NCBI GenBank assembly: GCA_963834935.1
Contig: CAWIDS010000001.1
Coordinates: 139,524-203,523, forward strand
DNA: 64,000 nucleotides
From: Candidatus Nomurabacteria bacterium
Lineage (GTDB): Bacteria; Patescibacteriota; Minisyncoccia; Phycocordibacterales; CALRBL01
Direction: 5' to 3'
Of the stretch, positions 1 through 64,000 are shown in pieces. The translations under genes were made by a program, and so were the position numbers. Positions within the stretch are counted from its first letter, which is position 1. Each line of letters begins with the position of its first letter. Below the pieces are notes generated by a model. That model had not been told where the DNA came from. It was given only the letters and a program-made list of their open reading frames with translations, and did not search any database.

Positions 1-384
1 CATCCATGTTTGTTCGGCCAACAAAGACGACACCTTTCTCTTTTAATTTTGATATAGCAGTGGCATCATACGATCCCACATAACCCTCGAGGATCTTCGA
101 TGCCGCGCCCACTCGCCTTCCTTTTATGAGGATGTTGTCCTTGATGGCAAACGGGATGCCGATGAGAAAATTATCATTTTCATTGCCTGCCTTGATGCGC
201 TCATCTGCTGCTTCGGCCTGAGCAATGACATCATCGTACACTTCGAGATAGGCATTCACGTCAGCATTCTTTTTCTTTATTTCTTCAAGATATGCCTTCG
301 CAAGATCCACTACAGAATACTCGCCAATCATAAGCGATTCGTGCACTTTTCGTATGGTAAGCGAAGCAAGGTCGATGGCAGTCA
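1..384 (-). CDS. gatA: Glu-tRNA(Gln)/Asp-tRNA(Asn) amidotransferase subunit A, N-terminal part; the gene runs off the window edge
   Basis: My own minus-strand translation from the ATG at 382-384 gives MTAIDLASLTIRKVHESLMIGEYSVVDLAKAYLEEIKKKNADVNAYLEV...GIPFAIKDNILIKGRRVGAASKILEGYVGSYDATAISKLKEKGVVFVGRTNMD, which has an amidase-signature GatA-like N-terminus. It lies directly downstream of gatC. It is absent from the ORF track because the window truncates it. Confidence 0.7.
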
Positions 385-391
385 TATTTAG

Positions 392-658
392 TTAGAGGAT
401 TTTCTTTACCTTGAAATAATCACCTTGTCTGTCGGGCGATGCACTCAGAAGCGTTTCAGTGCAAGCGCCGGAAACATTGGCATCGGAATCCTGGCGGAAA
501 ACATTCCTCAAGGTGTAGTGCGGCATTTCATCCGAAACTTTCACTTCTTGTATCTGGTCGACATATTTCAATATGCCTTCAAATTCCTTCGACAGGCTTG
601 CTTTTTCATCTTCACTGAGGCGTATCCGGGCTAAAGCAGCTAGTTTGTTGACGTCCAT
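392..658 (-). CDS. gatC: Glu-tRNA(Gln) amidotransferase subunit C
   Basis: The 88-aa ORF MDVNKLAALARIRLSEDEKASLSKEFEGILKYVDQI... has a typical GatC length and N-terminal motif. It sits directly upstream of gatA. Confidence 0.8.
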   Translation of the reverse strand: MDVNKLAALARIRLSEDEKASLSKEFEGILKYVDQIQEVKVSDEMPHYTLRNVFRQDSDANVSGACTETLLSASPDRQGDYFKVKKIL

Positions 659-744
659 AAGGTAAGTGTAAGCGGAAATGGATGAAAAGTAAAATCACCA
701 CGAAACGCTTACTCAAAATAAAAGAAAAAGGACATTCGTGGCGA

Positions 745-2772
<2,028 letters not shown>

Positions 2773-2805
2773 TTAACATAACTTCCCAGCCAGTCGGGAA
2801 GTTTT

Positions 2806-3150
2806 TTAATAGGAATATTGAAGCCCTCGCTCAACCCTGCCAGGATTGGACGTGTCACATGTATTGTATCCTCTCGACTGGATAGTAGTGAAATAATGCG
2901 CCAAGGAAACGTTGTAGGTGCGGGTTACCTGGATTATGAAGCTCGGCTTGGTGGGGTCGGTGCAGGAAGTGTTTATGTCGTAAGTAGTGACCGTATTATT
3001 ATTTGAATCCGTGCTTATGCTTCCTTGGACTGTGAAATTATTGCAAGTAATAGGATTAGCCACTTGCGCTGTTCCTTGAGAAGAAAGAGGTGATGTGGCA
3101 TAAAAGCCGTTCGGAAAGTTGGTCGAATCATAACTACCCTTATCTATCAT
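2806..3150 (-). CDS. Pilin-like protein, C-terminal fragment (Thr/Ser/Asn-rich beta-rich part), continuation of 3140..3346 after an apparent +1 frame change
   Basis: The 114-aa ORF has no signal of its own. In its frame a stop lies only 8 codons upstream of the Met, and the composition is like the C-terminal halves of adjacent pilin-like proteins. Confidence 0.45.
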   Translation of the reverse strand: MIDKGSYDSTNFPNGFYATSPLSSQGTAQVANPITCNNFTVQGSISTDSNNNTVTTYDINTSCTDPTKPSFIIQVTRTYNVSLAHYFTTIQSRGYNTCDTSNPGRVERGLQYSY

Positions 3151-3346
3151 AATAGCGGGCGCATTCTATCCCCGTATCTGCATTATAAAAAGCGAATTGC
3201 GATTCCCTTCCAGCTGAAGAAAGGAGGAATTGATCGAGAGTTATAGTAGAAATGGCTAAGCTGATGGAAAGGAGGAGAGACACGATGAGCGAAGCAAAAA
3301 GGAGCGTGAATGCCTTGTTCTTTCTCATTGAGGATATTTTTTTCAT
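3140..3346 (-). CDS. Pilin-like protein, N-terminal fragment (class III signal-like KNKAFTLLF hydrophobic segment with no Glu at +5, GspK/PilX-like); apparently one gene with 2806..3150 broken by a frameshift
   Basis: The 68-aa ORF MKKISSMRKNKAFTLLFASLIVSLLLSISLAISTI stops at 3140. Frames overlap for about 25 nt with the next ORF, and the sum is about 182 aa, the same size as neighbouring pseudopilins. Confidence 0.5.
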   Translation of the reverse strand: MKKISSMRKNKAFTLLFASLIVSLLLSISLAISTITLDQFLLSSAGRESQFAFYNADTGIECARYYDR

Positions 3347-3347
3347 G

Positions 3348-3908
3348 CTAGTAGATATTAAAGATATTCTCTCCCAGGCTGAAAGTCTTAGTAATGTTGT
3401 TGGTCTGCCAGCTCATGACTACCTTTACCTGATATTCATTAAGATTTATCTGGGTCATGGTTATGATGCGGGTGAAAGGAGTAAGGGTGTTCCCGTTGGA
3501 ACTGGCGACATATTTGCCTGTCGGATCCGTATAAAGGACGCAGTTTGACGCCGCAGCGCAGCCCGCGGGAAGGACTGGATTGTAGCGAGTAGAAGAAGTC
3601 ATGACGTTGTCGGCACTGAACTCGCACCCGACATTCGAAAGCGATATATTAGTGCAGCTTGAAACGTCATTGATGAACTGGCTCCACCCCTTGCCATTGA
3701 TCGCATAATCATCTCTTAAAAATCTGATGTAATCGATGCCTTCTTGGGCAAGATAATAGGCAGTCACTTGATCGCGGGCAAAGGCTGCATTCTGTATTCC
3801 CTTGGAAACGATAGAAAGAGGGCCGAGGATTGCAAGCATGAGAATGGAGATGGCGACCATCGTCTCGATCAAAGTGAAAGCTTTATTTTTTAAGGGGTTT
3901 TTTTTCAT
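3348..3908 (-). CDS. Type IV pilin-like / pseudopilin (prepilin N-terminal cleavage-methylation domain)
   Basis: The N-terminus MKKNPLKNKA|FTLIETMVAISIL matches the class III signal (Ala at -1, Phe at +1, Glu at +5). 186 aa. Confidence 0.8.
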   Translation of the reverse strand: MKKNPLKNKAFTLIETMVAISILMLAILGPLSIVSKGIQNAAFARDQVTAYYLAQEGIDYIRFLRDDYAINGKGWSQFINDVSSCTNISLSNVGCEFSADNVMTSSTRYNPVLPAGCAAASNCVLYTDPTGKYVASSNGNTLTPFTRIITMTQINLNEYQVKVVMSWQTNNITKTFSLGENIFNIY

Positions 3909-3911
3909 ATG

Positions 3912-4469
3912 TTAATCGGTATCAAGGACGCGCTGGGTGATCATAGTCTCAATGTTGAATTTCGAAAGAGTCTTGCCGCTTCCCGCGCTTCCCCGTATCT
4001 GGAGCAATATCGCCGGCTGGCCGTCCTTGGTTCCTCCGCCGGTGAGGATTATATTGAAATTAGAGATATTCACTTCCGGGCCAGTAATATTTCCAGCCAC
4101 AGGAACAAAGGGAGTCCCTTGTTTCAGCGAGAGGATAGACCTGCTAATAGATTGGACTGATCCCTGAGTGGTAAGCGCATAAGTTAGAACATTGCCGTTC
4201 GAATCGGTGAAGGTAATGCTGTTACCCGAACCGCTCGTCATTCCGTTTATGGAATAATTCGTTCCAGTACGGATGTCTCGCACGATGCTCTCGACGGATG
4301 AATTGACATTATTGATCACTGAACTCAACGCCTCAGCCTTGTTGTCAGCATCCACAGCGCTCAATACGGAGCCGATGGAAATGACCATGACGATGACGAA
4401 GATGCTTACCGCCACCATTATCTCTATCAATGTGAATCCTTTCCCTTTCATGTCTGAATTATACATCAT
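3912..4469 (-). CDS. Type IV pilin-like / pseudopilin (GspH/FimT-like size)
   Basis: ...MKGKG|FTLIEIMVAVSIFVI is a prepilin motif. The true start may be the internal MKGKG at about 4451. Confidence 0.8.
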   Translation of the reverse strand: MMYNSDMKGKGFTLIEIMVAVSIFVIVMVISIGSVLSAVDADNKAEALSSVINNVNSSVESIVRDIRTGTNYSINGMTSGSGNSITFTDSNGNVLTYALTTQGSVQSISRSILSLKQGTPFVPVAGNITGPEVNISNFNIILTGGGTKDGQPAILLQIRGSAGSGKTLSKFNIETMITQRVLDTD

Positions 4470-5095
4470 TGCACGGAGATTACGCCTGTATTTGTCACCT
4501 CGACTACCTTCGTCCTGTCGCCGAGAGCTGATTGGATCGTAATATCTGCCTTGACCCTCTTGTAACTGGAAGACGGCGCCGCCGAGTCGATGATCGACGC
4601 CTCAGGACGAGGACGCAGGAAAGTGACGTCTATCTGCGAAAGCGCGGATGAATTGGAAGTATCAAGACATCTGGTTATCGAGCTTCCATCAGTAGTGCAG
4701 ACGCTTTTTATGACATTTCCCGCAGACATGGTGAAATGAGTAATATAAGGACCATCGTCAGTGGGATTGTAAATACCGTCAGGAACGCCGCCCGATGGCG
4801 GCAGATCCGAGAAGAAATAAAAAGAGATGACATTATTGCTATCCTTCTGGAAATCGATGCCGTATCCGTTCGCATAGCCCAAGCTGTCATCATTTCCTTT
4901 AACAAGAATTCCGTATGACTGAGCCTGCCGTATCTCAAGCGCTATTTCATAGGCGGCATTCGTGAGGGCGCTATTGCTCGAGAAACGATTCTGATTAAAG
5001 ATAAAAACAGAAGTAATGATGATAAATATGGCCAGTACGACCAAAAGCTCGATAAGAGAGAAACCGCGAGAGACAATATGCTTCTTCATTACCAA
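4466..5095 (-). CDS. Type IV pilin-like / pseudopilin
   Basis: MVMKKHIVSRG|FSLIELLVVLAIFII is a prepilin peptidase site with Glu at +5. 209 aa. Confidence 0.8.
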   Translation of the reverse strand: MVMKKHIVSRGFSLIELLVVLAIFIIITSVFIFNQNRFSSNSALTNAAYEIALEIRQAQSYGILVKGNDDSLGYANGYGIDFQKDSNNVISFYFFSDLPPSGGVPDGIYNPTDDGPYITHFTMSAGNVIKSVCTTDGSSITRCLDTSNSSALSQIDVTFLRPRPEASIIDSAAPSSSYKRVKADITIQSALGDRTKVVEVTNTGVISVQ

Positions 5096-5119
5096 TATTA
5101 TACTAGAAAGGAAACCTGC

Positions 5120-5914
5120 TTACCACAGGGAAAGGAATGCATTGATGCTGAAGATATCAATATGTATGAGATAAGCGATGAGCAAGCCGAGGACGAGGAA
5201 TGGCGCAAAAGGCACTTCGCTCTTCCACGTGAGATGTTTTCTTTCCTTGAGCGATTTCTGAATGAGAAGGATGGCGACGCTGACTGCCGCTCCGATCCAG
5301 AATGCGAGACAGACTGCCGACAACGCTGATGCCAAGCCAAGAAACCAGCCTATGCCCAAAGCGAGCTTCGAATCGCCGAGTCCCATCCACCTGCCTTTCG
5401 AGAAGAGCCAGAAAAGAAAAAATGGCAAGGCAATGATCGGCCCTGCAAACAGGTCGAAGACGTGCGGATAAGAAAGAAGCTGCCATTGATAGAGAAGAAT
5501 CAGGCGCGCAAGGGCGAAAAAACCGAACAGGAATGAAAAGAGGTCTGGTATGACTGTATGGCGAAGGTCATAGACAATGATAATCACAAGCAGTGAGAAG
5601 CAGATGAGCGTCAACAAAAGCGAAAGTGGATTGGACTCAAGGAAAGCAGCGAGAGCGAAAAGAAGAGCCGTGCCTATCTCGACCAAAGGATACTGGATCG
5701 AGATGGCGCTCTTGCATGAAGAGCATTTTCCCTGCAGGAAAAGGAAGCTGAAGACCGGCACCAGCTCATGCCACTTGAGCTGCTTGCCGCAGGAGAAGCA
5801 TCCTGACCTGCCGTTGATGCTTTTGCCGGTATTGAAACGGAGAATAACCACGTTGAGGAAGCTTCCGACAATCAGGCCGAGCATTCCGAAGACAAAGATG
5901 ATGAAAGGGTTCAT
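5120..5914 (-). CDS. pilD: Prepilin peptidase (A24 family, PilD/ComC-like) with N-terminal Zn-finger
   Basis: 264 aa and polytopic. It carries CFSCGKQL...CSSCKS (tetra-Cys) and GLGDSKL (the GGGDVKL-like catalytic region). It is embedded among the pilin genes. Confidence 0.85.
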   Translation of the reverse strand: MNPFIIFVFGMLGLIVGSFLNVVILRFNTGKSINGRSGCFSCGKQLKWHELVPVFSFLFLQGKCSSCKSAISIQYPLVEIGTALLFALAAFLESNPLSLLLTLICFSLLVIIIVYDLRHTVIPDLFSFLFGFFALARLILLYQWQLLSYPHVFDLFAGPIIALPFFLFWLFSKGRWMGLGDSKLALGIGWFLGLASALSAVCLAFWIGAAVSVAILLIQKSLKERKHLTWKSEVPFAPFLVLGLLIAYLIHIDIFSINAFLSLW

Positions 5915-5926
5915 GTTAAAAGGTTA

Positions 5927-6400
5927 TTAATAAGTTCCGCCGACGGCGTCGAATGTGGTGGCTTTCGTGCCGTCACATGGATCATTGGAGTCGAAAGGTT
6001 TCTTTCCAGCCTTGCCTTGGCCGTTATAAGCATATTCAAGGGTAGCACAGAGATGAAATCCGGCTTTTGACAGCGGATTGCCGGTGTTCGGATTGTAGTA
6101 GAGATATGAAGCCCCTGTCGAAGGATCAGTGGGTATGGAAGTGATGATAGTGTTTCCAGTGCAATCCATATTGGTAAAAGAAGAAAGATCCTTTCCTGTA
6201 TCGGAAGGCGGATAGGTAGAGCAGGAATCAAAATAATTCTCCATAGCTCCTTGAAGCTCTTTGATATCGGCAAGGCGCTTGCTGTCCCTGCCCTCCGCCC
6301 GGGCGACATTGAGGCCGCCGATGACGATTGCTGAAAGTATTCCAATGATGGCAATAGTGACCATTATTTCCACGAGACTGAAAGCCTTATTCTTTTTCAT
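5927..6400 (-). CDS. Type IV pilin (minor pilin, disulfide-containing C-terminal domain)
   Basis: MKKNKA|FSLVEIMVTIAIIGILSAIV. The track ORF starts at 6430, but its first 10 codons overlap the upstream terminator, so I call the start at the MKKNK Met (about 6400). Confidence 0.8.
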   Translation of the reverse strand: MKKNKAFSLVEIMVTIAIIGILSAIVIGGLNVARAEGRDSKRLADIKELQGAMENYFDSCSTYPPSDTGKDLSSFTNMDCTGNTIITSIPTDPSTGASYLYYNPNTGNPLSKAGFHLCATLEYAYNGQGKAGKKPFDSNDPCDGTKATTFDAVGGTY

Positions 6401-6422
6401 TTGAGAACAGTATATCAAGTAA

Positions 6423-6455
6423 TCAAACAAAAACCACCCAAGCGGGCGGTTTTTG
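6423..6455 (-). terminator. Rho-independent terminator downstream of the major pilin gene
   Basis: On the minus-strand RNA, AACCGCCC-GCUU-GGGUGGUU is an 8-bp stem with one G-U pair, followed by UUUUGUUUG. On the plus strand the same stem has an A-C mismatch, so it is directional. Confidence 0.65.
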
Positions 6456-6479
6456 TCATGTCAGAAAGTGATTTCTAGA

Positions 6480-6974
6480 CTATTGGCATACTCCTCCAGC
6501 GACGACGCTGTCAGCATAAGCCTGAGTAGCGGCTGGGGTTCCGTAAGTCTCAACCTGAGACTTACCGCTGCTGTCTACGCACCAGAAGCCTGTTGTCGAT
6601 GTCTTCAACTGTGCAGTGGCAGCCCATGCTCCTGTTGAGCCTGTCGTGTTCATACATGAAGTGATTCCACCTCCAGCAGATTTAGCTGCTGCGATCTGAT
6701 TTGCCATAGTAGTATCAAGGGCAAATATAGTATTAGCAGTAGCACAGCTCGTTTCTCCAGCTGTTGCAGCTGCTGTACCGTAGTTGTTGTTAGTATCGTA
6801 ATAAATAGCGGCTTCAGCTCGCGAGTTGTCGAGGTTGGACTTCACAGCGGCATCTCCTCCTTTCGCTCGGGCGGTGTTAAGGCTGGCAAGAACGACAGAT
6901 GACAGGATACCGATGATTGCGATGACCACCAAGAGTTCGATAAGGGTGAAACCTTTGTTTGAATTTTTTTTCAT
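6480..6974 (-). CDS. pilA: Major type IV pilin (PilA-like)
   Basis: MKKNSNKG|FTLIELLVVIAIIGILSSVVLASLNTARAKG is a textbook type IVa pilin N-terminus. The C-terminal domain is Ala/Thr-rich with 4 Cys. The gene is flanked by its own promoter and terminator. The track ORF, extended upstream to 7043, is probably an over-extension. Confidence 0.85.
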   Translation of the reverse strand: MKKNSNKGFTLIELLVVIAIIGILSSVVLASLNTARAKGGDAAVKSNLDNSRAEAAIYYDTNNNYGTAAATAGETSCATANTIFALDTTMANQIAAAKSAGGGITSCMNTTGSTGAWAATAQLKTSTTGFWCVDSSGKSQVETYGTPAATQAYADSVVAGGVCQ

Positions 6975-7011
6975 TGTTAATGTTAAAACTATTAAAATCT
7001 TCTGTACCGAT

Positions 7012-7019
7012 ATTATACA
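7012..7019 (-). promoter_or_regulatory. Extended -10 promoter element (TGTATAAT) for pilA
   Basis: The minus strand reads ...TTGATTtcggaatatgccTGTATAATatcgg... about 38 nt upstream of the pilA ATG, inside the pilC-pilA intergenic region. Confidence 0.45.
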
Positions 7020-7067
7020 GGCATATTCCGAAATCAACAACAAGCATGTGGATAAGTCTCCGAAGGG

Positions 7068-8279
7068 CTATATCGCCGAGCTGATGTTGTAAATCGGAAT
7101 AAGCACGGAAGCTAGGAGAAAAGCCACGCCAAGGCCGAGCACTACGATCATGACTGGCTCGATAAGGTCCACGAGGGTATCGACGGCATTGACCACCTCC
7201 CTTTGGTAGAATTTGGCGAGCGTGTCGAGGATATTGCCGAGCTGCGCCGTCTCTTCCCCGATCTTTATCATCTGTATCATGATTCCTGGAATATAATCGC
7301 GGTGCTTTGCCAAGGAATCGGAGAGTGATGTTCCTGTCTTTACCCGCTCCCCCACTTCATTAAGGATATTCTGATAGATAACATTGTCGACGACCGCTGC
7401 CGTAAGCTCGATCACCTTAATCATCGGTATGCCGCTTTGAAGCATGGTATTCATGTTGTCGGCGAAGCGCGAGAGATAGAGCTTACGATAAAGGCTTCCG
7501 ACATACGGGATCTTCAGCTTGAGCGAAGAAAAGAATAAGGTTCCTTCATCTTTCCTTGCCCAGCGATAGATGAAAAACCCTAGGATTACCAAGGCAACAA
7601 GGACGAAAGCTCCGTAGTGAATCAGGATATTGCTCATGTCCACCACTATCTGCGTGTAGATAGGGATCTTTTGGCCTGCATCAGTCAGAATGCCACTAAT
7701 GCGCGGAATAACCAAAGTAAGCATCAGTATCATGACAGTAAAGAACGTGCCGATGACAAATGCAGGATAGATGAGAGCGTTCTTGGCCTTGGAAGATACG
7801 GCATAGTTGCGATCGAGATAGTCAGCCAGATAGCCGAAGGTCTGGTCAAGCTTGCCTGATTCCTCGCCAGACTTGACCATGTTCACGTAGAAAGAAGAGA
7901 AGATTTTAGGATGCTTGGACAGCGCCCTCGAGATGCTGCTTCCAGATTGGATGTCGTCCGATACTTCAGCCAAGCTCCTTCGAAGCATAGGGTTGTCGCT
8001 TTCAGCCGCGATCAGCCGGAATATGCGAAGCGCCGATACCTGCGCCCCGAACAAAGTGGCCATCTGCCTCGAGAGGATGACGACCTCCTTGTTCGATACG
8101 TGCTCAAGGAAAGTAAGATTTGAATTCAGGCCTGTGCCGCCGCGGTCGCTTTGCTTTATGGACGAGATGATAAGTCCTCTTCTTTGGAGAGAGTTGATGG
8201 CTACATCAACATTGACCGCATCGATCGATGCTGATTTCTCGATTCCGTCCTTGTCGATTGCAGTGTAGTTAAAAAGCAT
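7068..8279 (-). CDS. pilC: Type IV pilus inner-membrane platform protein (GspF/PilC family)
   Basis: 403 aa, with the two-repeat T2SS-F architecture and 3 TM segments. Confidence 0.85.
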   Translation of the reverse strand: MLFNYTAIDKDGIEKSASIDAVNVDVAINSLQRRGLIISSIKQSDRGGTGLNSNLTFLEHVSNKEVVILSRQMATLFGAQVSALRIFRLIAAESDNPMLRRSLAEVSDDIQSGSSISRALSKHPKIFSSFYVNMVKSGEESGKLDQTFGYLADYLDRNYAVSSKAKNALIYPAFVIGTFFTVMILMLTLVIPRISGILTDAGQKIPIYTQIVVDMSNILIHYGAFVLVALVILGFFIYRWARKDEGTLFFSSLKLKIPYVGSLYRKLYLSRFADNMNTMLQSGIPMIKVIELTAAVVDNVIYQNILNEVGERVKTGTSLSDSLAKHRDYIPGIMIQMIKIGEETAQLGNILDTLAKFYQREVVNAVDTLVDLIEPVMIVVLGLGVAFLLASVLIPIYNISSAI

Positions 8280-8292
8280 TGGTTATTTGTGA

Positions 8293-9363
8293 TTAAAGCA
8301 TCTTTTCTAGGATCTTGGAATTGCTCGAGTGAAGGTAGGCATTCTCGAGGGTGATTTCCCCTTTGCGCACGAGCTCGGCAAGCATGCGATTCATGTCGAT
8401 CATTCCGGATTCGGTACCTGTCTCGATGACAGTATTGATCTCGTGAGTGCGCTTCTCGCGGATGAGGTTTGCAACGGCATTATTAACGATCAAAAGCTCA
8501 TAGACCGGGATGAGTCCGCCCGATATGCGCGACACCAGGCGCTGCGAGAAGACGCCAATCAGGCTTCCTGAAAGCTGCACGCGGATCTGATCCTGCTGAT
8601 TAGGAGGAAATGAGTCGATGATGCGGTCGATGGTCTGGGCGGCATTATTGGTGTGAAGGGTCGAGAAGACAAGGTGCCCAGTCTCCGCTGCTGTCACAGC
8701 TGATGCCATGGTTTCAGGATCACGCATCTCTCCGACCAATATCACATTGACGTCTTGGCGCAAGACATTGATGAGGCCGGTATAAAAGTTGACGGTATCC
8801 AATCGAACCTCCCTCTGATCGATGATTGATTTCTTCTGGTCGTAAACATATTCAATCGGATCCTCGATAGTGATGATGTGCTCGGCTCGCGATCGGTTGA
8901 TGAGCTCGATTATGGCGGCAAGCGTCGTAGATTTTCCCTGTCCGACAGGTCCCACTACCAAGAAAAATCCCTGCTTCTTTGCCGCAAAGACTTCCAAGAT
9001 TGGAGGAAGTCCCAGTTCCTGAAGTCCCCTGATTTCCTTTTGGATCAGCCTCAACGCGATACTGATCAATCCCTGCTGAAAATAAGCATTTCCTCGGAAA
9101 CGGCCGTTCAATCCTTCGGTGGTATATGAAAAATCGATCTCTTTATTCTTGATGAAAAGCTCCTTGCTAGCGGGAGTAAGCAAGATATCCAGGAAAGCCT
9201 TGACATGATCATGAGTAAGAACCTCCTTGCTCACTAAAGGGATGAGCTCTGTGGCGACCCTGATTGCCGGATATCTCCCTTCTGATATATGGAGATCTGA
9301 CCCTCCTTCCTTCACTACGGTAAAAATAAGGTCCTTGAGCTTTTCTTCGTAATTGTTCTGCAT
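8293..9363 (-). CDS. pilT: Type IV pilus retraction ATPase PilT
   Basis: 356 aa. It has the Walker A motif GPVGQGKSTT, Asp/His boxes and PilT size, and is separate from the longer PilB paralogue. Confidence 0.85.
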   Translation of the reverse strand: MQNNYEEKLKDLIFTVVKEGGSDLHISEGRYPAIRVATELIPLVSKEVLTHDHVKAFLDILLTPASKELFIKNKEIDFSYTTEGLNGRFRGNAYFQQGLISIALRLIQKEIRGLQELGLPPILEVFAAKKQGFFLVVGPVGQGKSTTLAAIIELINRSRAEHIITIEDPIEYVYDQKKSIIDQREVRLDTVNFYTGLINVLRQDVNVILVGEMRDPETMASAVTAAETGHLVFSTLHTNNAAQTIDRIIDSFPPNQQDQIRVQLSGSLIGVFSQRLVSRISGGLIPVYELLIVNNAVANLIREKRTHEINTVIETGTESGMIDMNRMLAELVRKGEITLENAYLHSSNSKILEKML

Positions 9364-9364
9364 A

Positions 9365-9766
9365 TTATTTCATTTTGCTTTTCTCTGCGACAATCCTCTC
9401 CACTTCAGCTACCACTTCGGAAGGGATGCTTGTGGCCTTGATAATGTAACCATCCACCTTCAGCGACTCTGCCTTCTCGATATCGCTTACTTGGCCTTGA
9501 TTGGTGAGCATGATAACGATTGCCTTAGGCAAAAGCTTCTCTCCCCTCATATTCGAAAGGAAAGTCAGTCCGTCCACCTGGGGCATGACTACGTCAAGGA
9601 GAATGATATCAGGTACGAAGCCTCCTTTTATCTGCTGCATGGCATCGGCGCCGTCATGGGCAGTGAAAACTTCATAGCCTTTCGTCTTGAACTTGATCGA
9701 ATACATGTCGAGCAGGAATTTGTCGTCATCGATCAGGAATATTTTTAGATTATTTTTATTTTCCAT
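9365..9766 (-). CDS. Single-domain response regulator (CheY-like receiver, PilH/PilG-like)
   Basis: 133 aa, with LIDDD...DIILLDVVMP (phospho-acceptor Asp) and a conserved Lys region. It sits between pilB and pilT. Confidence 0.8.
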   Translation of the reverse strand: MENKNNLKIFLIDDDKFLLDMYSIKFKTKGYEVFTAHDGADAMQQIKGGFVPDIILLDVVMPQVDGLTFLSNMRGEKLLPKAIVIMLTNQGQVSDIEKAESLKVDGYIIKATSIPSEVVAEVERIVAEKSKMK

Positions 9767-9772
9767 TTTATT

Positions 9773-11488
9773 TTAGAGCTTGTTTATTTCCTCGAAAGGA
9801 ATCTTCTTCTCCAATGCTTTTATTATAGCATCTTCCTTCATTGTGAACATTCCCGCCTGGCGGACAATAGGCCACATCGCGCTTTCAGTCGGGTTAGCAA
9901 GGATCATCTTCTCCAATTCTCTGGTCATCTCGAATGCCTCGAATACCGCCATTCGTCCGCGCACGCCTTTCGGGCAATCCGGTGTGGGCTCGATGCCGAG
10001 CACCTCGCTTGCAATCGGGATAGCTTTCTTGTATTCATCGGGAATTTCCTGGAACTCCCTGTCGAACATCACCTTGATGCTACCCTCGATAGGAAGATGT
10101 CTTCCCGTGCCTGGGCAAATCTGAGCAACAAGTCGCTGTGCCATAGTAAGGATGAGCGTCGGAGCGATAAGATAGGGATCGACACCCATGTCTATGAGAC
10201 GGGGAATGGCGCCAAGGGCTGTGTTAGTGTGGATCGTCGAAAGCACCAAGTGTCCGGTGAGAGCAGCTTGTATTGCAAGCTGGGCGGTTTCCTTGTCTCG
10301 AATCTCCCCCACCATGATCACGTCAGGGTCCTGTCGAAGGGCAGTTCGAAGACCGGTGGCGAACGTATAGCCGATTTCCGGATGAACTTGTGATTGAGAA
10401 ACGCCCTCGATGTTGTATTCCACTGGATCCTCGAGGGAAAGCACGTTGTACTCTTCCCTGTCTATCTCATTGAGCATGGAGTAAAGCGTGGTTGATTTTC
10501 CGGAACCAGTCGGACCGGTAATCAGGATCAGCCCATAAGGGCGATTGATGGCGCGCCTTATGATATCGAGATTGCGCTTGCTGAGCCCGACTTCGTCGAT
10601 CCTCTTCACTCCTTTTTCCTGATCAAGGATTCGCATCACGATCTTCTCTCCGTAATACGACGGAAATGTCGAGACACGGAAGTCAATCTTCCTTCCCTCG
10701 ATACGTGCGCTGAAGCGGCCGTCCTGCGGTTTCCTTTTCTCGTCGAGCTTCATGTCAGAAAGAATCTTGATGCGGGCGACCACCGCCGGCTGGACTTTTG
10801 TAGGCAAGACGATGCTGGTATTAAGCACTCCGTCCACCCTGAAACGCACCCTGACATTCTCCCTCATCGGCTCGATATGGATATCAGAAGCATTGCCGTC
10901 GAGGCCGTAGTGAAGGATAGTCGCCACCACTTTAGTGACAGGCGCATCCTCGACAATGTTGATGCTGTTGTCCGAGCTGCTTTGCTTCTTTATCGATTGA
11001 AGCTCTACCCCTTCGTCTGAAAATTCAGTTTCGAGGTCAGTGAGGGCTTTGGTCACTTCGCCTGAAAGGCCTTTGTATGATACCAGCACCTTGTCGAAGT
11101 CTTGCTGGGTGATGAGGAACATCTTGAAGGGCATGTGCACGCGCGAAGAGATGAAGTTCAAGGCATCGGCAGCTCCGATATTCTCCGGATCGACGATTCC
11201 CACTTCGAGCACGCCTCCCTGCACATCGATAGGCACGATCTTGTAATAAGTCGCCGACTCTTCAGGAATGTAACTCAGCATCTCGAAAGGAATATCCTTG
11301 TTTTCGAGGCTTCTAAAAGGAAGCGAGTAATAAGAAGCCTTCTGCTTGTAGATCTCAGTCGGATCGATGCCTTTTGCCACAAGGATTTCTTCGAGGCTTT
11401 TGCCTGTCTCGTCTACTTCCTGGCGGATCGAATCAACATCCCCCTCCTTTATTATTCCGTTTTTTGAGAGTGCTGCTAAGAAGCTCAT
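9773..11488 (-). CDS. pilB: Type IV pilus assembly ATPase PilB (GspE family)
   Basis: 571 aa. It has an N-terminal GspII-like domain and the Walker A motif GPTGSGKSTT. There is no tetra-Cys motif. Confidence 0.88.
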   Translation of the reverse strand: MSFLAALSKNGIIKEGDVDSIRQEVDETGKSLEEILVAKGIDPTEIYKQKASYYSLPFRSLENKDIPFEMLSYIPEESATYYKIVPIDVQGGVLEVGIVDPENIGAADALNFISSRVHMPFKMFLITQQDFDKVLVSYKGLSGEVTKALTDLETEFSDEGVELQSIKKQSSSDNSINIVEDAPVTKVVATILHYGLDGNASDIHIEPMRENVRVRFRVDGVLNTSIVLPTKVQPAVVARIKILSDMKLDEKRKPQDGRFSARIEGRKIDFRVSTFPSYYGEKIVMRILDQEKGVKRIDEVGLSKRNLDIIRRAINRPYGLILITGPTGSGKSTTLYSMLNEIDREEYNVLSLEDPVEYNIEGVSQSQVHPEIGYTFATGLRTALRQDPDVIMVGEIRDKETAQLAIQAALTGHLVLSTIHTNTALGAIPRLIDMGVDPYLIAPTLILTMAQRLVAQICPGTGRHLPIEGSIKVMFDREFQEIPDEYKKAIPIASEVLGIEPTPDCPKGVRGRMAVFEAFEMTRELEKMILANPTESAMWPIVRQAGMFTMKEDAIIKALEKKIPFEEINKL

Positions 11489-11499
11489 TTATTTGCGCA

Positions 11500-11790
11500 T
11501 TAAAAGGGAGCGAACGGATTATCTCGCCCGATCGCCTCATCTGGCAGAGGCTGGCTATAATCCTGGAGCGACATGAAAGCTTTATCCTGGAAAAAAGCGC
11601 CGCTCAGATCGACCCTGCTCAAGAGATTGATCTGATTGATGAATTTCTGGGCAAGAAGGCTGGAATCCGAAAGAGTGGAAGGATCTGAACTCGTAAGAAA
11701 AGCGTCGGCATGGCTCGTCGATGAGAAGAAGAACGAGCCTACGAAAAGAAGAGCTAGTGTCAGAAATGTGGCGATGATTATTTTTTTCAT
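11500..11790 (-). CDS. Small secreted hypothetical protein (possible PilP-like accessory)
   Basis: 96 aa. It has the signal peptide MKKIIIATFLTLALLFVGSFFFSSTSHA and lies between pilO and pilB. Confidence 0.5.
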   Translation of the reverse strand: MKKIIIATFLTLALLFVGSFFFSSTSHADAFLTSSDPSTLSDSSLLAQKFINQINLLSRVDLSGAFFQDKAFMSLQDYSQPLPDEAIGRDNPFAPF

Positions 11791-11796
11791 ATTGTT

Positions 11797-12345
11797 TTAT
11801 TTTAGCCAATAAGTCCTGAGTGTCACGGAAAAATCATATACATTGCTGGTGTCAGTCGGAGTGAAAGATACTGACCTGACGTCGACAAGTCTCAAGCTCT
11901 GCTCGAGCCTCTGGAGAAAAAGGACAAAATTAGGATATGAAGAAGTGACGACGAAGGAAAGATCGACTGATTGAATACCAAAAGGATTATTTGAAGTAGG
12001 ATTGCCGGATTGATCTACTGCGTCTTTGGTATCGGATACGTTTATACTTTTCAAAAGCATGCCCGACTGCAAGGCTATGTTCTTTATGTCGATGATGAGC
12101 TTTACGTTATCGATGGTATCGGGAATAAGTTTGTTAAGGCGATCGACATCCGACTGGCTGAAGCTGGCAAGCTGCTGCTTGTCGGCGCTTATTTTCGCCT
12201 GAAGGATATTTCCCTGACTTAACGCATCATCATAGGTCTTGATCTGGCTTTGGAGAGAAAGGACATTACCATACGCCGGCTTGATCAACCCGAAAAAGAT
12301 TCCTATTGAAGCGAGTATGAGAAGTGAGGCGATGATGTTTTTCAT
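11797..12345 (-). CDS. pilO: Pilus assembly protein PilO-like
   Basis: 182 aa. It has an N-terminal TM, a coiled-coil, then a beta domain, and sits at the pilMNO position. Confidence 0.65.
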   Translation of the reverse strand: MKNIIASLLILASIGIFFGLIKPAYGNVLSLQSQIKTYDDALSQGNILQAKISADKQQLASFSQSDVDRLNKLIPDTIDNVKLIIDIKNIALQSGMLLKSINVSDTKDAVDQSGNPTSNNPFGIQSVDLSFVVTSSYPNFVLFLQRLEQSLRLVDVRSVSFTPTDTSNVYDFSVTLRTYWLK

Positions 12346-12348
12346 ATG

Positions 12349-13029
12349 TTAATTCCCTTTGGTGCTTGTCGAAACATGAGCAGTAGATGTAGCCGCAACA
12401 TTATTGCTTACGACGTTGCTTACGATCGGAGCTCCTCCAAGATTAGCCCTGTATGATATAAGGGAGGGATTGATGCTTGTGATGAGGCTGAAGTCTACAT
12501 TGCCAGTAGGATTCAGCGACAGATCGGAAAAGACGGCATTCTGGAAATTATTGCTTATTCCGGCTATATTCGAGAAATCATCTGCCTGTTTCGCTACTGC
12601 TTCGAAGCTCTGAGCCTCGCCCTTCATGCTCAAGGCTATCTTGTCGCTTGAAAGATATGAAAATGAAAAATCAGTGAAGCGAAGATTCTTCAGCGTAGAG
12701 CTTTGCAAGGCCGCAAACAGGGCTGAGATGGCCAAATGCCCATCCAGAAGGATCTTTCCGGCCTTCATCTTCAGGTCGATGCGTGAAATAGGGTTTATCG
12801 AGGAATAATCGAGCTTATTATTCTCATCAGCGAGGGCGGCGCTTTTGACCTTCAAGCTATTCTGAAGAATATTCTGATAGGCATAAAGGCCTCCTGCAAG
12901 CGCGAGGGTCAGGACAATCAAGATAGAAGCGATTACTAAAAAGATGCTATAAGGGGAAGACATCTTTAACTTTCCTCCATCTTCTATGGTTGTCTTTGGA
13001 ATGAACGAGGTTTGAAATTTACTTTCCAT
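12349..13029 (-). CDS. pilN: Pilus assembly protein PilN-like (fimbrial assembly)
   Basis: It has a single TM (SIFLVIASILIVLTLALAGGLYAY) and follows pilM. The true start is probably the internal Met at about 12963. Confidence 0.65.
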   Translation of the reverse strand: MESKFQTSFIPKTTIEDGGKLKMSSPYSIFLVIASILIVLTLALAGGLYAYQNILQNSLKVKSAALADENNKLDYSSINPISRIDLKMKAGKILLDGHLAISALFAALQSSTLKNLRFTDFSFSYLSSDKIALSMKGEAQSFEAVAKQADDFSNIAGISNNFQNAVFSDLSLNPTGNVDFSLITSINPSLISYRANLGGAPIVSNVVSNNVAATSTAHVSTSTKGN

Positions 13030-13080
13030 GGCAATAGTATAGCAATAATTCCGTCAATTAGCACAAGTTTTCCACATTAT

Positions 13081-14259
13081 TTATTGATTTTCTTCAAGTT
13101 TTCGGAGCGCCACTCCCACGGCGACAGCGAATTCAAGGCCGGTGGAGCGAAGCATCGCCGAAAGATGCGCCGGCGCCTCTACTTTTACGAACGGGTCGCC
13201 GACTTCCGTCTTTATCTGCAGATTTTTTTCCGCCAAAACGGAAAAACCGTCGAATTCTACTCCTCCGCCAGTAAGGATGCATTTTTCGATCGTTCTTTCG
13301 TACTTCCTCTGATAGCTGGTGATGAAATTCCTGCCTTCGGTCCAGACATGATCAAGGGTCAACGACAGGATATCCATGACTGTCTTCTTATCAGTTTCTT
13401 TGAGAGTACCGATATTGCGCTTGATTTTCTCGGCTTCCTTAAAATCGACGCCGAGCGCTTTCGAAAGGTTTTGAGTCATAGTTTCCGATCCCTTGTTGAC
13501 GATGTGCGAGCCGCGGATGACTCCCCTTTCTATTATATAGAACTTGATTCCGAGCGCGCCGACGTCCATCACCAGAAGAGGCTTGTTTTCCCTTCCGACG
13601 AGCGAACGAGTGGCGCTAAACATCTCAATCTCGAAAAAGCTCGTCTCAAGGCTATTGTCTTTGACGATATTGTTGTAGTCGCTGAGTATCTCGTTGTGGA
13701 TGGAGACAACAAGCACGTCGGTCTTGTCCTTTATCCGCGGAAGCTCGGGGCCCGCAATACCGCTTTGCTCGTGAGCCTTGGCTTTCGTCTCCGCTTTCGC
13801 TTCTTCCACCGGATCGTAACTTTCTTTCGGAATGATCCACCAGTCCATAGTCACTTCGGAAATAGGCACGGGGATATATTTGCGGGCTTCGATAGGGATC
13901 ATCTCTTCAAGCTTTTTTTCCGGCAGCAAAGGCATTTCAATGAGCGAGATGAGACTTGAGCGGAAAGGAATGGCTACCCCCGAATTCTTGGTCGAGATAT
14001 TCGCTTCATGAAGGATGTCACGAAGGGCTTCCGCGATCTTGTCATTTGAGAGCTTGCTTATCTCTCCGATAGTGCCGCCAGAATAAGGCCCGAGAGAAAG
14101 CTCGCCGTACGCTTTAAGCACCGCTTTGCCTTTTTCTTTCTTGAGCTCTACCACTTTGATGGAAGAAGAGCCTATATCGATGCCCACGACGCTCTTATTC
14201 AAGGAACCGAGGAAGTTCCTAGGGCTTAGTATTTTTTTGAATGATCCGATTATGTCCAT
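13081..14259 (-). CDS. pilM: Type IV pilus assembly protein PilM (actin-like ATPase fold)
   Basis: It has VVGIDIGSSSIKVVEL near the N-terminus and a sugar-kinase/actin fold. I set the start at MDIIGSFKKIL (14259), not the track's 14379. Confidence 0.8.
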   Translation of the reverse strand: MDIIGSFKKILSPRNFLGSLNKSVVGIDIGSSSIKVVELKKEKGKAVLKAYGELSLGPYSGGTIGEISKLSNDKIAEALRDILHEANISTKNSGVAIPFRSSLISLIEMPLLPEKKLEEMIPIEARKYIPVPISEVTMDWWIIPKESYDPVEEAKAETKAKAHEQSGIAGPELPRIKDKTDVLVVSIHNEILSDYNNIVKDNSLETSFFEIEMFSATRSLVGRENKPLLVMDVGALGIKFYIIERGVIRGSHIVNKGSETMTQNLSKALGVDFKEAEKIKRNIGTLKETDKKTVMDILSLTLDHVWTEGRNFITSYQRKYERTIEKCILTGGGVEFDGFSVLAEKNLQIKTEVGDPFVKVEAPAHLSAMLRSTGLEFAVAVGVALRKLEENQ

Positions 14260-14938
14260 GGAATTTATGAGAGCTTTAGAGAAAATTGAACGCGCACTGC
14301 CATATTTCAAGTATATCATGCTATTTAAACAGCTGCATAGATTAATCAGATCGCACGCCCTCTCTTTTATCTTCGGCACGGTTGAAATCTTTCCGAAGCT
14401 CGACGCTCCCCGCTTGAAAAGGATAATGTGCGCCGACAGCGAGGTCGAATGCTTCGCATTTTTCTCCTACCGCGATCCGGAAATCAAAAAAGCCGTCGCC
14501 GAAATGAAATACCGCCGCAATGCTGAGCTTTTTGAAATCGCCGCGCATCACCTTGCCAAGGAGATGCCGCCATTCGGCAACTATCCCCTTCTCATTCCCG
14601 TGCCTTTATCAGAAAAAAGAAAAAAGCAAAGGGGATATAACCAGACGGAAGAGATGCTCAGGCACATTGGAAGGAAAATTGCCGCAGGAACTGTCGAGAT
14701 CAGGATGGACTGCATGAGCAAGATAATTCACACGCCCCCGCAGACTCATCTGAATAGGAAAGAAAGGATGAAGAACCTAGCTGGCGCATTCAAAGTCCTC
14801 TTGCCAGATATTATCCGTGACCGAGAAATCATCATCTTCGACGACGTCATCACCACAGGCTCGACCATCCGGGAAATAGGCAAAACGCTCAAACAAGCTG
14901 GCGCGCAGAAAATAATCGCCTTTGCTCTCGCTCATTAA
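14252..14938 (+). CDS. comFC: ComF-family phosphoribosyltransferase-like competence protein, without the N-terminal Zn-finger
   Basis: It has a C-terminal PRTase motif (IIFDDVITTGSTIRE) and GYNQTEEML, and diverges from pilM. The start is ambiguous: 14252, 14258 or 14318. The track start at 14126 overlaps pilM and is rejected. Confidence 0.65.
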   Translation: MSMEFMRALEKIERALPYFKYIMLFKQLHRLIRSHALSFIFGTVEIFPKLDAPRLKRIMCADSEVECFAFFSYRDPEIKKAVAEMKYRRNAELFEIAAHHLAKEMPPFGNYPLLIPVPLSEKRKKQRGYNQTEEMLRHIGRKIAAGTVEIRMDCMSKIIHTPPQTHLNRKERMKNLAGAFKVLLPDIIRDREIIIFDDVITTGSTIREIGKTLKQAGAQKIIAFALAH

Positions 14939-14983
14939 AAAAGAGGAGGCGGTCAATGAAAAGTGGTGACTTTGTCCTGCGGG

Positions 14984-15703
14984 TTAGCGCACTTCCTTCC
15001 ATTCCTTGCTGAACGACCTCTTCAACACCAACACGAATAATCCGTTCATGATCCATGTCCAGATGAGGCGGGACCAGCCGATGATATGCGCTCGCCTTCC
15101 GCTGTGGTAGACGGAAAGGTCTGAAGCGAAATAAGTTGCGTCAGCCTTCGCAAGGCGGCGGAAAAGCTCCTGATCTTCGCTGGCAATCAGCGTTTCGTCA
15201 TAACCTCCTGCCTTTCTGAACGCTTCCGCCTTTATCATCTGAAATTCTCCGGGCGATGCGCCCATGCCTAGGGCATTGTTGAGAAAATAATGCATGTGAT
15301 TGATGAAGGAGAACATGAATTTATCGGAGCGGGTGGCTTGATCGGGATAGACGTAGATGGAGGCGGTCAAGGCCGTTACCCTTTCTCTGGTCTCGAAGAT
15401 GCCGAGCGCCTTGGCGAAGAAGGAATTGATATCGGGGATATGCATGTCCGCATCGAGAAAGACAAAAAAATCCCCTGTAGCCGCCTTAGCGCCGGCGTTC
15501 CGTCCGATTGCTATGTTCTGCTTTCCCTTTTCAGGAGCGAGGACTACTTTAGCTCCGAGGCTTCTTGCAATGTCGCAAGTCTTGTCGGTGCTTTTCCCGT
15601 CAGAGACGATTATTTCGGCAGCCCCTTTATATTCCTGAAGGCCTTGGATGGTCTTTTCGATGACTTTCTCTTCGTTGCGGGTGGGAATGATGAATGAGAT
15701 CAT
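14984..15703 (-). CDS. Family 2 glycosyltransferase
   Basis: IIPTRNEE...VSDGKSTD...FLDADM (a DxD-type GT-A fold), 239 aa. Confidence 0.8.
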   Translation of the reverse strand: MISFIIPTRNEEKVIEKTIQGLQEYKGAAEIIVSDGKSTDKTCDIARSLGAKVVLAPEKGKQNIAIGRNAGAKAATGDFFVFLDADMHIPDINSFFAKALGIFETRERVTALTASIYVYPDQATRSDKFMFSFINHMHYFLNNALGMGASPGEFQMIKAEAFRKAGGYDETLIASEDQELFRRLAKADATYFASDLSVYHSGRRAHIIGWSRLIWTWIMNGLFVLVLKRSFSKEWKEVR

Positions 15704-16302
15704 GCTAATCGTTCTTTCAGATAGCGGGAAAAGCCGAAAGCTAAGGCAGTTATCAACAAAGCGCCGCCGATAGCGAAGAAAATCTTGAAGCTGTCAGCGA
15801 TAGAAGTATAGAGCTTGCCGAAGAAATAGCCGACAGCAAGAAGCGAGGCGACATAAAACAGCTCGCCAAGGGCATTCATGGTGATGAACACTTTCATCGG
15901 AAGTCGGGTGGCTCCGGCGGCGAGTATGACCGCAAGGGCGAAGCCGAGGCCGAGCGTGAGCTTGGATGTAAGAAGGATGCGCCGAGGATATTTATGCATG
16001 GTCGTCTCCACTTTCTCGAAGACCTCCTTGTTGATGCCGAAGAAGCGGCCATGCTTCTTGATGAGAGGAGTGGCAAAATAGTAGCCGACATAGTACCAAG
16101 CGATATCGGCCACCAAGTCGCCGCATACTAATGCGGCATAGAGCGGAAGAAGGCTGAATGATCCAAAACGTAGGAAAAATCCAGTAGCGATCATGATAAT
16201 CGGGCCTTCAAGGATCGCGCCGATGAAGATAAGCGGATACCTGAAGCTATATGCCCATGTCAGCGCCAATTTTATGAAAAGCGGATAATGCATCCGATTC
16301 AT
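15700..16302 (-). CDS. DedA/VTT-domain membrane protein
   Basis: 200 aa and polytopic, with the GDLVADIAWYYVGYY DedA signature. It overlaps the GT2 start by 4 nt. Confidence 0.7.
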   Translation of the reverse strand: MNRMHYPLFIKLALTWAYSFRYPLIFIGAILEGPIIMIATGFFLRFGSFSLLPLYAALVCGDLVADIAWYYVGYYFATPLIKKHGRFFGINKEVFEKVETTMHKYPRRILLTSKLTLGLGFALAVILAAGATRLPMKVFITMNALGELFYVASLLAVGYFFGKLYTSIADSFKIFFAIGGALLITALAFGFSRYLKERLA

Positions 16303-16353
16303 TTTACCCTAATTCTCATATTCGCCATAATATGCTAATCTGTCTGAACACAT

Positions 16354-16441
16354 GGAGACGTGTCAGAGTGGTCTAACGTACCTCTTTGCTAAAGAGGCAG
16401 GGGCTTTAAACCCCCTCGCGAGTTCGAATCTCGCCGTCTCC
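16354..16441 (+). tRNA. tRNA-Ser (anticodon GCU)
   Basis: Acceptor GGAGACG/CGTCTCC+G; anticodon arm CCTCT-TTGCTAA-AGAGG; a long variable arm GGGGCTTTAAACCCCC; T-arm GCGAG-TTCGAAT-CTCGC. Confidence 0.85.
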
Positions 16442-16446
16442 GCAAA

Positions 16447-16474
16447 CGAAAATCCCGCATGGGATTTTTTGTTT
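16447..16474 (+). terminator. Rho-independent terminator after tRNA-Ser
   Basis: aaaatccc-gcat-gggatttt followed by ttgtttg. Confidence 0.7.
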
Positions 16475-16616
16475 GCGGAGACGAGAAAAGCGCTTAAGCG
16501 CTTTTCGGGCGAGATTCGAAGCCCGATTGAGCAGATTTTACGAGCGAAGCGAAATAAAATATCCAATCGGGGTACTGCCCCTGTAAGGGGAGAATCTCGC
16601 CGTTTAAATTATCAAA

Positions 16617-16640
16617 TAAAAAAGCTGGACAACAGTCCAG
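16617..16640 (-). terminator. Rho-independent terminator for the 16665..16961 gene
   Basis: On the minus strand, GCUGGAC-UGUU-GUCCAGC then UUUUUU. Confidence 0.7.
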
Positions 16641-16664
16641 CAGCTTAGGGTTTCCAGATACAAC

Positions 16665-16961
16665 TCAATCAACCAACTCGCAGGCATCCCTAGCGAAAAC
16701 CAGCTGAGGTATCATGTGTAGCGGAACATTCTCTTCCCACCATTCCGCCGCTTCAGGAGATTTGGCCTTTAACGCATCCATTGCGTCGCTGGTATCAACT
16801 TGGTAACCGCCGACGTTCTCAGCTTCCCCGCCTTTGACGCCGGCCTGCACTCCTGTGGATGACTGGTCTTCCGAAAGCGGAATTTCCACGCCGATCCATT
16901 CTTCCCTTACCCAACCCGGAGCTTGTCCGGGAGGGGTAGATATAATCCTGATTGAACTCAT
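16665..16961 (-). CDS. Hypothetical acidic protein (98 aa), last gene of the ApbE unit
   Basis: An ORF with Trp-rich motifs (EEWIGVEIPL, EAAEWWEENVPL). I recognise no family. Confidence 0.5.
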   Translation of the reverse strand: MSSIRIISTPPGQAPGWVREEWIGVEIPLSEDQSSTGVQAGVKGGEAENVGGYQVDTSDAMDALKAKSPEAAEWWEENVPLHMIPQLVFARDACELVD

Positions 16962-17027
16962 AATGAACTCCTTTGTTTAGTGATCAAATAGAAACTATCA
17001 TTTTTATCTTCATAAGTCGAGAACCAT

Positions 17028-17894
17028 CTACCCAAACATCTCCCCGCCAAAATTCCCTGACTTCTCAATCGACCTATCGCTCCGTATCAGAATATATTCG
17101 AAATCATATGCATCATTGAGACTATCTGCCGGCACGAAGAAAAGACATGTCGCCAAGGCATCTGCCACCATCGCTGTATCTGCAATGACCCAGACAGCCA
17201 TGATTTCCGTCGGCGATACGAGCGTCTTCGGATTCATTATGTGCGTGAATGTTCCCCACTTCCGGCGATTGCCTGCCGATCCGCAAATACTTCTATTCTG
17301 GAGCGGATAAATTCCAATCGCTTGAGTATTATCTTCCGGATTCTCAAGCCCGATGCGGATCGGCTCTTTTCCTTTATGTAAAATATCACCTCCAGCGTCA
17401 ATCATGTATTCAAAGATCGAATTCTCCTCAAGGACTTTTCCGACAAGGTCGACAAGATAGCCTTTCCCTGCGGCGCCAAAATCAAGTAATACCGGCTTTT
17501 TGACGATAAGACTCGGCGGCCTATATTCGATCGCCTCTTCCCATTCGGGTGGAGAGCCGAGCTCTTTCTTTTGCTCGAGGGAATATTCCTTGTCATATCC
17601 CGCATCGGAAATGGCATTGCCGATGAGAGGCGTAACAAGGCTGCCTGTCCGGAGATAGAGATCGCGATAAAGGAAAAGCATTTCCTTCGCGTCGAGTGGC
17701 AATTCAAAAATTCCGGTTTCTTTCGACATCCTTGTCACCAGCGAGTCGTCACGAAAGCGCGAATAGGTTTGGTCGAAGATGTCGATTCTCTTTTTTATAC
17801 GAGAAAAAATAACCTCCGATTCGTCTTCAGACAAATCCTTATACATATCGATGCGCCACGAAGTGCCTATGGCTTTGAAATTGAATTGCTTCAC
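17028..17894 (-). CDS. apbE: FAD:protein FMN transferase (ApbE family)
   Basis: 288 aa. It has LLDFGAAGKGYLVDLV and ICGSAGNRRKWGTFTHIMNP ApbE motifs. There is no signal peptide, and the start is 7 nt after the stop of the upstream gene. Confidence 0.8.
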   Translation of the reverse strand: MKQFNFKAIGTSWRIDMYKDLSEDESEVIFSRIKKRIDIFDQTYSRFRDDSLVTRMSKETGIFELPLDAKEMLFLYRDLYLRTGSLVTPLIGNAISDAGYDKEYSLEQKKELGSPPEWEEAIEYRPPSLIVKKPVLLDFGAAGKGYLVDLVGKVLEENSIFEYMIDAGGDILHKGKEPIRIGLENPEDNTQAIGIYPLQNRSICGSAGNRRKWGTFTHIMNPKTLVSPTEIMAVWVIADTAMVADALATCLFFVPADSLNDAYDFEYILIRSDRSIEKSGNFGGEMFG

Positions 17895-17900
17895 GAGCGA

Positions 17901-18398
17901 CTATGCCTTAGCTTCTGCCTTTATCTGTGTAAGAGCTTCATCAAAACCAATCGGGGTAAGAGAAGAGCCTGAGATGCTGGTCAGATTGATGTCTGCAATA
18001 TTTTTTCCTATTACATACTGCTTATAGCCTGAAAGGAAGCTGCTCTGGTAGCGGCGCGATGTCCCATCCCCTGCTGATGCGGTGGTATTTATCGAAGTTA
18101 TGTCATCATTCTTCAAAGTAAGAGTTACTTGGACTGAATCCTCACCTCCTGGAGACATATATGATCCGCTTGCTGAATAGGTACCATCCTTGTAGGCGGA
18201 ATTCGTGGTGACTGTCGTTGTCGTTTGAGAAACAGTGGTGGTTGTAACAGGCGTTGCTACGGGAGAGGTGACCGATGCGTTCGTCGCAACATTATTATTC
18301 TTCATTTCCTCGAAGATAGTGACAGCCAACACTGCGCAGATGACCACCACGCCGAATGATATTCCTATTTTCTTGTTCAGATATTCTTTGGGTTCCAT
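17901..18398 (-). CDS. Membrane-anchored FMN-binding domain protein (likely ApbE substrate)
   Basis: It has an N-terminal TM anchor, a Thr/Val-rich linker, YKDGTYSASGSY...GG...VQVTLT (FMN_bind-like), and a C-terminal SISGSSLTP resembling the Ser/Thr flavinylation motif. Confidence 0.65.
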   Translation of the reverse strand: MEPKEYLNKKIGISFGVVVICAVLAVTIFEEMKNNNVATNASVTSPVATPVTTTTVSQTTTTVTTNSAYKDGTYSASGSYMSPGGEDSVQVTLTLKNDDITSINTTASAGDGTSRRYQSSFLSGYKQYVIGKNIADINLTSISGSSLTPIGFDEALTQIKAEAKA

Positions 18399-18781
18399 AC
18401 GCAGAGTATATCAGGACCATTCATGAACACAACTAAGGTGGCGAAAGCCAGGCCGAAATCCCGCACACCGATCTCGCCGTAGCCGACGACGAACATGATA
18501 TCAAATAGATGCAATGCCAGGAGAAGAGCGGCGATTCGCGTCTGCCAGCCAAAGAGAAGCATTATTCCAAACACAAGCTCGAAAAGGGCATTAAACAGCA
18601 CGAGCATGCGCGCACTAATATGGCTCACCGCTACTATGTAATCGGGAATGTAAGCGATCCACTGATGATTGTGCATCAATTGCTGAAGACTGAACCAAAG
18701 TATCACTGCCGCCATTGAATAGCGGAGAACGCTCGGAGCCAACGCCTGAAGAAAAACAAGGGTCTTATTTATTGATGTCAT
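18377..18781 (-). CDS. DoxX-family small membrane protein
   Basis: It has 4 TM segments and the LRYSMAAVILWFSLQQL DoxX-like start. I set the start at MTSINK, not the track's 18820. Confidence 0.55.
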   Translation of the reverse strand: MTSINKTLVFLQALAPSVLRYSMAAVILWFSLQQLMHNHQWIAYIPDYIVAVSHISARMLVLFNALFELVFGIMLLFGWQTRIAALLLALHLFDIMFVVGYGEIGVRDFGLAFATLVVFMNGPDILCVWNPKNI

Positions 18782-19031
18782 TATATGAATCGTTAAGGTC
18801 GCTCGAGCTTGCTGTCGCATCCATCACTTTCAATGATGCATTGAGAGAAGCCTGGGCGGCAGTGATATTAGTAATCGCAGTCGTGACAGTGGCGGTATTT
18901 GATGAGGCGGCAGTTGTCGTGGTAGAGCTTCCGTAATTGCTTCCATTCGTACCCTGCAAAGCGATTATGGCAACGATGATGACCAGCGTGGCTATCGTTC
19001 CCATGATGATTTTGAGAGTATTGTTTTGCAT
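18765..19031 (-). CDS. Small membrane-anchored Thr/Ser-rich hypothetical protein
   Basis: 88 aa, with one TM (IIMGTIATLVIIVAIIAL) and a low-complexity tail. Confidence 0.45.
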   Translation of the reverse strand: MQNNTLKIIMGTIATLVIIVAIIALQGTNGSNYGSSTTTTAASSNTATVTTAITNITAAQASLNASLKVMDATASSSDLNDSYNDINK

Positions 19032-19032
19032 A

Positions 19033-19605
19033 TTATTTCAAGAGAGCCTGCACCTCCGGCTTGATAGTGCCCTTGAGGAAATCAGTAACGTCTTTCTTGT
19101 CGGCGTTTACCGTTTCCTGCTCGACCTGCGCGTCCTTTACTGCGGATGCAAACTGTCCTTTTGAGCTTCCGCATCGAAGGCTCTGCGCGGTTTTGAGCTT
19201 ATCTTCAAGCGTTCCTTTATCCGCCACGAGCGTCGCCACCTTATTATTGAGAGTAGCAAGGTCAGCAGTGATCTGGACTACATCCTTCCCCGATGCCTGC
19301 AGAGCTGGCAATCCGGCCTTTATGTTGCCTTCGATAGTCTTGAAGCTAGCAAGATTGCTGCCTGTCCAACTGTCTATGGTGCTAATATGGCCGCTGATTT
19401 TCAAAGCGATAGCGGCACACTTGTCGCCGGAAGGAAGAGTGCTCGAGCCGCCTCCAGTGGCGATCTTGTCAAAAAGCGCGTTCCTGAGCTGGAATTTATC
19501 CCTGAAACCGGTTGTTGCCGTAGATGCGCCTGCGCCGACAGCTAGGGTAAATGACCCCAAAAGAATTATTGCCACTAGGCCTAATAGTATCTTCTTTCCA
19601 TTCAT
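19033..19605 (-). CDS. Secreted/membrane hypothetical protein (190 aa), first gene of the unit
   Basis: It has a signal/anchor KKILLGLVAIILLGSFTLAVGAGA, 2 Cys and a coiled-coil-like C-terminus. Confidence 0.5.
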   Translation of the reverse strand: MNGKKILLGLVAIILLGSFTLAVGAGASTATTGFRDKFQLRNALFDKIATGGGSSTLPSGDKCAAIALKISGHISTIDSWTGSNLASFKTIEGNIKAGLPALQASGKDVVQITADLATLNNKVATLVADKGTLEDKLKTAQSLRCGSSKGQFASAVKDAQVEQETVNADKKDVTDFLKGTIKPEVQALLK

Positions 19606-19637
19606 ATAGGTTTATTGGCTATAATATAGCATAACCC

Positions 19638-20453
19638 ATGAAGACCGCCGCATTCTTATCCACAGTCATAGGATTTTACGAGGAGAACAAAAGGGATTTT
19701 GCCTGGAGAAAGACCAGGAATCCCTATAGGATTCTGGTGTCTGAAGTGATGCTCCAGCAGACCCAAGTCGAGAGGGTCAAAGGCTTCTATTCCGCGTTCC
19801 TTAAGCGATTCCCGACCGTCAAAGCCCTTGATGATGCACCTTTGGTGCAAGTCCTATCAGCATGGAAGGGTCTGGGCTACAATCGGCGCGCTGCTAACAT
19901 GAAGAAGCTTGCCGGAGTGATAGCTGCCGATTTTAAGGGAATATTTCCAAAAAATTACCAGATGCTGCTCGCACTCCCAGGAATCGGACCCTCGACCGCC
20001 GGTGCGCTAATGAATTTCTCTTATGGCATTCCCACCCCTTTCATCGAGACAAACATACGAAGCGTCTATCTCCGCTCCTTCTTTAAAGGAAAAAACGGCG
20101 TCAATGACAAGGAAATACTAGTGCTCATTGAAAAGCATTTGAAAATAAAAAAGAAGCTTGATTGCCGGGAATGGTTTTACGCCCTGTACGATTATGGAGC
20201 CATGCTGAAAAAGACTTCCGGCAACGAGAACAGGAGAAGCGTCCATTACAAGAAACAAAGCACATTTAAGGGATCCAATCGCGAGCTGCGCTCTCTTATG
20301 CTTTCATACCTGCTCAAGCACAAAAATGCAGCCATCGCCAAGATGACGAGTGCCCTGAAGAAAGAAGAGTTAGCAATACTGAAGAACATCATCGCCTTCG
20401 AAAAGGAAGGACTCATTACCCGCAAAGGCTCCCATGTTACCATAAGCAAATGA
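19638..20453 (+). CDS. HhH-GPD base-excision glycosylase, MutY-like N-terminal domain without an Fe-S cluster, plus a C-terminal wHTH-like extension
   Basis: VSEVMLQQTQVERV matches the MutY catalytic Glu region. A GIGPSTAGA HhH is present. There is only one Cys, so no C-X6-C-X2-C-X5-C. IETNIRSV stands where MutY/Nth have the catalytic Asp. TATAAT lies at 19620-19625 just upstream. Confidence 0.7.
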   Translation: MKTAAFLSTVIGFYEENKRDFAWRKTRNPYRILVSEVMLQQTQVERVKGFYSAFLKRFPTVKALDDAPLVQVLSAWKGLGYNRRAANMKKLAGVIAADFKGIFPKNYQMLLALPGIGPSTAGALMNFSYGIPTPFIETNIRSVYLRSFFKGKNGVNDKEILVLIEKHLKIKKKLDCREWFYALYDYGAMLKKTSGNENRRSVHYKKQSTFKGSNRELRSLMLSYLLKHKNAAIAKMTSALKKEELAILKNIIAFEKEGLITRKGSHVTISK

Positions 20454-22591
20454 ATCCCTCAGACCTGATATCAAAACATTTTCCCCTCAACGAATATGAA
20501 AAAAACGGCTTGAAGAAGCTCGGCCTTTCCACGATCGCCGATATCCTCTACTATTTCCCCGCCCGCTACGGCGATTCGGCTGAAGCAAAGCGCATCGGCG
20601 ACCTTGCCGAGGGCGAGACCACAAGCGTCTTCGGAAAGATAAAAAACTTGAAGACGAGCAATGCTTTCATAAAGAAAATACCGATGTCCGAAGGTATCAT
20701 CGAAGACGAAACTGGAAGCATCAAAGCAATCTGGTTCCACCAGCCATACATCGCAAAGATGATTAAGGAGGATAGCCTTGTCAGGATCGAAGGAAAAGTT
20801 TCCCTTCGCAAAGGATCTCTTTACATGAGCAATCCGAAGATCGAGAAAGTAGCATCCATCCCGCTCAATATCGGCAGTTCCCTTTTTGGCGATGACGGAG
20901 CAAGCCATACCCTCTATCCCGTTTATTCGGAAACAAAAGGCGTCACTTCGAACTGGCTCTACCACGCATTCCTGAAGATTGCCCGCCGCGGCACCATTGA
21001 AAAGATGAAAGAAATGGTTCCCGAGGATATCCTCAGGAAATACAGCCTGCCGACGCTCCAGACCGCGCTCATCTGGATACATACCCCGCATGACAAGGAG
21101 GATGCCCTTTCCGCCCGCAAACGTTTCGCTTTCGAGGAGATATTCCTGATCCAGCTCAAGAAGCAGCAGGAACGCATGGAGAGGCAGAAGGAAAAGACAG
21201 CAATCATTAGCGGCAAGGAAAAAAAGGTCAAGGAATTCCTTACTCAGTTCCCTTTTAAGCCGACAGCATCTCAAAATAATGCCATCAGCGGCATCCTTTC
21301 GGATTTCAAGGCAGGCACAGCAATGTCGCGATTGCTCGAAGGAGATGTCGGTTCGGGAAAAACGCTTGTCGCTGCAGCCACAGCCTTCGCTGCCTATCCG
21401 GAATTCCAGGTTGCCTATATGGCGCCGACTGAAATCCTGGCCCGCCAGCATTTCGAATCTTTCATATCGTATTTCGGGCATCTTCCCATCAAGATCGCGC
21501 TCATCACCGGAAATGGCTGCCTGAAATTCCCTTCCAAAGTCGATCCTGAAGGGCACACTCCTATTTCCCGCAGCCAGCTTCTTAAATGGGTGAAGAACGG
21601 CGAGATATCGATCGTCATCGGCACGCATGCCCTCATTCAGAAATCGGTAACCTTCAAGAGCCTCTCTTATGTCATCATCGACGAGCAGCATCGCTTCGGC
21701 ACCAACCAGCGCAAGGCGCTCGTGCATAAGAATGACAGTGAGATATCATCAATACTGCCGCACTTGCTATCGATGACTGCAACGCCGATTCCCCGAACGC
21801 TCGCACTCACGATGTACGGGGACCTCGACCTCACGCTCCTCGATGAGATGCCAGCCGGGCGGAAGCCGGTCATCACCGAGATAATATTCCCGCAAAAAAG
21901 AAAGGAGATGTACGAGAAAGTGCGTGCTGAGCTTAAAGAAGGAAGGCAAGCATACGTCATCTGCCCGCGCATCAATGCACCCGACCCTGACAAGGAAAAA
22001 TCCTTGAATGCCCGATCTGTAAAAGAAGAAGCCGAAATGCTCAAGAAGACCGTCTTCAAGGAATACGATATAGAAATAATGCACAGCAAGATGAAGCCGG
22101 CCGAAAAGGAAAAGGTGATGAAGGATTTTTACGAAGGCAAGATAGACATTCTCGTCTCCACGTCGGTAGTGGAAGTCGGAGTGAACGTGCCGAATGCCAC
22201 TGTCATCATGATAGAGGGAGCTGAGCGCTTCGGCCTGTCGCAGCTCCATCAGCTTCGCGGGCGCGTCATCCGCGGCAATCATCAGGCATACTGTTATATC
22301 CTCACCGATAGTAGCAGCGCCAAAAGCGCCGAGCGGCTCAAAGCCCTAACCAAAGCAAAGAACGGCTTCGAACTGGCCGAGCTTGATCTGGCTCTTCGTG
22401 GTGCTGGCGAGCTCTATGGCCGGAAGCAATGGGGCATTTCAGACATCGCCATGGATGCGCTCAAGAACATCAAGATGGTGGAGTTTGCAAGAAACGAAGC
22501 AAAGGATATCATCAATGATGACCCTTCGCTTTCAAGATACCCGGATTTGCTGAAAATCCTCGAGAAAAGGAAGGATATCCATATGGAATGA
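20450..22591 (+). CDS. recG: ATP-dependent DNA helicase RecG
   Basis: 713 aa. It has a wedge domain and the helicase motifs DVGSGKT, DEQHRFG and QLHQLRGRVIRG. The start overlaps the previous stop (ATGA). Confidence 0.92.
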   Translation: MNPSDLISKHFPLNEYEKNGLKKLGLSTIADILYYFPARYGDSAEAKRIGDLAEGETTSVFGKIKNLKTSNAFIKKIPMSEGIIEDETGSIKAIWFHQPYIAKMIKEDSLVRIEGKVSLRKGSLYMSNPKIEKVASIPLNIGSSLFGDDGASHTLYPVYSETKGVTSNWLYHAFLKIARRGTIEKMKEMVPEDILRKYSLPTLQTALIWIHTPHDKEDALSARKRFAFEEIFLIQLKKQQERMERQKEKTAIISGKEKKVKEFLTQFPFKPTASQNNAISGILSDFKAGTAMSRLLEGDVGSGKTLVAAATAFAAYPEFQVAYMAPTEILARQHFESFISYFGHLPIKIALITGNGCLKFPSKVDPEGHTPISRSQLLKWVKNGEISIVIGTHALIQKSVTFKSLSYVIIDEQHRFGTNQRKALVHKNDSEISSILPHLLSMTATPIPRTLALTMYGDLDLTLLDEMPAGRKPVITEIIFPQKRKEMYEKVRAELKEGRQAYVICPRINAPDPDKEKSLNARSVKEEAEMLKKTVFKEYDIEIMHSKMKPAEKEKVMKDFYEGKIDILVSTSVVEVGVNVPNATVIMIEGAERFGLSQLHQLRGRVIRGNHQAYCYILTDSSSAKSAERLKALTKAKNGFELAELDLALRGAGELYGRKQWGISDIAMDALKNIKMVEFARNEAKDIINDDPSLSRYPDLLKILEKRKDIHME

Positions 22592-22598
22592 CTGCCTC

Positions 22599-23420
22599 AT
22601 GAAAAAAATTCTCAAGATAATCTATCAGATAGCGCTCCATGTTTTCGCCCTTATCGGGCTTGCTCTTTCACTTGTCTATCTAGCTGTCACCTTCGGCCTG
22701 ACCAATACGAAAGGCATCGTCGACCTCCAGCGCAATTATTTCCAGAATCCCCAAGGCCCGTCAAATGACGAGACGGGGCTCGATTGGAATCAGGATGCCG
22801 AATGGCAGACTTTCAAGGCAGGCATCACCAAAGATGCTCCTGTGGTGGACCAGGCGGCGCAGATGTCTGGAGCGAGTCCCCGCATGATAGTGGCGGTCGT
22901 TGCCGTAGAGCAATTGCGCTTCTATCATACCGACCGGGAAAGCTACAAGAAATATTTCGCTCCTCTCTCGATGCTCGGAGCTATGAGCCAGTATGCGTGG
23001 GGTCTGGCCGGAGTGAAGCCAGACACGGCAAAGGAAATAGAGAGCAACCTCGCTTCTACCACTTCGCCCTACTACCTCGGCGATTCCTATGCGCATCTGC
23101 TCGACTTCTCGACTTCAAACCATGACCAGGAACGTTTCGACCGCCTGACCGACCAGCACAATCATCTTTACTCTTATCTTTATGCTGGTCTCTATATCTC
23201 TCAAGTGATCCATCAATGGAAAGCGGCGGGTATAGACATCTCAAATAATCCGGGTGTCATTGCTACTCTCTTTAATGTCGGCTTCAGCCATTCATTGCCT
23301 CATGCCGATCCTCAAATCGGCGGGGCTGAAATCGACATCAATGGCAAAGCATATAGCTTCGGCGGCCTGGCTGCCGAATTCTATAATTCCAGCGAGCTTA
23401 CCGACGTCTTCCCTCAATAG
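22599..23420 (+). CDS. Membrane-anchored hypothetical protein (273 aa)
   Basis: An N-terminal TM and an extracytoplasmic domain. It directly follows recG. No family is recognised. Confidence 0.5.
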   Translation: MKKILKIIYQIALHVFALIGLALSLVYLAVTFGLTNTKGIVDLQRNYFQNPQGPSNDETGLDWNQDAEWQTFKAGITKDAPVVDQAAQMSGASPRMIVAVVAVEQLRFYHTDRESYKKYFAPLSMLGAMSQYAWGLAGVKPDTAKEIESNLASTTSPYYLGDSYAHLLDFSTSNHDQERFDRLTDQHNHLYSYLYAGLYISQVIHQWKAAGIDISNNPGVIATLFNVGFSHSLPHADPQIGGAEIDINGKAYSFGGLAAEFYNSSELTDVFPQ

Positions 23421-23500
23421 TTTTTAACCTTAAATAAGTGTGATATATTGGCGTTCATGCGGCCTGTAGCTGTCCTGGCTAATAAACAAAATTAAAATAT

Positions 23501-23577
23501 GCGCGTGTAGCTCAGTTGGTTAGAGCACAGAGCTTATACCTCTGCGGTCCTTGGTTCGAATCCAAGCACGCGCACCA
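23501..23577 (+). tRNA. tRNA-Ile with UAU anticodon (CCA encoded)
   Basis: GCGCGTG-TA-GCTC-AGTTGGTTA-GAGC-A-CAGAG-CTTATAC-CTCTG-CGGTC-CTTGG-TTCGAAT-CCAAG-CACGCGC-ACCA. The anticodon loop CTTATAC puts TAT at positions 34-36. Confidence 0.8.
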
Positions 23578-23579
23578 GA

Positions 23580-24203
23580 TTATTCCTTCGCCATCTCGAT
23601 GATCATGTTGTGAAGCCAGTTGGTGCTTGCGGGCAGGATGTTGAAAAGGATGGCGATGGCGAAAAGCGCAATTGAAAGATTCGTATTCCAAAGGCTGCAG
23701 ACTATCGCCAATATCGCGGCAAAGACCGGAAAGAGGATCCTGACATATCCGCTTATCTTGTCATCCTTCGAAACAGGATTTATCTCGACATGAGGATTTT
23801 CTTCGACATATCTGCGCATGAAGAAAAGGGTCATGCCGATGGCGATGACATTGCATCCGTAAAGAAAGATAGCCACCCTGCTCGCTGAATAGATTCCGAG
23901 AAGATGAGCCGAGAAAGGCACCAAAGTGATGAGCAGGAAAAAGAGGGCGTTGTAATTGGCCAAGCCGACAGTGATATTCTTCGCATACATGCTGACAATG
24001 AAATGATGCGCGCGCCAATAGGTGAAAAGCAGCGCGAAGCTCAGTACCAGGCTCGCGAATATTCCGCCCATATCGGCCAATGATTTCCACAGAGAAAGGT
24101 CGAAGGACCCGTCTGCGACCGGAACCTTAAGGTCGAAAGCAAGCAATGTCATGACGATGGCGAATATACCGTCTGCAAGGCCGTCAAGTCGCTGCTGTTT
24201 CAT
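23580..24203 (-). CDS. TMEM175/DUF1211-family putative K+ channel
   Basis: RLDGLADGIFAIVMTLLAFDLKVP matches the DUF1211 signature helix. 207 aa with 6 TM. Confidence 0.7.
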   Translation of the reverse strand: MKQQRLDGLADGIFAIVMTLLAFDLKVPVADGSFDLSLWKSLADMGGIFASLVLSFALLFTYWRAHHFIVSMYAKNITVGLANYNALFFLLITLVPFSAHLLGIYSASRVAIFLYGCNVIAIGMTLFFMRRYVEENPHVEINPVSKDDKISGYVRILFPVFAAILAIVCSLWNTNLSIALFAIAILFNILPASTNWLHNMIIEMAKE

Positions 24204-24243
24204 ATTCGGGAATTATATCATAAAGTTATGCTAAAATGGCCCG

Positions 24244-25608
24244 ATGAAACCACCGGAAATACGGATATTCAATACCAGATCGAAATCTGAAGAAACTTTC
24301 ATCCCTCTCGTCCCAGGAGAAGTGAAAATCTACCATTGCGGCCCGACTGTTTATAATTACCAGCACATCGGCAACATGAGGCGCTTCATCTTTGCCGACC
24401 TGATCCACAGGATGTTCAAGATGAACGGATACGCAGTCGACCAGATCATCAATATCACCGATGTGGGCCATCTGGTCTCGGATTCAGACGAAGGCGAAGA
24501 CAAGATCGAGAAGGGAGCCAAGCGCGAAGGAAAGACGGCGAAGGAAATAGCGGCATTCTACACAGCCGACTTCATGGATGATCTCAAGCTTCTGAACATC
24601 GAGACCTCCGATACCCGATTCCCGAAAGCTACTGAGAATATTCCCGAGCAGATCGAACTGATCAGCACGCTCGAGAAGAAAGGCTTTACCTACAGGATCT
24701 CTGACGGCATCTATTTCGATACGTCCAAGGATATTCATTATGCCGACTTCGCCCATCTGGATATCAAAGGAATGAAGGAAGGTGCACGGGTGGAAGCAAA
24801 TGCGGAAAAGAAAAACATCACGGACTTCGCCCTTTGGAAATTCTCACCTGCAGGAGAAAAGCGCGAGCAGGAATGGCAGTCGCCTTGGGGCATCGGCTTC
24901 CCCGGCTGGCATGTGGAATGTTCGGCGATGGCTTTGAAATTCCTAGGCGAGACTATCGACCTCCATACCGGCGGCATCGATCATATTCCCGTGCATCACA
25001 CCAACGAGATTGCCCAATCTGAATGCTCCACAGGAAAGACTTTCGCTCGCTACTGGATGCACAACGAATTCATCAATCTAGGAAAGGAAAAAATGGCGAA
25101 ATCAGGAGAAAGCTTCATCCGCCTCAAGGACCTTGTCGAGAAAGGCTACCGCCCGCTCGCCTTCCGCTATTTCGTCCTTCTCGCCCACTACCGCACCAAG
25201 ATTAATTTTTCTTTCGAAGGGCTTGACGCGGCGCAGACAGCTTGGACGCGTCTTCATGAATTCATTTCGAGGATAAGGGAAGGAGGAAAAGCTGACGGAC
25301 AATATATTTTTCAGGCAAAAGAAGCTTTCAATGAAGATCTGGATACTCCTCGGATGATCGCTCTGCTCTGGGAAATAATGAAAGATGCTGATCTGAACGA
25401 AGGAGATAAGAAAGCGACGATCCTGGAAATAGGAGATCTCATCGGCATCATCGACTGCGAATTCCAGTCACCTCGAGATATTCCGCTCCCTGACGATATC
25501 CGGAAGCTGGTTGACGAGCGAGACGCAGCCCGTGAGCGGAAAGATTGGAAAAAAGCCGATGAGATTCGCGACACCCTCAAAGGAAAAGGATACAGTTTCA
25601 ACGACTAG
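24244..25608 (+). CDS. cysS: Cysteine--tRNA ligase
   Basis: It has HCGPTVYNYQHIGN (HIGH) and KMAKSGESF (KMSKS) and is 454 aa. Confidence 0.93.
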   Translation: MKPPEIRIFNTRSKSEETFIPLVPGEVKIYHCGPTVYNYQHIGNMRRFIFADLIHRMFKMNGYAVDQIINITDVGHLVSDSDEGEDKIEKGAKREGKTAKEIAAFYTADFMDDLKLLNIETSDTRFPKATENIPEQIELISTLEKKGFTYRISDGIYFDTSKDIHYADFAHLDIKGMKEGARVEANAEKKNITDFALWKFSPAGEKREQEWQSPWGIGFPGWHVECSAMALKFLGETIDLHTGGIDHIPVHHTNEIAQSECSTGKTFARYWMHNEFINLGKEKMAKSGESFIRLKDLVEKGYRPLAFRYFVLLAHYRTKINFSFEGLDAAQTAWTRLHEFISRIREGGKADGQYIFQAKEAFNEDLDTPRMIALLWEIMKDADLNEGDKKATILEIGDLIGIIDCEFQSPRDIPLPDDIRKLVDERDAARERKDWKKADEIRDTLKGKGYSFND

Positions 25609-26381
25609 ATGCCGAGCTGATCGTACGTAGCAGTGATGATCGGAGTTCCCTCCTGGCGCGGGCCGATCTGGTATTGGTTGAAATAGATCTTCAGATCAAA
25701 ATCCTCAAGCATGATGTTGCTGAAATTGCTGACAGCAGGCATTGTCCCATCAATGAATGTGGAGTTTGCCGAAAGAGCCGGATCCTGGATGAGAAGCGCT
25801 TGCATCGAAATGCTCGACAACTCATCAAGAAGATCTTTTTGCGGAATTTTCACCAGACTAAAGATTGTGATCGGATTCCCCGACAAGAGGCTGTAAGTGA
25901 CGACAGAACGGGTAAGAGATGGATGAGCCATCGCATTGCTCGTGACAAATTCATCAGTCAAGATGCTGATGGTTGAGAATTTCGAAGAAATTGTGGTCGA
26001 AGAAGTAAGAGACACCTGATACTGACATTTCTGCTTGTCAGGCGTAACGCATGGGGGAAATTGCTTCAGATCATTGTATTCGGCCATTTTTGAAGATATT
26101 AATTTTTCAATTCTCTTATTGATGACAGCCGTAACCACAGGATTTCCTCCTGCTATGACGGGATAACTCACTGAAACGATGCTTTGAAGAGAAGTGGAAG
26201 TGGAAGTCTTATAATTGATGGTCAGCGAAGCAGCGGGAGAACTTGTTGCCAGGTTTTGAGGGTATTGTTCTTGATCAGGGCTGCTGGTTCTCCCATAAAA
26301 GAAAAGAAGGATCAGGATCAGCAAGATAAGAGCGATGATCAGGATCAATGGATATTTGGGCTTCAATTTTTTCATGCCCAC
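25605..26381 (-). CDS. Membrane-anchored hypothetical protein, possibly a DUF3298/DUF4163 (RsiV-like) fold
   Basis: 258 aa with an N-terminal TM. The family assignment rests only on weak motif resemblance. Confidence 0.4.
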   Translation of the reverse strand: MGMKKLKPKYPLILIIALILLILILLFFYGRTSSPDQEQYPQNLATSSPAASLTINYKTSTSTSLQSIVSVSYPVIAGGNPVVTAVINKRIEKLISSKMAEYNDLKQFPPCVTPDKQKCQYQVSLTSSTTISSKFSTISILTDEFVTSNAMAHPSLTRSVVTYSLLSGNPITIFSLVKIPQKDLLDELSSISMQALLIQDPALSANSTFIDGTMPAVSNFSNIMLEDFDLKIYFNQYQIGPRQEGTPIITATYDQLGI

Positions 26382-26405
26382 ATCTTACTCCAATAGGCTT
26401 GCTTT

Positions 26406-27686
26406 TCAAAAGCTTTTCCTGTTTTCAAGTACCCATTTTTCCGAAAACCACTCTGTTCGAAGCTCTCCTGCGAGGAAAAATGAGCCAGTTACGAGAATGC
26501 AATCCTTGTTTCCGGCATTTTTACGGGCTAGTAAGAGCGCATCATGAGGATTCATCACTACCTTCAATCGAGTTTTTCTTTTTTTGTATTTTTTCAGTTC
26601 TGGCAGCAAAGAATTCGGGTGGACCGAAGGTCTCTCGCCTCCCTTGAGCGAGGTGACGATAATAGTATCGGCAATTGTCGCAAGCGGCTTGAGGATAGCA
26701 GTATTGTCTTTTTTGGTATCTGAGATAGCGATGATAACTGCCAATTTTTCATAGGAAAGCTTTTTAATATTAGCCAGAGTGCTTCTTATTTTCGCCCTGT
26801 TATGCGCTCCGTCGAGGATTATAATCGGCTTCTCTTCTGCCATTTCAAACCGGCAGGGCAATTTCATCTTTTCAATTCCTTTTTTTATGTTCTCATCTGG
26901 AATGCCTATCGATTCGGCAATAGCACTGGCCAGCTTGCGGTTATAATCCTGATATCCCTTCTGCTTTCCGATCCGGTGAAAGGCAGCTCCTTGTTCCCCG
27001 CAAATTTTTTTGAAAAGCTTTTGAAGCGAAGGCTTTTGTTCCGAAGTAAAAAAAAGACTGCCTTTCTTGATGATCCCTGCTTTATCGAATGCGATTTTAG
27101 GAAGAGTCTTGCCGAGAATTTCCGTATGATCGTAATCGATAGAGGTGATTGCGGTCACCTTCGGTTTCTTAATGACGTTAGTGGCGTCATAGCGTCCTCC
27201 AAGCCCCACTTCAAGCACCACCCATTCGCATTTTCTTTTTTTAAAATAGATGAAAGCAATGGCCAAAAATATCTCAAAGGATGACGGCGCGCCGAATGCT
27301 GAGCTTTCGGCTTTCTTAATATAAGGCTTCAAGTGCGCTGTGATGCTGACAAAATCTTCAGGAGAAATATAAAGCTGTCCCTCCTTTATCTTTTCAATTG
27401 AAGCAGTGACATGCGGAGAAGTAAAAAGTCCCGCTTTCTTATTCGCCGAGACGAGGATGTCATGAACCATTGCCGACACACTCCCCTTCCCGGCAGTGCC
27501 GGTAATATGGATGAATTTTAATCCCGCTTCGGGGTTGCCAATCAGTTTCAAGAAGAAGCGGGTGCGCTCAAGAAAAAAAACAGGATCTCTTTTTCCGGAG
27601 CCATAGTTGTTTCGAAAAGAGGTATTGGAAAAACTCTCGACAAATGCTACTGCTTCTTTGTATTTTCGGTATCTTTCACGCAGCAT
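26406..27686 (-). CDS. folC: Folylpolyglutamate synthase / dihydrofolate synthase (Mur ligase family)
   Basis: It has HITGTAGKGS (P-loop) and DYDH. I set the start at MLRERYRKYKEA (27686), not the track's 27773. Confidence 0.8.
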   Translation of the reverse strand: MLRERYRKYKEAVAFVESFSNTSFRNNYGSGKRDPVFFLERTRFFLKLIGNPEAGLKFIHITGTAGKGSVSAMVHDILVSANKKAGLFTSPHVTASIEKIKEGQLYISPEDFVSITAHLKPYIKKAESSAFGAPSSFEIFLAIAFIYFKKRKCEWVVLEVGLGGRYDATNVIKKPKVTAITSIDYDHTEILGKTLPKIAFDKAGIIKKGSLFFTSEQKPSLQKLFKKICGEQGAAFHRIGKQKGYQDYNRKLASAIAESIGIPDENIKKGIEKMKLPCRFEMAEEKPIIILDGAHNRAKIRSTLANIKKLSYEKLAVIIAISDTKKDNTAILKPLATIADTIIVTSLKGGERPSVHPNSLLPELKKYKKRKTRLKVVMNPHDALLLARKNAGNKDCILVTGSFFLAGELRTEWFSEKWVLENRKSF

Positions 27687-27801
27687 TTGCTTACTTTTTT
27701 TTCTGACCCGCACGGACATAGTTCGTCTTTCCGGCAGCAATTGCCAGCAAGCTTGCCACTGCCGCAGGTACACTTTTGATCCAGCTTTTTCATGTCTAAT
27801 G

Positions 27802-28368
27802 TCATTTCCATAATGACTGGATTGTAATGGACTCCATGAATTCCGTCAAATGACTGCCCACAAGCACCGCATCAGCTCCATCTTCGATATCATCAACCTT
27901 TCTGATATTGCTTGCCTGGCATAGCCAGCCTTTGAATATCTTCCGTGCTTGACCGAAAGTCTCCTCCTTCAGTCCGCCTGTCGAGAGGTCGCGGCTGTTC
28001 CACACTGCCTTGATATCCGGAGACAGCCTGCTGAGCTCATCAAGCGTCAGCGGCTCGATCAGGCATTTATCCGAATGTACATTTGGAATCCTGCCGACGA
28101 CAAGGACGAGATTCGCACCGCATTCGACAGCTTTTGCTATTTCGCCGTCAGTCGCATGTATTCCTTTGGCCAATATCGGCTTTTCTGTCAGGCTTCGCGC
28201 TTTTATTAGCAAATCATATGAGCCTCCCCAGCGCGGGTCGGTGTGGATGGAGATGATATCTCCACATCTTGAAGCGGCCTCGAACAATTCATCCCAGCTT
28301 CTTTCCGACCGGTAGCCGAAGGGCGAGCTTGTCTTCACTTCGGCAATTATGAGAGGCTTTTTTTCCAT
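27802..28368 (-). CDS. Minimal indole-3-glycerol-phosphate-synthase-like (TrpC family) TIM-barrel protein, 188 aa
   Basis: It has IIAEVKTSSPFG (cf. IIAEVKKASPSKG), ISIHTDPRWGGS (cf. ISVLTDEKYFQGS), a PILAKG segment, a NSRDL phosphate-binding loop and a GSHLTE C-terminus. The order matches IGPS but it is about 60 aa shorter. Confidence 0.5.
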   Translation of the reverse strand: MEKKPLIIAEVKTSSPFGYRSERSWDELFEAASRCGDIISIHTDPRWGGSYDLLIKARSLTEKPILAKGIHATDGEIAKAVECGANLVLVVGRIPNVHSDKCLIEPLTLDELSRLSPDIKAVWNSRDLSTGGLKEETFGQARKIFKGWLCQASNIRKVDDIEDGADAVLVGSHLTEFMESITIQSLWK

Positions 28369-28384
28369 GGCTGAAGTATATATT

Positions 28385-28412
28385 AAAAAAGGCCGCCTGT
28401 TTAAGGCGGCCC
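28385..28412 (-). terminator. Rho-independent terminator after the 28426..28788 ORF
   Basis: On the minus strand, GGCCGCC-UUAAACA-GGCGGCC then UUUUUUA. Confidence 0.7.
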
Positions 28413-28425
28413 CGCGACGCAGAAA

Positions 28426-28788
28426 CTAATCCTCTTTCTTCTCGATGAGTACAACTTCAATCTCATCAGGATCAGTCATTATGATGAAATGCGTCCCGTT
28501 TGCGCGATGTATCTGCGCCCTCAGATTGAAGGCGAATTCGCGGATAGCTTTTATGCTTTCGCCGAGCGAATCGACCTCTATCATCAAGGCCTTCTTGGCC
28601 TGAGGGCAGCGTTCATAGACTAGATTGATAAGATGTTGCTCGATCGGCTCGCCTCCCGTTATGAAGTGGTTGCCTTCATGATCAGGCCTCGCATCGAAAT
28701 GAACTCCGAGCATCTTGTAAAAATGGAGGGCAGGAAGATTATTCACCGCCTTGGAAAGATCGCCACCGATACGTGTCATGGAAAACAC
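28426..28788 (-). CDS. Hypothetical 120-aa protein, possibly a radical-SAM (QueE/NrdG-like) C-terminal remnant that lacks the CxxxCxxC part
   Basis: FITGGEPIEQHL resembles the QueE GGEP(L/A)LQ segment. There is no Cys triad, and only 26 nt separate it from the upstream gene. Confidence 0.35.
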   Translation of the reverse strand: MFSMTRIGGDLSKAVNNLPALHFYKMLGVHFDARPDHEGNHFITGGEPIEQHLINLVYERCPQAKKALMIEVDSLGESIKAIREFAFNLRAQIHRANGTHFIIMTDPDEIEVVLIEKKED

Positions 28789-28814
28789 AATACCGCTTGG
28801 CGCCAGCTTGTCAA

Positions 28815-29450
28815 TTATTTTACCTCAATGATGACTTCGCTCTCTGCGAATCGTGATTTCTTGTAGGCAGCAGTCGCGTCTGAAGGATCGCGGAAGCCGA
28901 CAGCAAGAAGCACTCGAGACTCAAGGTCCATGGCGCCCAAGCCAAGTATCTCGTCGAATTTTGCATTGTCGAATCCTTCCATCGGACATGCATCGATGCC
29001 TTCGCTAGCAGCGGCAGCGAGGCCGGTTCCGAGTGCGATATACACCTGGCGCGAAGACCATTCTTTTGTCTGCTCTGGCGTCCTTGATTGGATGCTTCCC
29101 TTCATCATGTCTCCGAAGCCTTTGAGCGATTCGACGGTTAAACCTCGGGTATCAGCGACAGACTTTACGTATTTGTCCACAAAAGAGGCATCGACGTTCT
29201 TCTGGACAGCGAGGACAATAAGATGCGAAGCGTCAGTGATCTGAGCCTGGTCCCATGCCGCGGCGCGGAGCTGTGCCCTGACTTCAGGATTAGTGACTAC
29301 TATGAATTTCCATGGCTGAAGTCCGTAAGACGAAGCAGAAAGCCTCATAGCTTCAGTAATAGTGTGAATCTGCTCGTTAGTGAGCTTCTTTTCCTTGTCG
29401 AATCCTTTAGTCGCGTAACGCCAATTCAATGCTTCAATGATATTTTTCAT
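28815..29450 (-). CDS. NAD(P)H nitroreductase family protein
   Basis: 211 aa with the nitroreductase fold motifs (RYATKGFD, GLQPWKFIVV, IALGTGLAAAASEGIDACPMEGFD). Confidence 0.8.
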   Translation of the reverse strand: MKNIIEALNWRYATKGFDKEKKLTNEQIHTITEAMRLSASSYGLQPWKFIVVTNPEVRAQLRAAAWDQAQITDASHLIVLAVQKNVDASFVDKYVKSVADTRGLTVESLKGFGDMMKGSIQSRTPEQTKEWSSRQVYIALGTGLAAAASEGIDACPMEGFDNAKFDEILGLGAMDLESRVLLAVGFRDPSDATAAYKKSRFAESEVIIEVK

Positions 29451-29534
29451 ATATTGTTTTATGTATTTAATGATAATATTATGCTTGTATAATATCCATT
29501 ATAGCCCTATACTTTACTTTGTAAAGCAAAGCCT

Positions 29535-29864
29535 ATGAGACAAAACCAAAAAAAAGCCTGCCACGGATGCCCTCTCGCCAAAACGGCTGCTTTGGTGGGA
29601 GATTTGTGGACCCTATTAATCATTCGCGATCTTCTGGGAGGGCATAAGAGATACCGCGAACTTCTGGAATCGCTAGAAGGAATAAGCACACGGACGCTCT
29701 CGAAGCGGCTGAAAGAGCTCGAAGATGAAGATCTCATCACAAGGAAGACATTCGGCGAATACCCTCCCCGCGTCGAATATTCGATTACTACCAAAGGCAA
29801 GAAGCTCGGCCTTGTCACGGGCGCAATGAAAAAATATGGCGAAAAATACCTTTATGCGTCTTAA
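29535..29864 (+). CDS. hxlR: HxlR-family winged-helix transcriptional regulator
   Basis: CHGCPLAKTAALVGDLWTLLIIRDL is the HxlR hallmark. It diverges from the nitroreductase gene. A small inverted repeat TTTAC-N3-GTAAA lies at 29510-29522. Confidence 0.8.
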   Translation: MRQNQKKACHGCPLAKTAALVGDLWTLLIIRDLLGGHKRYRELLESLEGISTRTLSKRLKELEDEDLITRKTFGEYPPRVEYSITTKGKKLGLVTGAMKKYGEKYLYAS

Positions 29865-30321
29865 AATAATATTATTCATCAGTATTCCCGCCTTTTTTGC
29901 TATGTCGATCCTAGGCAATCACGGGCCGACGCTGATGGCTAACGGAAAGTGTTTCCGCTTTTTCGGATGCAATAGCGGCTTCTTCGGCTATGATGCGGCA
30001 GTCCATTTCGTAAGCGGCATTGCGGTAGCAAGCCTGATCATCTGGCTGATGAGAAAATTCCCCGCTATCAGCCCTTTCCGCAAGAGCGTGTCCAAAAATA
30101 TCCTGATAGTGGTGACGCTTGCGCTGCTCGTCGCTTTCGCATGGGAACTCGGAGAGCTCTGCCATGACCAGTTCCGCATGAAAGTCCTACGCGAAAACCT
30201 GACGATACCTAACACCCTCGACCAGCCCACCAACGATGATACGATGGGAGACATCACTTTCTCCGTCTTAGGCGCGTTGCTTGCGACAACCGCTCTCAGA
30301 AGCTATTTATACTTTATATAG
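29836..30321 (+). CDS. Hypothetical polytopic membrane protein
   Basis: 161 aa, about 4 TM. The start may be the MRLKIILF Met at 29854. Confidence 0.45.
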   Translation: MAKNTFMRLKIILFISIPAFFAMSILGNHGPTLMANGKCFRFFGCNSGFFGYDAAVHFVSGIAVASLIIWLMRKFPAISPFRKSVSKNILIVVTLALLVAFAWELGELCHDQFRMKVLRENLTIPNTLDQPTNDDTMGDITFSVLGALLATTALRSYLYFI

Positions 30322-30911
30322 AAGAAAAACATCGAGCTCACTATCGCTGCAAAGAAGCACCAGACCGAAATGAAGGCGACGACGAAGAAAAGCCAGGAGA
30401 TGATGGCAAAAAATATGATTACCACTCCGTACCATTTGAAGATATGATGGCTCGAAGTGAGAAGCGGCCCGAAGATAGCCAGCATGTACAAAACATTCAC
30501 CCAGCCGCCGAACGGAAAGTCAAAGCTATAGGTGATGCAGGATGGAAAGCGATGAATGGAAAGCGATTGTGTCGGTATGAGCCAGATGAAATAGAAAGCG
30601 ACGATCGCGCCTATGGCGAGAAAGATCGAGGTTATCTTCCTTTTGTCCTTATCAAGGATATAAACGGCTGAAGGGACATAGAGCGGCCAAAGGACGAAAG
30701 CGAAGAACAGGAATCCGTAGCCGGCAAAAAGCGACGACGATCCTGATCCGAGATACAGCCACTGTATTCCCTCAAAAAATTGCTGGATTGCAAAGAGGAA
30801 TGGAATGGCAGCCAGGATCTTGTCTTCCTTCTTTGCGGCGACTAAAGAAGCCCCGCCAAGGATTGCGAGTCCTCCACTAGCTATGAAACTAGCTGGAGCT
30901 GAGAAGCACAT
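30303..30911 (-). CDS. Hypothetical aromatic-rich polytopic membrane protein
   Basis: 202 aa, 6-7 TM. No family recognised. Confidence 0.45.
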   Translation of the reverse strand: MCFSAPASFIASGGLAILGGASLVAAKKEDKILAAIPFLFAIQQFFEGIQWLYLGSGSSSLFAGYGFLFFAFVLWPLYVPSAVYILDKDKRKITSIFLAIGAIVAFYFIWLIPTQSLSIHRFPSCITYSFDFPFGGWVNVLYMLAIFGPLLTSSHHIFKWYGVVIIFFAIISWLFFVVAFISVWCFFAAIVSSMFFFYIKYK

Positions 30912-31030
30912 ACGCGGATTAGTGGATGAAGTGGGAACTGCGATACGACGTCATAATGGTTATATTTATATACCGGATTTGCGTATTTTCCATATCAAAA
31001 TAATATCACAGTTCCGCATTCCACCACCCT

Positions 31031-31064
31031 ACAGAAAAGCACCCATATGAAGATGGGTGCTTTT
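31031..31064 (-). terminator. Terminator hairpin downstream of tRNA-Asp
   Basis: gcaccca-N8-tgggtgc is flanked by a U-tract on the minus strand. It also reads as a hairpin on the plus strand. Confidence 0.6.
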
Positions 31065-31072
31065 CGTTTGCG

Positions 31073-31144
31073 CGGCTGATGGGTGCTGACCCCACGACCT
31101 CTCCCGTGACAGGGGAGTGCTCTACCGTTGAGCTACAGCCGCAT
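31073..31144 (-). tRNA. tRNA-Asp (anticodon GUC), no encoded CCA, atypical T-loop
   Basis: Minus-strand reading: GCGGCTG-TA-GCTC-AACGGTA-GAGC-A-CTCCC-CTGTCAC-GGGAG-AGGTC-GTGGG-GTCAGCA-CCCAT-CAGCCGC-G. The cloverleaf and discriminator G fit tRNA-Asp. The T-loop reads GUCAGCA, not UUCRAAU. Confidence 0.7.
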
Positions 31145-31199
31145 ACGCATACGAGATGCGTAGAAAGAAATGTAACAAATTTAAGCCTAATCGGCAAAC

Positions 31200-32612
31200 C
31201 TACAAGGTCTCGACCATCATGAGATTCGACTCCTTCACCCTGCCGAATGGCACGCCTGAGATGACCACTGCCTTATCCCCCCTCTTTGCGAACTTCTGCT
31301 TGATGAGAAGAGGCTTGATATGCTTAAGCGCTTCGTCGAGCGACTTGAAGGTGTCGATTAGCATCGGATAGCAGCCGAAGACGAGGTTGAGCTTGTTGAG
31401 GGTATCCTTGTTCGGAGTAAGGGCGATAATGGGAGTCTGGCTTCGATGCCTTGAGACCATACGCGCTCCATAGCCTCTTTCAGTAAGGGCGACGATGCAG
31501 GCAGCCTCAATGCGATAAGCGGTCTTTACTACTGACGAAGCCACTGATTCGCCAACAGTCCGATGCTGCATCGAATCGCCGCCGAGAAGCTGGCGATGAA
31601 GAAGATCGTTCTCGACCTTCAAGGCAACCCGGCTCATTACTTCTACCGCTTCAATAGGAAATTCGCCGAGAGTGGTCTCTTCCGAAAGCATGATGGCATC
31701 TGTTCCGTCGAGGATAGCATTAGCGATATCCGAAACTTCGGCGCGGGTAGGTACAGGAGACTTGATCATCGATTCAAGCATTTGGGTAGCGGTAATGACG
31801 GGCTTACCTGCCTCGTTGCATTTCTTGATAATCATCTTCTGGATGAGAGGGACGTTCTCAGCGGGTACTTCGATGGCAAGGTCTCCTCGAGCGACCATGA
31901 TTGCGTCAGAAAGGGCGATAATCTCGTCGATAGCTGCTACAGCTTGAGGAGTTTCGATCTTGGCGATAATGCCCGCCTTGGACTTTCGTTTTTCAAGAAT
32001 GGTGCGAAGCTCAGTGATATCAGATGGCCGTCGCACGAATGAAAGGGCGATGAAATCCACTTTGTTCTTGAGGCCGAATTCAAGGTCAGAGACGTCCTTA
32101 GGCGTGAGCGAACTTATCGAAAGCTCCGAATCAGGAAGATTGAGGCCACGCTTGCCTTTGATGTCGCCACCGACAAGCACTTTGCAGACGATGTCATTTC
32201 CTTTCACTTCGAGCACTTCGAGCTTCTTTCGTCCGTCATGAAGGAAAATAATATGGCCTTTGGCTACTTCTTTGGGAAGCTTCGGGTAATTGACCGATAC
32301 GCGAGTCTCGTCCCCTTCTATCTTGTCTGTAGTGAGAGTGAATTTGTGTCCAACCTTGAGCATAATGCTCTCGGTCTTGAACATGCCGATACGGATCTTG
32401 GGGCCACCAAGGTCTTGAAGGATGGCTGCGGGCATGCCGGTCTTTTTCATGGCAGAACGGAGGTTATCTACCCGTTCCTGATGCTCAGCAAAATCTCCGT
32501 GAGAGAAATTGAGGCGCATGACGTTCATTCCTGACTTGAGGAGGGCTGTTAAGCTTTTCTCGTTTGCGGTTGCGGGGCCGATGGTACAGACAATTTTTGT
32601 TTTTTTATTCAT
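31200..32612 (-). CDS. pyk: Pyruvate kinase
   Basis: MNKKTKIVCTIGPATANEKSLTALLKSGMNVMRLNFSHG is the classic PK N-terminus, about 470 aa. I set the start at MNKKTK, not the track's 32645. Confidence 0.9.
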   Translation of the reverse strand: MNKKTKIVCTIGPATANEKSLTALLKSGMNVMRLNFSHGDFAEHQERVDNLRSAMKKTGMPAAILQDLGGPKIRIGMFKTESIMLKVGHKFTLTTDKIEGDETRVSVNYPKLPKEVAKGHIIFLHDGRKKLEVLEVKGNDIVCKVLVGGDIKGKRGLNLPDSELSISSLTPKDVSDLEFGLKNKVDFIALSFVRRPSDITELRTILEKRKSKAGIIAKIETPQAVAAIDEIIALSDAIMVARGDLAIEVPAENVPLIQKMIIKKCNEAGKPVITATQMLESMIKSPVPTRAEVSDIANAILDGTDAIMLSEETTLGEFPIEAVEVMSRVALKVENDLLHRQLLGGDSMQHRTVGESVASSVVKTAYRIEAACIVALTERGYGARMVSRHRSQTPIIALTPNKDTLNKLNLVFGCYPMLIDTFKSLDEALKHIKPLLIKQKFAKRGDKAVVISGVPFGRVKESNLMMVETL

Positions 32613-32645
32613 AGAGAGCCACTCTATCACAATTTCCGCTTTCAA

Positions 32646-33194
32646 TCAAAAGCCGCTGAAGAGTCCCACAATACTCATGAATACCCATATCACGAAAAAG
32701 AGAAAGATGACGTTCCCTACTGGGATCTGCTGGTTCTTTCCACGAAGGAGCTTGTGATTTTCTCGCTCTAGGGAAACAAGCACCACGACGAAAGAAGAGA
32801 AAGCGATGATAGCAATCGACGTTATGGATTTGGTGACAACCGTTCCGGCAATGACTTCCCAGATAGAAAGGAGGCCGAGGAGAGCGAGCACGACAACTGA
32901 CACGATGACCAAGACAAGAGTGACATGCCTGATGACTGTAAAGCCTGAAGATTGAGATATCTCTACAACTGCGGAACCTGTGCCCATTTCGGCCGGCGCT
33001 TCCTTTTTCGAATCAATGAACCTATCTGCAAGAAGGACGATTGCCGACACGACCGCAAGCAATGCGATCGATTGGAAAGATTTGGAAATCACATCCTTGG
33101 TGAATACTTCCCACACCCCTAAGATCGATATTATGCTAAGAAATGCCACCGACAGGATAAATACGTAAGCGACGATATCCGCTATTTTTTTCAT
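32646..33194 (-). CDS. Hypothetical membrane protein made of two tandem homologous halves
   Basis: 182 aa. Residues 1-60 and 85-150 share a pattern (IVAYVFILSVAFLSIISILGVWEVFTKDVISKSFQSIALLAVVSAIVLL versus VTLVLVIVSVVVLALLGLLSIWEVIAGTVVTKSITSIAIIAFSSFVVVL). Confidence 0.5.
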   Translation of the reverse strand: MKKIADIVAYVFILSVAFLSIISILGVWEVFTKDVISKSFQSIALLAVVSAIVLLADRFIDSKKEAPAEMGTGSAVVEISQSSGFTVIRHVTLVLVIVSVVVLALLGLLSIWEVIAGTVVTKSITSIAIIAFSSFVVVLVSLERENHKLLRGKNQQIPVGNVIFLFFVIWVFMSIVGLFSGF

Positions 33195-33264
33195 ATTAAG
33201 TCAATTATTTATAACCGTGCTAATGCAGATATTGTAGCATATCCAGCCTTTTCCCTTTCCGTTG

Positions 33265-33337
33265 TGCGAGTAGTAGGATTCGAACCTACGACCCCATCAG
33301 TATCAGTGATGTGCTCTACCAACTGAGCTATACTCGC
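33265..33337 (-). tRNA. tRNA-Ile (anticodon GAU)
   Basis: Minus-strand reading: GCGAGTA-TA-GCTC-AGTTGGTA-GAGC-A-CATCA-CTGATAC-TGATG-GGGTC-GTAGG-TTCGAAT-CCTAC-TACTCGC-A. It lies about 740 nt downstream of the 16S 3' end. Confidence 0.85.
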
Positions 33338-33452
33338 ATATTATTCTATTCTCTGCGTCAAAACACCATATCAAAAAAACGATAAATAGGAAAGCGCCTG
33401 CGGGGATGGACCCGGAGGCGCTTTAGTTTTCAGCGGGGATGAACTTCCCTTA

Positions 33453-33677
33453 TCAACGGGAAGGAAAAGCATCCCTTTCGGCAAGCTGTCGATCAGCTTC
33501 CGCTTGCCTGGCAGCGATAATCCGGTAGTTACCGTCATCTTCGCGGTTAGAGGCGGCGATGAGTTCTTTGCCTACCCACTTAAGGCCAATGAAGGCATAG
33601 TGAGGGGCAAATGGCAGTATCGGACTCAGACATACCAGACATACTGCGGTGATAAAAAGGAGATTGATTTTTTTCAT
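33453..33677 (-). CDS. Small secreted hypothetical protein (74 aa)
   Basis: It has the signal peptide MKKINLLFITAVCLVCLSPILPFA. It lies between the 16S terminator and tRNA-Ile, and its start overlaps (ATGA) a 21-35-aa hydrophobic micro-ORF. Confidence 0.4.
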   Translation of the reverse strand: MKKINLLFITAVCLVCLSPILPFAPHYAFIGLKWVGKELIAASNREDDGNYRIIAARQAEADRQLAERDAFPSR

Positions 33678-33887
33678 CCCTTCACCATCCTTTCAAGGAT
33701 GACCGCACCGATTACCAGAAGAATGAAACCGGCGTTCATCCAGTACACCTCCTTCTCGGCTTCTGTTTTCATTTTTTTCATTTTTTTCTTTTTGTTCAAA
33801 GATCCTTGCCCCGCCAAGGACACGGTCCTTGAACGATTGTTTTGATTCTCCTATATTATATCACATAAGCACCTAAAGTCAAACAGC

Positions 33888-33916
33888 AAAAAACACCCGT
33901 TTCTAGGTGTTTTTTG
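33888..33916. terminator. Bidirectional rho-independent terminator downstream of the 16S rRNA
   Basis: aaaaa-acacc-cgtttcta-ggtgt-tttttgg is an A-tract/hairpin/T-tract usable on either strand. Confidence 0.6.
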
Positions 33917-34074
33917 GTTTATTCTCTATTTTGTTCCGTCCTAATTGTTATTTTTGGTCTTTCCCAATGTCCGCCGGTTTAAGGTTCCGACAAACCCTTC
34001 TGTGCTCAATTGAGGCACAGAAAATCGACTCCGTAAGCCTTACTGCTCCGAAGAGCAATGAGACGATTTTCAAA

Positions 34075-35660
<1,586 letters not shown>

Positions 35661-35845
35661 CTAATATAAAGTGCCGAAGCACTTTTTCAATTAGAACGGA
35701 ACAAAATAAAGAATAAATTTCATTTTGCCGTATTGGTTCTACTTTCTTGTCGTTTTGGACTTGCACGTATTTCGAATACGTTCAAGAATCATTCAATTGT
35801 CAAATAACGGCCTCTTTCAAAGAGGTTTACACAGTATAGTCATTT

Positions 35846-36535
35846 TTAGACGGTAGTCAAGGGCGGGTTTATAGAGGCAATTTCAGCTGGCTTGTGGGCC
35901 TTATCAAGTTTGTCATAGACATAAAGAAAGGCACAAAAGCTGATAGGAACAGTGACAAAAAGGCCGACAATGAAGCAAAGGAGGCCGACGAAATTGAAAG
36001 CGGCAATTATGAGGAACAAAAGAAGCAGCTTGAGCCTGTTGCCTCGGGTGAGGGTGGCACTTTCCTTAAAAGCTTCTATCGGGCCCAAATCCTTGTCGAT
36101 TATTAGGATCTTCACGAAACAATACATGAGGATGAAGAATATGCCCGGAATGATAAAAAGGATAAAGCCTACAATCAGGATGATTGCGAGCAAAAAAGAG
36201 CCTCCAATAAGATTGAGGAAGCAGGCAGGATAAGTGAAGAGATCGCTGACATCCGGATCCCCTCCGCGTATCATCAGGAGGCCTTGCTTGTAGACATTAA
36301 TGGAAAAGAATATATAAAAGACAACGAGAGCAAGGGTAATGACGGAGCAAATGAAGAAAAGAGTTGAGCTCGTCTGAGCATGACCGCCACGAGGATTCTC
36401 CAGTGAATTCACTATGCTCATGGCTATCTGGAATATGGCCGCATAAAGGATGACTAACGATACTTTGCCGATATGCTTCCTGCATGTCTCGTAACCGAAA
36501 ACAAAGGCTTCCTTGATTGAAAATGTATTACTCAT
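35846..36535 (-). CDS. Hypothetical polytopic membrane protein (229 aa)
   Basis: About 6 TM. No family recognised. Confidence 0.5.
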   Translation of the reverse strand: MSNTFSIKEAFVFGYETCRKHIGKVSLVILYAAIFQIAMSIVNSLENPRGGHAQTSSTLFFICSVITLALVVFYIFFSINVYKQGLLMIRGGDPDVSDLFTYPACFLNLIGGSFLLAIILIVGFILFIIPGIFFILMYCFVKILIIDKDLGPIEAFKESATLTRGNRLKLLLLFLIIAAFNFVGLLCFIVGLFVTVPISFCAFLYVYDKLDKAHKPAEIASINPPLTTV

Positions 36536-36560
36536 ATGCTGATATTATACCACAAGAAAA

Positions 36561-37460
36561 TTACTTTTTCCTATTCTGCCACTTCTCAAGTGTGACAAGA
36601 AGCGGCGAACCGAGAAAGACCGAAGAATAGGTTCCTGCGGTAATTCCGATGAGAAGAGCAAGGGCGAAATCACGAGTCGCTTCAGATCCGAATATGTAGA
36701 GCACCACCAAAGAAAGAAGTACCGTGAGCGAGGTGTTTATTGACCTGGTGAATGTTTCCTGGATACTCTCCCCTACGATAGTCTCGAAACTCTTCTTCTC
36801 GCTCGCTTTGCGGTTCTTGAGATTTTCGCGAACCCTGTCGAATACCACGATAGTATCATGAACGGAAAAGCCGAGGATCACCAGAAGCGCCGTTATGAAA
36901 AGGGTGTCGATCTCCAAGCCGGCGAAATGTCCAAGAATGGCGAATGCGCCGGTAGGTACGATGACGTCATGAACGAGGGCTACAATAGCCACCAATCCGT
37001 ATTTGAACGAAGAGACAGGCTCTGATACTTTTCTGAAAGCGAAAGTGATGAAAAGGACGATAGCGATGATGACGGCGATGATCGAATACATTGCTTTAGC
37101 CTGGAGCTCTTGTCCGAGGATGGGACCTACTGAATCGAATTCATTCACTACATAGCCCGAAGACGGTCCGAGGTTGTTCAAGAACGCTGTCCTGTCAGAA
37201 TCTGAAAGGCTTTTCGTCCTGATGATATAACCGTTGTTGCCAGTAGGGCGAATCGATACTTCACCGAGAGAAAGGCGTCCGATGGTATCCTGCATCTCAG
37301 AAAGGGTCGGGCGGCCGGCAGGATAGGAAATCTCGATGAGCGAGCCTCCCTTGAAGTCGATACCGAAATTAAGTCCCCAGAAACAGATGGAGAAAATGGA
37401 AATGATCACCAGGATGGCTGAGAAGGTGTAGAAGATTTTTCGATGGCGTACGATATTCAT
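36561..37460 (-). CDS. secF: Protein translocase subunit SecF
   Basis: 299 aa, GIDFKGGSLIEISY, downstream of secD. Confidence 0.88.
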   Translation of the reverse strand: MNIVRHRKIFYTFSAILVIISIFSICFWGLNFGIDFKGGSLIEISYPAGRPTLSEMQDTIGRLSLGEVSIRPTGNNGYIIRTKSLSDSDRTAFLNNLGPSSGYVVNEFDSVGPILGQELQAKAMYSIIAVIIAIVLFITFAFRKVSEPVSSFKYGLVAIVALVHDVIVPTGAFAILGHFAGLEIDTLFITALLVILGFSVHDTIVVFDRVRENLKNRKASEKKSFETIVGESIQETFTRSINTSLTVLLSLVVLYIFGSEATRDFALALLIGITAGTYSSVFLGSPLLVTLEKWQNRKK

Positions 37461-37465
37461 ATATT

Positions 37466-38761
37466 TTATTTATTTTTCCTTAAATGGAATCCGCTTCCGA
37501 AGAAGAATCTTATGGATTTCTTTTCATGGGCATTATGAGCCTTCGAAGCCACTGCAAAGAGGAATGTTCGCGAGACGGTGATGGCGGTGAACATCGATAC
37601 TAAGACTCCCATTCCGAAGACCAAGGCGAATCCCTTGATGAGTGCTGAGGTTGCGAACCAGAAAAGTATAACGGCAGTGATGATGCTCGAAAGGTTTCCG
37701 TCACGGATGGAGGACCATGCGCGGGTGAATCCTTCGCGGATAGCGTCTTGCAAAGGAAGTCCTTTATGAAGCTCTTCCTTCATGCGCTCGAATATCAGGA
37801 TATTGGCATCCACGGCCATTCCGATCGAGAGGATGAATCCGGCAAGGCCCGCTGAGGTGAGGGTTACAGGAATGAGCTTAAAAAGAGCAAGGTTGATCGA
37901 GACGTACAAAGCCAATGATACCGTAGCAATGAGTCCAGGCAATCGGTACCAAAGGATGAGGAAAAGGGCAGTAACAATAAAGCCGATGATTCCCGCTTCG
38001 ATGCTCTTGTGAAGGGCGTCAGATCCCAGGGATGCGCCAATAGTCTGGCTGCCGATAAGATTAATAGGGACAGGTAACGCGCCGTAGTTCAAATTGCGGA
38101 CGAGATCTCGCGCTTGGACTGCAGTGAAGCCTCCGGAAATCTGGGCTTTTCCGTCAGTGATCGCTTCTTGGATGACAGGGGTTGAAATAGGGCGTCCGTC
38201 GAGAAAGATAGCCATCACCTTGCCCACGTTCTGAGAGGTGATTTTGGCAAACAAATCCTTTCCTTCTGAGTTGAATTGGAGTGTGACCACCGGGCTTCCC
38301 GTCTGGCTATCGAAATCCAAAGTCGATTGCTGAAGAAGGCTGCCTGTAAGGCCGGTCGGCAAATAGACAGGAGTAGAAGTGCCTGAAGTAGTGGAAGCGA
38401 GGCGGAAATCAAGGACTGGAGTCTGGCCGATAATAGCCACCGCCTTGTTCACATCAGTAACGCCGGGAAGCTCCACGACCAGCTTCTCTACTTTCTGACC
38501 GCCGACATTTGCTTCTTCGACTTGGACGAGAGGCTCAGAAACGCCGAAGATATTGATGCGGTTCTCGATGACATCGCGAAGCGACTGCATCGAGCCTGCA
38601 ACATCGCCATCTCCTATCTTTGATACGTCAGCCTGATAGATAAGATGAGTTCCGCCGTTAAGGTCAAGGCCGAGCTTGAAGGGATAGCCCTTGAAGACGA
38701 AATAGCCGATAAGAAGTCCTACTAGAACCAGTACCACCGAGAAAATGCGGGCTTTTTTCAT
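37466..38761 (-). CDS. secD: Protein translocase subunit SecD
   Basis: 431 aa, LGLDLNGGTHLIYQAD, with a large periplasmic-type loop and a C-terminal TM bundle. Confidence 0.88.
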   Translation of the reverse strand: MKKARIFSVVLVLVGLLIGYFVFKGYPFKLGLDLNGGTHLIYQADVSKIGDGDVAGSMQSLRDVIENRINIFGVSEPLVQVEEANVGGQKVEKLVVELPGVTDVNKAVAIIGQTPVLDFRLASTTSGTSTPVYLPTGLTGSLLQQSTLDFDSQTGSPVVTLQFNSEGKDLFAKITSQNVGKVMAIFLDGRPISTPVIQEAITDGKAQISGGFTAVQARDLVRNLNYGALPVPINLIGSQTIGASLGSDALHKSIEAGIIGFIVTALFLILWYRLPGLIATVSLALYVSINLALFKLIPVTLTSAGLAGFILSIGMAVDANILIFERMKEELHKGLPLQDAIREGFTRAWSSIRDGNLSSIITAVILFWFATSALIKGFALVFGMGVLVSMFTAITVSRTFLFAVASKAHNAHEKKSIRFFFGSGFHLRKNK

Positions 38762-38818
38762 AAATTTGGAATGTAGCGAATATTATAGCTAGATTTGGAT
38801 AAATAGCAAAGTTTATTT

Positions 38819-39880
38819 TCAGACCGCTTTAATGTACTTTGCATACCTTCCTTCGTTCTTTATGAAAGCTTCTTTTGAAGGATAAAGGTAGGCATAGCCT
38901 GTATCGCGGGTCAGTTTCGAACCGTCGACTGCGATCGGATACGAATAGGACTTCCATCCGCCTTTTGATGTCGGAACTTTCCCCCGAGTGAGGTGCCAGA
39001 AACAGAAGAAGACGATGCGGATCATCCAAGGAGAGATCATTATCGGTTTTTTGCCGACCGCTTTTGCCATGTCTGGGCCTAGCACGGGTTCTCCTGGCGG
39101 ACAGATATTAAAAACCTCATACTCGCCTTTCACCGGAGTGAAAGCGAGAAGCTCGACGATATTGCAGACATCGTCTTCATGAATATATTGCCTGAGCCAT
39201 TTGGGAGTGATCGGCACATACGAAAGCATTGCAGAAATAACCTTGTGCAGGAATGTCTCTCGAAGCTGACCAGACAGAGCCGACTGCAATCCGAAACGGA
39301 TCCTCATATGGCGGCCGCGTGGGCCGGTCAGTGCGGCAGGACGGACAATGAAGACTTGCGGCTTATGGCCTGTCGGGTCGGTAGCTTCATATTTGGCCTT
39401 CAGATGTTCCTCGGCAAATCTCTTCTCTTCGGCATAGAGGTAATCCGATTTCCTGAACGGCTCTTTTTCAGTGAAGAAATGATCTATCGTATTTTCAGGA
39501 TAGGCGCCATAGGAAGATACAGTCGAAAAATAAATCAGCTTCTTGGTGCTCGGCATGGAGAAAGCCAGGTCAAAAACCTTATCGGAGCCGCCGATGTTCC
39601 ATTTCCACTGGACATCCTTCTTTCCATACATCTCGCGGATCTGCCATGCAGTATGGATGATGATGTCAGGACCAAAAGCCTTAACCTTTTCCTGCCAGCC
39701 TTCACTGCCGAGGTTATCGCGGATGAATGAGATCTTTTCCTTGTGCGGATTGGCATTCAAAAAATCAGCAAAAGGCTCCTTGTCAATAAGCATTATGCTT
39801 TCGACATCAGTCCGTGCAGCGAATTGGTCTGCGAGCATCGCTCCTACATATCCTGATCCTCCTGTAATGAATAATTTCAT
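38819..39880 (-). CDS. NAD-dependent epimerase/dehydratase family protein (SDR)
   Basis: MKLFITGGSGYVGAMLADQF is a Rossmann GxxGxxG start. 353 aa. Confidence 0.75.
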   Translation of the reverse strand: MKLFITGGSGYVGAMLADQFAARTDVESIMLIDKEPFADFLNANPHKEKISFIRDNLGSEGWQEKVKAFGPDIIIHTAWQIREMYGKKDVQWKWNIGGSDKVFDLAFSMPSTKKLIYFSTVSSYGAYPENTIDHFFTEKEPFRKSDYLYAEEKRFAEEHLKAKYEATDPTGHKPQVFIVRPAALTGPRGRHMRIRFGLQSALSGQLRETFLHKVISAMLSYVPITPKWLRQYIHEDDVCNIVELLAFTPVKGEYEVFNICPPGEPVLGPDMAKAVGKKPIMISPWMIRIVFFCFWHLTRGKVPTSKGGWKSYSYPIAVDGSKLTRDTGYAYLYPSKEAFIKNEGRYAKYIKAV

Positions 39881-39909
39881 GTAGATAAATAAATAGTAGC
39901 ACGAAAACG

Positions 39910-41250
39910 TTATCGACCTGTCCTCGAAAGGAGGGTGCGGATAGTCTTGAAGATGATATTGAGATCAAGGACAAGCGAGCGATTCTTCACGTAGTAGATG
40001 TCGTATGCCAAGCGGAGCTTGGTCTCCTCAAGCGACTGGGGGGGTAATTCCTGGCTAACTTGCGCCCAGCCTGAAAGGCCTGGCTTTATGGTATTCCGCA
40101 CCGTGTAATAAGGAATGGTTGAGGAAAGTTCCATGCCAAGATCGTAAATATCGGGACGAGGGCCGATGAGCGATATGCTTCCCACAAGCACATTCCAAAG
40201 CTGAGGCAATTCATCAATACGCGATTTTCTGAGGAACTTCCCTACTCGAGTGATGCGATCATCCTTCTCCTTCACCCAAATCCCCCGGTCATTGGTCTTC
40301 ATCGTGCGAAATTTCAATATGCTTATTTTCTTCCCTCCTTGACCGATGCGCTCCTGAACAATGAAGATCGCTCCTCCGTCATCGAGCTTGATGGCCGCAG
40401 CGATAAACGGAGTAAGCAGGAGCGTCACTATTCCACCGATAAAAGAAAGGACGATGTCTGTCAGCCTCTTCAGGAAATCATAGAACAGCTTCGGCGATGA
40501 AGTGGCATTTTCCAGGAACCAGTCATAATAAAGGATAGTGAAGGGGATGCGCTTGAAGACATCTTCGTACACCTTATACATCGAGATGAAGCGGATATTG
40601 GAGAAAATTAGGCTGTACATCTTCGAGAGCACTGGCTTCACTTTTTCATTCTCGAGATCGATGATGATAAGAGAGATATTCTTTTCCTTGATGGCTGCGG
40701 CCATATCCTTTTCGAAATCAAGCGCAGCCATTCCCGCCAGGTTGATATGCGAAGCGAAATGCAATCCGTAGTGAATATTCTTGTTCACTTCGTCGTACAA
40801 CTCATCCATCTCCCTACCTGTGCCTATGATCATGGCGTTCTCAGTCGGCTTGACGATGAAATAAGAAGAAAGGGAAAGCCTCCAGAATACAATCAGCGCC
40901 AGCGAGACCGCCAAGTAAATGAAGAGGTTGGTCTTCGGCGCGATTCCAAAATAAGGCACGAAGTAGAAGAAGAGCACTGCCACGATCGAATTGATGAGCT
41001 GGGCCCGGAAAATGATGTGAGGAAGCCTGCTCTTGAGGATAACGGTATGCTTCTCGTAAAGGCCGGCTATGAAGAAGATCATCAGCGAGCTTATGAAAAG
41101 CAGCGAGAAAGGCGAAAGGTAATAGAAGAAAAGGCCGGCGCTCGGAAGCTTGCCGGACCTCAGGAAAAGCATGAAATAGAGCGATAAGGCGAGGAAGACA
41201 AGGTCGCCGAGAAACAGTATGAACGGCTCGCGGCGATTGGATATATACAT
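39910..41250 (-). CDS. Polyprenyl-phosphate sugar phosphotransferase (bacterial sugar transferase, WbaP/WcaJ-like)
   Basis: It has an N-terminal TM block and a C-terminal domain with KFRTM...DELPQLWNVLVGSISLIGPRPD. I set the start at MYISNRREPF (41250), not the track's 41388. Confidence 0.8.
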   Translation of the reverse strand: MYISNRREPFILFLGDLVFLALSLYFMLFLRSGKLPSAGLFFYYLSPFSLLFISSLMIFFIAGLYEKHTVILKSRLPHIIFRAQLINSIVAVLFFYFVPYFGIAPKTNLFIYLAVSLALIVFWRLSLSSYFIVKPTENAMIIGTGREMDELYDEVNKNIHYGLHFASHINLAGMAALDFEKDMAAAIKEKNISLIIIDLENEKVKPVLSKMYSLIFSNIRFISMYKVYEDVFKRIPFTILYYDWFLENATSSPKLFYDFLKRLTDIVLSFIGGIVTLLLTPFIAAAIKLDDGGAIFIVQERIGQGGKKISILKFRTMKTNDRGIWVKEKDDRITRVGKFLRKSRIDELPQLWNVLVGSISLIGPRPDIYDLGMELSSTIPYYTVRNTIKPGLSGWAQVSQELPPQSLEETKLRLAYDIYYVKNRSLVLDLNIIFKTIRTLLSRTGR

Positions 41251-41289
41251 GGGGATGATGATACAATAATAAGGCTTACACCGCAAAAC

Positions 41290-42450
41290 ATGGAACCGAC
41301 CACCCGAAAGAAAATACTTTTCGTCATTACCAAATCGAATTGGGGCGGAGCGCAGCGTTATGTCTACGACCTTGCTACTTCCCTGCACCGCGACGAGTTC
41401 GAAGTCGAAGTGATCGTCGGCGGAAACGGAACACTCAAGGACAAGCTCGAAGGAGAAGCTATTCCCGTCACTGTACTTTCTTCGTTGGAACGAGATGTCA
41501 ACATCAAGAAGGAATGGGCTTCAGCTAAAGAGCTTTATAGGCTGTTCAAGGAGAAGAAGCCTGACATCGTCCACCTCAACAGCTCGAAAGCGGGAGGAAT
41601 CGGAGCGTTCGTTGCCCGACTTGCCGGAGTGAAGAATATTGTCTTCACCGCGCATGGCTGGGCTTTCAACGAGGACCGCAGCCTGCCCTCAAAGGCATCC
41701 ATTGCTCTTCTGCACTGGCTTACCATCATCTTTTCCCATACTACCATTGCCGTTTCCGAAGCAACTAAGGAGCAGATTGCAGGCTTCCCTTTTGTGAGAA
41801 ATAAGATGGTGGTGGTACATTCAGGCATAAAGCCTTTCGACCTGGTGACAGCCCAGGATGCACGCGCATTTCTCAGGGAAAAAGATGTCACAGGAATTCA
41901 TCTTAAGAAAAAAGAAATCATCATAGGAATGCTTGCCGAGCTCCACCCCATAAAGGGAATACTGTTCGCCATCGACGCCATTTCACTGCTCAAGGAAAAA
42001 CACCCTTCGGTACACCTTTACGTGCTTGGTGAAGGAGGACAAAGGGAAATCCTGGAAAAGCATATAGAAAAGCGCCGGCTCAAGGAACATGTTTCCTTGC
42101 TCGGCTTCGTCGAGAACGGCAAGAAATATCTGAAGGCATTCGATGTCTTTCTCATGGCCTCATTGTCCGAAGCGCTCGCCTATGCCGTCCTTGAGGCAGG
42201 AATGGCGGGCCTTCCGGTGGTGGCAACTGATGTCGGGGGCATTCCGGAGATCATCGAGGATGCAGGCATCATCGTGCCAAGCAGAAATGCCCGAGCGATC
42301 GCTGAGGCCATCGAGAAAATACTCTCGTCAAAAGATGAGAAAAAGAGATACGCGCGCGATCTGCAGAAGCGCATTAAGGATCACTTCTCTACCGAGACCA
42401 TGCACCAGAATACCCTCGCTATCTATAGGCGCCAAAAAATTCATTCTTAG
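41290..42450 (+). CDS. Glycosyltransferase family 4 (GT-B, Glycos_transf_1)
   Basis: 386 aa, with a WGGAQRY N-terminal motif and a C-terminal EAGMAGLPVVATDVGGIPE motif. Confidence 0.8.
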   Translation: MEPTTRKKILFVITKSNWGGAQRYVYDLATSLHRDEFEVEVIVGGNGTLKDKLEGEAIPVTVLSSLERDVNIKKEWASAKELYRLFKEKKPDIVHLNSSKAGGIGAFVARLAGVKNIVFTAHGWAFNEDRSLPSKASIALLHWLTIIFSHTTIAVSEATKEQIAGFPFVRNKMVVVHSGIKPFDLVTAQDARAFLREKDVTGIHLKKKEIIIGMLAELHPIKGILFAIDAISLLKEKHPSVHLYVLGEGGQREILEKHIEKRRLKEHVSLLGFVENGKKYLKAFDVFLMASLSEALAYAVLEAGMAGLPVVATDVGGIPEIIEDAGIIVPSRNARAIAEAIEKILSSKDEKKRYARDLQKRIKDHFSTETMHQNTLAIYRRQKIHS

Positions 42451-43543
42451 TGACATCCTTGTGTGCAGGACGGGAATATTTTCTCATGCTCATAAGGATG
42501 CCAAGCCCTGCGAATTCCGTAATGAGGTGAGATCCGCCATAACTCATGAATGGAACAGTGATTCCTGTCACAGGCAAAAGCCCCATATTCATCCCCACAT
42601 TGATGACGAAATGGCTGACGAAGAAGATAGAAAGGCCGGCACCGAAAAGGAACTCGAAATTGCTCGAGCCTTTCAGGGAGTTTTCCAATATGCGATAGAT
42701 GATAAGGCTGAAGATTATGAAGACGAGGCACGAGCCGATGAATCCCCATTCCTCAGAAAAGGCGGCGAAGATGAAATCAGTCTGATATTCAGGAAGGAAG
42801 TTCAGCCGTGATTGCGTTCCATAGCCTATTCCCTTTCCGAGCAGCTGCCCAGAGCCGACCGTAATGGTGGACTGATAGGCGTTGTATCCGCTTCCTCTTA
42901 CATCCGCCAATGGATGGATGAAGTTCAGGATGCGCTCCTTCTGATATTCCTTGAAGCCGAAGTGCCAGAGGCCGGCAAAAGAGATCGCTCCGACCATGAA
43001 TACGAAGAAAAGGTGCCTCTTCGAAATGCCGGATACGAGCACCATGCCGAGCCAGATGAAGAAGATAATGATTGCCGAGCCGAGATCCGGATGTACCAGG
43101 ATGAGCAGAAACATAATGAGGGCATATACTCCTGACACGATGATGTGGCGTACGTCGGCAATCTCGATATGCCGCCGCGAGAAATATTTTGCCAGAAGAA
43201 GAATGAGCACCAGCTTAGAGGGATCGGATGGCTGTATCGAGAAAAAGCCGAACTTAAACCAACTTTGCGCTCCCTTCGAAGCATGTCCGAGGACGAAAAG
43301 AAGAAGGAGCGAGACGCAGGAAACGATGAAGAAGATAGTGATGATCTCTGTCTTCTTGAGGAAGCGGACATCGATGATGCTTAAGACAAAAAAGACTATC
43401 AATGATACGGCTATCCACATCAGCTGCTTTGACAGGTAGTGGTTCTGGCCGGTAAAGGAATTCATCGTCACAAGCCCTGCCCCGAGCAAAGGAAAGGTCA
43501 GTAGAAGCAATATCCAGTCGATATGGGCAAAACGCTTGAGCAT
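42419..43543 (-). CDS. SEDS-family peptidoglycan polymerase (FtsW/RodA)
   Basis: 374 aa, about 10 TM, with the FtsW/RodA/SpoVE topology and motifs (VTMNSF..., PEYQTDFIFAAFSEEWGF). Confidence 0.8.
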   Translation of the reverse strand: MLKRFAHIDWILLLLTFPLLGAGLVTMNSFTGQNHYLSKQLMWIAVSLIVFFVLSIIDVRFLKKTEIITIFFIVSCVSLLLLFVLGHASKGAQSWFKFGFFSIQPSDPSKLVLILLLAKYFSRRHIEIADVRHIIVSGVYALIMFLLILVHPDLGSAIIIFFIWLGMVLVSGISKRHLFFVFMVGAISFAGLWHFGFKEYQKERILNFIHPLADVRGSGYNAYQSTITVGSGQLLGKGIGYGTQSRLNFLPEYQTDFIFAAFSEEWGFIGSCLVFIIFSLIIYRILENSLKGSSNFEFLFGAGLSIFFVSHFVINVGMNMGLLPVTGITVPFMSYGGSHLITEFAGLGILMSMRKYSRPAHKDVTKNEFFGAYR

Positions 43544-43565
43544 GGCGCTATCTTATCACAGCGCG

Positions 43566-44954
43566 TTATTGAGGCGTAATGCTCGACACTATCTCGAGCG
43601 AAGTAGGCTTTCTGACGCACATCTTGGTACCGATCTCATGATAGACATTCGAAACATCCTGGACAGTCGGAGCGGAATAGAAATCAGTGGAAGTCGAAGC
43701 CAGACCAGCAAGAAAATTCTTATCTACGGCCTTTCCGAAACCGATAGTGAAGATCCTGATGCCTGCAGCCTTTATCTTGTTTGCGACAGACATGGCATAA
43801 TCCGAAGCATAATTCGGACTACCGCTCTTTGTCGGAAGATCGGGGACACCGTCAGTAAGGAGGATCAGCACTTGGCCTGACGTGGCATTATGCGCCGAGG
43901 AAAGAAGCTCTTGCCCCCCCTTGAGGAGGCCATCGCCGATATTGGTGTTCTGAGTATAAATGTTGCTGCTTTGGATGGAAATGGCATCAATGGAGCTTTT
44001 TGCTGAAGTGAAATTGCCCGTCAACGGCTGGTCCGCCGGCGTGCTTGCGGTGTTTGAAAATGAAACGACAGCCACTTGATCGTTGGGGGAGAGCTCATCA
44101 ACGAAGCTGTCAGCGGCATCCTTGATATCAGTCAGCGGCTCAGGAGGATTCTTTTGCACGAATGCCATGCTGCCCGAACGGTCGATTACCAAAGAAGTAT
44201 CTACCGGAGACTCGCACTCGCGGGACTTAAGCGATATGGGAAGCGGCCAGGTGAAAGTGACATTGGCTGTGGCTTCGGCCTTTATGGAATCAACTTTAGT
44301 CTGTGATACTTGCACTACATTCCCCTGATCGTCATAAATGAGAGCGTATAAAGTGAGATTATTTATATCTGAAATATTCCTGTTCTCCAAGGTAGCATCG
44401 AGCCGAGGCAGCGTATCGGCATCCGTGAGCTGCTTGTCGGTGATGGTCACTGCAGGCTCGACATAAGTCGATTTCTGCCAATCAGGAGCCTGGGTCAACT
44501 GGAAATTGACATTCTCAGGAATGCCCGAAGGTATGGAAATCGTCCCTTCGAAGATGATGAATGACGAATGAGAAGGGATGAATGTCGTTCCGTCCCTTTT
44601 GGCAAGGATATTTCCACTGGAATCAGAAAGAGTGAACTCATAAGGAACGTTTGAAGCGATCGTATCATCGTTCGGATTCTCAAGACGCGCGACTGCCGAA
44701 TAGACCCCGTCGCGGATCTTGAATATCTTCACCCAGTCGACGATAGCATCCTTGGTAGCATCGGGACAGATCCTTGAGCATATGCCTCCGCAATCGACAC
44801 CTGTCTCGTTCTGGTCCTGGATGCCATCGGAACAGGTTGCAGGCTTGTCGAAGATGTAATAAAAACCCGCTCCAAAAAGGGCCACGATCAGTATTCCGAT
44901 ACACGTCAAGATCGTTATCTGCCTTCGTCGTGCCCAGGTAAGTTGGATAGCCAT
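43566..44954 (-). CDS. Membrane-anchored von Willebrand factor A domain protein with an N-terminal Cys-rich module
   Basis: It has an N-terminal TM, then CSDGIQDQNETGVDCGGICSRIC, then a C-terminal VWA/MIDAS-like motif (DTSLVIDRSGSM). Confidence 0.65.
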   Translation of the reverse strand: MAIQLTWARRRQITILTCIGILIVALFGAGFYYIFDKPATCSDGIQDQNETGVDCGGICSRICPDATKDAIVDWVKIFKIRDGVYSAVARLENPNDDTIASNVPYEFTLSDSSGNILAKRDGTTFIPSHSSFIIFEGTISIPSGIPENVNFQLTQAPDWQKSTYVEPAVTITDKQLTDADTLPRLDATLENRNISDINNLTLYALIYDDQGNVVQVSQTKVDSIKAEATANVTFTWPLPISLKSRECESPVDTSLVIDRSGSMAFVQKNPPEPLTDIKDAADSFVDELSPNDQVAVVSFSNTASTPADQPLTGNFTSAKSSIDAISIQSSNIYTQNTNIGDGLLKGGQELLSSAHNATSGQVLILLTDGVPDLPTKSGSPNYASDYAMSVANKIKAAGIRIFTIGFGKAVDKNFLAGLASTSTDFYSAPTVQDVSNVYHEIGTKMCVRKPTSLEIVSSITPQ

Positions 44955-44955
44955 G

Positions 44956-45312
44956 TTATTTGATGAATTCCCTTCTTAATACGAAAAGGCTGACAGTGAC
45001 GAATGCCGATAGCGAAAGAAAAGTGACGGCTGACATCACCAGTGCGCTTGAAAGCAGCGTCCGCGAATTGCTGATAACGAAATTGAAGATGAGATACGCC
45101 TGGAAAAAGATTCCCAGATGCGGCGCCCATTTTTTCCTCTTCACGAGGCCGTAAGCGATGAAGAAATGGACGAAGGCGATGAAGAAGCTATAGATCAGGC
45201 TCACATAAGCGCCGAGAAGGTAGCTAGCATAAGCTGAGAATATGAAGATGATGCCCTCGGACACGAACACAAAGGAAAGAAGCCATGTAAAGAATTGGAT
45301 GTGTTTCTTCAT
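44956..45312 (-). CDS. Small hypothetical membrane protein (118 aa, 4 TM)
   Basis: A hydrophobic ORF directly downstream of 5S. Confidence 0.45.
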   Translation of the reverse strand: MKKHIQFFTWLLSFVFVSEGIIFIFSAYASYLLGAYVSLIYSFFIAFVHFFIAYGLVKRKKWAPHLGIFFQAYLIFNFVISNSRTLLSSALVMSAVTFLSLSAFVTVSLFVLRREFIK

Positions 45313-45354
45313 GGCTTAATTCTAGCACAAAGCGAGGCTTCAATTAAATGTTTT

Positions 45355-45466
45355 GTTCTGGCGACTAGCTACTTTCCCCTCCAAAAGAGTATCATCGCCT
45401 CAAGAGAGCTTAACTGCTGAGTTCGGAATGAGATCAGGTGTGGCCTCTCCGACGAATCACCAGAAC
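45355..45466 (-). rRNA. 5S ribosomal RNA
   Basis: Minus-strand reading: GTTCTGGTGATTCGTCGGAGAGGCCACACCTGATCTCATTCCGAACTCAGCAGTTAAGCTCTC...GCCAGAAC. The CCGAACTCAG core and the complementary termini are present. Confidence 0.85.
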
Positions 45467-45559
45467 AAAAAATTCAATTTTATGGAAGAATTGGGCTTCC
45501 ATGGTCTTTCAAATCGGTAAAACTAGATCAAACATAATTGTGGCCCTCAAATTTCCTAA

Positions 45560-48850
<3,291 letters not shown>

Positions 48851-48923
48851 TTAGGAAATTTAAAGACCACAATTATGTTTTATCTATCTTTACCTGCTAT
48901 CATCCGCCTCCACAAGAAAAGAC

Positions 48924-48952
48924 CTTAACGTGTGGCGGAATTCGGTTGTCAA
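48924..48952 (-). promoter_or_regulatory. Candidate sigma70-type promoter for the 23S-5S transcript (-35 TTGACA, weak -10)
   Basis: The minus strand reads cattTTGACAaccgaattccgccacacGTTAAGgtc about 75 nt upstream of the 23S 5' end. The -35 is perfect and the -10 is poor. Confidence 0.3.
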
Positions 48953-48988
48953 ATGTCAGTCGGTCGGAATCCCTCGTCTTTAAACAAA

Positions 48989-49013
48989 AGACCGCTCTTT
49001 TGAAGCGGTCTCT
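48989..49013 (-). terminator. Rho-independent terminator for the 49120..49803 gene
   Basis: On the minus strand, AGACCGC-UUCAAAAG-AGCGGUCU then UUUGUUU. Confidence 0.55.
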
Positions 49014-49119
49014 TGAACAACGATCTTTTTCAGACGTTATTCGAGTCGCTTAAAGATGAAGGTTTTTAACATATTCGGGATGTAAAAGAGAGTATATATG
49101 ATGCAAAATAAATGTCAAA

Positions 49120-49803
49120 TTATCTTTCTGAAACGTCCTTTTTGACCTTTTCTATAAGCGCTGAGGCATGCTGCTGGCCACCCAATCCGAAGGCTATTCC
49201 GAAGGCGATGGCACCTGCTACCACTACTCCAGTAAAGAGGATCCTGATAAGGTCAGCGGCTATATGGAGCTGTATGAGAACCGCAAGGATGGCGAATATC
49301 CAGATGATCCACTTGGTGAAGCTGCCGAGGAAATTAGCCGCTTTGAAATGAGCTGCCCCCGCCGACGCCCGGACGATCTTCTGCATAGCATCGCCGATGA
49401 GAGCTGCAACAAGAAGCATGAGGACGGCAATTATGACTTGAGGAAGATAGGCGACGACTACTTCAGCAAGAAAATAATTAACATCAGAAAGGCCGAGGAC
49501 CTGAAGCGAAGAAACAAGGAAAAGGACAATGATGAACCATTTGACCAATGATCCGATGAACCGGCCAGAGTTCAGAGTAATGCCGCCGCGATGAAGGGGC
49601 TCTTCGATTCCTGCTTTCTTCAAGGCTTCATCGACCTTGAGGGTCTTGAAGATATGCTCGATTAATTTTGCCAAAAAGATGCCAATGATCCAACCGATGA
49701 TGAATATGACGATCGCAATTATAAGCTCAGCCGCAACATTGACGATTGCCGGCCAAAGGGTCTGGAACGATGAAGCAAAAGTACTTCCGTATGTTGTAAA
49801 CAT
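49120..49803 (-). CDS. Membrane protein with two conserved-TM-helix repeats (MscS N-terminal-like)
   Basis: 227 aa with an internal duplication of a TM hairpin. It resembles the TM_helix repeat family. Confidence 0.5.
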   Translation of the reverse strand: MFTTYGSTFASSFQTLWPAIVNVAAELIIAIVIFIIGWIIGIFLAKLIEHIFKTLKVDEALKKAGIEEPLHRGGITLNSGRFIGSLVKWFIIVLFLVSSLQVLGLSDVNYFLAEVVVAYLPQVIIAVLMLLVAALIGDAMQKIVRASAGAAHFKAANFLGSFTKWIIWIFAILAVLIQLHIAADLIRILFTGVVVAGAIAFGIAFGLGGQQHASALIEKVKKDVSER

Positions 49804-49846
49804 GGTGTTAATTTAACTATTAATCCTGACCTCCCTATTATACCAT

Positions 49847-50422
49847 TTATTCGATGCCTATCTTGTCGTAGGCGACGCGATGTGGATAGTCCAAAACATC
49901 GCGCACAAGTCTGTCTCCGACGCTCAGGCGGTAAGTGAAATCATCGCTATTAAGGACTGCGTAACGCAGTTCTCTTCCTATCTCCGCTTCAAATTTCTTC
50001 ATCACAGCATGAAGGGCTTCCTTGTTTATACTGTTGGCGATGATGAGCAGGTCGGCGCGCGATTCAGGATGATTGATGAATATTCCCGAAAGGATGACGC
50101 TCTTAAGCTTGCAGACTTTGCCGAGCTTCTTCACTATCTCGTCATGGCCGGCGGCAATGGTGTGTGACATCAATTCCTTGATAGGCTTTATGTAGATGAA
50201 GCTTTCATCGAGATACCAATGCTTCTGCTTGCCCCTGTATACCTTCTTCTTGATAAGCTTTATCTTTGCAAGCAACGCCACTTCCTTGCGAGCTTGCGCG
50301 AGCGAAATGCGCGAGCGGAGAGCGACAGCCTTAATATCGAAGATATGCTCAGGATTGAATATGAAAAGCCTCATGACTTTGACCTTGGATGCTCCGCCGA
50401 AAAGTTTTTCAAGTGTTTCCAT
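49847..50422 (-). CDS. Hypothetical protein with an N-terminal winged-helix-like region
   Basis: About 190 aa starting at METLEKLF. Lys-rich N-terminal HTH-like segment. No family recognised. Confidence 0.45.
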   Translation of the reverse strand: METLEKLFGGASKVKVMRLFIFNPEHIFDIKAVALRSRISLAQARKEVALLAKIKLIKKKVYRGKQKHWYLDESFIYIKPIKELMSHTIAAGHDEIVKKLGKVCKLKSVILSGIFINHPESRADLLIIANSINKEALHAVMKKFEAEIGRELRYAVLNSDDFTYRLSVGDRLVRDVLDYPHRVAYDKIGIE

Positions 50423-50452
50423 GGCTGAATTGTAACACAATCATAGACAAAC

Positions 50453-50479
50453 AAAAAAGGCCCTCTCGGGGCCTTTTTT
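50453..50479. terminator. Bidirectional rho-independent terminator after rplL
   Basis: aaaaaa-ggccc-tctcg-gggcc-tttttt. Confidence 0.75.
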
Positions 50480-50501
50480 GGCATTTCTGCGCTATTGGAG
50501 A

Positions 50502-50909
50502 CTATTTCAGTTCTACCTTTCCTCCAGCTTCTTCGATTTTCTTCTTGAGCTCTTCCGCTTCCTCTTTCTTCATTCCCTCCTTGAGCATTGCAGGAGCGGC
50601 GTCTACGATATCCTTGGCTTCCTTGAGTCCTAGGCCGAGGACTTCCTTGACGATCTTGATGATTCCGATCTTCGAAGTTCCGGCATCCTTGAGCTCGACA
50701 TTGAATGTCGATTTCTCTTCGGCTGCAGGTCCCGCTGCGGCTGGGCCTGCTACGGCGACAGCCTGGGCTGAGACTCCGAATTTCTTCTCGAGGAACTTCA
50801 CGAGCTGGTGAAGCTCAAGCACTGACATCTTTTCGATCGCTTCGACGACTAGCTTGAATTCTGCGGGAGTAGCGATGACTTCTGCAGGAGTAGTTGTTTC
50901 TTCAGGCAT
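50502..50909 (-). CDS. rplL: 50S ribosomal protein L7/L12
   Basis: 135 aa with an Ala/Pro hinge and the C-terminal [40 protein letters not shown]. Confidence 0.93.
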
Positions 50910-50942
50910 GATAATTTTATTTTTTAATGGGTGTGTTAATAA

Positions 50943-51431
50943 TTAAGATTTCTTCTTGGCGACGGCGTTCAGTGCAATGACCAATCCCTGGATAGGAGAA
51001 TTGATGAGATTGACGAACTGACCGTAAAGGATATGTAGCGATGGAATGGCCGCGATCGAGAGCATGCTTTCCTTATCTTGATATGAACCTTCGAAGATTC
51101 CTCCGAGGATGGAAAGCTTGCCGTCGAACTTCTTCTGGAACTGGAAGACTTCACGTGCAGGAGCAAGGGCATCTGCTGAATAAGCGAGAGCTACTTCCCC
51201 TTCAAGAACGGGAAGAATTCCTTCCAATTTCTGTCCTTCAAGGGCCTTCTCGGTAATTGTCTTCTTGGCGACGAAATAGCCTACTCCGTTTGCGCGGAGA
51301 GCCTTCCTCATTTCGCTCGAGTCCTTGACTGATAGTCCGTGAAAATTAACAAAGACCAGCGAGCTCGACTCGGAGAGGGTCTTCTTTATCTTTTCGAGGA
51401 CTTCCTTCTTTTTTTCTTTTGTTATTGGCAT
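50943..51431 (-). CDS. rplJ: 50S ribosomal protein L10
   Basis: MPITKEKKKEVLEKIKKTL...VFVNFHGLSV is the L10 N-terminus. The start is probably the second Met of the track ORF. Confidence 0.9.
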   Translation of the reverse strand: MPITKEKKKEVLEKIKKTLSESSSLVFVNFHGLSVKDSSEMRKALRANGVGYFVAKKTITEKALEGQKLEGILPVLEGEVALAYSADALAPAREVFQFQKKFDGKLSILGGIFEGSYQDKESMLSIAAIPSLHILYGQFVNLINSPIQGLVIALNAVAKKKS

Positions 51432-51585
51432 CTGATATATAATGACAGGCAATGATAAACTCGACCAAAGCTCAGACTGAATAAGAGTAACCTCTCTACA
51501 GGGCTTATTGCATTCGCATGCGTGCCTGTGGTCTTTGAAGCTTTATAGGGCCAAATTACAGCAAAAAGAGGGAGAAGTCAAATGA

Positions 51586-51891
51586 TCAGATAGGCATCCC
51601 GAAATTATCTAGAGCATGCTTCAGCATGTGATACACATAAGGGAAAGCGAAAGCGAACCAGATGAAGGCGATGAGAAATTTCCATAGGATAAGCCTGATT
51701 TCGGGTGTATCACCTTTGCTGCTGAAGTACGACAATCTAATCAGGAAATAAATGCTTGCCAGGAAGCTTAGCGGAACGCTTGCGATCATCACTATCCAAT
51801 AACCTTCGTCTCCATATAATATGTGCGCCGCGAGCAGGCCGGGTGCCAGAAGAATTTGAAGCCATGCCAGGCAGATATCTATTTTTTTCAT
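51586..51891 (-). CDS. Small hypothetical membrane protein (101 aa, 3 TM)
   Basis: A hydrophobic ORF upstream of the rplJ leader. Confidence 0.45.
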   Translation of the reverse strand: MKKIDICLAWLQILLAPGLLAAHILYGDEGYWIVMIASVPLSFLASIYFLIRLSYFSSKGDTPEIRLILWKFLIAFIWFAFAFPYVYHMLKHALDNFGMPI

Positions 51892-51904
51892 TTGTTTATT
51901 TTTC

Positions 51905-53524
51905 TTAAATCAGATCAAGGACATTGTCAATCATATCCGTGATTTCAGATCTTTGATCTTCAGTGAATTTTCTTGATTTCCACCTCTTGTCATTTATCTC
52001 TCGCAAGAGGAGCTTGAGCCTTAAGCTTGCATTTTTCATCCTGTCCTTGCTTATTGATTTTACGACACTATCTATCTTCTTTTCCAGCTGATTTTCCACA
52101 TTCGCCTTCAGGCCGAAACCCGCCAGCATCTTCTTTATCATGCCAAGATAGGTAACAGGGTCGATATCCGTATTTGGTTTCAAGGCGAAATCATCTTTTC
52201 CGTCGCCGTCCGCATCCACCATAAGAGTAGTCGATGTGGATTGCGGTGATATTGATACTTCAGCTTTGGTCTCATCTGTCATCGGTATGTCGGCGAACTC
52301 TGTCGTCGTCGACACATCACCGATCGTCTTACTTATGTCGAGAGTGAATGTGCCTATGCCATTGCCCTGAAGCCTGATTGTCGAATTGTTTGACCCGTCC
52401 AGGATGACATGGCTTTCTGCGCCAGATTGCTCGTATGAGCTATTGGGGATATTCTGCTCTGCCAAGACAAGATCTGAATTCGGATCAGGATTGGCGATGA
52501 TGCCGGTATGATTTCCTTTCGAATCATAGGCGTCAAGCGATACAGGAGACTGCACGCTTACGTCCAGATTGGCAAAAGGAACTTCGGCAGGCTTCGATGA
52601 AGAGACATCTGCAATCGTGCTTGTCGAACCCGTAATGAGACCTTTAAGGATGGAAAAGGTTGCAGGAGCTTCGAATATCGTAGAATGATCGTAATTGCTG
52701 TTCGCAGATTGATTGATATCCTTGAGGTTGATGAAATAATTTCCTGTCGACGAAGAGAGGGTTGTCGCGCTCGGACTCACTACCGTACCATCTCCATCGA
52801 GCGTCTTCATGTTTGAATGATCGAGAGCCAAGCCGGTATTGCCGATGCAGATGAAGAATGTTATCGCGCAATGGCTGGTCGCGAAGTATCTTGTGCCGCT
52901 CGTAGTCTGCCTTCCCCACCCCGCGATCTGATAGACATCAGCCGATAATGATGAAATGAAGCTATCAAGGCCTGAGACGGTATTTTTTTCCTTTTGCATC
53001 AGCGTGCTGTTCATTATATTCGGATCTTGAGTATCTGAAGAAGAAGGCTTGCTTCGTCCGTCTTTCCCGATCAGGAAATCTGACAGGCCTCCGACCGTCG
53101 TAATCGAATTCCCGTATTTCTGCCTCAAGTTGCTTATCTGGTCGATGGAAGGATCGAATGTGACCACGGGATTTTTTACCGAATCGAAATAATGAGCCGA
53201 GGGAAGAAGGGCATAGGAATCAGGCATATTCTCACCAAGATTCCTTGCCGTGCTTTTGCTCAATACTAAGCCGGCGCCAAGCTCATTATCATCTCCATGC
53301 AGAAGGACAGGGATAGTTTCTGGCGTTCCGAGTTGAGGAACAGCGACCATTACCAGCTTGTCTATTAAACCGCCTTCGTTCTTTGATTTCAGATCATTGA
53401 TGAGAGCCTTGGCAACCAGGCCTCCATTGCTGTGGGCAATGATGCTCACCTTACCCGTCTTTGATGATGAAGCGGTGCTTTCGATCGAAGATACCATAAC
53501 AGAGGCTGCATCTGCTGGGTCCAT
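51905..53524 (-). CDS. LCAT/PGAP1-like alpha/beta-hydrolase (lipase) domain plus a C-terminal extension; the C-terminal part of a frameshift-split gene
   Basis: It has IIAHSNGGLV (the AxSxG nucleophile elbow). The same frame stays open upstream of the annotated Met and reads ...PGPGTINAWKPLPYDWRMDPADAAS, which contains the LCAT-family YDWR motif. Confidence 0.6.
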   Translation of the reverse strand: MDPADAASVMVSSIESTASSSKTGKVSIIAHSNGGLVAKALINDLKSKNEGGLIDKLVMVAVPQLGTPETIPVLLHGDDNELGAGLVLSKSTARNLGENMPDSYALLPSAHYFDSVKNPVVTFDPSIDQISNLRQKYGNSITTVGGLSDFLIGKDGRSKPSSSDTQDPNIMNSTLMQKEKNTVSGLDSFISSLSADVYQIAGWGRQTTSGTRYFATSHCAITFFICIGNTGLALDHSNMKTLDGDGTVVSPSATTLSSSTGNYFINLKDINQSANSNYDHSTIFEAPATFSILKGLITGSTSTIADVSSSKPAEVPFANLDVSVQSPVSLDAYDSKGNHTGIIANPDPNSDLVLAEQNIPNSSYEQSGAESHVILDGSNNSTIRLQGNGIGTFTLDISKTIGDVSTTTEFADIPMTDETKAEVSISPQSTSTTLMVDADGDGKDDFALKPNTDIDPVTYLGMIKKMLAGFGLKANVENQLEKKIDSVVKSISKDRMKNASLRLKLLLREINDKRWKSRKFTEDQRSEITDMIDNVLDLI

Positions 53525-53556
53525 GCGCCAATCATAAGGAAGAGGCTTCCAGGCAT

Positions 53557-54723
53557 TTATCGTCCCGGGACCAGGCCGTTCATCGAATCGATGAAGCTCT
53601 TGTATATATTCCGGCTGAAAATCGGGCCGAATGAATTAGTCTTGTCGATGATAGTGCCAACCTGGACGTTCGGATTGATGCTTTTTCCGTTTGCATCAAG
53701 AAAAAGCTTCTGAACGTCCGCATCGATATTCGGCTCCCAGAGCTGGTTCGTGGTCGTGCCGAATGTGCCTTTTTCCAGGGTGAACAACCTGTTCGATTCT
53801 ATACCTGGAATAAATACCACGTTTGAGCAGCAAGATGGCTTAGGAACTTCATCGGTCAGGAAAGGAGATGTCAAAACACTTCCTACAATGCTACCTTGTG
53901 CAGGACCGTCATTGCTTCCCCAATAATTGTTCCTAAAATCAAGCGTGGCGTTCTGGTTCATATTATCTATTTGCAGCAGATTTCCTGCGAATCTATCTTT
54001 CGATCCGGAAAAAGCAAAGCTTGAATCATCAGCGAACGCTTGAGGAGAAAAATATCTGGCAGCTGAAGAGAGTGCATTCCCAAAATTAAAGACGAGTGCG
54101 GGAGGCGAGAAAGGCTTGTCATATACTATACCAATCTTATTGTCAGTGAGATCTGATTGATCAATGCTGCCGCTAATAGGCCCGAGGTGAATTCCGGCTG
54201 TCTTGAAATTAGAAATGCTTGATGAGGATATTTTGATAGTCCCGCCTCCGGCATCGATACCATACTGCTCGTAGCCGTCGAAGACATTATTATTTCCATC
54301 TAGAAGAAGATCGTTCACGGTGGTAGTCCCATTGCCTAGGTAAAGAGGCTGAAATGAATCTCTTATCTCAAGAGAATTGATGTCTATCTGCGCATTCGTT
54401 CCTGAAATTCCGTACCAGCTGGCACTATCGCCTTCCAAGACAACTTTGTCCGTTGAATCTTCCGACCCTATCCTTAGTGTTCCTCCGGAATTAACCGTCA
54501 AATTCGATTCATCGGGAAATTTAACGGTTACGCCGGGGTCGATGACTAAGCTTTCCCCATACATCACATTCAAACCCTCGTCCCCTGCTACATAAGGAGA
54601 ATTTTCTTTTGTCAGATGAAGCTCTCCAGACCAGTAGGGATCAAGGCTAGTGTCCGCATGCGTATCATTGATAATTCCGAACAGGCTTATAAAAATAAAA
54701 ACCATCAAAAAATATTTCTTCAT
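53557..54723 (-). CDS. Secreted right-handed beta-helix domain protein; the N-terminal part of the frameshift-split beta-helix/lipase gene
   Basis: It has a signal peptide MKKYFLMVFIFISLFGIINDTHA and repetitive Gly/Asn/Asp beta-helix-like repeats. The tail ...VVFIPGIESNRLF...DSMNGLVPGR reads like the start of an alpha/beta hydrolase. Confidence 0.6.
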   Translation of the reverse strand: MKKYFLMVFIFISLFGIINDTHADTSLDPYWSGELHLTKENSPYVAGDEGLNVMYGESLVIDPGVTVKFPDESNLTVNSGGTLRIGSEDSTDKVVLEGDSASWYGISGTNAQIDINSLEIRDSFQPLYLGNGTTTVNDLLLDGNNNVFDGYEQYGIDAGGGTIKISSSSISNFKTAGIHLGPISGSIDQSDLTDNKIGIVYDKPFSPPALVFNFGNALSSAARYFSPQAFADDSSFAFSGSKDRFAGNLLQIDNMNQNATLDFRNNYWGSNDGPAQGSIVGSVLTSPFLTDEVPKPSCCSNVVFIPGIESNRLFTLEKGTFGTTTNQLWEPNIDADVQKLFLDANGKSINPNVQVGTIIDKTNSFGPIFSRNIYKSFIDSMNGLVPGR

Positions 54724-54896
54724 TCAGGCATTAAAACACCTGGAGATAAAGTAATTATTAAAAAAAGATCAATGTGTCTTGAGGGATTGAATCACTATCA
54801 GAAGAATAAAACTGAGGACGATGATTAATATGAAGAATAGTATAAATTTCAAGGCGGTCTTGTCGAACATGTTGGGCTGATTATATCATCAAAACA

Positions 54897-54932
54897 AAAA
54901 CACCACACTTTCGTGTGGTGTTTTTGTGCTTT
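54897..54932. terminator. Bidirectional rho-independent terminator downstream of the surface-protein gene
   Basis: aaaacaaaaa-caccacac-tttc-gtgtggtg-tttttg. Confidence 0.75.
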
Positions 54933-54984
54933 AAGCTATTCCTTCGCTAAGCGTGAACCTAGTGAGAAGGGTTAGTTTAGGCGA

Positions 54985-57006
54985 TTACGGATTGACTCCG
55001 TTTGTCCTCCATGTTGACAAGCCGTCCATGTAGGTTGTCAAAGTGAAACCTGATGTTGGGCTTGTGATCGAAGAGTTGATGCCTGAAATCTCTACAGAGT
55101 AAGGACCATTTGTGAGATTGTTGTTTGCATGCTTACCTGCGAAGCTAAAGGTGACTGGACCGATAGTTGCTGAGTTCGACTGTGGGATGTAGAACGTGTG
55201 ATTTGGCTGACCTGAAGTCACGACTCCTGATCCGTTAGGGATGATGAATCCTGAGCTTGTAGCGTCAATCGTAGCTGATACGTTGTTTCCTGCAGCATCG
55301 AATACCTTGAAGGTAAACATTGGGGTAGCTGTTGTCTGGTCATTGAAGTACACATTTGAGCCGACAGCCTTCACGTTAACATTGAATGTTGCGGTGATGG
55401 TTGAGGTGCTAAGTGATGTACCGCTTGAGTTTGAACCGTTCACAGCGATAGTTGGAGTTGACGACAATGTGTATTGTGGTCCCTTTCCTACTACTGTCTG
55501 TGTGTTTCCTACAGCTGATCCGTTGACGATCGCATTCTCGTCAAGAGAGTTGTAAGCGACAAGGTCTCCGCTGTTGATAGTTGCAGTAACAGTCGTTGGA
55601 GTTACTCCTACGTTTGTTACGTCAGCACGTACAGTGAATGGCTGTGTCGAGTTCAAAGCGACGACTGCTGCTGCGGTATTGTCAGGAATGTTGTTGAACA
55701 CTGCTGTACCGTTGCTGCTGTTGATCGAAGCTGACTGTATAGGAGTTGAACCCTGGTACAAGTAAGCGGCGGTCAATGTGCTTGTAGCGTTGCTTGTGAA
55801 TCGAACTGTCAAGTTGTGGATATGCAATGAGTCATTCTGAGCATTGATATCGAACAAGAGGACAGGAAGGCCGAGGTACTGATTGTTTGTCGTGTCAGTA
55901 ACTGCCTGTGTGTTGGTAAGGGGAGTCGAAGGATCAGCCGAAAGGTTTGCCTGAGCATTGTCAGTCAAGCTTGGGTTGATAGTAATGGTCTGGCTGATTG
56001 AGCCTGTTGGACCGTACTGATCGATTCCTGCTCCGTCAATTCCACGAACTCCGTTTGACATTACGCTTAATACGTAAGGAGAAGCGATGTAGTTTGAGTC
56101 GATCGAAGAGAACAAGTCAGCCTTGATGACGATATCCTTGTAGGTGTTCTTTGGAACAAGGATGTTGAAGCCAGTAAGGTTGACTACGTAATCTGTACCG
56201 CTCTGAACTACAGTAGTCGAGTTAAGAGGAACTGTCGCTAGGACATTGGTTCCGTCTGTAACGTAGAACTGGCTGTAGATCTTGTTGTAGATGGTGGTTG
56301 ATGAACCAACGTCAACAGTGATTCGCTGGACGGCGATATCTGAGTTCTGAGCCTGAGCTCGAACTGTCAATACCGGAGCCTGAGTCTGGCCGACGTTGAC
56401 TACTGAGGTTGAGATAGGACCCTGAGTGATGCTCAAGATACCTTCTGCGCCTGGAGTAGTGATGCCGGTAGCTCCTGTTGATGTCGTTGTCGATGTAGGA
56501 AGAGCTGAACAGTTGCTTGCGATTGTCATTCCGTTAGGGCAGAGAGCTACGGTTGAAGTAGTAGCTGGAGCTGCAGTACAGTTGCTTGCAAGTGTCATGC
56601 CGTTAGGGCAAAGAGCTCCAGTTGAAGTCATTCCTGTAGAAATGTTTGCTCCGTTAACCTTTCCTCGTGAAAGTGGTCCGAAGAATCCGGTTGCAGGAAG
56701 ACCTACAGCAGCTTGCCATTTGACAACAGCTTCTTTTGTAAGTGATCCAAAGTATCCCATAGAAACGCCTGATGGCATTGTAAGGTAACCTTGTGAGACG
56801 AGTAATGTTTGAAGAGCGACTACATCTGCTCCAGTTGATCCAACTGTAAGGTTGGTCTGGAAGTTGTATGTCTGAGCTCCTGCTGTCGTAGTCGTAGTTG
56901 TAGTTGTCATCGATGTATCAGCAAGAGCAGCGCTGAAAGCGAATGCGTAGCTGAACACCATTGCCAATGCAACAACGGCTGTAAGAACTTTTTTTGTTTT
57001 TAACAT
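54985..57006 (-). CDS. Secreted surface protein with an N-terminal peptidoglycan-binding (PG_binding_1-like) domain, two Cys-containing tandem repeats and a long beta-rich C-terminal region
   Basis: It has a signal peptide and a poly-Thr linker. GSTGADVVALQTLLVSQGYL...GYFGSLTKEAVVKWQAAVGLPATGFFGP is the PG-binding motif. The repeats are ALCPNGMTLASNCTAAPATTST and ALCPNGMTIASNCSALPTSTTTS. Confidence 0.7.
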   Translation of the reverse strand: MLKTKKVLTAVVALAMVFSYAFAFSAALADTSMTTTTTTTTAGAQTYNFQTNLTVGSTGADVVALQTLLVSQGYLTMPSGVSMGYFGSLTKEAVVKWQAAVGLPATGFFGPLSRGKVNGANISTGMTSTGALCPNGMTLASNCTAAPATTSTVALCPNGMTIASNCSALPTSTTTSTGATGITTPGAEGILSITQGPISTSVVNVGQTQAPVLTVRAQAQNSDIAVQRITVDVGSSTTIYNKIYSQFYVTDGTNVLATVPLNSTTVVQSGTDYVVNLTGFNILVPKNTYKDIVIKADLFSSIDSNYIASPYVLSVMSNGVRGIDGAGIDQYGPTGSISQTITINPSLTDNAQANLSADPSTPLTNTQAVTDTTNNQYLGLPVLLFDINAQNDSLHIHNLTVRFTSNATSTLTAAYLYQGSTPIQSASINSSNGTAVFNNIPDNTAAAVVALNSTQPFTVRADVTNVGVTPTTVTATINSGDLVAYNSLDENAIVNGSAVGNTQTVVGKGPQYTLSSTPTIAVNGSNSSGTSLSTSTITATFNVNVKAVGSNVYFNDQTTATPMFTFKVFDAAGNNVSATIDATSSGFIIPNGSGVVTSGQPNHTFYIPQSNSATIGPVTFSFAGKHANNNLTNGPYSVEISGINSSITSPTSGFTLTTYMDGLSTWRTNGVNP

Positions 57007-57343
57007 AATAATAAGTGACTAATAAATTTACTAATAAACTTTCTAATAAACAAAACACTAACATTACACTAATTTATTGTTCTATATAATCGACACAGAA
57101 CAATAAAAGAGATGCCTGGATGAAGACTGAGTTTCGGCGAAATCAGATAGATAAGGAATAAGGTGATTCGGGAATTTCTAACTTATAAAATTGTCAATGT
57201 TCGGTCGCTATCCGTAAGTATAAGCTATAAAGCTTCTCTCTTGCAAACATCCTTCTGTGGATAAAGGCAAAAAATAAGACTGAAACGCTTACACAACTAA
57301 CGACGGCAGCTAACGGAATATCTTACAGAAAACAGCTCAAAAG

Positions 57344-58081
57344 TCAAAGAGAATATCGGCTCCATCTCCTTTCCCCTTTTTTCTTGATGGAGCCTTTTGA
57401 GACCAGTGACAGTAGCTCCCTTTGAATAGTCTTTTCGCTGCATCCTTTTATATGTCGGAGAAAATCCTTTATGCTTAGCTCCTTATTGTCTTTTAGGAGG
57501 GCAACAATCTTATCGGCTCTTACGGACCGGCTTTCCTTATCGTCACTTGGCAAGCTCTTGGAAAGAGGTGTCTTTTTATCGTTACTTAAAGGACTTATAA
57601 AGGACATAATGGTTTGTCCTTTATCGGCAAGCTCGCTCTTGAACTCGAGGAAATCTTTCGACAACACTTTCGGCGAGTATATCTGGGCGTGGCTCTCAAA
57701 GCTTTCAGTAAGCTCGAGAATGTAATTCTTGAGTATATTGAAATTCATCTCTGATATGGTCCGGCCGAAGTGCCCTGCTTCGATCAGCGAAAGGACTTCG
57801 TGCAAAGATGATACGCACTGAGTTATGATTTTATTCTTGTCCTTTTCTTTGTTAGAAAGAGAAATCGAAAAGGACAAAAGGAAATTTGTCTTTTCTCTCA
57901 AACTGTACCTGAGTGGCTCGCTCCGGTCGAGAAGATCGCTGACCATATATACGGCATAGCAAATCTTCTGTGTCCTTTTAAAAAAGCCCCATAAATCAGG
58001 GTTTTCTGAGAACAGATATATCTCTGACTTATTTGCTTTATTTGTCTCTAATGCAATGTCTTTTACTTCTTTATTGTCCAT
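57344..58081 (-). CDS. Hypothetical protein with a C-terminal winged-helix DNA-binding domain (putative regulator)
   Basis: The C-terminus SIKDFLRHIKGCSEKTIQRELLSLVSKGSIKKKGERRWSRYSL is HTH-like. I set the start at MDNKEVKD; the track start at 58192 overlaps ftsK. Confidence 0.5.
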   Translation of the reverse strand: MDNKEVKDIALETNKANKSEIYLFSENPDLWGFFKRTQKICYAVYMVSDLLDRSEPLRYSLREKTNFLLSFSISLSNKEKDKNKIITQCVSSLHEVLSLIEAGHFGRTISEMNFNILKNYILELTESFESHAQIYSPKVLSKDFLEFKSELADKGQTIMSFISPLSNDKKTPLSKSLPSDDKESRSVRADKIVALLKDNKELSIKDFLRHIKGCSEKTIQRELLSLVSKGSIKKKGERRWSRYSL

Positions 58082-58180
58082 GATGTTATTTTTTATATTA
58101 TATAGAGGACATTCCAAAAGACAACTTGAGGCGGGCATTATTCTGTGCTGGAGAATAGCAAAGCATGTTAGAATGAAGCG

Positions 58181-60373
58181 ATGGCAAAGCAAAATAATAA
58201 AGATAAAAAGGAACCTAAAGACAAGGCAAAGGTCGGACTCAAGGAAGAAGCATGGTATGGGATCTGGTCAATCTGTTTTTTCGTATTAGCTTTCATTTTT
58301 CTTTTCGCTCCTTCCGGAAAAGGAGGCACCGCTGGAAAGAATATCTATGCGCTTTTTCATGACACTTTGTTCGGAATCGGCTACTATCTCCTGCCTTTGA
58401 TATCGATCCTTCTCGGCCTCTCATATCTTGCATCAGTCGAGCGTCGCTTCCCGCTTTCGCGCATCATCGGTTCCGTCATATTTTTCCTCTCAGGCCTCGG
58501 CCTTCTGGAAATAATCTCTGACGGTTCAGGAGGGGAGGTCGGAAAGATGATCGCGTCCCCTCTTCTTTCCCTCTTCGGCTATGCAAGTCCCCTCATACTT
58601 ATCGGATTACTCTTCATTTCTTCATTCATCATTTTTAATACGAGGCTTAAAAGAGTCCATCTATCGAAAATTTTCGGCATCTTCAGGAAAGAGAAAAACA
58701 TGGAGGACAATTCTGATGTAGAAGAAAGCGTTCAGAAAGTGGAGAGCAGCCTGCAAAAAAATGAAAAGATGAAAGCTGATGCTGTCGAGGCAGGCGATTC
58801 AGATATGAAAAAAGCTGTCCCGGAAATCAAAAAGGAAGAAAAGAAGAAGGGCACCGAAGACATGCTTATCAGCCCTCAGACTTTCACTCTGCTCGGCAAG
58901 AAATTCACTCCCCCTCCCCTTTCCATACTTGAGCTCGACAAAGGCAAGCCGGGCGTCGGAGACATCAAGGCAAATGCCAACATCATAAAAAGGACGCTTC
59001 AAAATTTCGGCATCAATGTCGAGATGGATGAGATATCGATAGGACCGTCTATTACCAGATATGCCCTCAAGCCAGCAGAAGGAGTAAAGCTTTCACGAAT
59101 CCTCGGCCTCCAGAACAACCTTGCGCTCGCCCTTGCTGCCCACCCTATCCGTATCGAAGCACCTATCCCTGGCAAGTCGCTTGTCGGTATCGAGATACCT
59201 AATAGTGTCAAGACGACTGTTGGATTGGGCAGCCTCCTCGCGAGCGAGGAATTCCAAAAATCAGACAAGCCTCTTCTGGTTTCCTTAGGAAAAGGCATTT
59301 CAGGAAAATCACACTTCGCCAACATAGCCAAGATGCCACATCTTCTTATCGCCGGAGCTACTGGATCAGGAAAATCAGTAACCATACACGCCGTAATTAC
59401 TTCGCTTCTTTTCCGCAATTCGCCTGAAAACCTCCGCTTCATCATGATCGATCCCAAGAGAGTCGAGCTCACCTTATATAACAAGATACCCCACCTTCTT
59501 ACCCCTGTCATTACTGATGCCAAGAAAGCCATCCTTTCTCTCAAATGGGCGGCAAAAGAGATGGATAGGAGGTATGACATCCTTGAAAAGAATGCCGTGC
59601 GCGATATCGATTCATACCACAAGACAGTCCTTGCGCCTGCACTTAAGAATCCTTCAGCCGATATGCCTGAGACCATGCCATATATAGTAGTAGTGATAGA
59701 CGAATTGGCGGACATCATGCAGACCTATCCGCGCGAACTTGAATCTGGAATCGTTCGTCTTGCCCAGATGAGTCGTGCCGTAGGCATCCATCTCTTGCTT
59801 TCGACCCAGCGCCCGAGCGTGAACGTCATCACAGGACTTATCAAAGCTAATGTCCCTGCCCGGATCGCCCTACAAGTGGCTTCGCAAATAGACTCGCGCA
59901 CCATCCTGGATATGGGAGGAGCTGAAAAACTTCTTGGCGCCGGCGACATGCTTTGGCTTTCCGGGGAGATGTCGAGCCCAGAACGCGTGCAGTCAGCCTT
60001 CATATCCGAAATAGAGCTCAAGAAAGTAGTCAAATACCTCGTGGACAACTATGAATCTTTGCCGTCAGAGATAAACATTTCAGGAGAAAGCGTCACCAAA
60101 GACCCTTTATTCGACAGCAACAACCTGAACGAAAGCCTTGATGGAGACGAAGAAGCGGATGACGACCTTTACGAAGAAGCTCGCGACCTTGTCGTCAAAT
60201 CAGGAAAGGCTTCTACTTCATACCTTCAGCGCAAGCTGAGCATTGGCTACGGCCGGGCTGCCCGGATAATGGATATACTTGAAGAAAAAGGGGTCATTGG
60301 TCCCTCGAATGGATCAAAAGCACGCGAGGTAGTCGGCTTCCAAGGACAAGAAACAGATGAAACAGTCGAATAA
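58181..60373 (+). CDS. ftsK: DNA translocase FtsK/SpoIIIE
   Basis: 730 aa. It has an N-terminal TM domain, a linker, a motor domain with HLLIAGATGSGKSV, and a C-terminal gamma wHTH domain. Confidence 0.9.
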   Translation: MAKQNNKDKKEPKDKAKVGLKEEAWYGIWSICFFVLAFIFLFAPSGKGGTAGKNIYALFHDTLFGIGYYLLPLISILLGLSYLASVERRFPLSRIIGSVIFFLSGLGLLEIISDGSGGEVGKMIASPLLSLFGYASPLILIGLLFISSFIIFNTRLKRVHLSKIFGIFRKEKNMEDNSDVEESVQKVESSLQKNEKMKADAVEAGDSDMKKAVPEIKKEEKKKGTEDMLISPQTFTLLGKKFTPPPLSILELDKGKPGVGDIKANANIIKRTLQNFGINVEMDEISIGPSITRYALKPAEGVKLSRILGLQNNLALALAAHPIRIEAPIPGKSLVGIEIPNSVKTTVGLGSLLASEEFQKSDKPLLVSLGKGISGKSHFANIAKMPHLLIAGATGSGKSVTIHAVITSLLFRNSPENLRFIMIDPKRVELTLYNKIPHLLTPVITDAKKAILSLKWAAKEMDRRYDILEKNAVRDIDSYHKTVLAPALKNPSADMPETMPYIVVVIDELADIMQTYPRELESGIVRLAQMSRAVGIHLLLSTQRPSVNVITGLIKANVPARIALQVASQIDSRTILDMGGAEKLLGAGDMLWLSGEMSSPERVQSAFISEIELKKVVKYLVDNYESLPSEINISGESVTKDPLFDSNNLNESLDGDEEADDDLYEEARDLVVKSGKASTSYLQRKLSIGYGRAARIMDILEEKGVIGPSNGSKAREVVGFQGQETDETVE

Positions 60374-60725
60374 TAACATTTTTTGGATCAAGGTAGGCTC
60401 ATTTTCCTTTCTTTTTCTTGTAATATTGATCTACTCAGCCTTTCAAGCCCGAAAGATACTTGAAGGCCCTCGGATTTCGATCATCTCCCCTCGATCTGGC
60501 CAGGTCATGGAGGACCCGCTGCTAGATATAAAGGGAGTTGCCACGAATGTGAACCAGATCAGCCTAAACGGCAATCTTTTCTATATAGACCAAAAAGGCA
60601 ACTTTGATCAGAAATTGCTCCTCTCACCGGGGTATAATATAATCAGCCTTGACGCGAAAGATAAATTTGGCAAACAGACTGAAAAGAAAATTGAAGTCGT
60701 TTTTAGAGGAAATTTAACAGACTAA
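60357..60725 (+). CDS. Small membrane-anchored hypothetical protein (122 aa)
   Basis: It has an N-terminal TM and a beta-rich domain. It overlaps the ftsK stop by 17 nt. Confidence 0.5.
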   Translation: MKQSNNNIFWIKVGSFSFLFLVILIYSAFQARKILEGPRISIISPRSGQVMEDPLLDIKGVATNVNQISLNGNLFYIDQKGNFDQKLLLSPGYNIISLDAKDKFGKQTEKKIEVVFRGNLTD

Positions 60726-60742
60726 GATAACATACTATATAT

Positions 60743-61849
60743 ATGAAGCCAAAAAAACCAAAAAACACCGAAAAAGAGGAGAAAAAAGGAAATTCAAACG
60801 GCATCGAAGCTACTTTGAACGAGATAAAGAGCAAGTTTGGAGATGATGCCATCATGAAGCTCGGACAGAAGCCGCGGGTGGACGTAGATGCCATTTCTAC
60901 TGGCTCTATCGGCCTTGATGCCGCACTCGGAGTAGGAGGCCTTCCCCGCGGACGAATCATAGAAGTATTCGGTCCGGAATCATCAGGAAAGACCACCCTC
61001 ACTCTTCATGTAATAGCTGAAGCTCAAAAAAAAGGAGGTATATGTGCCTTTATCGACGCAGAACATGCTATGGACCCGCAGTATGCCGAGAGATTGGGGG
61101 TAAACATAAATGAGCTCCTCATCTCGCAGCCGGACACAGGTGAACAAGCATTGGAAATCGTCGAGAGCTTGGTCCGTTCCGGAAAGCTCGATGTGATTGT
61201 TATCGATTCAGTCGCCGCCCTTACTCCTAAGGATGAGATCGAAGGCGATATGGGTGCACACCATGTCGGAAAGCAAGCGCGTCTGATGTCTCAGGCTTTG
61301 CGTAAGCTCACTGCTATCGTCGCCCGCTCAAAGACGATTGTCATATTCATCAACCAGATCAGGATGCAAATCGGCGTGATGTTCGGCAATCCTGAGACGA
61401 CTCCTGGAGGAAAAGCCCTTAAATTCTACACATCAGTGCGAATAGATATCAGACGTATCGCCCAGATCAAGAAAGGAGACGAAGTGATGGGCGGACGAGT
61501 GCGAGTAAAGGTAGTAAAAAACAAGGTAGCTCCGCCTTTCCGCCAGACTGAATTCGACCTTATGTACAATGAAGGAATCTCCAGAGAAGGAGAAATCATT
61601 GCACTCGGCGAAAAAATGGGTATTATCAAGAAATCCGGAACAAGCTATTCCTATACTCCCGCAAACGGAGAAGAAGAAAAGCTCGGACGAGGTTATGATG
61701 CTACGCGCACTTATCTTCGCCAAAACAAGAAGACGAGCGACGCTATCCTCAAGCACATCAGGAAGCAGCTTGCCGAAGACGAGTCCCTTCTCAAGACTAA
61801 AGGAAACGAGGAGAGCGATCAGGCAGAAGAGACTGAACCAGCTGAATAA
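60743..61849 (+). CDS. recA: Recombinase RecA
   Basis: It has [14 protein letters not shown] (Walker A) and L1/L2 loop motifs, 368 aa with an acidic tail. Confidence 0.95.
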
Positions 61850-61871
61850 ATTAATCCCTTAAAAAACTACC

Positions 61872-62432
61872 ATGCTCGAATACAATGAAATAACATTGCG
61901 CAAATTCATCATCTTTGAAGGAGAGCCTTATGAGGTCCTTGATTCTCATGTCTTCCGCAAACAGCAAAGAAAGCCGGTGAATGCCACCAAGCTTAGAAAT
62001 CTAATCTCTGGAAGGATAGTAGAACATTCGTTCCATGTCTCCGACAAGGCTACTGAAGCTGATATCGATACTAAAAAAGTAAAATACCTTTACATGAACA
62101 AAGGCGAGTATTGGTTCTGCGATGAAAAGGATCCCGCTAACCGATTCAAGCTGGAGGAATCAGTCCTCGGCCCTGCGATGAAATTCATAAAGACAAACTC
62201 GATCATCGACGCGCAAGTCTTCGAAGATAAGATATTCGGAGTGAAGCTTCCGATAAAAGTAGAGCTTAAAGTGACTGAGGCGCCTGATGCCGTACGCGGC
62301 GATACAGCTAAAGGAGGAAACAAGTTGATAACACTTGAGACAGGAGTAACAGTGACTGCGCCGATGTTCGTAAAAGAAGGAGATGTAGTGCGCGTCAATA
62401 CTGAGACAGGAGAATACGCCGAGAGAGTTTAA
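61872..62432 (+). CDS. efp: Elongation factor P
   Basis: 186 aa with three OB/KOW-like domains and a typical EF-P N-terminus (ITLRKFIIFEGEPYEVLDSHVFRK). Confidence 0.88.
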   Translation: MLEYNEITLRKFIIFEGEPYEVLDSHVFRKQQRKPVNATKLRNLISGRIVEHSFHVSDKATEADIDTKKVKYLYMNKGEYWFCDEKDPANRFKLEESVLGPAMKFIKTNSIIDAQVFEDKIFGVKLPIKVELKVTEAPDAVRGDTAKGGNKLITLETGVTVTAPMFVKEGDVVRVNTETGEYAERV

Positions 62433-62448
62433 TTCTTAAAACAACTTG

Positions 62449-62649
62449 CTATCGAGCGACAAAAGGAAGAAGGGCCATGAATCGGGCTCTTTTGACTGCC
62501 ATAGCAAGCTTTCGCTGATTCTTGGCGCTTACCCCTGTTTTCTTTCTGGAAAGAAGACGTGCGTGAGGGTTAAGAAATTTCTTCAAGACTTCAGTATCTT
62601 TGTAATCGATCTTGGTGATATTATTCTGCGAAAAGTAGCATTTTTTCAT
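62449..62649 (-). CDS. rpsR: 30S ribosomal protein S18
   Basis: IDYKDTEVLKKFLNPHARLLSRKKTGVSAKNQRKLAMAVKRARFMALLPF is the S18 core. Confidence 0.9.
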   Translation of the reverse strand: MKKCYFSQNNITKIDYKDTEVLKKFLNPHARLLSRKKTGVSAKNQRKLAMAVKRARFMALLPFVAR

Positions 62650-62676
62650 ATATTTGAATTATAAATCTGTTTTTAA

Positions 62677-63138
62677 TTAAAATGGGATATCTTCAGGATT
62701 GATTTCGTCGTCAGGATAAGCGATTGCCTCCTCTGCTTCCGAAGGCTTTGAACTTGAAGCTGAGGAAGGGGTTGCTGTCGAGCCGAAGCTCGATCCACCA
62801 GCGGCTGGACGCGGACCGAACTGGATACGGTCTGCGATTATCTCCATTCGATAGTTCTTCTTTCCGTCAGGACCGTCCCATGACCTTGTCTGCATGCGTC
62901 CCTCTACAAGCACAGAAGCTCCTTTCTTAAGGTACTGGGCGGCAGTTTCAGCCTGCTTGCCGAAGACGACGATATTGTGGAAATCGACATTCTCCTGCTT
63001 CGCGCCATTCTTGTCTTTCCAGACACGGTTCGTTGCTACTGAAAAGCTGGTGACCTGGATGCCTGAAGGAAGGGATTTCTGCTCGGGATCCCTGGTAAGA
63101 TTGCCTATGACAATGGCTTTGTTAAGATACATGCTCAT
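62677..63138 (-). CDS. ssb: Single-stranded DNA-binding protein
   Basis: It has an OB fold, a Gly/Ser/Pro linker and the C-terminal DDEINPEDIPF acidic tip. Confidence 0.92.
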   Translation of the reverse strand: MSMYLNKAIVIGNLTRDPEQKSLPSGIQVTSFSVATNRVWKDKNGAKQENVDFHNIVVFGKQAETAAQYLKKGASVLVEGRMQTRSWDGPDGKKNYRMEIIADRIQFGPRPAAGGSSFGSTATPSSASSSKPSEAEEAIAYPDDEINPEDIPF

Positions 63139-63140
63139 GA

Positions 63141-63539
63141 TTAATTGATCACTAGTTGGTCGATCGTCTTGTCGAGCTCTTCTTCATTGACCTCTTCGTC
63201 TTTTGAAGAGCCGATGAGGAGGTATCGGATGATATTATCCTGCTCATCAAGAGCCTTCTTTATCTTCAATACGCCTTCTGATGTGACAGCGAATTTGATT
63301 GATCCGAAATAGCTTCGGTTATAGCGGGTCTTTATCGACTTTACGGTCTTTGAGATCTCATAGACAAGAGCGTGAACCTTCGGATTGACCTCAGAGATAA
63401 CCTCCCCTCCTTCCTTGAGGATAAGGGCTTTGAGAGCTGCAACCTCTGCAACGACAGCTTCTTCGGCGATGGTGGGCACGAGGTGATAGCCTAATTCGTA
63501 TACGCGGGCCTCTGTATCGATAATTTCATTTTCATTCAT
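63141..63539 (-). CDS. rpsF: 30S ribosomal protein S6
   Basis: 132 aa, first gene of the canonical rpsF-ssb-rpsR operon. YELGYHLVP is an S6-like start. Confidence 0.8.
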   Translation of the reverse strand: MNENEIIDTEARVYELGYHLVPTIAEEAVVAEVAALKALILKEGGEVISEVNPKVHALVYEISKTVKSIKTRYNRSYFGSIKFAVTSEGVLKIKKALDEQDNIIRYLLIGSSKDEEVNEEELDKTIDQLVIN

Positions 63540-63564
63540 AGGTGTCTAACTTATCACAGCTATT

Positions 63565-64000
63565 TCATCTTTGCAAATTAAACAAGGCAACGGCATTCTT
63601 GGCCAGCTGAATCCGGATGCTTTCATAAGGTTCTTCTCTAATCTGGCTTATCTTAGCCACTATTTCCCTTACATGGCTTGGTTCATTCCTTTTTCCCCGA
63701 TAGGGGATCGGCGAGACGTAAGGAGAATCAGTCTCCGACATGATCTTATCGAGGGGGGCGAATCTGACTGTCTCATCATAATTCCTGGCAAAAGTGACTA
63801 CCCCCGTAAAAGACAGCGTGAAATCCAATTCTAAGAAACCTTTTGCTTCTTCAAGATTGCCTGTAAAAAAGTGGGCGTTCCCCCGAAGCTTTGCTCCGTA
63901 CTCCTTCTTCTTTGATTGCAAAATAGCAATGATGTCACTGTTGGCACTGCGAGCGTGAATCATCAAGGGCTTGTCATGCTTCACCGCGAAATCGATCTGT
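63565..64000 (-). CDS. tatD: TatD-family metal-dependent hydrolase, C-terminal part; the gene continues past the window end
   Basis: PLMIHARSANSD (the TatD HxR motif) and ETDSPYVSPIPYRGKRNEPSHV are TatD hallmarks. The frame remains open through 64000. Confidence 0.75.
   Translation of the reverse strand, partial: QIDFAVKHDKPLMIHARSANSDIIAILQSKKKEYGAKLRGNAHFFTGNLEEAKGFLELDFTLSFTGVVTFARNYDETVRFAPLDKIMSETDSPYVSPIPYRGKRNEPSHVREIVAKISQIREEPYESIRIQLAKNAVALFNLQR

Follow-up and report, generated by a model that had tools for sequence, protein, structure and literature searches.

Gene organization of the locus

The region at positions 16665-19605 of the window (the whole 64-kb stretch of DNA that was analysed) contains six ORFs, identified by ORF calling, all on the minus strand, with neighbours overlapping by at most 22 nt or lying at most 66 nt apart (Table 1). 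The run ends in a terminator-like hairpin, GCTGGACTGTTGTCCAGC followed by TTTTTTATTT (16641-16624, minus strand; 7-bp stem with 5 GC pairs and a loop of 4), and the co-directional six-gene run with a terminator that had been described in the original prediction was thus observed. The identities assigned there to ApbE, a membrane-anchored FMN_bind protein and DoxX are also real, with Pfam backing ApbE and DoxX directly and the FMN_bind protein via its homologues. Around the run, Pfam scans of ~50 window ORFs returned housekeeping functions only (type IV pilus, LigA, RecG, CysRS, SecDF, FtsK and RecA) and one nitroreductase.

Table 1. Genes and predicted features of the locus, with positions in the window.
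Feature	Position	Strand	Description
g1	19033-19605	minus	190 aa; signal-peptide-like hydrophobic N-terminus (residues 6-24); helical C-terminal half
g2	18765-19031	minus	88 aa (79 aa if an internal Met starts); small, TM-anchored, Thr/Ser-rich; hydrophobic residues 8-26
DoxX	ORF 18377-18820, likely start 18781	minus	134 aa from 18781; four-helix membrane protein
FMN_bind-domain protein	17901-18398	minus	165 aa; membrane-anchored
Predicted TM helix of FMN_bind protein	18312-18368	minus	
Predicted linker of FMN_bind protein	18198-18311	minus	Thr/Val/Pro-rich
Predicted FMN_bind domain	17904-18197	minus	
Ser146 codon	17961-17963	minus	predicted FMN-phosphoester acceptor in S-G-S-S(146)-L-T
ApbE-family FAD:protein FMN transferase	17028-17894	minus	288 aa, GTG start; leaderless
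g6	16665-16961	minus	98 aa, soluble; between ApbE and terminator
Intrinsic-terminator-like hairpin and T-tract	16614-16641	minus	ends the co-directional run

A leaderless ApbE and its FMN_bind partner

ApbE matched its Pfam model (PF02424) with 132.2 bits (cutoff 25.6), residues 10-258 aligning to profile positions 2-250 of 266. When aligned with the E. coli and Salmonella ApbE structures, GKGY paired with GKGY/GEGY, THIMNP with SHVIDP (catalytic His) and ADAL with ADAW; judged by these residues the active site is intact, and Mg-dependent transfer of FMN from FAD to a Ser or Thr of its target is predicted. The N-terminal signal or lipoprotein peptide that is typical of the family, if not universal, is missing from the window protein, whose residue 7 (KAIGT) pairs with residue 21 of the E. 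coli chain, itself truncated by the signal peptide. At the FMN_bind/ApbE junction (TAG TCG CTC GTG) the FMN_bind stop is in frame with ApbE and two codons ahead of its start, so that an N-terminal extension or signal peptide is impossible; the spacing is short, as had been stated, but amounts to 6 rather than 7 nt. Across the clade, none of 120 ApbE homologues (272-327 aa) had a hydrophobic N-terminal segment or an amphipathic N-terminal element, and a Tat motif was also absent from ApbE. The lack of a signal peptide is therefore upheld and, as a trait of 120/120 homologues, is not a start-codon artefact, while its conservation across Patescibacteria and Actinobacteria argues for a real cytoplasmic location of ApbE. 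Read-through of the TAG to give an anchored, exported FMN_bind-ApbE fusion was considered and rejected, given that the stop is in frame at only 24 of 75 loci, the one third expected by chance, and that most stops are TAA.

The FMN_bind-like protein of the window had no match to Pfam PF04205 at E up to 1. Its homologues did, with weak matches in 17 of 36 (best E 2e-5) and a Cellulomonas orthologue that just clears the gathering score (22.4 versus 22). The domain assignment of the original prediction hence falls below threshold for the protein itself and is borne out by its relatives; the FMN_bind fold is recognizable in the window protein, and the call is supported by these comparisons despite its own Pfam miss. 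The segment TSISGSSLTP is present, with Ser143, Ser146, Leu147 and Thr148 invariant in 36 aligned homologues, and the Ser that had been proposed as acceptor is also fixed in the motif found over 80 loci, [S/A/N]-[G/S/R]-[S/A]-S-L-T. Compared with the flavinylation motif D-x-x-[S/T]-G-A-[S/T] described in PMC12052999, T-S-I-S-G-S-S has Ser at the acceptor position, no Asp at -6, and Ser replacing Ala at -1 (Ser or Ala in the family); changing the Asp to Ala has minor effects and Ser is tolerated (PMC12052999). Ser146 would correspond to the acceptor of this motif and is the predicted site of FMN attachment.

Sidedness of the FMN_bind domain

The FMN_bind domain very probably lies outside the cell, as indicated by charge bias, lipoprotein signals of orthologues and domain fusions. 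Lys and Arg residues flanking the anchor favour an N-in orientation in 64 of 118 homologues and the opposite in 11, with equal counts in 43; Thr, Pro and Ser make up 48% of the linker; and five FMN_bind orthologues bear lipoprotein lipoboxes beside equally leaderless ApbE genes. In the actinobacterial lipobox copies, which come from two loci (L076 and L079), the n-region contains RR in 3/3 cases, one of which reads as the Tat-like HRRSFVLL. Among 120 Patescibacteria-type FMN_bind homologues none had a twin-arginine motif, so a Tat route, with which flavinylation ahead of export would pose no difficulty, is not evident for them. The DoxX of the window belongs to a small and distinct subfamily (478 representatives) associated with the extracytosolic carriers FMN_bind or cytochrome b5. 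Its members include proteins with a fifth TM helix and then one to five fused cytochrome-b5 domains, a DoxX-TM-FMN_bind protein at locus L020, where DoxX is joined to the FMN_bind protein itself, and, among the DoxX(4TM)-TM5-domain fusions, one with fn3/Ig arrays. In another, P0346, a signal peptide and then a Cys-rich domain precede TM - DoxX - TM - b5, which fixes both ends of DoxX on the inside and the carrier joined to it on the outside. The evidence thus agrees with the outward-facing substrate domain of the original prediction and does not place it in the cytoplasm.

With the FMN domain outside by several lines and ApbE leaderless clade-wide, the mismatch between enzyme and substrate is real and family-wide, and the puzzle of the membrane side on which they meet stands, sharper than first posed. 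ApbE is able to modify 7-residue tags at termini, and cytosolic ApbEs exist (PMC12052999). Since ApbE has no export signal while its target appears outside, the flavin is probably attached in the cytoplasm ahead of export, and the Tat-like signals in Actinobacteria fit export after folding and flavinylation. We know of no precedent for Sec export of an FMN-bearing chain.

An unlikely alternative is that ApbE leaves the cell by an unrecognized signal-independent route (leaderless secretion or piggy-back on a partner) and flavinylates outside with exported FAD. Flavinylation does take place outside in every characterized extracytosolic system (PMC12052999; PMC8238504), the FMN_bind domain is very probably there, and tight FMN_bind/ApbE coupling (median gap 8 nt) would permit co-assembly; but the 120 ApbE N-termini offer no hydrophobic, amphipathic or Tat element, the ~50 window ORFs scanned yielded neither an FAD exporter nor an ECF component, and signal loss is conserved in both Patescibacteria and Actinobacteria. 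Less likely again is a cytoplasmic FMN_bind domain (N-out, C-in), which would make an ordinary ApbE-substrate pair on the inner membrane face with electrons passing to DoxX from inside. Such an arrangement would explain the leaderless ApbE fully, resembles the cytoplasmic ApbE-substrate pairs of Klebsiella (PMC12052999) and draws on a charge bias that is moderate, with equal flanks in 43/118. It is opposed by the N-in excess (64 versus 11), by the Thr/Pro/Ser-rich linkers and the lipoprotein signal peptides of five orthologues, by the DoxX-TM5-domain fusions (fn3/Ig arrays; secreted Cys-rich domain) that put the carrier outside, and by the NqrC/RnfG homologues, which are periplasmic, with docking at the outer face in the published model (PMC11334425).

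A conserved three-gene module

Relatives occur in at least 146 species-representative genomes, and synteny was compared over 80 species-representative loci. FMN_bind is followed directly by ApbE in 75 of the 80 (median gap 8 nt), an arrangement that is hence not due to chance. DoxX adjoins the pair in 42 loci, and 27 others have in its place a fusion of NqrB/RnfD with a NAD-binding domain (NAD_binding_1); the two never occur together. The conserved unit is made up of three genes, DoxX - FMN_bind protein - ApbE.

The other three genes behave differently. Neither g1 nor g2 matched any family in Pfam and further family models; in the 80 loci no relatives of g1 were found beside the module and none of g2 except in the same genome, and homologues of g1, g2 and g6 were absent next to it even at phmmer E up to 0.01. 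Twenty-eight homologues of g6 (~97 aa, none with a Pfam domain) form a small Paceibacterota-restricted family, and the two neighbourhoods examined, with TsaD/tRNA synthetase and UvrA/HIT/MazG, are unrelated to the module. The single six-gene unit originally proposed was thus not borne out, and g1, g2 and g6 would be lineage-specific passengers outside the module. That all six genes nonetheless form one system, with the small anchored proteins as extra subunits or acceptors, is improbable: co-directionality, tight spacing, a common terminator and the export- or anchor-like N-termini of g1 and g2 speak for it, but besides the missing neighbours and the unrelated contexts of g6 kin, none of the three has a redox-domain signature.

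The form with the fusion is the Nqr/Rnf-like system of PMC8238504 (Méheust et al. 2021, section 13) and PMC11334425 (mSystems 2024, section 9), for which we used the operational definition in supplementary file 2 of PMC8238504. Its 27 loci share 37-55% (FMN_bind) and 40-55% (ApbE) identity with the window. In both, an N-terminally anchored NqrC/RnfG-like FMN_bind family precedes a leaderless ApbE of the same clade, and the taxa are Patescibacteria and Actinobacteria; the FMN_bind and ApbE proteins of the window are orthologues of those in the Nqr/Rnf-like system, and the resemblance to ApbE-associated extracytosolic redox clusters noted at the outset was right (PMC8238504; PMC11334425). The window differs in having the 134-aa DoxX instead of the fusion of NqrB/RnfD and NqrF-type NAD-binding domains. 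No such fusion (PF03116 with PF00175) was detected in the 64 kb by tblastn with two fusion-protein queries, and no NAD(P)H-binding partner by tblastn and Pfam scans of ~50 ORFs; as DoxX replaces the fusion, the window module encodes no NAD(P)H site. In neither paper is DoxX given such a role or the absent ApbE signal remarked on, and our literature search found no link between DoxX and ApbE/FMN-binding proteins, or between ApbE and Patescibacteria. Given that the fusion-bearing second form is the published Nqr/Rnf-like system, the window holds what is, on sequence grounds, an undescribed DoxX variant of it.

DoxX as a candidate electron-transfer component

DoxX matched PF07681 with 35.6 bits (cutoff 23.6; the DoxD match was weaker) and shares the four-helix membrane fold of the DoxX/DoxD family. 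Known roles in the family include those of the DoxD subunit of thiosulfate:quinone oxidoreductase and of DoxX in Mycobacterium tuberculosis. The window subfamily is distinct from these in its ties to extracytosolic carriers and in a host lineage where no quinone pool is expected, the lineage being regarded as devoid of quinones and electron-transport chains (PMC7507113). A polar set (N64, E68, H91, R107 and D108) is conserved inside the helices, and a DoxX domain is borne by the NADH dehydrogenase of Firmicutes extracellular electron transfer (PMC8238504 supplement). From its exchange with the NqrB/RnfD-NAD fusion and its fusions to cytochrome-b5 arrays, we nominate DoxX as a candidate further class of flavinylation-associated membrane electron-transfer component. 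The sole solved structure among its structural relatives is that of NACHO, a membrane-protein chaperone. That DoxX serves the anchored flavoprotein as scaffold or assembly chaperone and is not an electron conduit, with the electron partner of the flavoprotein elsewhere, is the least probable alternative, in view of its mutual exclusion with the NAD(P)H-oxidizing NqrB/RnfD fusion, its repeated fusion to redox carriers of two unrelated kinds (cytochrome b5 and FMN_bind), its presence on the NADH dehydrogenase above and its conserved intrahelical polar residues.

Relation to other flavin-based systems

Listeria and other Firmicutes have a flavin-based route of extracellular electron transfer (PplA, FmnB, Ndh2, EetA/EetB) in which an ApbE-family enzyme flavinylates a surface-tethered FMN_bind protein and a DoxX domain is also present, there fused to a dedicated NADH dehydrogenase. 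PplA and FmnB, however, are lipoproteins matured outside, whereas the window has a leaderless ApbE and a TM-anchored substrate with a single FMN_bind domain. The PplA model scored negligibly on the window (17.8 bits versus a cutoff of 325), and the partners suggested in the original prediction did not turn up: among the ~50 ORFs scanned there was no Ndh2 (K03885)/Pyr_redox, EetA/EetB, quinone-synthesis or FAD-export gene, and the set that defines the Firmicutes locus (Ndh2, EetA/EetB and the lipoproteins PplA and FmnB) was not recovered from these ORFs. NQR/RNF complexes have NqrC/RnfG, a periplasmic lipoprotein ApbE and a Thr acceptor; the window lacks their other subunits, and has a Ser acceptor without the leading Asp and an ApbE without a lipoprotein signal. 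The cytoplasmic ApbE of Klebsiella pneumoniae (PMC12052999) similarly has no signal peptide and works in the cytoplasm, but on a soluble cytoplasmic fumarate reductase, whereas the window substrate is membrane-anchored, some orthologues having a lipoprotein signal instead, and is apparently exported.

Proposed mechanism

We favour, with a probability of roughly 0.55, the reading that the three-gene module is the functional unit and represents a DoxX-type version of the known two-subunit, flavinylated Nqr/Rnf-like electron-transfer system, working as follows. The signal-less ApbE would use cytoplasmic FAD to form an FMN phosphoester on Ser146 of the FMN_bind protein, with modification of the C-terminal motif probably preceding passage of this segment through the membrane. 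The FMN_bind protein would then be held N-in by its N-terminal helix, a topology suggested by several independent lines, and display its flavinylated domain of ~100 aa outside on a Thr/Pro-rich tether of ~35-50 aa. The four-helix DoxX would be the membrane redox partner through which the external flavin is connected with an electron pool of the membrane or cytoplasm, filling the slot of the NqrB/RnfD-NAD(P)H-binding fusion in sister loci, a role to which the mutually exclusive synteny and the domain fusions point. More tentatively, cytoplasmic flavinylation followed by export may be clade-wide, by Tat in Actinobacteria or with a Sec-threaded FMN chain in Patescibacteria, and the DoxX subfamily may be an unrecognized transmembrane electron-transfer module.

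Significance

The main flavinylation survey (PMC8238504) relied on PF04205 and was restricted to genes for which a signal peptide is predicted, and the candidate phyla radiation was strikingly under-represented in it. With its FMN_bind protein below the PF04205 threshold and its ApbE leaderless, the window module escapes both filters; given that relatives nonetheless occur in so many genomes, the under-representation may partly be a detection artefact. A conserved leaderless ApbE with an exported substrate raises the question of where and when covalent flavinylation takes place. If true, cytoplasmic flavinylation followed by export would give ApbE substrates a path of maturation that has not been described for them and would make FAD export unneeded, and the DoxX subfamily would supply electrons to extracellular carriers, flavin or cytochrome b5, in bacteria that are believed to be devoid of electron-transport chains. 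An external redox outlet would also matter for the reductant balance or host interaction of fermentative Patescibacteria, which are thought to be without respiratory chains.

Gene context of the flavinylation module

Six co-directional minus-strand ORFs occupy positions 16665-19605. Neighbouring ORFs overlap by up to 22 nt or lie up to 66 nt apart, and the run ends at a GC-rich hairpin with a T-tract (16641-16624). The ORFs, the Pfam matches of ApbE and DoxX and this terminator-like hairpin confirm the predicted co-directional run with its ApbE, FMN_bind and DoxX genes, whereas the interpretation given in the original prediction holds in part: it had taken all six genes as one unit, but the conserved unit comprises these three genes only. 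For the small neighbours g1, g2 and g6, comparison with the 80 module loci found no relatives there, and the g6 family (28 members, Paceibacterota) is represented in two examined neighbourhoods by homologues unrelated in context to the module. Judging from these sequence comparisons, g1, g2 and g6 are outside the conserved module. A 98-aa plus-strand ORF at 16352-16648 is spurious, as it overlies tRNA-Ser(GCT) (16354-16443) and the terminator region.

Apart from one nitroreductase, which is the only further apparent flavoprotein among them, the roughly 50 scanned window ORFs are housekeeping genes. About 10 kb of protein-coding genes lie between the 16S rRNA gene and the 23S-5S pair, and the 23S match is 3299 nt long where the model has 2925 nt, pointing to insertions of roughly 370 nt. 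The window also encodes a tRNA-Ile(UAU), uncommon in bacteria, besides an ordinary tRNA-Ile(GAT), and a large type IV pilus cluster with five N_methyl pilin-like genes, a prepilin peptidase, a PilC-like T2SSF protein, two T2SSE ATPases and PilO; by its look, an ORF upstream in this cluster (13081-14379) is a candidate PilM-like gene.

Features of the window and of related loci (L020, L076 and L079, from the 80-locus set)
Feature	Position	Strand	Description
g1	19033-19605	minus	190 aa
g2	18765-19031	minus	88 aa
DoxX	18377-18781	minus	Pfam DoxX
FMN_bind protein	17901-18398	minus	165 aa, anchored
ApbE	17028-17894	minus	288 aa, Pfam ApbE
g6	16665-16961	minus	98 aa
Type IV pilus cluster	3348-14379	minus
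tRNA-Ile	23501-23577	plus	anticodon TAT
TMEM175-type potassium-channel homologue	23580-24203	minus
Nitroreductase-family protein	28815-29450	minus
tRNA-Ile	33264-33337		anticodon GAT
16S rRNA	34073-35669	minus
5S rRNA	45356-45464	minus
23S rRNA	45555-48853	minus
L020 ORF	5464-6351	plus	295 aa, DoxX-TM-linker-FMN_bind
L076 FMN_bind orthologue	5287-6441		actinobacterial; lipoprotein signal MRTPRRTTIAL...LASC
L079 FMN_bind orthologue	5707-6336		actinobacterial; lipoprotein signal MRAHRRSFVLL...LAGC
L079 FMN_bind orthologue	3586-4023		actinobacterial; lipoprotein signal MPARRLRC...LGGC

DoxX as a probable substitute for the NAD(P)H-oxidising subunit of a known system

A scan with one genome per species yielded at least 146 relatives, and 80 of these loci were analysed: mostly Patescibacteria (Paceibacteria, Nomurabacteria, Saccharimonadia, Peribacteria, Dojkabacteria and Magasanikbacteria), three from Actinobacteria (Nakamurella, Cellulomonas and an Actinomycetes metagenome-assembled genome) and a few with other taxonomic labels. 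The FMN_bind gene is directly followed by ApbE in 75 of the 80, the median gap being 8 nt. DoxX adjoins this pair in 42 loci, upstream of FMN_bind or downstream of ApbE, and in 27 further loci ApbE is followed by a ~500-aa protein combining an NqrB/RnfD-like membrane domain with NAD_binding_1; none of the 80 loci has both. Méheust et al. described the latter arrangement as the 'NQR/RNF-like system' (PMC8238504). It shares the FMN_bind/ApbE pair with the window, which therefore carries the same pair with DoxX substituted for the NAD(P)H-oxidising membrane subunit found there. DoxX is absent from the main text of PMC8238504 and PMC11334425, and our literature search found no report of DoxX alongside ApbE; the NADH dehydrogenase dedicated to Firmicute extracellular electron transfer is a Pyr_redox_2+DoxX fusion (PMC8238504 supplement). 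The window unit is thus best seen as a previously undescribed, DoxX-type form of a flavinylated electron-transfer system that is already known.

The window DoxX scores 35.6 bits with the Pfam model (cutoff 23.6) and belongs to a small subfamily: a search of 1.84 billion representatives recovers 478 at E up to 1e-3. Its polar residues N64, E68, H91, R107 and D108 are nearly invariant and lie within helices, from whose positions they may be read as lying toward the outer half of the membrane. Several subfamily members are fusion proteins, with a fifth hydrophobic helix and then an extra domain appended to DoxX. P0287, P0295 and P0323 carry one or two cytochrome-b5 domains and P0369 a lipoprotein-type signal and an NTF2-like domain, and P0313 (1615 aa) has five b5 domains interleaved with five Big_7 and five fn3 domains, looking like an extracellular heme-b5 array with DoxX as anchor. 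In P0346 the order is signal peptide, Cys-rich repeats, TM, DoxX, TM and b5, which places the DoxX N-terminus inside and the b5 domain outside; the K/R distribution over 41 DoxX sequences is consistent with both termini being inside. The single L020 ORF, which keeps the anchor helix of the FMN_bind protein, could be a natural fusion or the product of a frameshift in the assembly; in the window, the DoxX and FMN_bind genes lie in different frames and share 22 nt. DoxX could alternatively be a non-redox scaffold. Because it is exclusive with the NAD(P)H-driven subunit and fused to two unrelated redox carriers, we argue that it is a candidate membrane electron-transfer partner of the extracytosolic carrier.

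The FMN_bind protein and its predicted flavin acceptor

PF04205 does not match the window 165-aa protein, and the PplA model matches it only weakly and compositionally. Its family is nevertheless large and well conserved (227 matches) and labelled 'FMN-binding' by both JGI and NCBI; PF04205 gives weak matches to 17 of 36 members, and a Cellulomonas orthologue exceeds the gathering score. An AlphaFold2 model built from 36 sequences shows a TM helix at residues 7-33, then a linker without order, and an alpha/beta domain predicted with confidence at residues 68-165. Where the flavinylation motif D-x-x-[S/T]-G-A-[S/T] (PMC12052999) would lie, the window protein has S-G-S-S-L-T, generalized over the 80 loci as [S/A/N]-[G/S/R]-[S/A]-S-L-T, and Ser146, Leu147 and Thr148 are invariant in 36 aligned homologues. 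Ser146 would be the predicted flavin acceptor; Ser is tolerated in this role, and loss of the leading Asp matters little (PMC12052999).

Sidedness and the site of flavinylation

ApbE (Pfam score 132.2 bits) aligns with E. coli ApbE, its GKGY, THIMNP and ADAL motifs corresponding to active-site motifs there, and residue 7 pairs with residue 21 of the signal-peptide-truncated crystal chain. At the junction with FMN_bind (...GCA TAG TCG CTC GTG AAG..., 17895-17903), the TAG is in frame with the ApbE GTG, which lies 6 nt downstream; with this stop two codons ahead of the start, N-terminal extension is impossible and the start codon is fixed. Such a stop falls in the ApbE frame at 32% of the 75 loci, the level expected by chance. 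Homologue alignments begin at residues 1-3, and an N-terminal hydrophobic stretch was found in none of 120 ApbE homologues (272-327 aa), so that ApbE appears cytoplasmic by every available sign.

The FMN domain might likewise face the cytoplasm, but four lines (anchor charge bias, linker, lipoboxes and the DoxX fusions) indicate that it is probably outside. A single N-terminal TM segment is present in 117 of 120 FMN_bind homologues, and of the 118 that have one or more segments, 64 carry more K/R on the N-flank than on the other flank, 43 equal numbers and 11 fewer (net charge +0.8 on the N-flank versus -0.4). The linker (median 52 aa) contains 20% Thr, 15% Pro and 13% Ser. A lipobox replaces the anchor in five orthologues (L051, L053, L069, Cellulomonas L076 with LASC, and L079 with LAGC), and the ApbE genes beside them are likewise leaderless. 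The sidedness mismatch noticed in the original prediction therefore stands.

As the likeliest mechanism we favour attachment of the flavin in the cytoplasm by ApbE, the modified FMN_bind protein being exported afterwards; export of ApbE itself by an unconventional route is one alternative. FAD is present in the cytoplasm, so cytoplasmic flavinylation would need no FAD exporter, and the scanned window genes show none. It is also favoured because the three actinobacterial copies with a lipobox, of which L076 has one and L079 two, all have twin arginines in the n-region, one of them (HRRSFVLL) Tat-like, which suggests that these orthologues are Tat-exported lipoproteins beside a leaderless ApbE. 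Since Tat exports proteins already folded and cofactor-loaded, a leaderless ApbE would be unproblematic in Actinobacteria. Moreover, Ser146 lies 20 residues from the C-terminus and would therefore stay in the cytoplasm until export of the chain is nearly complete. ApbEs that work in the cytoplasm are known, and the enzyme acts on short terminal tags for which a folded domain is unnecessary (PMC12052999), again favouring cytoplasmic flavinylation. This mechanism is weakest for Patescibacteria: no twin-arginine motif was found in 120 Patescibacteria-type FMN_bind homologues, where export would hence need Sec, and SecD and SecF are encoded in the window. Passage of an FMN-bearing chain through the Sec channel in Patescibacteria would be physically plausible, though we know of no precedent.

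On these sequence features, the mismatch between a leaderless ApbE and an FMN domain that is probably outside is real and clade-wide, extending to the published Nqr/Rnf-like system, in whose literature (PMC8238504, PMC11334425) it is not discussed. It constitutes an experimentally testable puzzle, across the clade, over where covalent flavinylation takes place.

What the first reader, a model, noticed from the sequence alone, without database searches (positions are those of the whole stretch)
23501..23577. tRNA-Ile with a genomically encoded UAU anticodon
The cloverleaf is canonical and the anticodon loop CTTATAC places TAT at positions 34-36. Most bacteria decode AUA with tRNA-Ile(CAU) modified by TilS (lysidine). 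An encoded UAU anticodon is rare (the Mycoplasma mobile type) and implies a TilS-independent AUA decoding system, which requires a way to avoid misreading AUG. A conventional tRNA-Ile(GAU) is also present at 33265..33337.
Basis: partly seen in the sequence, partly recalled or inferred. Interest (0 to 1): 0.5.

Follow-up and report, generated by a model that had tools for sequence, protein, structure and literature searches.

The report
Genomically encoded UAU isoleucine tRNA
This is a real isoleucine tRNA gene whose anticodon (UAU) reads the AUA codon directly, and it belongs to a family conserved across a large part of the ultrasmall Patescibacteria, where it appears to replace the usual lysidine-modified tRNA.

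Summary
Window 23501-23577 (+) is a canonical 77-nt tRNA with anticodon TAT (23535-23537), discriminator A73 and an encoded CCA. tRNA-Ile(GAT) lies at 33264-33337 (-).

The gene is not a one-off. The window organism is a Parcubacteria/Paceibacteria-type member of the Patescibacteria (CPR). The same D-arm plus anticodon arm occurs in at least 119 species genomes of that phylum. In 80 metagenome loci chosen only for an ftsH relative, 56 of the 60 with at least 1 kb downstream carry tRNA-Ile(TAT).

The family shows strong compensatory covariation and a near-invariant loop, CUUAUAC. AUA is frequent in the window (20 per 1000 codons) and sits at Ile-type positions.

tilS and tRNA-Ile2(CAU) could not be checked in this genome, because only 64 kb is visible. 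No tilS was found in 1.89 Mb of related DNA. In a published table of 95 complete Patescibacteria genomes, 40 of the 45 with two non-CAU tRNA-Ile genes have only one or two CAU tRNAs, and all 50 with one tRNA-Ile have three or more. The most likely reading is the Mycoplasma mobile-type, TilS-independent AUA decoder. It is a new member of a known kind, but apparently lineage-wide here rather than rare.

The parts
23501..23577 (+). tRNA-Ile(UAU) gene, 77 nt including the encoded 3' CCA (23575-23577)
   Evidence: ARAGORN; Rfam RF00005, 73.7 bits; sequence read; family covariation
23535..23537 (+). anticodon TAT (tRNA positions 34-36) within the loop CTTATAC (23533-23539; C32 ... C38)
   Evidence: The loop is C32-U33-U34-A35-U36-A37 in all 105 distinct family members. 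Position 38 is C in 101 and U in 4
33264..33337 (-). tRNA-Ile(GAU), the partner tRNA for AUU/AUC, immediately downstream of the 16S rRNA gene. Its anticodon loop is CTGATAC (also C32/C38) and it has no encoded CCA
20450..22591 (+). recG, a neighbour that anchors synteny. It is not functionally part of the decoding system, but it is linked to tRNA-Ile(UAU) in 73 of 120 related loci
   Evidence: Pfam RecG_wedge/DEAD/Helicase_C; neighbourhood clustering

Best explanation
A functional minor isoleucine tRNA ('tRNA-Ile3') with a genomically encoded UAU anticodon. It is charged by IleRS and reads AUA by a Watson-Crick U34:A3 pair. tRNA-Ile(GAU) reads AUU and AUC.

In this Parcubacteria/Paceibacteria-type Patescibacterium it takes the place of the usual pair of tRNA-Ile2(CAU) and the lysidine synthetase TilS. 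This is the Mycoplasma mobile-type solution.

Shown here:
- The gene is real and is under strong purifying selection across a large clade.
- AUA is a frequent codon and is used as Ile.
- The anticodon loop is almost invariant.

Inferred:
- tilS and tRNA-Ile2(CAU) are absent from this genome.
- IleRS accepts U34.
- AUG misreading through U:G wobble is held down by an unmodified U34 in a weak, all-A/U codon-anticodon helix, by competition from tRNA-Met, and possibly by the conserved C32/C38 loop or by the ribosome, as reported for M. mobile and the B. subtilis suppressor.
For: - tRNA calls and sequence.
- The exact 35-nt D-arm plus anticodon arm occurs in at least 119 GTDB species genomes, all Patescibacteria. 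All full-length copies are called tRNA-Ile(tat).
- In an sample seeded only on FtsH, 60 of 80 metagenome loci carry tRNA-Ile(TAT). That is 56 of the 60 loci with at least 1 kb downstream of ftsH.
- Cloverleaf covariation: 99.7% of cells paired, 17 of 21 pairs with compensatory changes, and A73 in 105 of 105 distinct sequences.
- AUA is 20.3 per 1000 codons, 22.7% of Ile codons, more frequent than AUU, and present in all 49 ORFs tested.
- ATA codons in RecG and FtsH align with Ile 49%, Val 18%, Leu 15% and Met 3.5% in homologues. This is the same profile as ATT and ATC, and unlike ATG.
- No PP-loop or TilS-like ORF was found in 1.89 Mb of window plus related DNA, either by motif or by tblastn with three solved TilS sequences. 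This covers 54 GTDB loci with at least 1 kb, and 59 metagenome loci with at least 1.5 kb, upstream of ftsH. That is where tilS sits in Southlakia epibionticum.
- Published Table S2 of PMC13011429 covers 95 complete Patescibacteria genomes. Of the 45 with two or more non-CAU tRNA-Ile genes, 40 have two or fewer CAU tRNAs. All 50 with a single tRNA-Ile have three or more. Within Paceibacteria, 14 of the 15 two-Ile genomes have two CAU tRNAs.
- Mechanistic precedents: M. mobile (unmodified U34, adapted IleRS, ribosome-dependent AUA specificity) and the B. subtilis tilS-deletion suppressor (unmodified U34, strong AUA and weak AUG binding).
Against: - tilS, tRNA-Ile2(CAU) and IleRS of this genome lie outside the 64-kb window and could not be examined.
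- The related DNA searched is concentrated around ftsH and the tRNA, so a tilS elsewhere would be missed.
- The published table gives counts per amino acid, not anticodons. That the second tRNA-Ile is UAU is inferred from my own scans.
- Five of the 45 two-Ile genomes still have three CAU tRNAs, so a redundant state exists in the phylum.
- Some bacteria (Lactobacillus casei and L. plantarum, a Cyanothece, a Ferrimonas) carry both a TAT gene and tilS.
- One related locus (L167) has a CAU tRNA of unassigned type beside ftsH together with the UAU tRNA.
- The modification state of U34 is unknown.
Confidence: 0.78

Rival explanations
1. Redundant state. The genome has both systems, tRNA-Ile(UAU) and TilS plus tRNA-Ile2(CAU), as in Lactobacillus casei and L. 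plantarum. The UAU tRNA then supplements lysidine-dependent AUA decoding rather than replacing it.
For: Such genomes exist (Taniguchi 2013). Five of the 45 two-Ile complete Patescibacteria genomes have three CAU tRNAs. tilS exists in the phylum (Southlakia epibionticum). This genome could not be checked.
Against: Forty of 45 two-Ile genomes, and 14 of 15 in Paceibacteria, have only one or two CAU tRNAs. No tilS was found in 1.89 Mb of related DNA, including the ftsH neighbourhood. Lasting redundancy is unlikely in genomes of about 1 Mb or less (inference).
Confidence: 0.15
2. The tRNA works as described, but U34 is modified after transcription (for example to pseudouridine as in eukaryotic tRNA-Ile(UAU), or to an xm5U-type base). 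AUA/AUG discrimination would then depend on a modification enzyme rather than on an unmodified U.
For: Eukaryotic tRNA-Ile(UAU) carries pseudouridine-A-pseudouridine, and Taniguchi et al. raise modification as a possibility for M. suis. The invariant C32/C38 loop could be a recognition element for such an enzyme.
Against: Both bacterial cases analysed chemically, M. mobile and the B. subtilis suppressor, have unmodified U34. No candidate enzyme was seen next to the gene. xm5U-type bases generally favour reading of G, which would be harmful here (general knowledge, not tested).
Confidence: 0.2
3. The gene is a mobile-element or phage-derived tRNA, a recent transfer, or a decaying pseudogene with no role in the host's own decoding.
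For: Phages often carry tRNAs for rare codons (general knowledge). In the window the gene is not next to ftsH, unlike in most relatives.
Against: The neighbours are housekeeping genes (recG, cysS, a base-excision glycosylase). Upstream synteny is shared with the closest relative, L086. The gene is conserved with compensatory changes across at least 119 species and 60 metagenome loci. AUA is abundant in every gene.
Confidence: 0.02
4. The codon has been reassigned. The UAU tRNA is charged with methionine or another amino acid, so AUA is not Ile (as in many mitochondria).
For: None beyond the formal possibility.
Against: The substitution profile of ATA codons matches that of ATT and ATC (Ile 49%, Met 3.5%) and is unlike ATG (Met 63%). 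The tRNA shares A73, U12:A23 and the C32/C38 loop with tRNA-Ile(GAU).
Confidence: 0.01

Closest known systems
Mycoplasma mobile tRNA-Ile2(UAU) system (Taniguchi et al. 2013, PMC3575796)
   Same: Bacterial tRNA-Ile with a genomically encoded UAU anticodon that reads AUA without lysidine. A37 follows U36, so it is compatible with t6A. The organism has a reduced genome.
   Different: The M. mobile case is an isolated loss within Tenericutes. Here the gene is conserved across a large clade of Patescibacteria. The IleRS adaptation (Arg865), the unmodified U34 and the ribosome effect shown for M. mobile are untested here. The C32/C38 loop is a conserved feature here, and I could not compare it with M. 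mobile because the sequence is only in that paper's figures.
Bifidobacterium and Neorickettsia tRNA-Ile(UAU), with no tilS and a eukaryote-type IleRS
   Same: tRNA-Ile(UAU) in place of tRNA-Ile2(CAU). A type-2 (eukaryote/archaeal-like) IleRS is a plausible parallel: the Saccharibacterium S. epibionticum IleRS has no Pfam zf-FPG_IleRS domain and has two tandem C-terminal anticodon-binding-like domains.
   Different: The IleRS of the window organism and of its UAU-type relatives was not seen. S. epibionticum itself uses the canonical system.
Bacillus subtilis tilS-deletion suppressor, tRNA-Ile1 G34U (Fabret 2011; Kohrer 2014, PMC3919564)
   Same: A UAU anticodon on an Ile tRNA body. Unmodified U34 binds AUA strongly and AUG weakly, which shows that the solution is viable in a bacterium.
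   Different: That is a laboratory mutant derived from tRNA-Ile(GAU). Here the gene is ancient and natural. It is 77% identical to the window's tRNA-Ile(GAU), which does not settle its origin.
Canonical bacterial tRNA-Ile2(CAU) plus TilS (lysidine), as in Southlakia epibionticum and other Saccharimonadia
   Same: Same task, dedicated decoding of AUA as Ile, within the same phylum.
   Different: The anticodon is CAT and needs the essential enzyme TilS. S. epibionticum has tilS next to ftsH, three CAU tRNAs and one tRNA-Ile. The window gene has TAT.
Nanoarchaeum equitans and Korarchaeum cryptofilum tRNA-Ile(UAU), with no TiaS
   Same: An ultrasmall or reduced organism that dispenses with the C34-modifying enzyme by encoding UAU.
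   Different: Archaeal, with an independent origin.

Membership tests
Bacterial tRNA-Ile(UAU) / TilS-independent AUA decoding (M. mobile type) | tRNA gene with a canonical cloverleaf and TAT at positions 34-36 | tested here: met
Bacterial tRNA-Ile(UAU) / TilS-independent AUA decoding (M. mobile type) | Isoleucine identity: the tRNA accepts Ile and AUA is read as Ile | tested here: met
   Indirect. ATA codons have the Ile substitution profile. A73, U12:A23, A37 and the C32/C38 loop are shared with the window's tRNA-Ile(GAU). No isotype-specific covariance model and no biochemistry was available.
Bacterial tRNA-Ile(UAU) / TilS-independent AUA decoding (M. mobile type) | No tRNA-Ile2(CAU) gene in the genome | tested here: inconclusive
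   No CAU tRNA in the 64-kb window, but the rest of the genome is not visible. At clade level, 40 of 45 two-Ile complete Patescibacteria genomes have two or fewer CAU tRNAs.
Bacterial tRNA-Ile(UAU) / TilS-independent AUA decoding (M. mobile type) | No tilS gene in the genome | tested here: inconclusive
   No TilS in the window (Pfam on 40 ORFs; motif search) or in 1.89 Mb of related loci. A generic TilS search listed only Aquificae and Enterobacteria.
Bacterial tRNA-Ile(UAU) / TilS-independent AUA decoding (M. mobile type) | IleRS able to accept U34 (Arg/Lys at the E. coli W905 position, or a type-2 IleRS) | not tested
   IleRS is not encoded in the window or in any locus held.
Bacterial tRNA-Ile(UAU) / TilS-independent AUA decoding (M. 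mobile type) | Unmodified U34 and discrimination against AUG on the cognate ribosome | not testable with these tools
   Needs mass spectrometry or tRNA sequencing, and ribosome binding assays.
Canonical tRNA-Ile2 (lysidine type) | Genomic CAT anticodon, a substrate for TilS | tested here: not met
   The anticodon is TAT. No family member among 105 distinct sequences has CAT.
Eukaryote-type tRNA-Ile(UAU) | Intron-containing gene in a eukaryotic context | tested here: not met
   The gene is continuous (77 nt) and lies in a bacterial gene context with bacterial rRNAs.

The most novel reading that the evidence does not exclude
Roughly half of the Patescibacteria, not a handful of oddities, have permanently replaced the lysidine system (TilS plus tRNA-Ile2(CAU)) with a genomically encoded tRNA-Ile(UAU). 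The classes concerned are most Paceibacteria/Parcubacteria, Microgenomatia, Dojkabacteria, ABY1, WWE3, UBA1384, Doudnabacteria and some Gracilibacteria. The nearly invariant C32/C38 anticodon loop is shared with the lineage's tRNA-Ile(GAU), and it may be the lineage's device for IleRS recognition, for suppressing AUG misreading, or for both. I found no paper in the searchable library that states this. The supplementary data of one 2026 paper contain the pattern, but its text does not discuss it.
Probability: 0.6. Interest if true: 0.6.

Novelty: new member of a known kind. Interest (0 to 1): 0.45.

Why it matters
AUA decoding is the textbook case in which a single base modification (lysidine) sets both codon and amino-acid specificity, and TilS is regarded as near-universal and essential in bacteria. 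[quoted passage not shown]

If a large share of one of the biggest bacterial radiations does without it, several things follow:
- TilS is less universal than assumed.
- These organisms offer many independent natural sequences for studying how IleRS and the ribosome cope with a UAU anticodon.
- Annotation pipelines should expect tRNA-Ile(UAU), and should not report a missing Ile2 in these genomes.
- TilS-directed antibacterial ideas would not apply to them.

For this single gene the result is modest. It is a correctly called tRNA of a known type that is typical for its lineage.

Tried and rejected
1. Finding the source genome to scan it for tilS and Ile2. The look-up of encoding contigs returned only short Logan contigs of sample ERR10755936 that duplicate the window. 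The 432,723-bp source contig was not delivered.

2. Generic TilS search with a profile of the A. aeolicus, G. kaustophilus and E. coli N-terminal domains. Only the best 120 of 3,970 hits are listed, and all that carry an organism name are Aquificae or Enterobacterales. It could not reach Patescibacteria.

3. PP-loop motif and tblastn searches for TilS, and tblastn for IleRS, in all DNA held. There were no TilS hits. The only IleRS-query hit was a weak class-I synthetase match in L067.

4. ORFs directly upstream of ftsH on the same strand were inspected by eye as possible divergent TilS. None has a PP-loop. One is a reverse transcriptase.

5. Literature searches that combined Patescibacteria, CPR, Saccharibacteria or Parcubacteria with lysidine, tilS, UAU or 'AUA codon' found nothing on the topic.

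It is a lead only.

7. The consensus promoter and terminator scan around the gene found nothing.

8. Single-sequence MFE folding does not return the cloverleaf. This is usual for tRNAs and is overridden by the covariation result.

9. The NCBI label 'uncultured Candidatus Saccharibacteria' on many hits was rejected as a lineage assignment. Independently named relatives and the RecA neighbours are Parcubacteria/Paceibacteria.

Full report
**1. Observation**

ARAGORN finds four tRNAs in the window. One is tRNA-Ile with anticodon tat at 23501-23577 (+), and another is tRNA-Ile(gat) at 33264-33337 (-). Rfam's tRNA model scores the first at 73.7 bits (E = 3e-14) and the second at 76.6 bits.

The sequence is GCGCGTG TA GCTC AGTTGGTTA GAGC A CAGAG CTTATAC CTCTG CGGTC CTTGG TTCGAAT CCAAG CACGCGC A CCA. 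That is a standard cloverleaf with these features:
- anticodon loop CTTATAC, with TAT at positions 34-36 (window 23535-23537);
- A37;
- discriminator A73;
- a genomically encoded CCA.

The GAU gene is on the minus strand.

**2. The organism**

The window has about 47% G+C and is densely packed with short genes. It carries a type IV pilus cluster and housekeeping genes: ligA, recG, cysS, pyk, secDF, ftsW, ftsK and recA. Its rRNA genes are unlinked.

Every protein tested is a singleton at 90% identity and sits on one 432,723-bp contig held by NCBI and ENA. The named RecA neighbours, at 80-89% identity, are Paceibacterota, Parcubacteria, Taylorbacteria, Zambryskibacteria and Minisyncoccota. The organism is therefore a Parcubacteria/Paceibacteria-type member of the Patescibacteria (CPR).

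**3. The gene is one member of a large conserved family**

- *Species genomes.* An exact 35-nt pattern (D arm plus anticodon arm, including TAT) occurs in at least 119 GTDB species genomes. ARAGORN calls a full tRNA-Ile(tat) at these sites. From 113 full copies there are 53 distinct sequences, which differ by paired changes in the acceptor and T stems.
- *Sample chosen independently of the tRNA.* I took the FtsH protein of one such locus and fetched the 80 best FtsH relatives (66-86% identity) from metagenome contigs. Sixty of the 80 carry tRNA-Ile(tat). That is 56 of the 60 loci with at least 1 kb of sequence downstream of ftsH, at a median distance of 603 bp. Only 10 of these 60 have the exact 35-mer, so the count of 119 species is a small lower bound.
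- *Covariation.* On 50 distinct sequences the cloverleaf is 99.7% paired. Seventeen of 21 pairs change on both sides. The covariation score is 0.753, against 0.179 in shuffles (0 of 500 reach it) and at most 0.164 for slid partners.
- *Invariant positions.* These are U8, A9, G10, C11, U12, A14, G18, G19, A23, C32-U33-U34-A35-U36-A37, the T-loop core and A73. Position 38 is C in 101 of 105 distinct sequences and U in 4.

This is a functional tRNA under purifying selection. It is not a chance match, a pseudogene or a recent import.

**4. Codon usage and meaning of AUA**

In 49 window ORFs of at least 150 aa (15,681 codons), the counts per 1000 codons are AUA 20.3, AUU 19.1 and AUC 50.2. AUA makes up 22.7% of Ile codons and occurs in every ORF. 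For comparison, a 2025 survey gives 4.9 per 1000 for E. coli and classes values above 10 as high.

I also made codon-aware alignments of RecG (52 sequences) and FtsH (72 sequences) from the related loci. Positions carrying ATA are occupied in the other sequences by Ile 49%, Val 18%, Leu 15% and Met 3.5%. This is indistinguishable from ATT and ATC, and unlike ATG, where Met is 63%. AUA therefore means isoleucine and is used freely.

**5. Isotype**

tRNAscan-SE isotype models were not available, so the evidence is indirect:
- the codon evidence above;
- A73 and U12:A23;
- A37 after U36;
- an anticodon loop (C32 ... C38) that the window's tRNA-Ile(GAU) shares exactly apart from position 34 (CTGATAC against CTTATAC).

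From my own knowledge of E. coli identity studies, A38 is usual in bacterial tRNA-Ile. A lineage-specific C38 in both Ile isoacceptors argues that one IleRS reads both. The two window tRNAs are 77% identical overall.

**6. Is decoding independent of TilS?**

The long source contig is not retrievable. Three lines of indirect evidence bear on it.

(a) *Synteny.*
- In the cultivated Saccharibacterium Southlakia epibionticum, tilS (SEML1_0730) lies directly next to ftsH. The genome is annotated with three 'tRNA-Met' (CAU) genes and a single tRNA-Ile, which is the canonical system (PMC10633639 supplements).
- In the window's clade, ftsH is instead followed by tRNA-Ile(UAU). This holds in 91 of 120 GTDB-derived loci and in the metagenome sample.
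- The gene upstream of ftsH is usually smpB, never tilS. Fifty-four GTDB loci have at least 1 kb, and 59 metagenome loci at least 1.5 kb, upstream of ftsH.

(b) *Direct search of the DNA held.* No PP-loop (SGGxD[ST]) ORF was found, and tblastn with E. coli, G. kaustophilus and A. aeolicus TilS gave no hit, anywhere in the 1.89 Mb of window plus related DNA. This DNA is clustered around ftsH and the tRNA, so a tilS elsewhere is not excluded.

(c) *Whole-genome tRNA counts from the literature.* Table S2 of Nakagawa et al. 2026 (PMC13011429) lists tRNA counts for 95 complete Patescibacteria genomes. The table counts only the 20 standard amino-acid labels. Its tRNAscan-SE columns evidently leave out Ile2 and fMet, because in canonical genomes (tRNAscan-SE Met = 1) ARAGORN counts three 'Met', that is, every CAU tRNA.

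| Non-CAU tRNA-Ile genes (tRNAscan-SE 2.0) | Genomes | Two or fewer CAU tRNAs | Three or more CAU tRNAs |
|---|---|---|---|
| Two or more | 45 | 40 | 5 |
| One | 50 | 0 | 50 |

- Two CAU tRNAs are only enough for initiator and elongator Met.
- Fisher's exact test gives 1e-21, not corrected for phylogeny.
- The split follows classes. Saccharimonadia, JAEDAM01 and Kazan-3B-28 are canonical. Dojkabacteria, Microgenomatia, ABY1, WWE3, UBA1384 and Doudnabacteria are of the two-Ile type.
- The split also occurs within classes. Paceibacteria has 14 two-Ile genomes with two CAU tRNAs, 5 canonical genomes and 1 with both. Gracilibacteria has 2 two-Ile genomes and 3 canonical ones.
- The table does not give anticodons. 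That the second Ile tRNA is UAU is my inference from section 3.

The window already shows both tRNA-Ile(GAU) and tRNA-Ile(UAU). It therefore belongs to the two-Ile type, of which about 90% lack a third CAU tRNA. Without a CAU substrate, TilS has no known role. I put the probability that this genome lacks the lysidine system at about 0.8.

**7. Mechanism**

*Shown:*
- the gene and its conservation;
- the use of AUA as Ile;
- the invariant loop.

*Inferred from precedent:*
- IleRS must accept U34. In M. mobile this needs Arg865 in the zinc-binding domain, and other tilS-less bacteria have a eukaryote-type IleRS.
- U34 is probably unmodified, as in M. mobile and the B. subtilis suppressor. Unmodified U34 binds AUA strongly and AUG weakly, and the M. 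mobile ribosome adds specificity.
- The S. epibionticum IleRS lacks the Pfam zinc-finger domain of type-1 enzymes and ends in two similar anticodon-binding-like domains. This hints that the phylum has a type-2 IleRS, but no IleRS from a UAU-type genome was seen.

*Speculation:* the conserved C32/C38 pair may tune the loop for IleRS recognition, or weaken A-site binding enough to reject the U:G wobble.

**8. Comparison with what is known, and novelty**

tRNA-Ile(UAU) replacing tRNA-Ile2(CAU) is known in several groups:
- nine bacterial species in three clades (Taniguchi 2013);
- 17 genomes of Bifidobacterium, Mycoplasma and Neorickettsia in the tRNAscan-SE 2.0 survey;
- two archaea.

Taniguchi et al. 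also noted 371 unassigned TAT tDNAs in metagenomes. Many of these may well be Patescibacteria.

The window gene is thus a new member of a known kind. It is typical for its lineage rather than exceptional within it. What seems not to have been stated is the scale: about half of the complete genomes of this phylum show the pattern. Eight full-text searches combining the phylum's names with lysidine, tilS, UAU or AUA found nothing. The one paper whose supplementary table shows the pattern does not mention UAU or TilS. Subscription literature was not searchable.

**9. Verdict**

- 'Rare' is true for bacteria in general and false for this clade.
- Interest is moderate at 0.45. The single gene is ordinary in its context. 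The lineage-wide replacement it points to deserves a proper whole-genome survey.

Noticed in passing
window 33264-48853 (-): The rRNA genes are unlinked and in an unusual order. 23S (45555-48853) and 5S (45356-45464) lie about 9.7 kb upstream of 16S (34073-35669) on the same strand, with ten ORFs of at least 60 aa between them, eight of at least 100 aa (ftsW, a VWA protein, a sugar transferase, an epimerase, secD and secF among them). 16S is followed only by tRNA-Ile(GAU), with no tRNA-Ala. The 23S match spans 3,299 nt against a 2,925-nt model and the 16S match 1,597 nt against 1,533, so both carry extra sequence. No ORF of at least 100 aa lies inside the 23S gene, and Rfam reports no intron there at gathering threshold.
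   Followed up: no
L002-L120 and L124-L203; not in the window: ftsH lies immediately upstream of tRNA-Ile(UAU) on the same strand in 91 of 120 GTDB loci and in most of the FtsH-seeded metagenome loci (median gap 603 bp). smpB and tmRNA lie upstream and recG downstream. In other bacteria, and in a Saccharibacterium, tilS is the gene linked to ftsH, so the AUA-decoding function stays linked to ftsH even though the gene differs. In the window and its closest relative (L086) the tRNA follows recG instead, and ftsH is elsewhere.
   Followed up: partly
L142 17969-18056, L146 15065-15154, L172 20554-20643, L186 7009-7097; also L045 and L052: A tRNA-Ser with anticodon ACT (loop TTACTAA) lies next to tRNA-Ser(GCT) in several related genomes. 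An encoded A34 outside tRNA-Arg(ACG) is unusual in bacteria. The window has only tRNA-Ser(GCT), at 16354-16443.
   Followed up: no
L159 1832-1905 and L167 2439-2512: A CAU-anticodon tRNA lies directly upstream of ftsH in two related metagenome loci. It has a G1:C72 pair and an A31-G39 mismatch at the bottom of the anticodon stem. Its type (elongator Met or Ile2) was not assigned. L167 also carries tRNA-Ile(UAU).
   Followed up: partly
window 23575-23577 and 33255-33263: The window's tRNA-Ile(UAU) encodes its 3' CCA, but only 14 of 173 related copies do. The window's tRNA-Ile(GAU) does not: A73 is followed by CAAC.
   Followed up: partly
window ORFs overall: Codon usage is strongly codon-specific rather than driven by composition. 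AUA (20.3 per 1000) exceeds AUU (19.1), and GGA is as common as GGC. CUA and UUA are rare (3.2 and 3.8 per 1000). All three stop codons are used (TAA 28, TAG 12, TGA 9), so there is no sign of the UGA recoding seen in some CPR lineages.
   Followed up: partly
L109, ORF directly upstream of ftsH (324 aa): A reverse-transcriptase-like ORF (motif YADD), of group II intron or retron type, is inserted between the usual upstream neighbour and ftsH in one related genome.
   Followed up: no
window 3348-14379 (-): A type IV pilus gene cluster: prepilin peptidase, N-methyl pilins, a PilB-type T2SSE ATPase with an MshEN domain, a second T2SSE-family ATPase, PilC (T2SSF), a response regulator, PilM and PilO. 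This is typical of episymbiotic Patescibacteria.
   Followed up: no
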